Origin: Octopus vulgaris | Taxonomy: Eukaryota | Assembly (NCBI GenBank): GCA_951406725.2 | Contig: CATOCA020000012.1 | Coordinates: 1-64,000 of the forward strand | Direction: 5' to 3' | DNA length: 64,000 nucleotides | Shown here: positions 1 to 64,000 of the stretch, piece by piece | How positions within the stretch are numbered: the first letter of the stretch is position 1 | Layout of the letters: the number at the start of each line of letters is the position of its first letter | Position numbers and translations under genes: made by a program | The notes under the pieces: model-generated | Database searches by the model: none | The model's input: the letters and a program-made list of their open reading frames with translations, nothing else | Told to the model about the DNA's origin: nothing

Positions 1-3000
1 TACTTTACCAACATAACATCACTGAACACAGCAACGCTACCGAACGAGCGAACAAAAAAAAGTTTTGCGCTTCGGGCCGCGAGGCCCTGCCTGATATCGA
101 ACTCGTGACGTTTACTTTACCAACAAAACATCAAACACAGCAACGCTACCGAACGAGCGAACAAAAGAAAAAATTTTACGCTTCGGGCCGCGAGGCCTGA
201 CTGATATCGAACTCGTGACGTTTACTTTACCAACAAACATCACTGAACACAGCAACGCTACCGAACGAGCGAACAAAAGAAAAAAATTTACGCTTCGGGC
301 CGCGAGGCCCTGACTGATATCGAACTCGTGACGTTTACTTTACCAACAAAACATCACTGAACACAGCAACGCTACCGAACGAGCGAACAAAAGAAAAAAG
401 TTTTACGCTTCGGGCCGCGAGGCCTGACTGATATCGAACTCGTGACGTTTACTTTACCAACAAACATCACTGAACACAGCAACGCTACCGAACGAGCGAA
501 CAAAAGAAAAAAAAATTTACGCTTCGGGCCGCGAGGCCTGACTGATATCGAACTCGTGACGTTTACTTTACCAACAAACATCACTGAACACAGCAACGCT
601 ACGGAACGAGCGAACAAAAAAAAAAAAAAGTTTTACGCTTCGGGCCGCGAGGCCCTGCCTGATATCGAACTCGTGACGTTTACTTTACCAACAAAACATC
701 ACTGAACACAGCAACGCTACCGAACGAGCGAACAAAGAAAAAAAAAAATTTTAGCGCTTCGGGCCGCGAGGCCCTGACTGATATCGAACTCGTGACGTTT
801 ACTTTACCAACAAACATCACTGAACACAGCAACGCTACCGAACGAGCGAACAAAAAAAAAAAAAAAAAAGTTTTGCGCTTCGGGCCGCGAGGCCCTGACT
901 GATATCGAACTCGTGACGTTTACTTTACCAACAAAACATCACTGAACACAGCAACGCTACCGAACTTTACCAACAAAACATCACTGAACACAGCTACGCT
1001 GCTCGAACAGCGAAAAAAGAAAAAAAAAATTTTAGCTTCGGGCCGCGAGGCCCTGACTGATATCGAACTCGTGACGTTTACTTTACCAACAAACATCACT
1101 GAAGACAGCAACGCTACCGAACGAGCGAACAAAAAAAAAGTTTGCGCTTTGGGCCGCGAGGCCCTGACCTGATATCGAACTCGTGACGTTTACTTTACCA
1201 ACAAAACATCACTGAACACAGCAACGCTACCGAACGAGCGAACAAAAGAAAAAAATTTACGATGCTTCGGGCCGCGAGGCCCTGACTGATATCGAACTCG
1301 TGACGTTTACTTTACCAACATAACATCACTGAAATTCATTGCAGCAACGCTACCGAACGAGCGAACAAAAAAAAAAAAGTTTTGCGCTTCGGGCCGCGAG
1401 GCCCCTGACTGATATCGAACTCGTGACGTTTACTTTACCAACAAAACATCACTGAACACAGCAACGCTACCGAACGAGCGAACAAAAGAAAAAAAAAAAT
1501 TTACGCTTCGGGCCGCGAGGCCCTGACTGATATCGAACTCGTGACGTTTACTTTACCAACAAACATCACTGAACACAGCAACGCTACCGAACGAGCGAAC
1601 AAAAAAAAAATAAATCTTGCGCTTCGGGCCGCGAGGCCCTGCCTGATATCGAACTCGTGACGTTTACTTTACCAACAAAACATCACTGAACACAGCAACG
1701 CTACCGAACGAGCGAACAAAAGAAAAAAAAAAAATTTACGCTTCGGGCCGCGAGGCCCTGCCTGATATCGAACTCGTGACGTTTACTTTACCAACAAAAC
1801 ATCACTGAACAACGCAACGCTACGGAACGAGCGAACAAAAAAAAAAAAAAAGTTTTACGCTTCGGGCCGCGAGGCCCTGACTGATATCGAAATCGTGACG
1901 TTTACTTTACCAACAAACATCACTGAACACAGCAACGCTACCGAACGAGCGAACAAAAAAAAAAAAGTTTTGCGCTTCGGGCCGCGAGGCCCTGACTGAT
2001 ATCGAACTCGTGACGTTTACTTTACCAACAAAACATCACTGAACACAGCAACGCTACCGAACGAGCGAACAAAAAGAAAAAAAATTTTACGCTTCGGGCC
2101 GCGAGAGCCCTGACTGATATCGAACTCGTGACGTTTACTTTACCAACATAACATCACTGAACACAGCAACGCTACCGAACGAGCTGAACAAAAAAAAAAG
2201 TTTCGCCATCGGGCCGCGAGGCCCTGACTGATGTCGAACTCGTGACGTTTACTTTACCAGCAAAGCATCACTGAACACAGCAACGCTACCGAACGAGCGA
2301 ACAAAAAAAAAAGCTTTACGCTTCGGGCCGCGAGGCCCTGCCTGATATCGAACTCGTGACGTTTACTTTACCAACAAAACATCACTAAACACCGCAACGC
2401 TACCGAACGAGCGAACAAAAGAAAAAAAAATTTACGCTTCGGGCCGCGAGGCCCTGCCTGAATATCGAACTCGTGACGTTTACTTTACCAACATAACATC
2501 ACTGAACACCGCAACGCTACCGAACGAGCGAACAAAAAAAAAAAAAAAAAAGTTTTACGCTTCGGGCCGCGAGGCCCTGCCTGATATCGAACTCGTGACG
2601 TTTACTTTACCAACATAACATCACTGAACAACGCAGCAACGCTACCGAACGAGCGAACAAAAAAAAAAAAGTTTTACGCTTCGGGCCGCGAGGCCACGAC
2701 TGATATCGAACTCGTGACGTTTACTTTACCAACATAACATCACTGAACACAGCAACGCTACCGAACGAGCGAACAAAAAAAAAAATAATATTACGCTTCG
2801 GGCCGCGAGGCCCTGACTGATATCGAACTCGTGACGTTTACTTTACCAACATAACATCACTGAACACAGCAACGCTACCGAACGAGCCAGCAAAAAAAAA
2901 AAAAAAAAAATGTTACGCTTCGGGCCGCGAGGCCATGCCTGATATCGAACTCGTGACGTTTACTTTACCAACAAAACATCACTGAACACAGCAACGCTAC

Positions 3001-3190
3001 CGAACGAGCGAACAAAAAAAAAATTAAAATTTTACGTTTCGGGCCGCGAGGCCCTGCCTGATATCGAACTCGTGACGTTTACTTTACCAACATAACATCA
3101 CAGCAACGCTACCGAACGAACGAACAACAAAATAAATAAATAAAAACGCAAAGCTACGGGCCGCGACGTCCTGGCTGATATCGAACTCAC
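1..3190. repeat. CpG-rich tandem satellite, ~118-122 bp monomer, about 26 copies, continuing past the left edge
   Basis: Monomer TTTACTTTACCAACAAAACATCACTGAACACAGCAACGCTACCGAACGAGCGAAC(A)nGTTTTACGCTTCGGGCCGCGAGGCCCTGACTGATATCGAACTCGTGACG repeated head-to-tail. Variation is mostly A-tract length; the last monomer (~3098-3190) is diverged. Confidence 0.97.
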
Positions 3191-3398
3191 GAACGCGAGA
3201 GAAGGAGCGAACCACAGCGAAAAGCTACCGTACGCGGGCAAGTGCGGACAATTTTTGGCAAGGCAAACCGTTGTAGGACGATATCGAACTGGGAACAGTA
3301 TAGCAAGGCGTCCAGAAATTAACTGAGAATACGAATCTTGCCGGCTGGCTAATTTTTGCTTGATGTTCACCCCCTAATATTGTCTGGGCCCCCTTGGG

Positions 3399-3676
3399 GT
3401 GCGACGGTCACCTAGAGCGTGACTATCCAGCCGGGGCCGATCCGTTTTCTTGCGGTCTGAGCACCTCCTACGACTTACGGGTCGGACCACGTCGCTGTTT
3501 TTACCCGATACGTGGACGATATCGCGCGTTTAGTTTCGTGCTTTCGATTTCACGCACAGTACGGCGGCGGAGACGCAGGCGACCGGCGTGCGACGGTCAC
3601 CTAGAGCGTGACTATCCAGCGTGGGCCGATCCGTAAGCTTACGGGTCTGATTTTTTTAATTACGGGTCAGTCCACG
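3399..3676. repeat. Two-copy imperfect direct repeat, period ~189 bp
   Basis: GTGCGACGGTCACCTAGAGCGTGACTATCCAGC at 3399 and 3588, each followed by GGGCCGATCCGT...GGTCTGA...TTACGGGTC...CCACGT. Confidence 0.9.
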
Positions 3677-3713
3677 TATGTGTATTTTCCCGGTGCATAT
3701 CGTAAGGTGAAGG

Positions 3714-3887
3714 ATAAATTTACCGGATGTTTACGTTTTGCTATACGACAACGCGGCGTGACGCGGTGATCGTATGCGAAACTTTGTATTATCTTCCCGA
3801 TAGCCACCACGCTAGAGTTTTGTTGACATTGCTTCGTACCGTAACTTGAAGCATAAATTCACCGGATGTTTACGTTTTGCTATACGA
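3714..3887. repeat. Two-copy ~35-bp direct repeat
   Basis: ATAAATTT/CACCGGATGTTTACGTTTTGCTATACGA at ~3714-3749 and ~3853-3887. Confidence 0.9.
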
Positions 3888-4321
3888 GCACGCGGGCCAA
3901 AGGCGTAGCTGGCGGCCCCACGGTGGCACTTTTTGTTTTCTTTACGATTAAAGAAACCACGACTTCCCTGTTGTTTTGTTCGTAATGTAGCGTTCGTAAT
4001 TTCGATATTAGCAATTTCGATTTTACGTGAAAAATAAAATCATTTAACTTGTTATTTTTCGACTGAAATAAGCCCGTCGTATATAAATAAATATATATAT
4101 ATATATGTGTGTGTCTGTTTGTCCCTCCCCCGAACATCGCTTGACAACCGACGCTGGAGGTGTTTACATCCCCGTCAATTAGCCGCTTGGCACGAACCTC
4201 TAGGCTAAGAATAAGTATTGGGATCGATTTGCTCGACTAAAGACGGTGCTCAACATGGCCACAGTCAAATGACTGAAACAAGGTAAATTAAAACGTATAT
4301 ATATATGTTCTTTTATATATG

Positions 4322-4378
<57 letters not shown>

Positions 4379-4391
4379 GTATATGTTTATG

Positions 4392-4424
<33 letters not shown>

Positions 4425-4917
4425 GTTATTTTATTTTACTTGTTTCAGTCATTTGGAAGTGGCCATGCTGGAGCACCGACTTTAGTCGAGCAAATCGATC
4501 AGGCCGTCAAGAAGGCTATCCATATGCTAGAAATAGCAGCCAAAGCTAACGAAAGTACGATAAAATAAGTCCAACAATGGTTGTAATTTTTATTCTTGGT
4601 TAAGATTTTTAACATTAGTTCACTCGATTAGCTGTGTAGCAAATGAATTATTGTCTAACTCTGACAGCCGTAAATGAGCAGGTAATACGACTGGGATAAT
4701 CACAACTATTATCTAAGTACAAGGGTTAGGTAATCACAGGGTGATTTGGTTGCTATTTCTAGGATACTGAGCAACAATGCAGCGGCACTCTCTCTCTGAC
4801 TTATGTATGTATGTATGTATGTATGTAAGTATGTATGTATGTATGTATGTTTCTATGTATGTGTGTATGTATGTATGTGCGTTGTGTGTGTGTCTGTCTG
4901 TCTTTGTGTATATGTTA

Positions 4918-5622
4918 ATTTATCGACCCCGAAGGATGAAAGGCAAAGTCGACCTCGGCGGAATTTGAACTCAGACAGTAGCGGCAGACAACGTACCTAT
5001 TTCTTTATTACCCATAATGAGCTAAACACCCAGAAGACAAACAAAGACAGACAAAGGTATTAAGTCGATTATATTGACCCCAGTGCGTAACTGGTACTTA
5101 TATAATCGACCCCGAACGAATGAAAAGCAAGGCCGACCTCGGCGGAATTTGAACTCAGAGCGGAGCGGCAGACAAAATACCTATTTCTTAACTATCCACA
5201 AGGGGCTAAACGCACAGGGGACAAACAATGACAGACATACTGATTAAGGCGATTATATCGACCCCAGTGCGTAACTGGTACTTTATTTATCGACCCTGAA
5301 ATGATGAACGGCAAAGTCGACCTCGGTGGAACTTGAACTCAGAACGTAATAGCAGACGAAATACCTATTTCTTTACTACCCACAAGGGGCTACACACAGA
5401 GGGGACAAACAAGGACAGACAAAGCGATTAAGTCGATTACATCGACTCCAGTGCGCAACTGATACTTTATTTATCGACCCTGCAATGACTAGGTAAAGTC
5501 GACCTCGGCGAAATTTGAACTCAGAACATAACAGCAGACGAAATACCTATTTCTTTACTAGCCACAAGGGGCTACACACAGAGGGGACAAACAAGGACAG
5601 ACAAAGGGATTAAGTCGATTAC
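4918..5622 (-). repeat. Tandem array of ~180-bp monomers derived from 5'-truncated SINE B; paralogous arrays at ~11073-12046, ~16822-17890, ~22522-23610
   Basis: Monomers are the reverse complement of the intact SINE at 15861-16091 minus its first ~45 nt. Each keeps GAGTTCAAATTCC (B-box-like) on the minus strand. Confidence 0.88.
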
Positions 5623-5911
5623 AGCTGTGTAGTAAATTAATTATTGTCTAACTCTGATAGCCGTAAATGAGCAGGTAATACGACTGGGATAATCACAACT
5701 ATCATCTAAGTACAAGGGTTAGGTAATCACAGGGTGATTTGGTTGCTATTTCTAGGATACTGAGCAACAATGTAGCGGCACTCTCTCTCTGACTTATGTA
5801 TGTATGTATGTATGTATGTATGTATGTATGTATGTATGTATGTTTCTATGTTGTGTGTGTATGTATGTATGTGCGTGTGTGTGTGTGTCTGTCTGTCTTT
5901 GTGTATATGTT

Positions 5912-6034
5912 AATTTATCGACCCCGAAGGATGAAAGGCAAAGTCGACCTCGGCGGAATTTGAACTCAGACAGTAGCGGCAGACAACGTACCTATTTCTT
6001 TATTACCCACAATGGGCTAAACACCGTACTTATT

Positions 6035-6113
<79 letters not shown>

Positions 6114-6598
6114 GTGTAGGGTAGCGGCAGACGAAATACCTATTTCTTTACTACCCACAAGGGGCTAAACACAGGGGGGAAAAACAAGGACAGACAAACG
6201 GATTAAATCGATTATAATGACCCCAGTGCGTAGTAACTGGTACTTAATTTATCGACCCCGAAGGATGGAAGTCAAAGTCGACCTCGGCGGAATTTGAACT
6301 CAGACCGTAGTGGCAGACAACATACCAATTTCTTTACTACCCACAAGGGGCTAAACACAGAGGGGACAGACAAACGGATTAAGTCGATTATATTGACCCC
6401 AGTGCGTAATAACTGGTACTTATTTAATCGACCCCGAAAGAATGAAAAGCAAGGAAGTCGACCTCGGCGGAATTTGAACTCAGAGCGTAGCGGCAGACAA
6501 AATGCCTATTTCTTTACTACTCACAAGAGGCTAAACACAGAGGGGACAAACAAGGACAGACATACGGCGATTATATCGACTCCAGTGCGTAACTGGTA
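5912..6598 (-). repeat. Second SINE B-derived array, interrupted by a (TA)/(TG) microsatellite; paralogues at ~12315-13013, ~18185-18878, ~23805-24472
   Basis: Same GTCGACCTCGGCGGAATTTGAACTCAG...CCCACAAGGGGCTAAACAC monomers. Confidence 0.85.
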
Positions 6599-6599
6599 C

Positions 6600-6667
<68 letters not shown>

Positions 6668-6949
6668 GTAGATGTATATATATATATATATATAACAAGA
6701 TAAAGATTTTTATTTTTTCATGGACTTCAAAATTTGCCAGAAAATAATGGATCGTGCCAAGATTTTGTTGCTACTTCTAGCATGTAGAGATTACCTGTTA
6801 AAGCGTAATTTTTTATTTTGAAATATCTATCTATCTATATATTTACTACCCACAAGGGGCTAAACATAGAGGGGACAAACAAGGACAGACAAAGGGATTA
6901 AGTCGATTACATCGACCCAAGTGCGAAACTGGTACATATATATATTCTT

Positions 6950-7226
6950 TTATTCTTTTCTTTTACTTGTTTCAGTCATTTGACTGCGGCCATGCTGGAG
7001 CACCGCCATTAGTCGAACAACTCGACCGCGGGACTTATTCTGTTGCAATCCCAGTACTTATTCTATCGGTCTCTCTTGCCGATCGGGGACATAAGCACAC
7101 CAGCATCGGTTGTCAAGCAATGCTAGGGGACAAACAGACACACAAATACACACTCCAGTGGGACTGAACCCGCAACCATGTGGTTGGTAGACAAGCTACT
7201 TACCACACAGCCACTCCTGCGCCTAT
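6950..7226 (-). mobile_element. Internally deleted SINE A copy (paralogues ~13366, ~19245, ~24812, ~35350, ~46800)
   Basis: Reverse complement carries the head AGGCGCAGGAGTGGCTGTGTGGTAAG...GGGTTCAGTCCCACTG and the tail CCAGCATGGCCGCAGTCAAATGACTGAAACAAG. Confidence 0.85.
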
Positions 7227-7231
7227 ATATA

Positions 7232-7286
<55 letters not shown>

Positions 7287-7299
7287 TTATATATTTATG

Positions 7300-7365
<66 letters not shown>

Positions 7366-7618
7366 ATATCTATATATCTATACATGTGTGTGTGTGTATA
7401 TATATATATGTAGATGTATATATATATACATATATATAAAAAATAAAGGTCTTTATTTTTCATGTACTTCAAAATTTGCCAGAAAATAATGGATCGTAGC
7501 AATCTTTGCTGCTATTTCTAGCATGTAAAAATTGCCTGTTAAAGGGTAATTTTCTATTTTGAAATATATATATACATATGTATTTATTTATATATATATA
7601 TATACGTATATATATATA

Positions 7619-7654
<36 letters not shown>

Positions 7655-7947
7655 AATATATATAAATATATCTATATATCTATATATATATATATATATA
7701 TACATATATATATACATATATATGTATGTATGTACATATGTATGTCTCTCTCTCTCTCTCTCTCTGTCTTTTACGCTCTCTCTCTGTCTGTATTTAACTC
7801 ACTATCTAACATATAAGTTTCTCTCTCTCTCAATATAAAACTATTTTTCTCTATTATTACCCGTTGCTAAGCAACTCAGGGAAAAGGTGTGTGCGTGTGT
7901 GACTGTATTTTCAATTGTGTGTGTGTGTGAGTGTGTGTGTGTGTGTG

Positions 7948-7986
<39 letters not shown>

Positions 7987-8749
7987 GTGTGTGTGTGTGT
8001 GTGTTTGTCTGCGTGTATTTTTAAAATCTTCCGATTATCGCTGACTTGAAATATACATTTCATTTCGTTTGCCATTGTAAAGTTAGATTGTATCTGAGAC
8101 AGAATTGAAAATGCAAAGTTTCTGTTGACAGGATACCTGAATTTTCTGTATCTTTTGCTGACCCACCCCACTCACGCCATTTAATTTCATCAGTACTTAA
8201 GGCCTTCTTCTCTCTCTCTGTCTACCCCTCTCTCTCTGTCTACCTCTCTCTGTCTGTCTGTCTGTCTCTATTTAACTCACTATACAACATATAAGTTTCT
8301 CTCTCTCTCTCAATATAAAACTATTCTTCTTCTATTATTACCCGTTGCTAAGCAACTCAGGGAAAAAGGTGTGTGCGTGTGTGATTGTGTTTTTCAATTG
8401 TGTGTGTGTATGTGTGCGTTTGTGCCTTTCGACACCAGTGCGTGCGTGCGTAACGATACACACACAAACCTCCACAAACATAAACGCACAAAATTGAAAA
8501 AGACACAGTTACACACTCAAACACTCGCACACAGAAACGAAAATACACACGCACACTCACACTCACACACGCACACATACATACAGACAAACACCACACA
8601 CACACACACACACACACAAAAATGAAAATACACAGTTACACACTCACACGCACACACACACACGCACAAACTAGAGCGCACATACACACGCACACGCACA
8701 AGCAATGAACTGGAAACGCGCGCACGCAGACACAGAAAGGAAAGCACAC

Positions 8750-8783
<34 letters not shown>

Positions 8784-9146
8784 TTATGAATAGATTTTGT
8801 AGATGGAAACTGAAAGAAGCCCATCGTATATAAATGTATACATATATGTGTGTGTGTGAGTGTGTGTGTCTGTTTGTCCCCCTTCAACATCGCTTGACAA
8901 CCGATGCTGGGGTGTTTACATCCCCTGTCAATTAGCCGCTTGGTAAGAAACGCTAGGCTTGAAAAGAATAAGTCTTGGGATCGATTTGCTCGACTAAAGG
9001 CGTTGCTCCAGCATAGCCACAGTCAGATGACTGAAACAAGGAAAATAAAAACATATATATATATATATATGTATATGTTTATGTATATATATGTATATGT
9101 TTACGTATATATATATATATATATATATGGATATATATATATATAT

Positions 9147-9492
9147 AGGCGCAGGAGTGGCTGTGTGGTAAGTGGCTTGCTAACCAACCACTTGGCTCCG
9201 GGTTCAGTCCCACTGCGTGGCATCTTGGGCAAGTGTCTTCTGCTATAGCCCCGGGTCGACCAATGCCTTGTGAGTGGATTTAGTAGGACGGAAACTGAAA
9301 GAAACCTGTCGTATATATGTATATAGACTTAGGGGTGGCTGTGTGGTAAGTAGCTTGCTAACCAGCCACATGGCTCCGGGTTCAGTCCCACTGCGTGACA
9401 TCTTGGGCAAGTTTCTTCTGCTATAGCCCCGGGCCGACCAATGCCTTGTGAGTGGATTTTGTAGACGGAAACTGAAAGAAGCCTGTCGTATA
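9147..9492 (+). mobile_element. Tandem pair of SINE A 5' halves (paralogues ~15494-15838, ~21429-21775, ~27019-27362, ~37617-37960)
   Basis: A-box-like TGGCTGTGTGG, B-box-like GGTTCAGTCCC and CORE-like CTTGGGCAAGT, present twice. Confidence 0.85.
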
Positions 9493-9634
9493 TATGTATA
9501 TATATATATGTATATATTTATCTCTTATTATAAAAGGTAGATTTTATCTGCCTCCCTTTGTCAGTTATAGAAATCTACAATATAGGATTTCTTCAATTAC
9601 AATTTACCTGAGTATATATATATCTGTATATGTT

Positions 9635-9690
<56 letters not shown>

Positions 9691-10104
9691 TATGTATATA
9701 TATATATATATATATATATGTTATTTTATTTTACTTGTTTCAGTCATTTGGAAGTGGCCATGCTGGAGCACCGACTTTAGTCGAGCAAATCGATCAGGCC
9801 GTCAAGAAGGCTATCCATATGCTAGAAATAGCAGCCAAAGCTAACGAAAGTACGATAAAATAAGTCCAACAATGGTTGTAATTTTTATTCTTGGTTAAGA
9901 TTTTTAACATTAGTTCACTCGATTAGCTGTGTAGCAAATGAATTATTGTCTAACTCTGACAGCCGTAAATGAGCAGGTAATACGACTGGGATAATCACAA
10001 CTATTATCTAAGTACAAGGGTTAGGTAATCACAGGGTGATTTGGTTGCTATTTCTAGGATACTGAGCAACAATGTAGCGGCACTCTCTCTCTGACTTATG
10101 TATG

Positions 10105-10135
<31 letters not shown>

Positions 10136-10315
10136 GTATGTATGTTTGTATGTATGTTTCTATGTATGTGTGTATGTATGTATGTGCGTGTGTGTGTGTG
10201 TCTGTCTGTCTTTGTGTATATGTGAATTTATCGACCCCGAAGGATGAAAGGCAAAGTCGACCTCGGCGGAATTTGAACTCAGACAGTAGCGGCAGACAAC
10301 GTACCTATTTCTTTA

Positions 10316-11072
10316 CTAGCAGTATCGCCCGGCGTTGCTCAGGTTTGTAAGGGAAATAACTATAAAGCATTTTTAGAGAGTTATAGCCAAAACATAGAAA
10401 AAAAATGATGGTAAATTTTTTTTTGAGAGTTAAAACAGGTGGAGTTGCGTCCCCTAGACGGTCTGTGGTTTGGGTTTCTCATTCTCGACCCCATGTCGAA
10501 TTTATCGATTTTTTTCAGAACTGGGGGAACTTTTCAAAATTTTCGCTGCGTTAGTTTTGAATTATGACATTGGGCTATGTGTGTGTCAAGTTTCATCAGA
10601 ATCGGTTGAAAGCCGTGGTCAGAGTGAGGGTACGAGAAAACAGACACACAGAAACACGCACAGACAAACTGCCGTTTATATAGAGAGAGATAGCAGTATC
10701 GCCCGGCGTTGCTCAGATTTGTAAGGGAAATAACTATAAAGCATTTTTAGAGAGTTATAGCCAAAAAATAACAAAAAAATGGAAAAAAAATGATGGTAAA
10801 TTTTTTTGAGAGTTAAAACAGGTGGAGTTGCGTCCCCTAGACGGTCTGTGGTTTGGGTTTCTCATTCTCGACCCCATGTCGAATTTATCGATTTTTTTCA
10901 GAACTGGGGAACTTTTCAAAATTTTCGCTGCGTTAGTTTTGAATTATGACATTGGGCTATGTGTGTGTCAAGTTTCATCAGAATCGGTTGAAAGCCGTGG
11001 TCAGAGTGAGGGTACGAGAAAACAGACACACAGAAACACGCACAGACAAACTGCCGTTTATATAGAGAGAGA
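10316..11072 (-). mobile_element. Non-autonomous Helitron, head-to-tail dimer (10316-10690 and 10691-11072)
   Basis: Minus strand starts TCTCTCTCTATATAAACGGCAG and ends GCAACGCCGGGCGATACTGCTAG. It is inserted between A and T with no TSD; the empty site CTTTA|TTACCCA is seen in paralogous units at ~5006, ~16912 and ~22612. Confidence 0.93.
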
Positions 11073-12437
11073 TTACCCACAATGAGCTAAACACCCAGAA
11101 GACAAACAAAGACAGACAAAGGTATTAAGTCGATTATATTGACCCCAGTGCGTAACTGGTACTTATATAATCGACCCCGAACGAATGAAAAGCAAGGCCG
11201 ACCTCGGCGGAATTTGAACTCAGAGCGGAGCGGCAGACAAAATACCTATTTCTTAACTACCCACAAGGGGCTAAACGCACAGGGGACAAACAATGACAGA
11301 CATACTGATTAAGGCGATTATATCGACCCCAGTGCGTAACTGGTACTTTATTTATCGACCCTGAAATGATGAAAGGCAAAGTCGACCTCGGCGGAATTTG
11401 AACTCAGGACGTAACCGCAGACGTAATATACCTATTTCTTTACTACCCACAAGGGGCTAAACACAGAGGGGACAGACAAACGGATTAAGTCGATTACATC
11501 GACCCCAGTGCGTAACTGGTACCCAAATTATCGACCCTGAAATGATGAAAGGTAAAGTCGACCTCGGCGGAATTTGAACTCAGAACGTAACGACAGACGA
11601 AATACCTATTTCTTTACTACCCACAAGTGGCTAAACACAGAGGGGACAGACAAACGGATTAAGTCGATTACATCGACTCCAGTGCGAAACTGGTACTTTA
11701 TTTATCGACCCTGAAATGATGAACGGCAAAGTCGACCTCGGTGGAACTTGAACTCAGAACGTAATAGCAGACGAAATACCTATTTCTTTACTACCCACAA
11801 GGGGCTACACACAGAGGGGACAAACAAGGACAGACAAAGGGATTAAGTCGATTACATCGACTCCAGTGCGCAACTGGTACTTTATTTATCGACCCTGCAA
11901 TGACTAGGTAAAGTCGACCTCGGCGAAATTTGAACTCAGAACATAACAGCAGACGAAATACCTATTTCTTTACTACCCACAAGGGGCTACACACAGAGGG
12001 GACAAACAAGGACAGACAAAGGGATTAAGTCGATTACATCGATTACAGCTGTGTAGTAAATTAATTATTGTCTAACTCTGACAGCCGTAAATGAGCAGGT
12101 AATACGACTGGGATAATCACAACTATCATCTATGTACAAGGGTTAGGTAATCACAGGGTGATTTGGTTGCTATTTCTAGGATACTGAGCAACAATGTAGC
12201 GGCATTATCTCTCTGACTTATGTATGTATGTAAGTATGTATGTATGTATGTATGTTTCTATGTATGTATGTATGTATGTGCGTGTGTGTGTCTGTCTGTC
12301 TTTGTGTATATGTTAATTTATCGACCCCGAAGGATGAAAGGCAAAGTCGACCTCGGCGGAATTTGAACTCAGACAGTAGCGACAGACAACGTACCTATTT
12401 CTTTATTACCCACAATGGGCTAAACACCTTACTTATT

Positions 12438-12526
<89 letters not shown>

Positions 12527-13014
12527 GTGTAGGGTAGCGGCAGACGAAATACCTATTTATTTACTACCCACAAGGGGCTAAACACAGGGGGGAAAACAAG
12601 GACAGACAAACGGATTAAATCGATTATAATGACCCCAGTGCGTAGTAACTGGTACTTAATTTATCGACCCCGAAGGATGGAAGTCAAAGTCGACCTCGGC
12701 GGAATTTGAACTCAGACCGTAGTGGCAGACAACATACCACCTATCTTTACTACCCGCAAGGGGCTAAACACCGAGAAGACAAGCAACGACAGACAAAGTA
12801 TTAAGTCGATTATATTGACCGCAGTGCGTAACTGGTACTTATTTAATCGACCCTGAAAGAATGAAAAGCAAGGTCGACCTCGGGGAATTTGAACACAGAG
12901 CGTAGCGGCAGACAAAATACCTATTTCTTTACTACTCACAAGAGGCTAAACACAGAGGGGACAGACAAGGACAGACATACGGCGATTATATCGACTCCAG
13001 TGCGTAACTGGTAC

Positions 13015-13066
<52 letters not shown>

Positions 13067-13646
13067 ATATATATATATATGTAGATGTATATATATATAT
13101 ATATATATATAACAAGATAAAGATTTTTATTTTTCATGGACTTCAAAATTTGCCAGAAAATAATGGATCGTGCCAAGATTTTGTTGCTACTTCTAGCATG
13201 TAGAGATTACCTGTTAAAGCGTAATTTTCTATTTTGAAATATCTATATATCTATATATTTACTACCCACAAGGGGCTAAACATAGAGGGGACAAACAAGG
13301 ACAGACAAAGGGATTAAGTCGATTATATCGACCCTAGTGCGAAACTGGTACATATATATATTCTTTTATTCTTTTCTTTTACTTGTTTCAGTCATTTGAC
13401 TGCGGCCATGCTGGAGCACCGCCATTAGTCGAGCAACTCGACCCCGGGACTTATTCTTTTGCAATCCCAGTACTTATTCTATCGGTCTCTCTTGCCGATC
13501 GGGGACATAAGCACACCAGTATCGGTTGTCAAGCAATGCTAGGGGACAAACACAGACACACAAATACACACTCAGTGGGACTGAACCCGCAACCATGTGG
13601 TTGGTAGACAAGCTACTTACCACACAGCCACTCCTGCGCCTATATT

Positions 13647-13697
<51 letters not shown>

Positions 13698-13710
13698 TTA
13701 TATATTTATG

Positions 13711-13772
<62 letters not shown>

Positions 13773-13988
13773 ATATATCTATACATATGTGTGTGTGTGT
13801 GTATGTATATATGTAGATGTATATATATATACATATATAAAAAAATAAAGGTCTTTATTTTTCATGTACTTCAAAATTTGCCAGAAAATAATGGATCGTA
13901 GCAATCTTTGCTGCTATTTCTAGCATGTAAAAATTGCCTGTTAAAGGGTAATTTTCTATTTTGAAATATATATATACATATATATATT

Positions 13989-14058
<70 letters not shown>

Positions 14059-14152
14059 TTTAAATATATATATATAAATATGTATATATCTATATATATA
14101 TATATATAAATATATATATATATACATATATATATGTATGTATGTACATATG

Positions 14153-14187
<35 letters not shown>

Positions 14188-14331
14188 TTTACGCTCTCTC
14201 TCTGTCTGTATTTAACTCACTATCTAACATATAAGTTTCTCTCTCTCTCAATATAAAACTACTTTTCTCTATTATTACCCGTTGCTAAGCAACTCAGGGA
14301 AAAGGTGTGTGCGTGTGTGACTGTATTTTCA

Positions 14332-14401
<70 letters not shown>

Positions 14402-15860
14402 TGTTTGTCTGCGTGTATTTTTAAAATCTTCCGATTATCGCTGACTTGAAATATACATTTCATTTCGTTTGCCATTGCTAAAGTTAGATTGTATCTGAGA
14501 CAGAATTGAAAATGCAAAGTTTCTGTTGACAGGATACCTGAATTTTCTGTATCTTTTGCTGACCCACCCCACTCACGCCATTTAATTTCATCAGTACTTA
14601 AGGCCTTCTTCTCTCTCTCTGTCTACCCCTCTCTCTCTGTCTACCTCTCTCTGTCTGTCTGTCTGTCTGTATTTAACTCACTATACAACATATAAGTTTC
14701 TCTCTCTCTCTCTCTCAATATAAAACTATTCTTCTCTATTATTACCCGTTGCTAAGCAACTCAGGGAAAAGGTGTGTGCGTGTGTGATTGTGTTTTCAAT
14801 TGTGTGTGTGTATGTGTGCGTTTGTGCCTTTCGATACCAGTGCGTGCGTAACGATACACACACAAACCTCCACAAACATAAACGCACAAAATTGAAAAGA
14901 CACAGTTACACACTCAAACACTCGCACACAGAAACGAAAATACACACGCACACTCACATTCACACACGCACACATACATACAGACAAACACCACACACAC
15001 ACACACACACAAAAATGAAAATACACAGTTACACACTCACACGCACACACACGCGCACACACTAGAGCGCACATACACACGCACACGCACAAGCAATGAA
15101 CTGGAAACGCGCGCACGCAGACACAGAAAGGAAAGCACACATATGTGTGTGTGTGTATTTATGAATAGATTTTGTAGATGGAAACTGAAAGAAGCCCATC
15201 GTATATAAATGTATACATATATGTGTGTGTGTGAGTGTGTGTGTCTGTTTGTCCCCCCTTCAACATCGCTTGACAACCGATGTTGGGGTGTTTACATCCC
15301 CGTCAATTAGCCGCTTGGTAAGAAACGCTAGGCTTGAAAAGAATAAGTCTTGGGATCGATTTGCTCGACTAAAGGCGTTGCTCCAGCATGGCCACAGTCA
15401 GATGACTGAAACAAGGAAAATAAAAACATATATATATATATATATGTATATGTTTATGTATATATATATATATATATGGATATATATATATATAGGCGCA
15501 GGAGTGGCTGTGTGGTAAGTGGCTTGCTAACCAACCACTTGGTTCCGGGTTCAGTCCCACTGCGTGGCATCTTGGGCAAGTGTCTTCTGCTATAACCCCG
15601 GGTCGACCAATGTCTTGTGAGTGGATTTAGTAGACGGAAACTGAAAGAAACCTGTCGTATATATGTATATAGACTTAGGTGTGGCTGTGTGGTAAGTAGT
15701 TTGCTAACCAGCCACATGGCTCCGGGTTCAGTCCACTGCGTGGCATCTTGGGCAAGTGTCTTCTGCTATAGCCCCGGGCCGACCAATGCCTTGTGAGTGG
15801 ATTTTGTAGACGGAAACTGAAAGAAGCCTGTCGTATATATGTATATATATATATGTATAT

Positions 15861-16091
15861 AGGCGGCGAGCTGGCAGAAACGTTAGCACGCCGGGCGAAA
15901 TGCGTAGCCGTTTTTCGTCTGTCGTTACATTCTGAGTTCAAATTCCGCCGAGGTCGACTTTGCCTTTCATCCTTTCGGGGTCGATAAATTAAGTACCAGT
16001 TTCGCACTGGGGTCGATGTAATCGACTTAATCCCTTTGTCTGTCTTTGTTTGTCCCCTCTATGTTTAGCCCCTTGTGGGTAGTAAAGAAAT
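15861..16091 (+). mobile_element. Full-length tRNA-derived SINE B with a Meta-domain-like central region
   Basis: A-box-like TGGCAGAAACG, B-box-like GAGTTCAAATTCC, central GCCTTTCATCCTTTCGGGGTCGATAAATTAAGTACCAG (resembles the MetaSINE domain, from recall). It lies in a TA tract and is absent from the other three tandem units. Confidence 0.85.
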
Positions 16092-16248
16092 ATATATATA
16101 TGTATATATTTATCTCTTATTATAAAAGGTAGATTTTATCTGCCTCCCTTTGTCAGTTATAGGATTTCTTCTGCCTCCCTTTGTCAATATAGGATTTCTT
16201 CAATTACAATTTACCTGAGTATATATATATCTGTATATGTTTATGTAT

Positions 16249-16282
<34 letters not shown>

Positions 16283-16285
16283 GTT

Positions 16286-16316
<31 letters not shown>

Positions 16317-18306
16317 GTTATTTTATTTTACTTGTTTCAGTCATTTGGAAGTGGCCATGCTGGAGCACCGCCTTTAGTCGAGCAAATTGATCAGGCCGTC
16401 AAGAAGGCTATCCATATGCTAGAAATAGCAGCCAAAGCTAACGAAAGTACGATAAAATAAGTCCAACAATGGTTGTAATTTTTATTCTTGGTTAAGATTT
16501 TTAACATTAGTTCACTCGATTACAGCTGTGTAGTAAATTAATTATTGTCTAACTCTGACAGCCGTAAATGAGCAGGTAATACGACTGGGATAATCACAAC
16601 TATCATCTATGTACAAGGGTTAGGTAATCACAGGGTGATTTGGTTGCTATTTCTAGGATACTGAGCAACAATGTAGCGGCACTCTCTCTCTGACTTATGT
16701 ATGTATGTATGTATGTATGTATGTATGTATGTATATGTATGTTTGTATGTATGTTTCTATGTATGTGTGTATGTATGTATGTGCGTGTGTGTGTGTGTCT
16801 GTCTGTCTTTGTGTATATGTTAATTTATCGACCCCGAAGGATGAAAGGCAAAGTCGACCTCGGCGGAATTTGAACTCAGACAGTAGCGGCAGACAACGTA
16901 CCTATTTCTTTATTACCCACAATGAGCTAAACACCCAGAAGACAAACAAAGACAGACAAAGGTATTAAGTCGATTATATTGACCCCAGTGCGTAACTGGT
17001 ACTTATATAATCGACCCCGAACGAATGAAAAGCAAGGCCGACCTCGGCGGAATTTGAACTCAGAGCGGAGCGGCAGACAAAATACCTATTTCTTAACTAC
17101 CCACAAGGGGCTAAACGCACAGGGGACAAACAATGACAGACATACTGATTAAGGCGATTATATCGACCCCAGTGCGTAACTGGTACTTTATTTATCGACC
17201 CTGAAATGATGAAAGGCAAAGTCGACCTCGGCGGAATTTGAACTCAGGACGTAACCGCAGACGTAATATACCTATTTCTTTACTACCCACAAGGGGCTAA
17301 ACACAGAGGGGACAGACAAACGGATTAAGTCGATTACATCGACCCCAGTGCGTAACTGGTACCCAAATTATCGACCCTGAAATGATGAAAGGTAAAGTCG
17401 ACCTCGGCGGAATTTGAACTCAGAACGTAACGACAGACGAAATACCTATTTCTTTACTACCCACAAGTGGCTAACACAGAGGGGACAAACAAGGACAGAC
17501 AAAGGGATTAAGTCGATTACATCGACTCCAGTGCGAAACTGGTACTTTATTTATCGACCCTGAAATGATGAACGGCAAAGTCGACCTCGGTGGAACTTGA
17601 ACTCAGAACGTAATAGCAGACGAAATACCTATTTCTTTACTACCCACAAGGGGCTACACACAGAGGGGACAAACAAGGACAGACAAAGCGATTAAGTCGA
17701 TTACATCGACTCCAGTGCGCAACTGGTACTTTATTTATCGACCCTGCAATGACTAGGTAAAGTCGACCTCGGCGAAATTTGAACTCAGAACATAACAGCA
17801 GACGAAATACCTATTTCTTTACTACCCACAAGGGGCTACACACAGAGGGGACAAACAAGGACAGACAAAGGGATTAAGTCGATTACATCGATTACAGCTG
17901 TGTAGTAAATTAATTATTGTCTAACTCTGACAGCCGTAAATGAGCAGGTAATACGACTGGGATAATCACAACTATCATCTATGTACAAGGGTTAGGTAAT
18001 CACAGGGTGATTTGGTTGCTATTTCTAGGATACTGAGCAACAATGTAGCGGCACTCTCTCTCTGACTTATGTATGTATGTAAGTATGTATGTATGTATGT
18101 ATGTATGTTTCTATGTATGTATGTATGTATGTATGTGCGTGTGTGTGTGTGTGTGTGTGTCTGTCTGTCTTTGTGTATATGTTAATTTATCGACCCCGAA
18201 GGATGAAAGGCAAAGTCGACCTCGGCGGAATTTGAACTCAGACAGTAGCGACAGACAACGTACCTATTTCTTTATTACCCACAATGGGCTAAACACCGTA
18301 CTTATT

Positions 18307-18395
<89 letters not shown>

Positions 18396-18895
18396 TGTAG
18401 GGTAGCGGCAGACGAAATACCTATTTCTTTACTACCCACAAGGGGCTAAACACAGGGGGGAAAAACAAGGACAGACAAACGGATTAAATCGATTATAATG
18501 ACCCCAGTGCGTAGTAACTGGTACTTAATTTATCGACCCCGAAGGATGGAAGTCAAAGTCGACCTCGGCGGAATTTGAACTCAGACGTAGCAGACAATAT
18601 ACCTATTTCTTTACTACCCACAAGGGGCTAAACACAGAGGACAAGAAACGACAGACATAAGGATTAAGTCGATTATATCGACCCCAGTGCGTAACTGGTA
18701 CTTTATTTATCGACCCTGAAATGATGAAAAGCAAGGTCGACCTCGGCGGAATTTGAACTCAGAGCGTAGCGGCAGACGAAATACCTATTTCTTTACTACT
18801 CACAAGAGGCTAAACACAGAGGGGACAGACAAGGACAGACATACGGCGATTATATCGACTCCAGTGCGTAACTGGTACATATATATATACAGTGC

Positions 18896-18945
<50 letters not shown>

Positions 18946-19520
18946 ATATATATATATATGTAGATGTATATATATATATATATAACAAGATAAAGATTTT
19001 TATTTTTCATGGACTTCAAAATTTGCCAGAAAATAATGGATCGTGCCAAGATTTTGTTGCTACTTCTAGCATGTAGAGATTACCTGTTAAAGCGTAATTT
19101 TCTATTTTGAAATATCTATATATCTATATATTTACTACCCACAAGGGGCTAAACGTAGAGGGGACAAACAAGGACAGACAAAGGGATTAAGTCGATTACA
19201 TCGACCCTAGTGCGAAACTGGTACATATATATATTCTTTTATTCTTTTCTTTTACTTGTTTCAGTCATTTGACTGCGGCTATGCTGGAGCACCGCCATTA
19301 GTCGAACAACTCGACCGCGGGACTTATTCTTTTGCAATCTTCAGTACTTATTCTATCGGTCTCTCTTGCCGATCGGGGACATAAGCACACCAGCATCGGT
19401 TGTCAAGCAATGCTAGGGGACAAACACAGACACACAAATACACACTCAGTGGGACTGAACCCGCAACCATGTGGTTGGTAGACAAGCTACTTACCACACA
19501 GCCACTCCTGCGCCTATATT

Positions 19521-19673
<153 letters not shown>

Positions 19674-19902
19674 ATATATCTATACATATGTGTGTGTGTG
19701 TATATATATATGTAGATGTATATATATATATATATATAAAAAATAAAGGTCTTTATTTTTCATGTACTTCAAAATTTGCCAGAAAATAATGGATCGTAGC
19801 AATCTTTGCTGTTATTTCTAGCATGTAAAAATTGCCTGTTAAAGGGTAATTTTCTATTTTGAAATATATATATACATATATATATTTATATATATTTATA
19901 TA

Positions 19903-19938
<36 letters not shown>

Positions 19939-19981
19939 AATATTTAAATATATATATATAAATATCTATATATCTATATAT

Positions 19982-20013
<32 letters not shown>

Positions 20014-21023
20014 GTATGTATGTATATATGTATGTCTCTCTCTCTCTCTCTCTCTCTGTCTTTTACGCTCTCTCTGTCTGTATTTAACTCATATAAGTTT
20101 CTCTCTCTCTCAATATAAAACTATTTTTCTCTATTATTACCCGTTGCTAAGCAACTCAGGGAAAAGGTGTGTGCGTGTGTGACTGTATTTTCAATTGTGT
20201 GTGTGTGTGAGTGAGTGTGTGTGTGTGTGTGCGTGTGTGTTTGTGTGTGTGTGCGTGTGTGTGTGTGTTTGTGTTTGTCTGCGTGTATTTTTAAAATCTT
20301 CCGATTATCGCTGACTTGAAATATACATTTCATTTCGTTTGCCATTGTAAAGTTAGATTGTATCTGAGACAGAATTGAAAATGCAAAGTTTCTGTTGACA
20401 GGATACCTGAATTTTCTGTATCTTTTGCTGACCCACCCCACTCACGCCATTTAATTTCATCAGTACTTAAGGCCTTCTTCTCTCTCTCTGTCTACCCCTC
20501 TCTCTCTGTCTACCTCTCTCTGTCTGTCTGTCTGTCTGTCTGTATTTAACTCACTATACAACATATAAGTTTCTCTCTCTCTCTCAATATAAAACTATTC
20601 TTCTCTATTATTACCCGTTGCTAAGCAACTCAGGGAAAAGGTGTGTGCGTGTGTGATTGTGTTTTCAATTGTGTGTGTGTATGTGTGCGTTTGTGCCTTT
20701 CGATACCAGTGCGTGCGTGCGTAACGATACACACACAAACCTCCACAAACATAAACGCACAAAATTGAAAAGACACAGTTACACACTCAAACACTCGCAC
20801 ACAGAAACGAAAATACACACGCACACTCACACTCACACACGCACACATACATACATACAGACAAACACCACACACACACACACACACAAAAATGAAAATA
20901 CACAGTTACACACTCACACGCACACACACACGCACACACTAGAGCGCACATACACACGCACACGCACAAGCAATGAACTGGAAACGCGCGCGCGCGCACG
21001 CAGACACAGAAAGGAAAGCACAC

Positions 21024-21065
<42 letters not shown>

Positions 21066-21917
21066 TTATGAATAGATTTTGTAGATGGAAACTGAAAGAA
21101 GCCCATCGTATATAAATGTATACATATATGTGTGTGTGTGAGTGTGTGTGTCTGTTTGTCCCCCTTCAACATCGCTTGACAACCGATGCTGGGGTGTTTA
21201 CATCCCCGTCAATTAGCCGCTTGGTAAGAAACGCTAGGCTTGAAAAGAATAAGTCTTGGGATCGATTTGCTCGACTAAAGGCGTTGCTCCAGCATGGCCA
21301 CAGTCAGATGACTGAAAACAAGGAAAATAAAAACACATATATATATATATATATGTATATGTTTATGTATATATATGTATATGTTTACGTATATATATAT
21401 ATATATATATGGATATATATATATATATAGGCGCAGGAGTGGCTGTGTGGTAAGTGGCTTGCTAACCAACCACTTGGCTCCGGGTTCAGTCCCCACTGCG
21501 TGGCATCTTGGGCAAGTGTCTTCTGCTATAGCCCCGGGTCGACCAGTGCCTTGTGAGTGGATTTAGTAGACGGAAACTGAAAGAAACCTGTCGTATATAT
21601 GTATATAGACTTAGGGGTGGCTGTGTGGTAAGTAGCTTGCTTAACCAGCCACATGGCTCCGGGTTCAGTCCCACTGCGTGACATCTTGGGCAAGTTTCTT
21701 CTGCTATAGCCCCGGGCCGACCAATGCCTTGTGAGTGGATTTTGTAGACGGAAACTGAAAGAAGCCTGTCGTATATATGTATATATATATATGTATATAT
21801 TTATCTCTTATTATAAAAGGTAGATTTTATCTGCCTCCCTTTGTCAGTTATAGAAATCTACAATATAGGATTTCTTCAATTACAATTTACCTGAGTATAT
21901 ATATATCTGTATATGTT

Positions 21918-22001
<84 letters not shown>

Positions 22002-22401
22002 ATTTTATTTTACTTGTTTCAGTCATTTGGAAGTGGCCATGCTGGAGCACCGACTTTAGTCGAGCAAATCGATCAGGCCGTCAAGAAGGCTATCCATATG
22101 CTAGAAATAGCAGCCAAAGCTAACGAAAGTACGATAAAATAAGTCCAACAATGGTTGTAATTTTTATTCTTGGTTAAGATTTTTTTAACATTAGTTCACT
22201 CGATTAGCTGTGTAGCAAATGAATTATTGTCTAACTCTGACAGCCGTAAATGAGCAGGTAATACGACTGGGATAATCACAACTATTATCTAAGTACAAGG
22301 GTTAGGTAATCACAGGGTGATTTGGTTGCTATTTCTAGGATACTGAGCAACAATGTAGCGGCACTCTCTCTCTGACTTATGTATGTATGTATGTATGTAT
22401 G

Positions 22402-22432
<31 letters not shown>

Positions 22433-24094
22433 GTATGTATGTTTGTATGTATGTTTCTATGTATGTGTGTATGTATGTATGTGCGTGTGTGTGTGTGTCT
22501 GTCTGTCTTTGTGTATATGTGAATTTATCGACCCCGAAGGATGAAAGGCAAAGTCGACCTCGGCGGAATTTGAACTCAGACAGTAGCGGCAGACAACGTA
22601 CCTATTTCTTTATTACCCACAATGAGCTAAACACCCAGAAGACAAACAAAGACAGACAAAGGTATTAAGTCGATTATATTGACCCCAGTGCGTAACTGGT
22701 ACTTATATAATCGACCCCGAACGAATGAAAAGCAAGGCCGACCTCGGCGGAATTTGAACTCAGAGCGGAGCGGCAGACAAAATACCTATTTCTTAACTAC
22801 CCACAAGGGGCTAAACGCACAGGGGACAAACAATGACAGACATACTGATTAAGGCGATTATATCGACCCCAGTGCGTAACTGGTAATCTTCTTTATTTAT
22901 CGACCCTGAAATGATGAAAGGCAAAGTCGACCTCGGCGGAATTTGAACTCCAGGACGTAACCGCAGACGTAATATACCTATTTCTTTACTACCCACAAGG
23001 GGCTAAACACAGAGGGGACAGACAAACGGATTAAGTCGATTACATCGACCCCAGTGCGTAACTGGTACCCAGATTATCGACCCTGAAATGATGAAAGGTA
23101 AAGTCGACCTCGGCGGAATTTGAACTCAGAACGTAACGACAGACGAAATACCTATTTCTTTACTACCCACAAGTGGCTAAACACAGAGGGGGACAAACAA
23201 GGACAGACAATTAGGGATTAAGTCGATTACATCGACCCCAGTGCGAAACTGGTACTTTATTTATCGACCCTGAAATGATGAACGGCAAAGTCGACCTCGG
23301 TGGAACTTGAACTCAGAACGTAATAGCAGACGAAATACCTATTTCTTTACTACCCACAAGGGGCTACACACAGAGGGGACAAACAAGGACAGACAAAGCG
23401 ATTAAGTCGATTACATCGACTCCAGTGCGCAACTGGTACTTTATTTATCGACCCTGCAATGACTAGGTAAAGTCGACCTCATGGCGAAATTTGAACTCAG
23501 AACATAACAGCAGACGAAATACCTATTTCTTTACTACCCACAAGGGGCTACACACAGAGGGGACAAACAAGGACAGACAAAGGGGTAATACGATTAAGTC
23601 GATTACATCGATTACAGCTGTGTAGTAAATTAATTATTGTCTAACTCTGACAGCCGTAAATGAGCAGGTAATACGACTGGGATAATCACAACTATCATCT
23701 ATGTACAAGGGTTAGGTAATCACAGGGTGATTTGGTTGCTATTTCTAGGATACTGAGCAACAATGTAGCGGCACTCTCTCTCTGACTTTGTGTATATGTT
23801 AATGTATCGACCCCGAAGGATGAAAGGCAAAGTCGACCTCGGCGGAATTTGAACTCAGACAGTAGCGACAGACAACGTACCTGTTTCTTTATTACCCACA
23901 ATGGGCTAAACGCCTTACTTATGTATGTATATCTATATGTGTATGTATGTATGTATGTGCGTGTGTGTGTGTGTGTGTGTGTCTGTGTGTGTGTGTGGCA
24001 AAGTCGACCTCGGCGGAATTTGAACTCAGACAGTAGCGACAGACAACGTACCTATTTCTTTATTACCCACAATGGGCTAAACACCTTACTTATT

Positions 24095-24163
<69 letters not shown>

Positions 24164-24473
24164 GTGTAGGGTAGCGGCAGACGAAATACCTATTTCTTTA
24201 CTACCCGCAAGGGGCTAAACACTGGGGGGAAAAGCAAGGACAGACATAACGGATTAAATCGATTATAATGACCGCAGTGCGTAGTAACTGGTACTTAATT
24301 TAATCGACCCCGAAGGAATGGAAAGTCAAAGTCGACCTCGGCGGAATTTGAACTCAGACCGTAGTGGCAGACAACATACCAATTTCTTTACTACCCGCAA
24401 GGGGCTAAACACAGAGGGGACAAACAAGGACAGGCATACGGCGATTATATCGACTCCAGTGCGTAACTGGTAC

Positions 24474-24507
<34 letters not shown>

Positions 24508-25092
24508 GTGTGTGTCTGTATATATATATATATGTAGATGTATATATATATATATAACAAGATAAAGATTTTTATTTTTCATGGACTTCAAAATTTGCCA
24601 GAAAATAATGGATCGTGCCAAGATTTTGTTGCTACTTCTAGCATGTAGAGATTACCTGTTAAAGCGTAATTTTCTATTTTGAAATATCTATATATCTATA
24701 TATTTACTACCCACAAGGGGCTAAACATAGAGGGGACAAACAAGGACAGACAAAGGGATTAAGTCGATTACATCGACCCTAGTGCGACACTGGTACATAT
24801 ATATATTCTTTTATTCTTTTCTTTTACTTGTTTCAGTCATTTGACTGCGGCCATGCTGGAGCACCGCCATTAGTAGAACAACTCGACCCCGGGACTTATT
24901 CTTTTGCAATCCCAGTACTTATTCTATCGGTCTCTCTTGCCGATCGGGGACATAAGCACACCAGCATCGGTTGTCAAGCAATGCTAGGGGACAAACACAG
25001 ACACACAAATACACACTCAGTGGGACTGAACCCGCAACCATGTGGTTGGTAGACAAGCTACTACCACACAGCCACTCCTGCGCCTATATATA

Positions 25093-25281
<189 letters not shown>

Positions 25282-25498
25282 TATACATATGTGTGTGTGT
25301 GTATATATATATATGTAGATGTATATATATATAAATATATAAAAAAATAAAGGTCTTTATTTTTCATGTACTTCAAAATTTGCCAGAAAATAATGGATCG
25401 TAGCAATCTTTGCTGCTATTTCTAGCATGTAAAAATTGCCTGTTAAAGGGTAATTTTCTATTTTGAAATATATATATATATACATATATATATTTATA

Positions 25499-25532
<34 letters not shown>

Positions 25533-25818
25533 CATATATATATTTATATATACATATATATATTTAAATATATATAAATATATCTATATATCTATATATA
25601 TATATATATATAGATATATATATATATATGTTTGTATGTACATATGTATGTCTCTCTCTTTCTCTCTCTCTGTCTTTTACGCTCTCTCTCTGTCTGTATT
25701 TAACTCACTATCTAACATATAAGTTTCTCTCTCTCTCAATATAAAACTATTTTTCTCTATTATTACCCGTTGCTAAGCAACTCAGGGAAAAGGTGTGTGC
25801 GTGTGTGACTGTATTTTC

Positions 25819-25854
<36 letters not shown>

Positions 25855-26643
25855 ATGCGTGTGTGTGTGTGTGTGTGTGCGTGTGTGTGTGTGTTTGTGT
25901 TTGTCTGCGTGTATTTTTAAAATCTTCCGATTATCGCTGACTTGAAATATACATTTCATTTCGTTTGCCATTGTAAAGTTAGATTGTATCTGAGACAGAA
26001 TTGAAAATACAAAGTTTCTGTTGACAGGATACCTGAATTTTCTGTATCTTTTGCTGACCCACCCCACTCACGCCATTTAATTTCATCAGTACTTAAGGCC
26101 TTCTTCTCTCTCTCTGTCTACCCCTCTCTCTCTGTCTACCTCTCTCTGTCTGTCTGTCTGTCTGTATTTAACTCACTATACAACATATAAGTTTCTCTCT
26201 CTCTCTCAATATAAAACTATTCTTCTCTATTATTACCCGTTGCTAAGCAACTCAGGGAAAAGGTGTGTGCGTGTGTGATTGTGTTTTCAATTGTGTGTGT
26301 GTATGTGTGCGTTTGTGCCTTTCGACACCAGTGCGTGCGTGCGTAACGATACACACACAAACCTCCACAAACATAAACGCACAAAATTGAAAAAACACAG
26401 TTACACACTCAAACACTCGCACACAGAAACGAAAATACACACGCACACTCACACTCACACACGCACACATACATACATACAGACAAACACCACACACACA
26501 CACACACACAAAAATGAAAATACACAGTTACACACTCACACGCACACACACACGCACACACTAGAGGGCACACACACACGCACACGCACAAGCAATGAAC
26601 TGGAAACGCGCGCGCGCGCACGCAGACACAGAAAGGAAAGCAC

Positions 26644-26681
<38 letters not shown>

Positions 26682-27391
26682 TTATGAATAGATTTTGTAG
26701 ATGGAAACTGAAAGAAGCCCATCGTATATAAATGTATACATATATGTGTGTGTGTGTGTGTGTGTTCTGTTTGTCCCCCTTCAACATCGCTTGACAACCG
26801 ATGCTGGGGTGTTTACATCCCCGTCAATTAGCCGCTTGGTAAGAAACGCTAGGCTTGAAAAGAATAAGTCTTGGGATCGATTTGCTCGACTAAAGGCGTT
26901 GCTCCAGCATGGCCACAGTCAGATGACTGAAACAAGGAAAATAAAAACATATATATATATATATATGTATATGTTTATGTATATATATATATATATATAT
27001 GGATATATATATATATATAGGCGCAGGAGTGGCTGTGTGGTAAGTGGCTTGCTAACCAACCACTTGGCTCCGGGTTCAGTCCCACTGCGTGGCATCTTGG
27101 GCAAGTGTCTTCTGCTATAGCCCCGGGTCGACCAATGCCTTGTGAGTGGATTTAGTAGACGGAAACTGAAAGAAACCTGTCGTATATATGTATATAGACT
27201 TAGGGGTGGCTGTGTGGTAAGTAGCTTGCTAACCAGCCACATGGCTCCGAGTTCAGTCCCACTGCGTGGCATCTTGGGCAAGTGTCTTCTGCTATAGCCC
27301 CGGGCCGACCAATGCCTTGTGAGTGGATTTTGTAGACGGAAACTGAAAGAAGCCTGTCGTATATATGTATATATATATATGTATATATTTA

Positions 27392-27852
27392 TCTCTTATT
27401 ATAAAAGGTAGATTTTATCTGCCTCCCTTTGTCAGTTATAGAAATCTACAATATAGGATTTCTTCAATTACAATTTACCTAGCATTTTTAAGAGTAGAAT
27501 GCATCGGTATTTGCCAGGTCCGGTTTTTAAAATTTCAACCCCAATTAAGCAAAATTTAGAGAAAACTCACATTCTGGTGTATATGTCAAATGCTTTTCTT
27601 AATTTGGGTTACAGCACACGCAAACGCACACACACAGTGTGCAACGAATAAACTGAAACTGATTCACTTTGTGTTGACAGGTAGACAATAGAATGCGATG
27701 GCGATGTAATATTTGTTTCTGTCTATGACGCTGATAGATACATGAGCAAAATGTATGGGAAGCTAACAGATAAGAGTGAGTGAAAATGTTCTTGGAAGAG
27801 AGTAAATAGCGAGAGTGTGATTTGAGGAAGACTTTACATTAAATAACCGTAG
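27392..27852 (+). mobile_element. Probable non-autonomous Helitron; its first ~90 bp also occur truncated at ~9521, ~16112 and ~21804
   Basis: A|TCTCTTATTATAAAAGG 5' end is Helitron-like. Putative 3' end CCGTAG|T is an imperfect CTAG with no clear hairpin, so the right boundary is uncertain. Confidence 0.5.
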
Positions 27853-27857
27853 TGGCT

Positions 27858-27891
<34 letters not shown>

Positions 27892-27895
<4 letters not shown>

Positions 27896-28160
27896 CATAA
27901 GACAGTAAGGTGTGATTTGAGGGAGATGTGGCTGCTATTTCTACCATGTCTAGCTGCCATGTAGGGGTCTCCCTCATAGGCTCATACATACATATATACA
28001 TAGATAAGACAGTAAGGTGTGATTTGGGGGAAATTTGGCTGCTATTTCTACCAGGTCTAGCTACCATGTAGAGGTCCCCCTCATTGGCTCATATATATAT
28101 ACATACATAAGACAATGAGGTGTGATTTGAGGGAGATTTGGCTGCTGTTTCTACCAGGTC
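27892..28160. repeat. Three-copy ~108-bp tandem repeat
   Basis: ATAAGACAGTAAGGTGTGATTTGAGGGAGATTTGGCTGCTATTTCTACCAGGTCT-like units at ~27897, ~28004 and ~28107. Confidence 0.9.
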
Positions 28161-28229
28161 TGTTAGGCCTTCTCATGTAAACTCAAGCTTTCTCATGCCT
28201 TGAACATAAGACCAAAGCAGAGAATGTAT

Positions 28230-28440
28230 TCTTTTATTCTTCTGCTTTTTCAAGCCATTGGTCTGTGGTCATGCTGGGGCAATGCCTTAAAGAATTGTAG
28301 TTTAATGAATCAACTCCAGTTTTATTTTTGTAAGCATTGTACTTATTCTATCTGTTTCCTTTGTCAAACCACTAGGTGACAGGGATGTAAACAAACCAAC
28401 ATTCGTTGTCAAGCAGTGGTGGAGGACAATCACAAGCACA
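28230..28440 (-). mobile_element. Old diverged SINE A-related 3' fragment
   Basis: GTGGTCATGCTGGGGCA...TACTTATTCTATC...GTTGTCAAGCAGTGGTGGAGGACAA resembles the reverse complement of the SINE A 3' half. Confidence 0.6.
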
Positions 28441-28480
28441 GACACGCACACACACACACATACAGCATACACATATACAC

Positions 28481-28511
<31 letters not shown>

Positions 28512-28529
28512 TTTGTGTGTATATATATA

Positions 28530-28850
28530 TTGCAGCGTGGAAGGTGTTTGTAAGCCATTTAAGAAACACACAAAAACCGTTAGATTCACTTCAACATTTA
28601 AATTTCATTTGCCAAAATATTTTCCTCGCTTTGAGACCGCGACCTGTTCACTGAAAAAAATATCGTGCTAACAGGTCGCGGTCTCAAAGCGACGAGAATA
28701 TTTTGACAAATTAAATTTAAATGTTGAAGTGAATCTAACGGTTTTTGTGTGTTTCTTAAATGGCTTATAAACACCTTCAACGCTGCAACTGTTTTCGTTC
28801 CAGCACACGATCTCAGATCAAGTCACTTGCTATGCAAGTACATCTCTGTA
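28530..28850. mobile_element. Foldback/MITE-like element with ~118-bp inverted arms; left arm probably truncated
   Basis: 28530-28648 (TTGCAGCGTGGAAGGTG...GCGACCTGTT) is the near-perfect reverse complement of 28670-28788, with a ~21-bp loop. The right side continues to ...CATCTCTG|TA. Confidence 0.75.
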
Positions 28851-28946
28851 ACTATATATATATTTATATATATATATGTATATTGGTAAAAACAGTAAGA
28901 TAACAAAAGAAAGAAAGAGACCTCAATATTATGTAAATAGAGGAAA

Positions 28947-29345
28947 TCTTTATATATAAAAGTGAGGTTGTGTGTCTGTCTGTCTCCTACGATTTAGATT
29001 CCTAACTACTCCCACATTTTGCGGTGCAGTTTAACCAAAACCGGGTATCTTATAGTCGTGATTCATATCGAGCCCGTCTGGGTAATAGCGCGCGTCTACG
29101 ATGAGTCTACGATTTAAAAAAAAATTTACCATCAATTTTTCACATTTTTAATCCATTTTTGACATATATAAGGGAAGTAACTCTCTAAAATTTATTATTA
29201 AATCTCAGAACGTAAAAAGCTACAGTAACACCCCGCCCCCTTTGTGGTTAGCCATATTGAGATGGCTATTATACTTTACATCTCTAAAAATGCTTATATA
29301 ATTATTTCCCTTACAAACCCGAGCAACGCCGGGCGATACTGCTAG
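28947..29345 (+). mobile_element. Non-autonomous Helitron (399 bp)
   Basis: A|TCTTTATATATAAAAG start; subterminal CCCGAGCAACGCCGGG hairpin; ends CTAG|T. Confidence 0.9.
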
Positions 29346-29365
29346 TGTATATATATGTATATGTT

Positions 29366-29940
<575 letters not shown>

Positions 29941-29971
29941 ATATATACATACATATAGATATGTATTTACG

Positions 29972-30043
<72 letters not shown>

Positions 30044-30144
30044 GATATGTATGAACGTATGTGTGTACATATATATAAACGTGTGTGTATATGTAACATA
30101 TTTCTAAGAATAGATACATTCATACATACATCTACATATACATA

Positions 30145-30184
<40 letters not shown>

Positions 30185-30269
30185 TGATTGATTGATTGAT
30201 TCTAGTTTCAGCTCATGAGCTGTGGCCATGCTGGGGCACCGCCATTTGGTGTTGCTACTTGGTTTTACT

Positions 30270-33200
30270 TCACGAAAGCTTTTTAGCAACTGCCATTTGG
30301 TGCATGAGAGAGTTCGATGCAGCTGCCCTCATCTGCACCTCCTGCCGTGAAGTTGGTTCATCTGGGACACCTGACAGGAAGAAATCCAGTTCCATTTTAA
30401 AGACATCTGCATCCACCCCATGCAGGTCTCTCAGGTTCTTCGGGAGGATATTGAAGAGCTGTGGGCCACGGAAGCTCGGGCTATCACAGTATCGTGTCCT
30501 ACATCTTGATGGCAAATTTGGAGTCCTAGGCACCACGTAGTGGCGCCCAGTTCTGGCATTTGTGTAACTCTCGATGCCAAAGTTTGGGACACGTCCCTCC
30601 AGGATCTTCCAGATATATATTATGGCATATCTTCCCCGCCTACGCTCCAAGGAATATAGTTTTAATCTCTTGAGTCTTTCCCAGTAGCTTACATTCTGCA
30701 TAGAGGCTATCTTCTTCGTGTAGCTACGCTGGATCGCCTCGAGCTCTGTGATCAACTTGACACTGGATGTTGACAATAACTAAGAGCAATAGTCAAAGTG
30801 GCTTAGGACAAGTGTCCTCCAGAGGACCATCATGGTTTCTTGTTCTCTTGTTCTAAAGGTTCTGAGAATCCATCCGGCCAGCCGTCTACATTTCATTGCC
30901 AATTTAGCAAAATGAACACGAAAGGTTGCGTCATCACTCATGTAAATACCCAGGTCACGCACTGATTGTGCCTCTGGGATTGCTATTCCTCCGGGTCCAG
31001 TGTATTCATTGGGTATTGCATTTAGTTTTGCATGCTGATAGTATAAAGCTTGAAACTTTTCAGCATTGAACTGCATGCTATTCTTTTCAGCCCACTTGTA
31101 TATTTCGTCCAGCTCACATTGCAGGTGCTTAGCGTCTTCAGGGTTCTGTATTGCCTGTGAAACTTTTGTATCATCTGCATAACTTGTGATCGTGGCTCTC
31201 TGCGTGGCTGAGGGCATGTCTGAGAGGGCCATTATGAACAGTAGTGGTCCCAAAACAGTGCCCTGCGGAACACCGCTCACTATTTGTGTGTTAATGGAAG
31301 TGGCCTCATTGGCTGCTACCACCTGACTTCTATTCTTCAGAAAGTCATGAAGCCATTCTCCCAATTTTCCAACTATGCCAAGATCACGCAGTTTGTGACA
31401 TATCATTCCATGATCGACTTTATCAAAGGCCTTTGCAAAGTCGAGATATATGACTTCCACATTTGAGTGGTTGAGCAGTTGTTTCAGCACCCAGTCATAG
31501 TGTTGTAGGAGCTGAGTTAAACAGCTTCTTCCTGGTCGGAAACCATGTTGGGTGTCAGGCAGCAAGTCATTTTCTTCAAGGAAGGTGATTAGTTTCCTTC
31601 TGACTATTCGTTCCATGACCTTGCTGATGTGTGAGGTGAGAGAGATAGGTCTGTAGTTCTTGGCCTCTGCTCTGCTACCACCTTTATGAATAGGACATAT
31701 TTTACCTTCCTTCAGTTTTTTTGGAAGTTTGCCAGCTGCTAGGAAGCTCTGAAAGAGGATCTGCAGTGGTCTTGCTAGGACTCTCTTACATACTTTTAGG
31801 AGGATTGCCGGGAATCCATCGGGGCCAATAGCTGATTCTGTTTTCATTTCATCTATGGCCTTTATTACATCGTCTTCCTTTATATCGATGTAATTTATCG
31901 TCGCCGCCTCTGATTTTATATCTGCAGTGGTAAAGAAGTCAGTTGGATTGGTGATTTGGAAATGCCCGAGGGTGGAATGAAAACACTCTTGAATTGCTCA
32001 TTCAGTATTTCACTTACCCTCATTGGTTTTCCTGTGAGTGTACCATCCTCTTCAAGGAGTGGCCCTATCCTACAGTGCACCGTAGCTGTTTCTTTGGCAT
32101 ACCTGTAGAAAGCTCTGGGGTTAGATTTTATGTTGTCTATAGTCCAGGCTTCTTTGTCTGCTCTTTCCTTTTCATGGGAGAGTTGCAGACATTTTTCAAT
32201 TTCCAACAGTTTTATTTTCAGGCGGGACTTTTCACTGCTTTCAATCTGTTTGTTTAGGCGATTTGAAATTTTTGTACGCCGTCTCATTAAGATTTTCCTC
32301 TTTCTGGGGATTTTGTTCTTGTGTACAGTGGCCTTTCTCTCTGGGACACATTTGTAGCATATGGCTTGCGTTACAGACATGAATTGTTGAAGTTTCACGT
32401 CGATGTCTGGCGAGGAGAGACATTTAGGCCAGTTTTGTTTGAGGATCTCTTTCTCAATTTGTTTCCAGTTTGCCTTATGGTAGTTCAAGCTGGAAAGATT
32501 CTGAGGGTTTCTTGTAGGCTGCATGTCCGTGCTTTCTTTTGGCCCGTACATGGTCAGCTCTACCATGTTGTGATCCGAGAGTAGTGTCGGTGTCACTTTC
32601 ACATTATGGATGAGATCCATATTATTTGTGAAGTAGAGATCCAGTGTGTTACCTGCCCTGGTTGGTTGGAGTATTACTTGCTCCATGTACAGGGTGTTGA
32701 TGAGGTTCAGGAGGGACCTCGCCTGTCCTCGTTCACATCTTGTCATTCCTGGGAGAGAAAGGCCCTCGGGCCATCTGACATTGGGTAGATTGAAGTCTCC
32801 CATAAGAAGTACACTTATGTGTTGTTCTAATGTGATTAGAACTTCTTCTATTTTTATAAGGCAGTCTTCAAACTTGCCCACATGGCTTGGGGCATCTGGA
32901 GGGCGATATGTAGCACACACAACTACATCAAGTTGCCTTATATGTACAATTAGTGTGTCACACACCGAGTTTGAGTATGACAAGAGGACCTGGGGTGTGA
33001 GGTCCTCACGGATGTACATAGCAACTCCTCCATGACTCCTTTCTTTTCTGTCGGTCCGTAGTATAACATACTGTGGTATGTGTAACTCCGCATCTGCTAT
33101 GTCCGGTTTCAGGTGCGTTTCTGTAAGTGCTATGCATAAGGCTTGATTGCATGCAACAAAGTCTCTCAAGAACGGGATCTTTGTCCTGTTACTGAGTGTT

Positions 33201-33373
33201 TGCAGCCCTCTGATGTTCAGTAGGAGCATCGAGGTGAGGTGTATGTTGTTGCCGGCGGTGTCCATCCTGGGTCTGTTTGCTGTGGTGGTCTTGTATATAG
33301 TGGGTAGTCCCACCTGCGGGCTTGGGTTTGATGAAGCCAGGTCAGCTGCTGTACAATCTTTTGTGCCATGCAC
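30270..33373 (-). pseudogene. LINE A ORF2: APE endonuclease plus reverse transcriptase, disrupted
   Basis: APE motifs LLNIRGL, ALTETHL, MGDFN, TLDLYF, SDHN (31916-33373). RT motifs NYRPISLTS, YLDFAKAFDKV, GVPQGTVLGPLLF, YADD (30780-31847). C-terminal YWERLKRLKLYSLERRR. Frameshift near 31950 and an in-frame stop at ~30780. Confidence 0.93.
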
Positions 33374-33388
33374 AAAAAAGATTGCTGC

Positions 33389-33613
33389 TCAGCAACTGCC
33401 CTTTTTAACAACATCATGTTTGCGGTTTGTGGCACGCACAACATCTGCGTACCTCCGCTTTGAGGCAGGTGGTGCGTGGACCTTCCCTTTTCCTTGTGTT
33501 GATGGCTTGTCCATCTGCCTCGTGTCTCTGCGGCAGGGTCCCCGATGTGCAAAGCGGCAGCCTGCACCTTCCTTTCCATGCCAGCAGGTACCTCTCAGGT
33601 AGAACCTACACAC
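33389..33613 (-). pseudogene. LINE A ORF1 C-terminal fragment with a CCCH-type zinc finger
   Basis: CRFYLRGTCWHGKEGAGCRFAH (C-x7-C-x8-C-x3-H), directly upstream of ORF2 on the same strand. Confidence 0.65.
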
Positions 33614-33872
33614 CCGTCGGCGCTGTTTGTTTCCATCCTTTGCAGTTCCACTTCCATTCCTGGTTGTTTCACCCTTTGGTCCTGCTTGAGCTCTTCCTTT
33701 AGCTCTTTCAGTCCTTCTTTTAGTTCTTCTTCCTCCCTCTACCTCTTCCCCGGGTTCTCCGTCTACATATATATATATATGTAGATGTATGTATGAATAT
33801 ATCTATTCTTAGAAATATGTTACATATACACACACGTTTATATATATGTACACACATACGTTCATACATATC

Positions 33873-33918
<46 letters not shown>

Positions 33919-34041
33919 TATACATACATATGCGTGCATATTTCTATTGCATATATAAATATATATATTTATGTGTATATATGCACATACATGTGTGAGT
34001 GTACGGCGTCTCAGCTGTGTTCAATGCAGAAAAATGAATAT

Positions 34042-34452
34042 AGTCGCAGGAGTGGCTGTGTGGTAAGTAGCTTGCTAACCAGCCACATGGCTCCGGGTTC
34101 AGTCCCACTGCGTGGCATCTTGGGCAAGTGTCTTCCGCTATAGCCCCGGGCCGACCAATGTCTTGTGAGTGGATTTGGTAGACGGAAACTGAAAGAAGCC
34201 TGTCGTATATATGTATATATATGTGTGTGTGTGTGTGTGTGTTTGTGTGTCTGTGTTTGTCCCCCTAACATTGCTCGACGACCGATGCTGGTGTGTTTAC
34301 GTCCCCGTCACTTAGCGGTTCGGCAAAAGATACCGATAGAATAAGTACTAAGCTTACAAAGAATAAGTCCCGGGGTCGAGTTGCTCGACTAAAGGCGGTG
34401 CTCCAGCTTGGCCGTAGTCAAATGACTGAAACAAGTAAAAGAGTAAAAGAGT
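34042..34452 (+). mobile_element. Full-length SINE A
   Basis: Same head, core and tail as 29483-29940, ending GTAAAAGAGTAAAAGAG. Confidence 0.88.
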
Positions 34453-34486
34453 AATATATACATACATATAGATATGTATTTACGTA

Positions 34487-34528
<42 letters not shown>

Positions 34529-35008
34529 TATGTATGTACGTATGTGTGTACATATATATAAACGTGTGTGTATATGTAACATATTTCTAAGAATACATAC
34601 ATTCATACATACATCTACATACGCCGTGTGTATGAATGTGTTTCTAAATGTGCATTTATACATGTGTGTGTATTATAAATATATATGTGTGTGTATGTAT
34701 GTGTATGTGTATGCACATATGTATGTATGCATGTATATATGTTTGTATGTATGTATAAATGTATATATATATATTTGTGTGTTTGTATGTGCGCGTATAT
34801 GTGTGTGTATGTATGTATATATATATACATGTGCGTGCATATATATCTGTATAAATGCATATACATGTGCATATATATATGCTTAGACACAAATACATAC
34901 ACGTACAATATATCCGCATATATATATATATATATATGGATAGATTGATAGATAGTTAGATAGATAGATACATGCATACATACACACATTCATACATATA
35001 TACAGACT

Positions 35009-35039
<31 letters not shown>

Positions 35040-35134
35040 CTGTGTGTGTGTGTGTGTGTATAGATAGATATATATATATGCTAACACGTGTATATATACA
35101 CGTAAATAAGTATAAAAATATATGTATGTATAAA

Positions 35135-37960
<2,826 letters not shown>

Positions 37961-37988
37961 ATATGTATATATATATATATATATATAC

Positions 37989-38035
<47 letters not shown>

Positions 38036-39169
38036 GGCAGTTTGTCTGTGCGTGTTTCTGTGTGTCTGTTTTCTCGTACCCTCACTCTGACCACGGCTTT
38101 CAACCGATTCTGATGAAACTTGACACACACATAGCCCAATGTCATAATTCAAAACTAACGTAGCGAAAATTTTGAAAAGTTCCCACAGTTTTTAAAAAAT
38201 TGATAAATTCGACATGGGGTCGAGAATCAGAAACACGAACCACAGACTATCTAGGGGACGCAACTCGAGAATCTAAGCTTTTTTTATGCAACGCATTATC
38301 TATGGTAGTTTTCACAACTTGCAATCGATTTTCACCAAACTCATGGTGAAGCTTAATGTTACCCTAAGAAACTCAATTCTGAAGTTAGTTTTCCATGCAA
38401 TACCTTACCATCAGAAACAGTCGATAAAATCATGCCATTTTGGGAAATCGCGTTCAAATTCAAGATGACATATTTTCGACAATATCTTTCACAAATTGGC
38501 AGGAATTTTTTTTTTTTCACAACGAGCATCATGTCTGCTCCAAGGAGCTATATAGCCCTTTTTATTCCAATAGGATACATTATTGGAAAAAATCGGTTAA
38601 TTTAATCATATGTGGCACACATAGCAAACAAATTTGTGTATTAAACACAAACCAGACTGCCTAGGGGACGCAACTTGACCTTTTTAGCTATCGATAATTC
38701 GATCCAACCAATTCCTACCAGGAAGAAATTACATTCGAGACTTTACCCCCAACACCGCCACTTCTGCTAATAGCTGCTGCAGCCGCAAGTTATTCGAATA
38801 CTTTTTTTGTTTAAACTTTCTTTATAACTACCACCCCAAACGTTTTACCTTCAATTTTTGACGTACCCTAACGGTCCTCGGACGCTACTTGCAAACTCTT
38901 GGTTTATTATAAACCACTTTTGTCGTGTGCATCAAAAAAACTTTTCCTTTCGTTTGTTCAGTTTGATCACTTTTGACTTTTTCGTTGTTGTCACTCACAT
39001 TGCTACCCGCTTTTTGGCCGTTTTTGTACATTTTTATACATTTTCGGATACTTACCCCACGAGCTCCTTTTTATTACACCTTTACCAAACACATTGCTAT
39101 CCACCAAAATACTTACCCCACGTGTTCCTTTTTATTACACCTTTGCCAAACACATTGCTATCCACCAAA

Positions 39170-41777
39170 ATGCCACCCAAGAAGAGAAGGACCCTCCTCA
39201 GCCCTCGGACGGCCAAGGCATCGGCTGCTAGGGCTAGAAGGGCACGCGAGACCCACGAGGAAACCGCCTTGCGCTTCTCGCAAACAGCTTCCCGTTATGC
39301 CGCTGCTCGGGCATCTGAAACTACTAGCGACCGTTCTACCCGACTTGCAAGGGTCGCAGCGTACAGATCTTCCCTCCGCTCGAGGTTGACGAAAGAGCAA
39401 CAGTCCAGCCAAAACATGCGGGCTTCTTACTGTGCTTCCATCCGCAGAGCTCGCGAGAACCCCGAACAAAGGGCCATTCGGAATGCGGCTAACGCCACTA
39501 GCACCGCCAGGACACGATCTGTCGAAACCTCACAGCAGAGGAGAACTCGCCAAGATGCTGACGCCGCAAACAAAGCCATAGCCCAAGCTGCCGAAACACC
39601 TCAACAGAGGAGAGCTCGCCAAGCTGCTAACGCCGCAAACACAGCCAGGGCTCGATCTGCCGAAACTCCACACCAACGAAATATTCGGACATCCAGACAG
39701 GCCATTAACACTGCTTCTGCTAGGGCTTCAGAGGGTGCTGAGGCGAGAGCTGAAAGGCTTTCAAGGGATGCCACTGCTACCGCTGTCGCACGTGCATCTG
39801 AATCTGCTGAGGCACGGTGCACTCGACTTGAGAGTATCAACAAACGTCGGGATATCATTCTTGGTGTACGTACCCCTTCCCCCGCTTTCTGGTTGTCACT
39901 AACATTCAACTACGACGCCACAATTAACTTCTCCTTGCGTGACGACATCAAGATAGGGTCAATGAGAATTGTATGCCAGTTTTGCAAAGCCAAGAAATGG
40001 CCCGGAGAGCCACCTGGTTTGTGCTGCTCTGGTGGCAAAGTGGACCTGCCACCCCTACGGGAACCACCTCAACCACTGAAGGATCTCGCGGCGGGTTTAA
40101 CCCCCGAATCGTCACAATTCCTTGAAATAATTCGAAAGTACAACTGCTCATTCCAAATGACCTCTTTCGGGGCCAAGATTCCTCCCAGAGAAGGCTGGAT
40201 GCCTACTTTCAAAGTGCAGGGACAGGTCTACCATCTTATTGGGTCACTTCTGCCAGACGAGATTCAGCAGTCTTCTTTCCTCCAAATATACTTCATTGCC
40301 GACTACAACCACCAGGTTGATGCACGCCTTGGAATAATACCGGGTACAAGCTATGTTCCCCGCAAAGACATTCTTCTCCGTCTCCAAACCATGCTTCATG
40401 ATATCAACAGCTACGTCTGCAGCTTCAGATATGTCTTGGACAGTGCTCCATCTCCTAACTTCACCGTTGTCATTGGTGCTGATAAACGACCCCACGGGGA
40501 GCACGAACGCCGTTTCAACGCACCTGCGTGCAACGAAATTGCCGCAGTCATACACGGAGAGCGACACAACAGCCGTGACATAATCATCTCCTCCCGTGGT
40601 AACAACCTACACAGGATCAGCGAGACTCACAGATCTTATGACGCGCTTCAGTATCCATTGCTTTTCCCTTATGGGGAAGACGGCTACCACTTCGGAATTC
40701 CTTTACGGCAGCCCTCCAATCAAACTACTGCGGCATCAAAGACGGTTTCCTGCAGGGCGTTCTACTCATATCGGTTCATGGTCAGGGAGGGTGAGTTCAG
40801 CTTATTGCCCCGTTGTCGTCAGCTATTCAACCAGTTCGCCGTCGACATGGCCGCAAAAATGGAATCGGAAAGGCTGCTATACATTAAACTTAATCAGACC
40901 AAACTTCGCTCCGACTCCTACATTCATCTCCGTGACGGTTTGCAACAAGAAAATGACCCTCGCAACATCGGCAAGCCATGCATTCTACCCTCCACCTTCA
41001 CGGGAGGACCGCGATATATGCGTGAAAGGACCCAAGACGCCTTGACCTACGTGCGCATTTACGGCCGGCCGGACCTCTTTATCACCTACACGTGCAATCC
41101 CAGCTGCGACGAAATCACTCGCGAACTCCTCCCGGGTCAATCTCACACCCATCGACACGACATCGTTGCTAGGGTTTTCCGTCTGAATTTGGGCAAAATT
41201 AAGGATTTGATAGTTAAGGGTCAGATTTTCGGGCATGTCAGGTGCCACGTTTTCGGTCGAGTGGCAAAAGAGGGCTTGCCACATGCTCACGTCTTAATTT
41301 GGCTCACTCATAAAATCGAGACTAATGACATTGACAAATTCATTTCCGCCGAGATTCCTGACCCCGATGAGGACCCCGGACTCTACGAAATTGTCCGCAC
41401 TACCATGGTACACGGGCCCTGTGGACCAAATTACGCCAACACACCATGCTACAAAAACGGATTAGCCTGCTCAACGGGATTCCCTAAACGGTTCACTTTG
41501 GAGACTCAAACAGGCGGCGATGGGTATCCGCTGTACAAACGAAGGAGTCGAGCCAATGGAGGCCGCACACGATTACGGTTGGGCGACATCAAGTGGACAA
41601 CAGCTACATTGTCCCCTACTGTCCTCTCCTGTCGAAGATATTCAAAGCCCACGTCAACGTTGAGTTCTGCAGCTCCATCAGGTCAAAACAATATGTCTGC
41701 AAATATATCAACAAAGGCAGCGATGTTGCCATGTTCAGCATCCAGAGGACCACCAGTCGCGACGAAGTGTCCAACTA
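39170..41777 (+). pseudogene. Helitron Rep/Hel protein, N-terminal part: 23-aa repeats, Zn finger, HUH/Y2 Rep domain (frameshifted)
   Basis: Likely start MPPKKRR at 39170; CQFCKAKKW...CCSGGK; DLFITYTCNP; GLPHAHVLIW (HUH); YVCKYINKG in the shifted frame 41593-41793. Confidence 0.92.
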
Positions 41778-43378
41778 TTTTCAAACAAGATGATGGTCGT
41801 GAACCCCCTCCATTTGATAGATCGGTACCTCCAATGCTTCGATTGATCATCACGCGGGACGAAGTCAAACGTGTTATCCAAGGCATCGATGTCAACAAGG
41901 GTCACGGCCCTGATGGCATACACCCACGGGTTATCAAAGCGTTGGCTCCGGTCATCTGCGAGCCCTTAACACGACTATTCAATATGTCATTGGCGACGGG
42001 TGTTATACCTGCAGACTGGAGAACAGCGATAATCTGCCCAATTTTCAAGACCCGCTTAGCTACCGACCGGTTTCCCTTACATCAATAATCAGCAAGATGT
42101 TCGAAACCATCCTTAAGAAAAGTATGATGCTCCACCTCCTAAACACAGCCTCGATCACTGATTCCCAACACGGCTTCGTGCCGAAGAGATCATGCTTGAC
42201 CAACTTACTAGTAATGGAAGAATTGGTGACGTGCATCCTCGATGATAGTGATGCTGTTGACATCGTTTTATTGGACTTTGCCAAAGCTTTTGACTCGGTA
42301 AACCACCGAGCATATAGTTTCCATCCGGATATTGTACGATGGGTTGGTGCCTTCCTCTCAGATCACTCCTTCCAAGTTCAAGTTAATGGTTCGCGGTCCG
42401 ACGTCTCCAGTGCGAGCAGTGGCGTGCCTCAAGGTTCAGTGCTTGGGCTCTTGTTGTTCTTAGTCTTCATAAATGACTTGCCCGACGACCTCACGCAACA
42501 CACCCTTCTATTTGCCGACGATATCAAACTAGTCGCTCCTCGCGGTAGTATAGAGGATCTTCGTCGATGCCTCCACCAAATTTGGAAGTGGTCTAACGAT
42601 TGGGACATGTGTCTGAACGTGTCAAAGTGTTGTCATCTGCCTGTCGGCTCTACTCCTGCAACTCAACTTGATTTCGAGCCGGGTCGTCTGCTGCTGGAGA
42701 GGACCGATCAGGTAAAGGACCTGGGTATCTTGGTGGATTCCTCCTTATCGCCTTCGGCCCAGTGCGTCCATGCTGCCAACAAAGCGCGCGGAATTCTGTT
42801 TTTGATTCGACGGTCATTCGGAATGCTCACAGCAGCCATATTCCTGCCACTCTATGTCACGCTGGTGAGACCCATATTGGAGTATGGGATTCAAGCCTCT
42901 TCTCCTTATCTTCTCAAAGACATACAGCATCTCGAAAGAGTCCAGAGGCTGGCTACCCGCATGGTTCATGGTCTCAAAAATTTGTCCTACGAAGAAAGGC
43001 TGAGGACGCTCGACCTTTATTCTCTTGAAAAACGCCGCCGCCGCCGTGGTGATCTCATTCTCGCCCACAACATCATAAGCGGAAAGTGTAACCTCTCGAA
43101 AGAGCTGTTCTTCACTCCTGCTCCGGAGCGTCGGCTGCGGGGTCATTCCGAAAAGCTCTACCTGCGACGATTTCATCTCAATCGAAGGAGAGGAGCTTTC
43201 TCCGTCCGGGTTGCGGATCCGTGGAACAAGCTGCCAGACGAGATGGTGAAGATGCCGACGACCGCTTTGTTCAGAGCCTCCCTGGACCTCAAGTGGCCTG
43301 AACTCTTTACATGAACACCACCCTGTACTTAACTCCATGTCCCCCTACATGGCCTTGCTATTTGCTTTTGAGCCAAAT

Positions 43379-43416
<38 letters not shown>
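41778..43416 (+). mobile_element. 5'-truncated CR1-type LINE (LINE C; RT ORF 42097-43314) with (TAAC)n tail, nested in the Helitron ORF
   Basis: GPDGIHPRVIK, LDFAKAFDSV, GVPQGSVLG, FADD, YSLEKRR...RGDLI motifs. Removing it restores the Helitron reading DEVSNY|LAGRYLSSNEA. Confidence 0.94.
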
Positions 43417-45300
43417 CTTGGCTGGCCGGTACCTCAGCAGCAACGAAGCGTTTTGGCGCATTTACGGCAACTTGCTGGTGCAGCTTGCTGTACACTTGGA
43501 AAATGGACAGCGGATTTACTTCACAGAGCAAAGTGCTGTGCAGATAGCCACCAGCCCTAAAGACACAACGTTGACTGGTTTCTTCAAATTATGCCAACGT
43601 GATGACTTCGCTCGAACGCTTTTGTACCCACAGGTCCCATCGTACTTCGTGTGGTCTAAAAACACCTGGGTTCGACGGAAATCCGGCAAAAACGTCGAAG
43701 GCTTCCCAGGCGTCAAGTTTGACTTCTGCCTGGGTCGAGTTTACAACATCCCGCCAAACCAGCAAGAATGCTTCTACCTCCGTCTCCTTCTACATGAGGT
43801 CAATGGTCCAACAGGTTTCGCCAATATACGTACCATCAATGGGGTTCTGTGCGACACCTTCAGGGAAGCATGTATGAGACTTGACCTTCTAGAGGATGAC
43901 TCCCAGTGGGACGCCACGATGGCAGAGGGCGCTTTACTGCAAACGCATTCGGCCCTACGACATCTTTTCGCAATCCTTCTTCAAAAATGTCAGCTTAGTG
44001 ATCCACTAAGTCTCTGGATGAAATACAGGGATGACATGTCGCACGACTTCTTACGTACGGCTCAGCAACACTGCCCTTCTGCCGAGATCACGTTCACCAA
44101 CTTCATTTACAATTTTGCGCTCATTCAACTCGAAGACGCTGTCATCGATATGGGTGGGTCTGCTTTAACAGAGTACGGCCTTCCACCACCCACACGTGAA
44201 CACGCCAATGTTATGTCTGCTGAATTGTTACGCGAAACTTCCTACTGCATTGAGGAACTGCACCAGTACGTCCAAGATAATGAACCACGGCTGCTTCCAG
44301 ACCAGCGCATAGCCTACAACACCATCGTAGACTCTGTCAGACAGCAACGTGGAGGGATTTTCTTCCTTGATGCACCCGGCGGCACTGGCAAAACCTTCGT
44401 CACTAAACTAATTCTGGCAGAGGTCAGACGCAACACGGACATTGCCCTGGCTGTAGCTTCCTCTGGTATCGCGGCCACGTTGCTTCCGGGTGGCAGAACC
44501 GCCCACTCTGCCTTCGACGAGTGCACTATGGCACACAAAGGCGCCCTTGAGGCACTGGACAGGTCCCTGCAAGACATCAGAGACTCTACGGCCCCCATGG
44601 GAGGATTAACTTTACTTCTTTCAGGAGACTTCAGGCAGACTCTAACTGTTATTCCAAAAGGAACCCGTGCCGATGCCGTGTGCGCGTGCCTTAAGTCGTC
44701 AGCTCTTTGGGCACATGTGCGGCCCTTGCACCTCCAAACTAACATGCGCGCGCAGTTAATTGGTGACAGCGGATCCGCTGCATTCTCCAGGGACCTCTTA
44801 TCGCTCGGTGAAAATAGGATGCTGTCTGATGCGGATGGATACGTTCAATTGGACTCACTTTGCACCATTGTCGACACCCCTGTTAGCCTCCGGGACGCTG
44901 TCTTCCACGACCTACAAAACAATTTACGCGACCTAAAATGGCTGGCAGGCAGAGCTATTCTCGCACCCAAAAATACAACCGTCAACTCCATCAATGTGGA
45001 TGTACTAGTATTAATACATACATTTTGCCGATTATCCTGTTGAATTCCTGAATTCAATTGAACCGCCAGGCCTGCCACCACACATCCTGAAGTTAAAAGT
45101 CGGTGCGCCCATTATGCTCATCAGGAATTTGGTTCCACCTAAACAGTGCAACGGCACACGTTTGGTTGTGAAACATTTGGCACCACATTTAATAACGGCC
45201 ACAATACTTACCGGTTGTGGGAATGGAGAGGACGTCTTCATTCCACGGATGCACCTTCAATCCACTTCAGGCGTTCTCAGTTTCCTGTTAAACTCTGCTT
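43417..45300 (+). pseudogene. Helitron Rep/Hel C-terminal part: PIF1-like SF1 helicase, internally deleted and frameshifted
   Basis: GRYLSSNEAFWRI, Walker A DAPGGTGKT, ASSGIAATLL, GDFRQ, AILAPKN and MLIRNL...CNGTRL. TAHSAF is fused directly to DECTM (usual intervening segment missing) and the terminal motifs are absent. Confidence 0.92.
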
Positions 45301-45488
45301 GATGTTTTCATGTTTTCGCCCAAACGGACAGCTAGGAACATCGTATATACAGAAGTATTCCAGTGAAGACAAGACATTGCAACGTCCACATGCACCTTCG
45401 TTCCATGGAGGGAAAGGACTACATTGGGATTAGTCGTTGCCTATTAGGGGCTCTTACATACCCGGGCAACGCCGGGCTATGCTGCTAG

Positions 45489-45708
45489 TATATGTGTGTG
45501 TGTTTGTGTGTCTGTGTTTGTCCCCCTAGCATTGCTTGACAACCGATGCTAGTGTGTTTACGTCACTTAGCGGTTCGGCAAAGTAGACCGATAGAATGAG
45601 TACTAAGCTTACAAAGAATAAGTCCCGGGGTCGATTTGATCGACTAAAGGCGGTGCTCCAGCATGGCCGCAGTCAAAATGACTGAAACAAGTAAAAGAGT
45701 AAAAGAGT
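45489..45708 (+). mobile_element. 3' half of the SINE A split by the Helitron
   Basis: Near-identical to 29730-29940, including the shared variant TTTACGTCACTTAGCGG. Confidence 0.88.
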
Positions 45709-45878
45709 AATATATACATACATATAGATATGTATTTACGTATGTGTGTGTGTATATATATATATATATATACATATAGATATGTATGAACGTATGTGTG
45801 TACATATATATAAACGTGTGTGTATATGTAACATATTTCTAAGAATAGATACATTCATACATACATCTACATATATAT

Positions 45879-45918
<40 letters not shown>

Positions 45919-45939
45919 ACGTAAATACATATCTATATG

Positions 45940-45979
<40 letters not shown>

Positions 45980-46412
45980 TATATATATATAAACTTATAC
46001 ATACATATGCGTGCATATTTCTATTGCATATATAAACATATATATTTATGTGTATACATGCACATACATGTGTGAGTGTACGGCGTCTCAGCTGTGTTCA
46101 ATGTACATACATCTACATACGCCGTGTGTATGAATGTGTTTCTAAATGTGCATTTATACATGTGTGTGTATTATAAATATATATGTGTGTGTGTGTATGT
46201 GTATGTGTATGCACATATGTATGTATGCATGTATATATGTTTGTATGTATGTATAAATGTATATATATATATATATGTGCATAGATATATGCTTACACAC
46301 AAATACATGCACGTACAATATATCCGCATATATATATATATGGATAGATTGATAGATAGTTAGATAGATAGATACATGCATACATACACACATTCATACA
46401 TATATACAGACT

Positions 46413-46447
<35 letters not shown>

Positions 46448-46579
46448 CTGTGTGTGTGTGTGTGTGTATAGATAGATATACATATATGCTAACACGTGTA
46501 TATATACACGTAAATAAGTATAAAAATGTATGTATTAATACTAGTACATGCACATATACATACATCTCTGCGGGACTTC

Positions 46580-47079
46580 ATAATTTGCCAGAAAATAATG
46601 GATCGTGCCAAGATTTTGCTGCTACTTCTAGCATGTAGAAATTACCTGTTAAAGCGTAATTTTCTATTTTGAAATATCTATATATCTATATATTTACTAC
46701 CCACAAGGGGCTAAACATAGAGGGGACAAACAAGGACAGACAAAGGGATTAAGTCGATTACATCGACCCAAGTGCGAAACTGGTACATATATATATTCTT
46801 TTATTCTTTTCTTTTACTTGTTTCAGTCATTTGACTGCGGCCATGCTGGAGCACCGCCATTAGTCGAGCAACTCGACCCCGGGACTTATTCTTTTGCAAT
46901 CCCAGTACTTATTCTATCGGTCTCTCTTGCCGATCGGGGACATTAGCACACCAGCATCGGTTGTCAAGCAATGCTAGGGGACAAACACAGACACACAAAT
47001 ACACACTCAGTGGGACTGAACCCGCAACCATGTGGTTGGTAGACAAGCTACTTACCACACAGCCACTCCTGCGCCTATA

Positions 47080-47152
<73 letters not shown>

Positions 47153-47161
47153 TTATATATT

Positions 47162-47224
<63 letters not shown>

Positions 47225-47435
47225 CTATATATCTATATATCTATACATATGTGTGTGTGTATATATATATATGTAGATGTATATATATATACATATATAA
47301 AAAGATAAAGGTCTTTATTTTTCATGGACTTCAAAATTTGCCAGAAAATAATGGATCGTAGCAATCTTTGCTGCTATTTCTAGCATGTTAAAATTGCATG
47401 TTAAAGGGTAATTTTCTATTTTGAAATATATATAC

Positions 47436-47466
<31 letters not shown>

Positions 47467-48398
47467 TGTATGTATGTATGTATGTATGTGTGTGTGTGTT
47501 TGTGTGTGTGTGTGTGCGTGTGCGTGTGCGTGTGCGTGTGTGTGTGTGTTTGTCTGCGTGTATCTTTAAAATCTTCCGATTTTTGGTGACATATGAAATA
47601 GACATTTCGTTTTGTAACCGAAAAATGAAGCGAAAGAGGTTTAGCTACTGTAGCGTTCGATTGTATCTTTTGCAGACAAACTGAACGACTCCATTTAATT
47701 TCATCAGAAAGTTACTTAAGATCTTCTTCTCTCTGTCTGTCTGTCTCTCTCTCTCTCTGTCATATGAAATAGATATTTCGTTTTGTAACCGTAAAATGAA
47801 GCGAAAGAGGTTTAGCTACTGTAGCGTTCGATTGTATCTTTTGCAGACAAACTGAACGACTCCATTTAATTTCATCAGAAAGTTACTTAAGATCTTCTTC
47901 TCTCTGTCTGTCTGTCTCTCTCTCTCTCTGTCTTTTACGCTCTCTCTCTGTCTGTATTTAACTCACTATATAACATATGAGTTTCTCTCTCTCTCAATAT
48001 AAAACTATTTTTCTCTATTATTACCCGTTGCTAAGTAACTCAGGGAAAAGGTGTGTGCGTGTGTGACTGTATTTTCAATTGTGTGTGTGTATGTGTGCGT
48101 TTGTGCCTTTCGACACCAGTGCGTGCGTAACGACACACACACAAACGCCCACAAGCATACACACACAAAATTGAAAATGCACAGTTACACACTCAAACAC
48201 TCACACACAGAAACGAAAATACACACGCACACATAAATAAAAACAGTCACACATACACACTGAAATGAAAATACTCACACACACTCACACTCACACATGC
48301 ACACATGCATACGGACAAACACCACACACACACACACACAAAAAAAAGGAAAATACACAGTTACACACTCACACACACACGCTCACACGCATACACTA

Positions 48399-48436
<38 letters not shown>

Positions 48437-49029
48437 ACAAGTAATGAACTGGAAACACGCGCGCACGCAGACACAGAAATGAAAACACACATATGTGTGT
48501 GTTTGTGTGTGTGTATGTATGAATAGATTTGGTTGATGGAAACTGAAAGAAGCCCATCGTATATAAATGTATACATATATGTGTGTGTGAGTGTGTGTGT
48601 CTGTTTTCCCCCCTCCCCCCTCCAACATCGCTTGACAAGAACCGCTAGGGTTAAAAATAATGTCTTGGGATTGATTTGCTCGACTAAATGCGGTGCTCCA
48701 GCATGGCCACAGTCAAATGACTGAAACAAGGAAAATCAAAACATATATATATATATATGTTCTTTTATTTTACTTGTTTCAGTCATTTAATTGTGGCCAT
48801 GCTGGAGCACCGCATTTAGTCAAGCAAATCGATCAGGCCTTCAAGAAGGATATCCATATGCTAGAAATAGCAGGCAAAGTCGACCTCGGCGGAATTTGAA
48901 CTCAGAGCGTAGCGGCAGCCGAAATACCTATTTCTTTACTACCCATAAGAGGCTAAACACAGAGGGGACAAACAAAGACAGACATACGGATTAAGGCGAT
49001 TATATCGACGCCATTGCGTAACTGGTACA

Positions 49030-49030
<1 letters not shown>
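46580..49030. repeat. Sixth, more diverged partial copy of the composite unit, with a ~170-bp internal tandem duplication (~47590-47930)
   Basis: Colinear with ~6730-9050, then with ~4430-4540; CATATGAAATAGA...GATCTTCTTCTC occurs twice. Confidence 0.82.
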
Positions 49031-49111
<81 letters not shown>

Positions 49112-49197
49112 CAAATTGAGGCAGGGTTTAATAAAGTATTATCTGATAATTGATTAATGATTTAGATGTATTTCTCCATTTTCTCATGTTGTATATG

Positions 49198-49254
<57 letters not shown>

Positions 49255-49261
<7 letters not shown>

Positions 49262-51043
49262 TAGATAAACTTAGATATGTTTCGACCAAAGATTGGTCCA
49301 GGCCATGTCTAACTTAATAGCACCACCTGATAGGATTATTCGAATCCTGTTTAAGTCAAGTTTTGTTTAAGTCAAGTTTTGTTCAAGTAGTGAGTTCTTG
49401 TTGGGTGAGTTGTATCCAGTTTTGTTCAAGTAGTGAGTTCTTGTTGGGTGAGTTATATCCAATTATGGGTGGCTTATCTGGTATTCTTTGAAGGAATCTA
49501 TCCAGACTCTGTTTAAAGTTGATGGGATCCTTTTCCTCTTTGATCTCTCTCGGGACAATGTTAAATAGGGCAGGGCCTGTTGAGGAAAAGAAATTGTGCT
49601 GCAGTGTACATGTATGTTGTGATCTTGAATTGGGCAGGGGACGTATAGCCCGTGGTCCAAGTCTTGGATGAACTTGAAGCTAATGTTTAGGTCGTTTGGG
49701 CAAAGTTGACGGTATATTTTCCACATCGTACAAATGATGTACCGCTCACGGCGACGCTGGAGGGAGTAAAGTTTCAAGGCTTTAAGGCGATCCCAATAAT
49801 CGAGAGCAGCCATGCCTTCAATGCGTTTAGTGAGTGCCCTCTGGGGTGACTCAATTCTGGAGATGTTTTGTCTTGTGTGAGGAGACCACAGTGGGCAGCA
49901 GTATTCAAGGTGTGGCCGTACAAAGGAGGAAAAAAGTGATATGATGACACCTTGTTCTCTGGACCGGAAAGTTCTTAAGATCCAGGAACTCATCCTACGA
50001 GCTATATCGACCTTCTTGTTGATGTGTGCACTCCAACTGAGATCGTCATCAACAATTACACCCAGGTCTCTGATATTGTTAGAGGCTGTGAGCGGTTCCC
50101 CTGAAGGAAGAGAGTATGGCTGTTTTAGTGAGGAGTTTCTTCCAAAATGCATCAGCTCAAATTTTCCCTCGTTCAGTTGCATTTTGTTTCTGTCTGCCCA
50201 TTGACTCACAGCATATAGATCAGACTGGAGTTGAGTTCGGTCTGCTTCTTCATTGACGATTTGCTGGAGTTGGTGTCATCAGCAAATATTTTCACTTTGC
50301 AGTAATGTACGACACTGGAAAGGTCGTTTATGTTGATTATGAAGAGTAGCGGACCCAAGACAGTCCCCTGGGGGACACCGCTGGTGACTTTTGCTGGGCT
50401 TGAGTGGACTCCATCAACTACAACATGTGTTCTATTCGCCAGGAAATACTCAATCCAGTGTAGAACTTTTCCACGGATTCCAACATTTGCCAATTTTGAG
50501 AGTAGGATATTATGGTCTACCCTGTCGAACGCTTTACTGAAGTCAAGATATATGACATCAGAGTTCGAACCTGTTCCCAAGGCTTTGAGTACATCTTCAA
50601 TGTGGTGTAAGAGCTGTGTTAGACAGTCCCTGCCACAGCGAAAGCCATGCTGATTTGCATTTAGTAGTTTCTGGGTCTCCAGGAAGTCAGCCATCCTTGA
50701 TCTTAACACTCTTTCAAACACTTTGATGATGTGGGAGGTGAGTGACATTGGGCGATAGTTGAGTGCGAGGGATCCGTTTCCCTGTTTGAAAACCGGGATG
50801 ATTGACTGGGATAGAAACTGTTTTGGTATATAACCTGCATCTAATGAATTCCTCCATAGGTTGGTCAGTGGGACAGCAAGTTGGTGTTTACATTCCTTCA
50901 GGAGACTAACGGGGAATCTATCAGGGCCTACGGCAGAGTAGTATTTGACCTCATTTATTGCTGCTACGATGCCAGTGGGAGTGAAGGTTATGTCTGCAAT
51001 TTTGTGTTGGGAGTCACTAAAGACAGCAGTACTGTTTTTGCAA
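49255..51043 (-). mobile_element. 5'-truncated CR1/L2-group LINE (LINE B) with degenerate RT and intact 3' end
   Basis: ORFs 50206-51192 and 49463-50209 contain VGPDRFP, YLDFSKAFDRV, GVPQGTVLGPLLF, FADD and YSLQRRRERY; tandem CTAAGTTTAT tail on the minus strand. Confidence 0.92.
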
Positions 51044-51384
51044 TATATATAGAGAGAGAAACATGTATATACATATAGATATTTATATATATGTATATGT
51101 GTGTATGTTTCGGTGTCCCCAAAACCGCTGGACAACCAATGCCGGTGTTTTTTACACTCCATTAACTTATCCGTTCGGGAAAAGAAGACCAACAGAATTA
51201 ATACTAGACTGACGCAGATAAAAGTCTTAGTGTCGATTTGCTCTAGAAAAGGCTGTGCTCCAGCATTGGCACAGTGAAATGACTAAACAAGGAAAAGAGT
51301 AAAAGTGTATGCGTTACGTCTGAACATTGTATTGTAGAGTTAATTAGCTTCCATAATACATTTTGATGATAGTTGTCATGTAAC

Positions 51385-51735
51385 TAAATGTAAGGGAGGT
51401 AACTTTTGAAGATTTTTAGTTATCAACCTTTCTAGAGTTACTCCTTGAATATTATAATTTAACAATAGATAATAGTAATTTAATTAGATGTAAGGGAAGT
51501 AACTCTGGAAGATTTTAAAGTTATCTTCCTTCGTAGAGTTACTTACCTTGCATATTTAATAATATGCAAGGGGGAGTAACTCTAGAAAGGGCAATAATTA
51601 AAAAATCTTCCAGAGTTAACTCCCTTACATCTAATAAAATTAATATTATCTATTGTTAAATTATAATATTCAAGGGGAGTAACTCTAGAATGGGAAATAG
51701 GTACAAAATTTTCCAGAGTTACTTCCTTACATTGT
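51385..51735. repeat. AT-rich ~100-bp hairpin repeat (AAGGGAGGTAACTCT motif)
   Basis: Repeated AAGGGAGGTAACT/AAGGGGAGTAACTCT and reverse-complement AGAGTTAC..CCCTT motifs; homologous to 54357-55020. Confidence 0.85.
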
Positions 51736-51754
51736 AACGTAATAACGTTACAAT

Positions 51755-51830
51755 TAGGGTTTAGGGTTAGGTTGGGGTTAGGGTTTAAGGTTAGGGTTAG
51801 TGTTTAAGGTTAGGGGTTGGGGTTAAGGGT
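51755..51830 (+). repeat. Short degenerate telomeric tract (TTAGGG)n
   Basis: TTAGGGTTTAGGGTTAGGTTGGGGTTAGGG..., about 12 units. Confidence 0.9.
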
Positions 51831-51969
51831 TCTTCAAGAGCTGCACTTAATGTTGCGTGTGTCCGTGTTTCTGGGTCGCAATTTTTGAACCATTCGTAAA
51901 GCATCAGGTAGACTTGTTTTACAGCGTCAATAGACTCATCATCAATTTTCAGTTCAGTTGTATCAACTC
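51831..51969 (-). pseudogene. Truncated exon of a probable death-domain protein
   Basis: Splice acceptor TTTTTTTAG at 51971-51970, then GVDTTELKIDDESIDAVKQVYLMLYEWFKNCDPETRTHATLSAALEE. The ML..W...T...L..AL pattern fits death-domain C-terminal helices (from recall). It ends abruptly at the telomeric tract. Confidence 0.6.
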
Positions 51970-52595
51970 CTAAAAAAATAGCTGCGAAATACGCAACAAT
52001 AAGAAATAAATGCAACAACCTTAACAATATTAACAATAATATAAAAGATGTGTGTTGTTATAAACATAACAAAGAAACTATTTCAAGAGAGAAATATAAA
52101 AAATATAGCTAAGAAACAAGAAAACTATAAGACGTTGTTATTTATATCTTTATAAATCCGAGTAAAATTACATAATGGATTTTAAAAAAACAAAGAAAAA
52201 ATGAAATAAAATTTATGTTCCTGAAACAAAAAAGTGAAACAGAATGTATACTCATACGTGTGTGTATTGTGTCGATGTATATATAATAAAAAAACAGTCT
52301 ATATATTTATACTGGCGACAAGTGCGAGTGTCAATAGTTTATTATACATTGATTCGTATATGGCTTCCTTTATTGAATTCTAATTCAGAAAGATTGAAAT
52401 CAATTCACTATTCACGAGTGAGTTCATATTCTTATGTATATGTACATATAAACACATTAAACAAGAAAGAATGTCTTTATGTATTGTCATGCGTGTGTTT
52501 ATATGTGTGTGTGTGTGTTATATTAGTTCTCAACAAGACATATTGGTACAAGGTTATCAAGGTAACAATGTCTTTATTATTATTATTATTATTAT

Positions 52596-52683
52596 TACGT
52601 TCTGAGTTCAAATTCCGCCGAGGGGTCCTACCGGGGTCGATTAAATAAGTACCAGTTACGCGCTGGGGTCGATGTAATCGAAT
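52596..52683 (+). mobile_element. SINE B fragment
   Basis: TTCTGAGTTCAAATTCCGCCGAGG...GTACCAGTTACGCGCTGGGGTCGATGTAATCGA. Confidence 0.8.
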
Positions 52684-52847
52684 TCTGGTTTGCACGCACA
52701 ACGGTAGGAACCTAGGAAATTCTGACATATGGCACCATAACGACAAGGATTCCTTAAACACTCGTTGATGTCTGAAAAATGAAGCAGAAATTTTATTATT
52801 TTCAAAATTATTTGAAGCAAAGAAAGAGTATTTCAATGGAAATTGAG

Positions 52848-53258
52848 CCCTAACTCTACCCCTAACCCCTAACCCGAACCCCTTCTGTAACACTGAACCC
52901 CGAGACCACTTCTGTGACCACCCGAGACCCCATCTGTGACCCCACTTCTAGAGACTAACCCAAACCCCTGACCATGTGAGTCCCTCATCCCTGTGACAAG
53001 CGAGACCCCTTCCTGTGCCCAACCAATTCCGGAGACCCCACCAATTCCCGAGACTAACACTAGCCCTAACTCTAACCCGAACCCATTCTGTAACCCTGAA
53101 CCCCCGAGACCACTTTTGTGACCACCAGAGACCCCATCTGTGACCCAAATTCCAGAGACTAACCCAAACCCCTGACCATGTGAGCCCCTCATCCCTGTGA
53201 CAAGCGAGACCCCTTCCTGTGAACCAAAACAAATTCCCGAGACCCAACAAATTCCCGA
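52848..53258. repeat. C-rich telomere-associated repeat, two copies of a ~200-bp unit
   Basis: AACCCGAACCC...GAGACC...TGTGACC...CCCTCATCCCTGTGACAAGCGAGACCCCTTCCTGTG present twice. Confidence 0.88.
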
Positions 53259-53792
53259 CCCTAACCCTAACCCTAACCCGAACACCACGAATTCCCGAGA
53301 CTAACCCTAACCCTAACCCTAACCCGAACACCACGAATTCCCGAGACTAACCCTAACCCTAACCCTAACCCGAACACCACGAATTCCCGAGACTAACCCT
53401 AACCCTAACCCTAACCCGAACACCACAAATTCCCGAGACCAACCCTAACCCTAACCCTAACCCTAACCCTAACCCAACTAACCCTAACCCTAACCCTAAC
53501 CCTAACCCTAACCCTAACCCAACCTAACCCTAACCCTAACCCTAACCCTAACCCTAACCCAACCCTAACCCTAACCCTAACCCTAACCCTAACCCACAAC
53601 CCCAACCCTAACCCTAACCCTAACCCTAACCCTAACCCTAACCCAAACCCTAACCCAACCCTAACCCTAACCCTAACCCTAACCCTAACCCCAACCCAAC
53701 TAACCCTAACCCTAACCCTAACCCGAACACCACAAATTCCCGAGACTAACCCTAACCCTAACCCTAACCCGAACACCACAAATTCCCGAGAC
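53259..53792. repeat. 46-bp higher-order unit with embedded telomeric repeats, interleaved with (CCCTAA)n
   Basis: AATTCCCGAGACTAACCCTAACCCTAACCCTAACCCGAACACCACG/A repeated at ~53290-53440 and ~53720-53792. Confidence 0.9.
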
Positions 53793-54357
53793 TTAACCCT
53801 AACCCTAACCCTAACCCTAACCCTAACCCTAACCCTAACCTACTAACCCAACCCAAACCCCAACCCCAACCCTAACCCAACCCAACCCCAACCCAACCCA
53901 ACCCTAACCCTAACCCTAACCCTAACCCTAACCCTAACCCTAACCCTAACCCTAACCCTAACCCTAACCCTAACCCAACCCCAACCCTAACCCTAACCCT
54001 AACCCTAACCCAACCCTAACCCTAACCCAACCCTAACCCAACCCTAACCCTAACCCAACCCAACCCTAACCCTAACCCTAACCCTAACCCTAACCCTAAC
54101 CCTAACCCTAACCCTAACCCTAACCCTAACCCTAACCCTAACCCTAACCCTAACCCTAACCCTAACCCTAACCCTAACCCTAACCCTAACCCTAACCCTA
54201 ACCCCAACCCTAACCCTAACCCCAACCCAACCCAACCCAACCCCAACCCAACCAACCCTAACCCTAACCCTAACCCTAACCCTAACCCTAACCCTAACCC
54301 TAACCCTAACCCTAACCCTAACCAACCCCAACCCAACCCAACCCTAACCCAACCCTA
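53793..54357 (-). repeat. Interstitial telomeric array (CCCTAA)n
   Basis: Long runs of perfect CCCTAA with CCCAA/CCCCAA variants. Confidence 0.97.
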
Positions 54358-55022
54358 AGATAACTAAACCCAAAACTCTTCCAGGGTTACCTCCCTTACA
54401 TCTAATTAAATTACTATTATGTATTATTAAATTGAAATGTTCAAGGGAAGTAACTCTAGAAAGGGAGATAACTAAAAAAAAATCTCCCAGTTACCTCCCT
54501 TACATCTAATTCAATTACTATTATTTGTTATTAAATTAATGTATTCAAGGGGAGTAACTCTAGGAAGGGAGATTTACTCCCCTTGAATACTTCAATTTAA
54601 TAACACAATAGTAATTTAATTAGATAAAGGGAGGTAACTCTGGAAGATTTTTTTTAGTTATCTCCCTTTCTAGAGTTACTCCCCTTGAACATTTCAATTT
54701 AATAATACATATTAATTTAATTAGATGTAAGGGAGGTAACTCTGGAAGATTTTTTAGTTCTCTACAGAGGAAGATAACTAAAAAATCTTCCAGAGTTACC
54801 TCCCTTATATCTAATTAAATTACTATTATGTATTATTAAATTGAAATGTTCAAGGGGAGTAACTCTAGAAAGGGAGATAACTAAAAGATCTTCCAGAGTT
54901 ACCTCCCTTACATCTAATTGAATTACTAATATGTATTATTAAATTGAAATATTCAAGGGGAGTAAATCTCCTAGAGATATATAAAAAAATCTTCAAAAGT
55001 TACCTCCCTTACATTTAATTAA
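54358..55022. repeat. AT-rich ~100-bp hairpin repeat in forward/inverted/forward blocks
   Basis: Unit AGAGTTACCTCCCTT-(~45 nt AT)-AAGGGGAGTAACTCT-AGAAAGGGAGATAACT; orientation flips near 54570 and 54765. Confidence 0.88.
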
Positions 55023-55354
55023 ATAACGACTATTATCAAACTGTGTCATGGAAGCTAATTAACTCTACAATATAATGTTCAGACGTAACACTTTTACTCC
55101 TTTCCTTGTTTAGTCATTTCAATGTGCCCATGCTGGAGCACAGCGTTTTCTAGAGCAAATCGACACTAGGACTTTTATCTACGTCAGTCTAGTATTTATT
55201 CTGTTGGTCTTCTTTTCCCGAACGGATAGGTTAATGGAGTGTAAAATTCACCGACATCGCTTGTGAAACGGTTTTGGGGACATCGAAACACACACATATA
55301 TACATATATATAAACATCTATATGTATATACATGTTTCTCTCTCTATATATATA

Positions 55355-56203
55355 TTGCAGAAACAATACTGCTGTCTTTAGTGTTCCCACTGATATTGAC
55401 GTAAGAGAAGCGAACGAAGTTGACTCCCAACACAAAATTGCAGACATAACCTTCACTCCCTCTGACATCGTAGCAGCAATAAATGAGGTCAAATACTACT
55501 CTGCTGTAGGCCCTGATAGATTCCCCGTTAGTCTCCTGAAGGAATGTAAACACCAACTTGCAGTCCCACTGACCAACCTCTGGAGAAATTCGTTAGATGC
55601 AGGTATATACCAAAACAGTTTCTATCCCAGTCAGTCATCCCGGTTTTCAAACAGGGAAACAGATCCCTCGCACTCAACTATCGCCCAATCTCACTCACCT
55701 CCCACATCATAAAAGTGTTTGAAAGGGTGTTAAGATCAAGGATGGCTGACTTCCTGGAGACCCACAAACTCCTATATGCAAATCAGCATGGCTTTCGCTG
55801 TGGCAGGGACTGTCTAACACGGCTCTGACACCACATTGAAGATGTACTCAAAGCCTTGGGAACAGGTTCGAACTCTGATGTCATATATCTTGACTTCAGT
55901 AAAGCGTTCGACAGGGTAGACCATAATATCCTACTCTCAAAATTGGCAAATGTTGGAATCCGTGGAAAAGTTCTACACTGGATCAAGTATTTCCTGGCGA
56001 ATACAACACAACATGTTGTAGTTGATGGAGTCCACTCAAGCCAAGCAAAAGTCACCAGCGGTGTCCCTCAGGGGTCTGTCTTGGGTCCGCTACTCTTCAT
56101 AATCTACATAAACGACCTTTCCAGTGTCGTACATTACTGCAAAGTGAACATATTTGCTGATGACACCAAGCTCCAGCAAATCGTCAATGAAGAAGCAGAC
56201 CGA
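55355..56203 (+). pseudogene. LINE B RT fragment (duplicate of ~50236-51043), 3'-truncated
   Basis: YLDFSKAFDRV, GVPQGSVLGPLLF, FADD. Same 5' junction as the 51043 copy; frameshift near 55605 and a premature stop near 55827. Confidence 0.9.
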
Positions 56204-57194
56204 TCCAGGTATGTAGATACGGGGTGCTTAACACTCGCAAATCTGGAGTCACTAAAGGTGCAATTGAACTTCTTTTCATTTAGAACTTAGGGATCTGCAA
56301 ATGTCGGTATCTTAGAGATGCTTAAAGTGTTTGTTCTAGCTGTAATTGTCGCATACAAACAGACGCTCACACACGTATACACAGAAATAAAAACATTCAC
56401 ACAAACACAAACACTGAAATGAAAACAGTTACATACCTACACATGCACACACACAAATAGAAATGAAAATAGTCACACACAAACATACGCACCCACACAG
56501 AAATGAAAACGCAGTTACACATTCACACATAAAACCCTAACTAGCATAAACATACAATTTATTCAGAATGTAGAGGGGCATTGGGTGCTTTGCACTCGCA
56601 GTTAGAATATCAGCTCCCTCCACGCCAGAATTAGAATTTCTGTCATCCACTTGTGAAATTAATACATTGACGACACATGGGAAAAATATGAGCAACATCT
56701 GAAGCCACTAAAGGTGCAATAAATTGAACTTATTTGTATTAGTAGTTAGTGATATATGAATATCGACGTAGGAATGGCTGTTGTAAGTAGTTTGCTTACG
56801 AACCACATGGTTTCGGGTTCATTCCCACTGCCTGTCATCTTCTGCAATTGTTACTATTGTAGCCCAGGGCCTAGCTAATCCTTGTGATGGGATTTAGTGG
56901 AAGGAAATTGATAGAATCTCGTCGTATATACGTTTAAATGTGTGTGTGTGTGTGCATGTGTGTGTGTGTGTGTGTGCGTGTGTGCGTGTGTGCGTGCGTG
57001 CGTGTGTTTGTGTGTGTCTGTGTATGTTCGCACTCGAAGGGCACACGAGAATGCACGCACGTACTATCACACATACAGATGCAAGTTTTCTTAATAAAAC
57101 GGAATGAACTCCCATTCCATCCCTTACAGTTTCTTTTTTGTTTTAGATACTACATATACGTGTGTTGGTATATTCACGTATATCTGTATGTATA

Positions 57195-57260
<66 letters not shown>

Positions 57261-57894
57261 TATATATATAAATATATATACGACGCTATGTACGACATAT
57301 AAATACACAAACACATACATGTGTGTGTGTGTGTGTATATATGAAGGTGCAATAAATTGACTTATTTTGATTTAGTATTTAGTGATCACAAATGTGGGTA
57401 TCTTACAAATGGTCAAAGTGTTTGTTGTAGTTGTAAGTGACGTACACACAAACAAATAGAAAAACTCAGTCGCTCACACACTCGCGCACACAGAAATAAA
57501 AACTCTCACACACAAACACTGAAATGAAAATACCCACACTCACATAAATAAAAACAGTCCCCCACACACAAGGAGCCCCAATAGGTCTATCAAAAAAGTT
57601 TCTAGTATTTTTCCTGGCCCATAATTTATGATAATTGAAATTCTTACAATAAATAAATAACTACTAAATAAGTATATCGAACATTACATCCCCGTAACTT
57701 ATCGGTTCTGCAAAAGAGACCTATACATTAAGTAATAGGCATACAAAGAATAATTTCTGGGCTTGATTTGCTTCACTAAAGGCGGTGCTCCACCATGGTC
57801 GCAGTGAAATAACGGAAAGAGTCTAAGAGCGACAAAGCGTATATTACGATAACTACATACTTAAGGGAGATAACTACTTAAGGGAGGTAATTAC

Positions 57895-60800
57895 GTGGCC
57901 CTGAATTACATGCACCTGAATGTCCTGCCCCTTAATTACATGGCCCTGAATTACATGGCCCTGAATTACATGACCCTGTATTACCTGCCCTTGAATTACC
58001 TGTACCTGAGTTACATGTCCCTGAATTACATGCACCTGAATTACCTGCCCGTCAATTACCTTCCCCTGAATTACATATCCCTGAATTACATGTCCCTGAA
58101 TGACATTCCTCTAAATTACCAACCGCTGCATTACCTGCCCCTGGATTACATTACCCCTGAATTACCCGCCCCTGAATTACATGCCCGAATTACATGCCCC
58201 TGAATTTCATGCCCCTGAATTAACTGCCCCTCAATTACCTGCTCCTTAATTACATGGCCCTGAATTTCCTGCCCCTTAATTACATGCCCCTGTATTACCT
58301 GCCCTTGAATTACCTGCCCCTGAGTTACATGTCCCTGAATTACCTGCCCCTCAATTACCTTTCCCTGAATTACATGCCCCTGAATTACATGTCCCGGAAT
58401 TATCTGCCAATGAATGACATTCCTCTAAATTACCTGCCCCTGAATTACATACCCCTGAATTACCTTCCCCTAAATTACATGCATCTGAATTACCTGCCCC
58501 TGAATTACAAACACCTGAATTAGATGCCCCTGAATTACCTGCCCCTCAATTACATGCACATGAATGACCTGACCCTGAATGATATGCCCCTCAATTATCT
58601 ATCCCTAAATTACCTGCCCCGGAATTACCTGCCCGTGAATGTCATGCCCCTGGATTAACTGCCCCTGAATTACATGCCCCTGAATAACATACACCAGAAT
58701 AAGATACACCTGAATTACCTGCCCCAAAATTAAATACCCCTGAATTACCTGCCCCTAAATTACATGCATCTGAATTACATGGCCCTGAATTATCTGCCCC
58801 TCAATTACATGCCTCTTAATTACATGCACCTGTATGACCTGACCCTGAATTATCTATCCCTAAATTACCTGCCCATGAATTACCTGCCCGTGAATGACAT
58901 GCCCCTGAATTACCTGCACCTAGATTACCTGCCCCAGAATTACATGCCCCTGAATTACCTGCCCATGAATGACATTCCTCTAAATTACCTGTCCCTGAAT
59001 TACCTTCCTCTGAATTACCCACCCATGAATTACATGCCCCTGAATTACATGCCCCTGAATTACCTACCCCTGAATTAACTACCCCTCAATTACATGCCCC
59101 TGGATTACCTAACCCAGAATTACATGCACCTGGATTACCTAACCCAGAATTACATGCACCTGAATTACATGCCCCTTAATTACATGCCCCTGAATTACCT
59201 GCACCTGAATGACATGCCCCTGAATTACCTCCCCCTGAATTACCATCCCCTGAATTTCATGCCCATGAATTACCTGCCCCTGAATGACCTGCCCCTTAAT
59301 TACATACCCCTGGATTACCTGTCCCTGAATAACCTATACCTGAATAACCTGACACTCAATAATCTGCCCCTGAAGTTCCTGCCCCTAAATTACCTTCCCC
59401 TGAATTACATGCCCCTGAATTACCTGCCCATGAATTACATGCACCTGAATTACATGCCCCTGAATTACATACACCTGAATTACCTGCCCCTGAGTCTGAA
59501 TTACCTGCTCCTGAATTACATACACCTGAATTACATGCCTTTGAATTAACTGCCCCTAAATTATGGGCCCCTGAATTACCTGTCGCTGAATGACATGCCC
59601 CTCAATCACCAGCCCATGAATGACATTCCTATAAATTACCTGTCCCTGAATTACCCCTGAATTACCTTCCCCTGAATTACCTGCCCCTGAATTACCTGCC
59701 CCTCAATCACCTGCGCATGAATGACATCCCTATAAATTACCTTTCCCTGAATTACCCCTGAATTACACTCTAAATTACCGGCCCCTGAATTACATGCCCC
59801 TGAATTACATGCCCCTGATTACCTGCCCCTAAATTACCTGCCCATGAATGACATTCCTCTAAATTACCTGTCCCTGAATTACCCCTGAATTACCTTCCCC
59901 TGAAATATATTGCTCTGAATTACCCACCCACGAATTACATGCCCCTGAATTACCTACCCCTGAATTACATACACCTGAATTACATGCCCCTCAATTACCT
60001 GCACCTCAATTACATGCCCCTGAATTACATGCACCTGAATTACCTGCACCTGAATTACATGGCCCTGAAATACATTGCTCTGAATTCCCCACCAACGAAT
60101 TACATGCCCTTGAATTACATGCCCCTGAATTACCTTCCCCAGAATTACATACATCTGAATTACATGCCCCTCAATTACCTGCACCTCAATTCCATGCCCC
60201 TGAATTACATGCCCCTGAATTACATAAACCCTGAATTACCTGCCCCTCAATTACCTGCGTCTGAATTACCTTGCTCTGAATGACATGCCCCTTAATTACT
60301 TAACCCTGAAGTACCTGCCCCTGAATTACCTGCCACTAAATTACATGCATCTAAATTACATGCATCTGAATTACCTGCCCCTGAATTACAAACACCTGAA
60401 TTACATGACCCTGAATTACCTGCCCCTCAATTACATGTCTCTTAATTACATGCACCTGAATGACCTGCCCCTGAATGACATGTCTCTGAATTGTCTATCC
60501 CTAAATTATCTGCCCCTGAATTACCTGCCCGTGAATGACATACCCCTGAAATACCTGCACCTAGATTACCTGCCCCTGAATTACATTTCATCTGAATTAC
60601 CTGCCCATGAATGACATTCCTATAAATTACCTGTCCCTAAATTACCCCTGAATTACATTCCTCTGAATTACCTGCCCCTGAATTACCTGCCCCTGGATTA
60701 CCTTCCCCTCAATTACCCGCCCATGAATTACATGCCCCTGAATTAAATGCCCCTGAATTACATACATCTGAATTATCAGCTCCTGAATTACATGCCCCTG

Positions 60801-61341
60801 AATTATCTGCCTCTGAGTCCCTGAATTACATGCCCGTGAATTACCTGCCCCTCAATTACCTACCCATGAATTACATACACCTGAATTACCTGCCCGTGAA
60901 TTACCTGCCCCTAAAATACATGCCCCTGAATGACATGCCCCTCAATTACCTGCCCATGAATTACATGCCCCTGAACTACCTGCCCCTTAATTACATGTCC
61001 CTGAATTATCTGCCAATGAATGACATACCTCTAAATTACCTGCCCCTGAATTACATACCCCTGAATTACCTGCCTCTAAATTACTACATGCATCTGAATT
61101 ACCTGCCCCTGAATTACAAACACCTGAATTACCTGCCCCTCAATTACATGCCTCTTAATTACATGCACATGAATGATCTGACCCTGAATGATATGCCCCT
61201 GAATTATCTATCCCTAAATTACCTGCCCGGAATTACCTGCCAGTGAATGACACACCTCTGGATTAACTGCCCCTGAATAACCTGCCCCTGAATAACATAC
61301 ACCTGAATTACCTTCCCCAGAATTACATGCCCCTGAATTAC
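57895..61341. repeat. 15-bp C-rich minisatellite (CCCTGAATTACMTGC)n, roughly 230 copies, running into an assembly gap
   Basis: Strict 15-bp periodicity; gives spurious LNY(M/L)P pentapeptide ORFs. Confidence 0.97.
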
Positions 61342-61441
61342 NNNNNNNNNNNNNNNNNNNNNNNNNNNNNNNNNNNNNNNNNNNNNNNNNNNNNNNNNNN
61401 NNNNNNNNNNNNNNNNNNNNNNNNNNNNNNNNNNNNNNNNN
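61342..61441. other. Assembly gap (100 N)
   Basis: Run of exactly 100 N, typical of an unsized scaffolding gap. Confidence 0.99.
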
Positions 61442-61665
61442 AACCCTAACCCTAACCCTAACCCAACCCCAACCTTAACCCTAACCCCAACCCAACCCCA
61501 ACCCTAACCCTAACCCCAACCCAACCCTAACCCTAACCCTAACCCTAACCCTAACCCTAACCCTAACCCTAACCCTAACCCTAACCCTAACCCTAACCCT
61601 AACCCTAACCCTAACCCTAACCCTAACCCTAAACCCTAAACCCTAACCCTAACCCAACCCCAACC

Positions 61666-61706
<41 letters not shown>

Positions 61707-61851
61707 CCCTAACCCTAACCCCAACCCTAACCCTAACCCTAACCCTAACCCCAACCCTAACCCTAACCCCAACCCTAACCCTAACCCTAACCCTAACCCT
61801 AACCCTAACCCCTAACCCTAACCCTAACCCTAACCCTAACCCTAACCCTAA
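61442..61851 (-). repeat. Telomeric array (CCCTAA)n at a contig start
   Basis: About 410 bp of nearly pure CCCTAA immediately after the gap. Confidence 0.97.
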
Positions 61852-64000
61852 TTTAATAATATGCGAGGGGAGTAACTCTAGAAAGGGAGATAACTAAAAA
61901 AAACTCTTCCAGGGTTACCTCCCTTACATCTAATTAAATTACTATTATGTATTATTAAATTGAAATGTTCAAGGGAAGTAACTCTAGAAAGGGAGATAAC
62001 TAAAAAAAATCTCCCAGTTACCTCCCTTATATCTAATTCAATTACTATTATTTGTTATTAATTTAATGTATTCAAGGGGAGTAACTCTAGGAAGGGAGAT
62101 TTACTCCCCTTGAATACTTCAATTTAATAACACAATAGTAATTTAATTAGATAAAGGAGGTAACTCTGGAAGATTTTTTAGTTATCTCCTTTCTAGAGTT
62201 ATCCCTTGAACATTTCAATTTAATAATACATATTAATTTAATTAGATGTAAGGGAGGTAACTCTGGAAGATTTTTTAGTTCTCTACAGAGGAAGATAACT
62301 AAAAAATCTTCCAGAGTTACCTCCCTTATATCTAATTAAATTACTATTATGTATTATTAAATTGAAATGTTCAAGGGGAGTAACTCTAGAAAGGGAGATA
62401 ACTAAAAGATCTTCCAGAGTTACCTCCCTTACATCTAATTGAATTACTAATATGTATTATTAAATTGAAATATTCAAGGGGAGTAAATCTCCTAGAGATA
62501 TATAAAAAAATCTTCAAAAGTTACCTCCCTTACATTTAATTAAATAACGACTATTATCAAACTGTGTCATGGAAGCTAATTAACTCTACAATATAATGTT
62601 CAGACGTAACACTTTTACTCCTTTCCTTGTTTAGTCATTTCAATGTGCCCATGCTGGAGCACAGCGTTTTCTAGAGCAAATCGACACTAGGACTTTTATC
62701 TACGTCAGTCTAGTATTTATTCTGTTGGTCTTCTTTTCCCGAACGGATAGGTTAATGGAGTGTAAAATTCACCGACATCGCTTGTGAAACGGTTTTGGGG
62801 ACATCGAAACACACACATATATACATATATATAAACATCTATATGTATATACATGTTTCTCTCTATATATATATTGCAGAAACAATACTGCTGTCTTTAG
62901 TGTTCCCACTGATATTGACGTAAGAGAAGCGAACGAAGTTGACTCCCAACACAAAATTGCAGACATAACCTTCACTCCCTCTGACATCGTAGCAGCAATA
63001 AATGAGGTCAAATACTACTCTGCTGTAGGCCCTGATAGATTCCCCGTTAGTCTCCTGAAGGAATGTAAACACCAACTTGCAGTCCCACTGACCAACCTCT
63101 GGAGAAATTCGTTAGATGCAGGTATATACCAAAACAGTTTCTATCCCAGTCAGTCATCCCGGTTTTCAAACAGGGAAACAGATCCCTCGCACTCAACTAT
63201 CGCCCAATCTCACTCACCTCCCACATCATAAAAGTGTTTGAAAGGGTGTTAAGATCAAGGATGGCTGACTTCCTGGAGACCCACAAACTCCTATATGCAA
63301 ATCAGCATGGCTTTCGCTGTGGCAGGGACTGTCTAACACGGCTCTGACACCACATTGAAGATGTACTCAAAGCCTTGGGAACAGGTTCGAACTCTGATGT
63401 CATATATCTTGACTTCAGTAAAGCGTTCGACAGGGTAGACCATAATATCCTACTCTCAAAATTGGCAAATGTTGGAATCCGTGGAAAAGTTCTACACTGG
63501 ATCAAGTATTTCCTGGCGAATACAACACAACATGTTGTAGTTGATGGAGTCCACTCAAGCCAAGCAAAAGTCACCAGCGGTGTCCCTCAGGGGTCTGTCT
63601 TGGGTCCGCTACTCTTCATAATCTACATAAACGACCTTTCCAGTGTCGTACATTACTGCAAAGTGAACATATTTGCTGATGACACCAAGCTCCAGCAAAT
63701 CGTCAATGAAGAAGCAGACCGATCCAGGTATGTAGATACGGGGTGCTTAACACTCGCAAATCTGGAGTCACTAAAGGTGCAATTGAACTTCTTTTCATTT
63801 AGAACTTAGGGATCTGCAAATGTCGGTATCTTAGAGATGCTTAAAGTGTTTGTTCTAGCTGTAATTGTCGCATACAAACAGACGCTCACACACGTATACA
63901 CAGAAATAAAAACATTCACACAAACACAAACACTGAAATGAAAACAGTTACATACCTACACATGCACACACACAAATAGAAATGAAAATAGTCACACACA
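61852..64000 (+). repeat. Near-identical second copy of the telomere-adjacent segment 54358-56480 (offset ~7.5 kb)
   Basis: Same hairpin repeats, SINE fragment, LINE fragment and downstream sequence; ORFs 55856-56290 and 63375-63809 have the same translation. Confidence 0.96.
62874..63722 (+). pseudogene. LINE B RT fragment, third copy
   Basis: Same sequence and breakpoints as 55355-56203. Confidence 0.9.

What the first reader, a model, noticed from the sequence alone, without database searches (positions are those of the whole stretch)
51385..61900. Three different telomere-repeat junctions in the same AT-rich hairpin repeat: possible breakage/telomere-addition hotspot
Seen: all three telomeric tracts abut the AAGGGAGGTAACTCT hairpin block, at different nucleotides: CCCTAA|GATAACTAAA (54357), CCCTAA|TTTAATAATATGCGAGGGGAG (61851, ~38 bp further out) and ...GTTACAA|TTAGGG (51755, next to the palindrome TTGTAACGTAATAACGTTACAA). 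Inference: independent breaks at a cruciform-prone block, healed by telomerase. A more speculative reading is a cis-signal for de novo telomere addition, analogous to ciliate Cbs or nematode elimination motifs; I know of no such report in molluscs.
Basis: partly seen in the sequence, partly recalled or inferred. Interest (0 to 1): 0.75.

Follow-up and report, generated by a model that had tools for sequence, protein, structure and literature searches.

The report
Telomere-capped copies of one foldback repeat
Three telomere-repeat tracts do sit against a strongly hairpin-forming repeat in this likely octopus DNA, but they cap three copies of one duplicated segment (two of them almost identical), so they likely record ordinary chromosome-end truncation, healing and copying, and are unlikely to mark a programmed breakage signal.

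Summary
The three junctions are real (coordinates within 1 nt) and the block folds far better than shuffles (z -25 and -31). They are not three independent sites. Each tract caps the same segment: LINE fragment, SINE, then a 103-bp-unit foldback block. Copies B and C match at 2109 positions with 3 substitutions and 8 short gaps; B lacks 37 nt at the junction, and C opens a contig after a 100-N gap. Copy A is an older inverted duplicate (flank 95%). Contigs of one public run show a large family (873 laid) in which copies run past junction C into non-telomeric DNA. Six motif copies in the window lie 3.5-41 kb from any tract, four inside Helitron-like elements. Best reading: a likely subtelomeric duplicon with one to three truncation events, later copied and internalised. 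A recurrent hairpin-break hotspot stays possible (about 0.2); a Cbs/SFE-like signal fails its testable features (about 0.03). Reads could not map junctions genome-wide. No earlier scan finding bears on it.

The parts
50237..51384 (-). Flank of copy A: LINE reverse-transcriptase fragment, microsatellite, diverged SINE; inverted relative to B and C
   Evidence: Self-BLAST 50237-51726 against 56203-54630; 1077 matches, 52 substitutions against B flank = 95.4%
51385..51733 (.). Block A: one palindrome with arms of about 170 bp and a 4-nt loop at 51557-51560
   Evidence: Fold z -25.4; perfect 11-bp arms at the tip; arms 85.8% identical
51731..51754 (.). Perfect 10-bp hairpin with 4-nt loop, ending at the telomeric junction
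   Evidence: such a hairpin ends at 4 of 930 other block positions tested and 0 of 2407 flank positions
51754..51830 (+). Tract A: short degenerate TTAGGG-like tract, interstitial
   Evidence: 76 nt, 32% of bases in perfect TTAGGG; followed by about 1 kb of non-telomeric DNA
52848..53800 (-). Telomere-associated variant repeats (204-bp and about 35-50-bp units) on the far side of tract B
   Evidence: purity falls to 0-0.4 beyond about 900 nt from junction B
53259..54358 (-). Tract B: about 1.1 kb of TTAGGG with many TTGGG variants, interstitial
54359..55030 (+). Block B: about 6.5 copies of a 103-bp unit, two of them inverted (about 54570-54763)
   Evidence: inverted part 96.8% like the following direct units
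55030..56481 (+). Flank of copy B: diverged SINE, microsatellite, LINE fragment (RVT_1 at 55829-56287)
   Evidence: Pfam RVT_1 E 3e-18; identical to C's flank except one 2-nt microsatellite gap
57889..61341 (.). 15-bp satellite whose unit resembles the motif; runs into the gap
   Evidence: 231 copies, 74% matches; motif-like matches
61342..61441 (.). 100-N scaffold gap
61442..61851 (-). Tract C: 410 nt of TTAGGG, opening the contig
   Evidence: 51 of 69 parsed units perfect
61852..62550 (+). Block C: block B plus 37 nt at the telomeric side; begins with a sequence matching the tip of palindrome A
62550..64000 (+). Flank of copy C, cut by the window end

Best explanation
The three tracts cap three copies of one duplicated segment (LINE fragment, SINE, foldback minisatellite block), which is likely a subtelomeric duplicon whose hairpin-rich outer end was likely truncated and joined to telomeric repeats one to three times and then likely copied and internalised by recombination. 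Shown: shared flank; B and C near-identical; B is C minus 37 nt; A is a diverged inverted copy; the block is a 103-bp unit array with a palindrome (A) and an inner inversion (B, C); the family is large in run X1 and some copies continue without telomeric repeats. Inferred: a broken G-rich 3' end folded back on a 4-bp stem and primed the palindrome of A; telomerase added TAGGG onto a single T at each end (all three junctions share one T with the expected block sequence), or a deletion brought an existing tract next to the block; tracts A and B were later buried by fusion or break-induced copying. No programme or dedicated signal is needed.
For: B versus C: 2109 matches, 3 substitutions, 8 gaps over 2.1 kb. 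A versus B flank 95.4%. Run X1: 873 contigs laid on 967 nt; a 125-nt contig matching 62412-62535 with 0 substitutions and 1 gap has depth 703, against 31-194 for the other 7 pieces shown; the A-type base at 62562 makes 2600 of 3608 summed depth; 7 contigs run on before 61854 with the other palindrome arm; a joint of depth 1154 continues into 61856 from a direct unit (all). Interstitial position and decay of tracts A and B. 6 of 33 motif copies far from tracts. Precedent: terminal truncation, healing on 1-4 nt seeds including a single T, and internalised tracts in Magnaporthe (PMC7367193, passages); foldback inversions from short-loop hairpins, one resolved by telomere addition, in yeast (PMC7467729, passages).
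Against: No genome was available, so subtelomeric location is inferred, not mapped. Copy number from contig depth is an inference that the tool itself warns against. A's junction follows a perfect hairpin that is rare elsewhere and C's lies 2-3 nt from a tip-like sequence, which fits repeated hairpin-linked breaks better than random truncation. Telomere-bearing records may have been filtered as human-like and only 8 of 62 loose-end rows were shown, so many more junctions could exist unseen. Three raw-read runs with the same species label gave only 3, 6 and 0 reads, far fewer than a large family predicts. Tract A is much more degenerate (32% perfect) than 5% flank divergence would predict for a simple aged telomerase product.
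Confidence: 0.6

Rival explanations
1. Recurrent hairpin-break hotspot: the block extrudes cruciforms, is cut near hairpin tips, and is healed by telomerase again and again across the family, so the three junctions are samples of many.
For: Very stable foldback. A: hairpin tip, 10-nt arm, then telomeric repeats. C: 14 nt identical to A's tip, junction 2-3 nt outside the loop; 7 X1 contigs carry both arms at this place. All three junctions have the same phase, a shared T then TAGGG.
Against: B has no tip at its junction and is C minus 37 nt. C's start also fits a direct-unit form of depth 1154 in X1 over 10 nt, and C is no closer to A's right arm (86.8%) than to its left arm (88.2%). 0 of 8 loose ends shown were telomeric (54 not shown, filter caveat). 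In AT-rich DNA a shared T is the expected microhomology.
Confidence: 0.22
2. Assembly artefact: C is a redundant haplotig or contig end of locus B (or a paralogous chromosome end scaffolded here), and the B junction is a consensus blend of reads, so only A and C are real junctions.
For: C starts right after a 100-N gap; 7 of 8 gaps and all 3 substitutions lie in the first 330 nt, mostly in homopolymers, then about 1.8 kb differ only by one 2-nt microsatellite gap. B has a telomere-like CCC inside an A-run about 12 nt into the block and TTGGG-rich repeats at the junction. No B-type joint appears among the X1 rows shown, while 2 contigs run over an end of the stretch, by inference the telomeric end since the last bin has depth 0.
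Against: Depth 703 for the B/C-type segment suggests many real near-identical copies, so B and C may be true paralogues. What lies outside the tracts differs (variant repeats versus gap). Filtered or unshown rows could hide the B joint.
Confidence: 0.12
3. Programmed signal: the motif directs developmental breakage and new telomere addition, like Tetrahymena Cbs or Oscheius SFE.
For: Motif is 15 bp, degenerate, arranged in inverted pairs, and 27 of 33 copies lie within 700 nt of a tract. Three raw-read runs lack most of the repeat that X1 holds; tissues are unknown.
Against: Junctions lie inside the motif (B), about 10 nt before one (C) and about 20 nt beyond one (A). 27 copies persist uncut on the retained side. 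Tracts A and B have DNA beyond them and have decayed, which fits inherited arrangements. The read shortfall includes the flank that would be retained (1 read in 3 runs on 62494-62625, about 1.1 expected per copy per run if the genome is 2.8 Gb). The motif sits in Helitron-like elements far from tracts.
Confidence: 0.03
4. The block is a foldback or rolling-circle-derived mobile repeat that landed in, or carries, telomere-like repeats; no break was healed here.
For: Long modular inverted arms in A. Motif next to the 3' hairpin and CTAG end of non-autonomous Helitrons. The same 18-mer is part of a dispersed inverted repeat in 10 contigs of one marine metagenome, with no telomeric run.
Against: The three copies share more than 1 kb of flank on one side, so they are not separate insertions. 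No tract continues on the other side of any block. Unit-to-Helitron alignment is weak: 40 and 8 of 500 shuffles reach the score.
Confidence: 0.05

Closest known systems
Unstable subtelomeric element arrays with interstitial telomeres (Magnaporthe MoTeR arrays, PMC7367193; yeast Y' and human subtelomeric duplicons recalled)
   Same: One multi-copy segment next to telomeric repeats at variable truncation points; single-T seeds; internalised tracts; near-identical copies.
   Different: The segment here is a decayed LINE/SINE/minisatellite patchwork, not a telomere-targeting retrotransposon (its RT fragment hits generic CR1-like proteins); no instability was observed directly.
Foldback inversions and de novo telomere addition at breaks in yeast (PMC7467729, PMC3974649)
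   Same: Short-loop hairpin at the centre of an inverted duplication (A, loop 4 nt); telomeric repeats at the end of the duplicated arm.
   Different: A's arms are 14% diverged, so the event is old or assembled from different units; no break was observed.
Tetrahymena Cbs (PMC5182062) and Oscheius SFE (bioRxiv 10.64898/2026.03.06.709695)
   Same: Short degenerate motif near telomere junctions; inverted symmetry as in SFE.
   Different: No fixed cut position, motif retained in many copies, tracts interstitial and decayed, motif also in transposon-like elements, no germline/soma evidence.
Helitron and Helentron/HINE non-autonomous elements (PMC4067079, PMC7492417)
   Same: Motif in inverted pairs and beside a 3' palindrome in window elements; satellite starting at an inverted motif pair.
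   Different: The block itself has no GC-rich 3' palindrome and no defined ends; descent from these elements is suggested, not shown.

Membership tests
Subtelomeric duplicon with telomere junctions | Several copies share sequence well beyond the repeat block | tested here: met
   2.1 kb at about 99.9% (B, C); 1.1 kb at 95.4% (A)
Subtelomeric duplicon with telomere junctions | G-rich strand of each tract points away from the shared segment | tested here: met
   3 of 3
Subtelomeric duplicon with telomere junctions | Multi-copy in the genome | tested here: inconclusive
   high in X1 (873 contigs, depths 703-1154) but 3, 6 and 0 reads in X21-X23
Subtelomeric duplicon with telomere junctions | Copies map to chromosome ends | not testable with these tools
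   No genome held; only C starts a contig with telomeric repeats
Programmed breakage signal (Cbs, SFE) | Telomere added at a fixed place relative to the motif (5-25 bp each side of Cbs; centre of SFE) | tested here: not met
   Three different positions in the 103-bp unit; definitions
Programmed breakage signal (Cbs, SFE) | Motif lost or cut at the healed end, not left intact in retained DNA | tested here: not met
   27 relaxed-motif copies remain on the retained side
Programmed breakage signal (Cbs, SFE) | Motif restricted to break sites | tested here: not met
   6 of 33 copies 3.5-41 kb from tracts, 4 in Helitron-like elements
Programmed breakage signal (Cbs, SFE) | Junctions somatic, absent from germline | not testable with these tools
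   Runs are coded, tissue unknown; no read spanned a junction
Programmed breakage signal (Cbs, SFE) | Motif necessary and sufficient when moved | not testable with these tools
   Needs transgenesis
Foldback inversion healed by telomerase | Short-loop palindrome at or near the junction | tested here: inconclusive
   Met for A, ambiguous for C, not met for B
Foldback inversion healed by telomerase | Perfect repeats directly at the junction | tested here: inconclusive
   C yes (first 6 units perfect); B 1 full TTAGGG among first 7 units after the junction unit's TAGGG; A mostly variant
Helitron/HINE element (for the block) | Defined ends with 3' GC-rich palindrome and CTRR, or subTIR modules | tested here: not met
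   Present in elements at 10317-10692, 29150-29346 and 38027-45490 but not in the block
Helitron/HINE element (for the block) | Homology of the unit to the element's end | tested here: inconclusive
   40 and 8 of 500 shuffles reach the alignment scores

The most novel reading that the evidence does not exclude
A Helitron-derived inverted motif has become a cleavage and telomere-addition signal in an octopod, so that chromosome ends are cut back within this block during development, the first such case in molluscs. A milder version, a genome-wide family of hairpin-tip fragile sites repeatedly healed by telomerase without any programme, has probability about 0.2 and would merit about 0.5.
Probability: 0.03. 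Interest if true: 0.9.

Novelty: new member of a known kind. Interest (0 to 1): 0.25.

Why it matters
As best explained, it is a first look at a likely octopod subtelomeric duplicon and a warning that telomere-led contigs and near-identical copies inflate counts of independent junctions. Cephalopod chromosome ends are little described (searches found no description of this repeat). If long reads showed many tip-linked junctions it would be a natural animal example of hairpin-driven end turnover; if they showed soma-specific junctions it would extend programmed elimination with telomere healing to molluscs, which the search and the review passages did not report.

Tried and rejected
Whole-genome search: no genome held. 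Metagenome scan with a 26-nt block pattern: 0 matches. An 18-nt pattern gave 24 loci, none similar to the window at E below 1e-6, and 0 of 24 with two tandem telomeric hexamers in the flanks held; 14 look like chance or unrelated matches. Raw reads X21-X23: 3, 6 and 0 laid, all 9 only partly, none across a junction, so no test of staggered or soma-specific junctions. The idea that junction B coincides with an inversion breakpoint in the unit (within about 4 nt) was dropped: the two inner turns come from one inversion and the chance of such closeness in a 103-bp unit with several breakpoints is about one in three (rough estimate, no call). The idea that A and C are reciprocal products of one break was dropped, as both hold the same arm. 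A telomere-targeting LINE was not supported (best named identity 61% to an Argonauta protein, weak support for a cephalopod host). Scan look-ups gave nothing relevant. Window 45701-47399 was not read base by base. Supplements of the papers were not consulted.
Full report
Setting. The window is repeat-rich animal DNA. Its SINE-like repeats look like those of Octopus (recalled, no call); the LINE fragment's highest identity among named hits is 61% to an Argonauta protein, which is weak support. TTAGGG is the telomere motif reported for a cephalopod (PMC13218726, passages). No genome was held.

Observation. All three junctions exist. A: TTAGGG starts at 51754 after a perfect 10-bp hairpin. B: CCCTAA ends at 54358. 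C: CCCTAA ends at 61851, 37 nt further out in the block than B. The 15-mer has 27 matches with up to 2 mismatches against 0.09 expected. Blocks B and A fold with z -31.3 and -25.4.

Independence. Self-comparison shows that each tract caps the same segment: block, short spacer, diverged SINE, microsatellite, LINE fragment. B and C agree at 2109 positions with 3 substitutions and 8 gaps; all but one gap fall in the first 330 nt, mostly in homopolymers. C begins a contig after a 100-N gap. A is inverted and its flank is 95.4% identical to B's. So there are two lineages, and B versus C is one 37-nt difference that may be a second healing event, a deletion, an allele or a consensus error. B also has CCC inside an A-run about 12 nt into the block and TTGGG-rich repeats at its junction, which raises doubt about that junction.

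Anatomy. The block is an array of a 103-bp unit with three motif copies in alternating orientation. In B and C two inner units are inverted (96.8% like the direct units). A is one palindrome with arms of about 170 bp, 85.8% identical, and a 4-nt loop at 51557-51560; the sequence at the tip is what a 3' end folding back on a 4-bp stem would give (inference). After the second arm come the 10-bp hairpin and the tract. A hairpin of that size ends at 4 of 930 other block positions and 0 of 2407 flank positions tested. C starts with 14 nt identical to A's tip, 2-3 nt outside the loop, but it is no closer to one arm of A than to the other (86.8% and 88.2%) and also fits a direct-unit form seen in X1. 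B has no tip at its junction. All three junctions share one T with the expected block sequence and continue TAGGG (for A the expected sequence is inferred from symmetry). Tract A is 76 nt, 32% perfect, and followed by non-telomeric DNA. Tract B is purest in its first 900 nt from the block and decays into variant repeats away from it, the reverse of a working telomere (normal layout recalled). Both are interstitial in this assembly.

Other copies. Of 24 runs listed four were laid on 61834-62800. Contigs of X1: 873 laid (126 at 99% or more, 76 at 95-99, 312 at 90-95, 359 below 90). A 125-nt contig matching the B/C block end has depth 703; the other 7 of 8 pieces shown have 31-194, suggesting about 10-20 copies (inference; the tool warns that depth is no copy number). 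The A-type base at 62562 makes 2600 of 3608 summed depth, so A-type flanks are common too. Seven contigs run on before 61854 with the other palindrome arm, and a joint of depth 1154 enters 61856 from a direct unit: copies pass junction C without telomeric repeats. None of 8 loose ends shown was telomeric, but 54 were not shown and human-like records are filtered, so telomeric junctions may be hidden. Two contigs run over an end, by inference the telomeric one. Against a large family, raw-read runs X21-X23 gave 3, 6 and 0 reads, and 1 read on the non-SINE flank where about 1.1 per copy per run is expected for an assumed 2.8-Gb genome. X1 may be the source sample and is then not independent. The shortfall is unexplained (population or species difference, filtering, library bias); it includes the side that elimination would retain.

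The motif elsewhere. A relaxed motif has 33 matches; 27 in the blocks, 6 at 3.5-41 kb from a tract. Four of the six lie in non-autonomous Helitron-like elements, three of them beside the 3' hairpin; the 376-bp element at 10317-10692 shares 241 nt of 5' end and 35 nt of 3' end with a Rep/helicase Helitron at 38027-45490 (Helitron end features from PMC4067079, passages). Two stand at the start of the 15-bp satellite. In metagenome contigs an 18-mer version occurs in 24 loci, 10 from one marine assembly; 7 of these were aligned and share a dispersed inverted-repeat context; 0 of 24 have tandem telomeric hexamers. Descent of the block from Helitron ends is suggested but weak (40 and 8 of 500 shuffles).

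Mechanism. Most likely (0.6): a subtelomeric duplicon whose foldback-prone outer end was truncated and joined to telomeric repeats one to three times, then copied and internalised. Precedents are Magnaporthe chromosome ends (PMC7367193, passages) and yeast foldback inversions (PMC7467729, passages; PMC3974649, abstract). A recurrent tip-cleavage hotspot (0.22) differs only in frequency and cannot be excluded without a junction map. Assembly redundancy (0.12 as the main story) may explain B versus C under any reading. A programmed signal (0.03) fails three testable features drawn from Cbs (PMC5182062, passages) and SFE (bioRxiv 10.64898/2026.03.06.709695, abstract and first part of Discussion): fixed cut position, loss of the motif, restriction to break sites.

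Novelty. Searches (listings only) and passages of a review (PMC9292451) showed no description of this repeat and no programmed breakage with telomere healing in molluscs; the library lacks most subscription papers and supplements were not read. PMC7492417 (passages) describes HINE elements with subterminal repeats and satellites in oyster. The scan's own notes held nothing relevant. Verdict: new member of a known kind, interest 0.25.

Noticed in passing
window:38027-45490: Near-complete Rep/helicase Helitron (Helitron_like_N, STPR, PIF1) interrupted by a LINE fragment at about 41790-43400 ending in (TAAC)n; ends in hairpin plus CTAG.
   Followed up: partly
window:10317-11073: Two tandem copies of a 382-bp non-autonomous Helitron sharing both ends with the element at 38027-45490.
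   Followed up: partly
window:57858-61341: The 15-bp satellite resembles the motif and begins at two 17-bp motif copies in opposite orientation, like a HINE subterminal module followed by central repeats.
   Followed up: partly
window:52848-53800: Telomere-associated variant repeats (204-bp dimer, 35-50-bp units with TTCGGG) oriented as an inverted subtelomere; A and B tracts point towards each other across a 1-kb spacer.
   Followed up: partly
window:61834-62800 (runs X21-X23 versus X1): More than tenfold shortfall of reads for block and flank in three runs with the same species label as X1; possible large copy-number difference between populations or cryptic species, or a technical effect.
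   Followed up: partly
window:4300-27400 and 35000-38000: Tandem units of about 5.6-6 kb made of SINEs and microsatellites, about 90% alike.
   Followed up: no
window:1-3136: Satellite of 114-119-bp units, about 27 copies.
   Followed up: no
window:28530-28788: 259-bp element with long terminal inverted arms (91% self-complementary), MITE-like.
   Followed up: no
L002, L003, L007, L011, L012, L013, L021, L023, L024: In one marine metagenome assembly the same 18-mer forms one arm of a dispersed short inverted repeat, tandemly amplified in L003 and L021; host unknown.
   Followed up: partly
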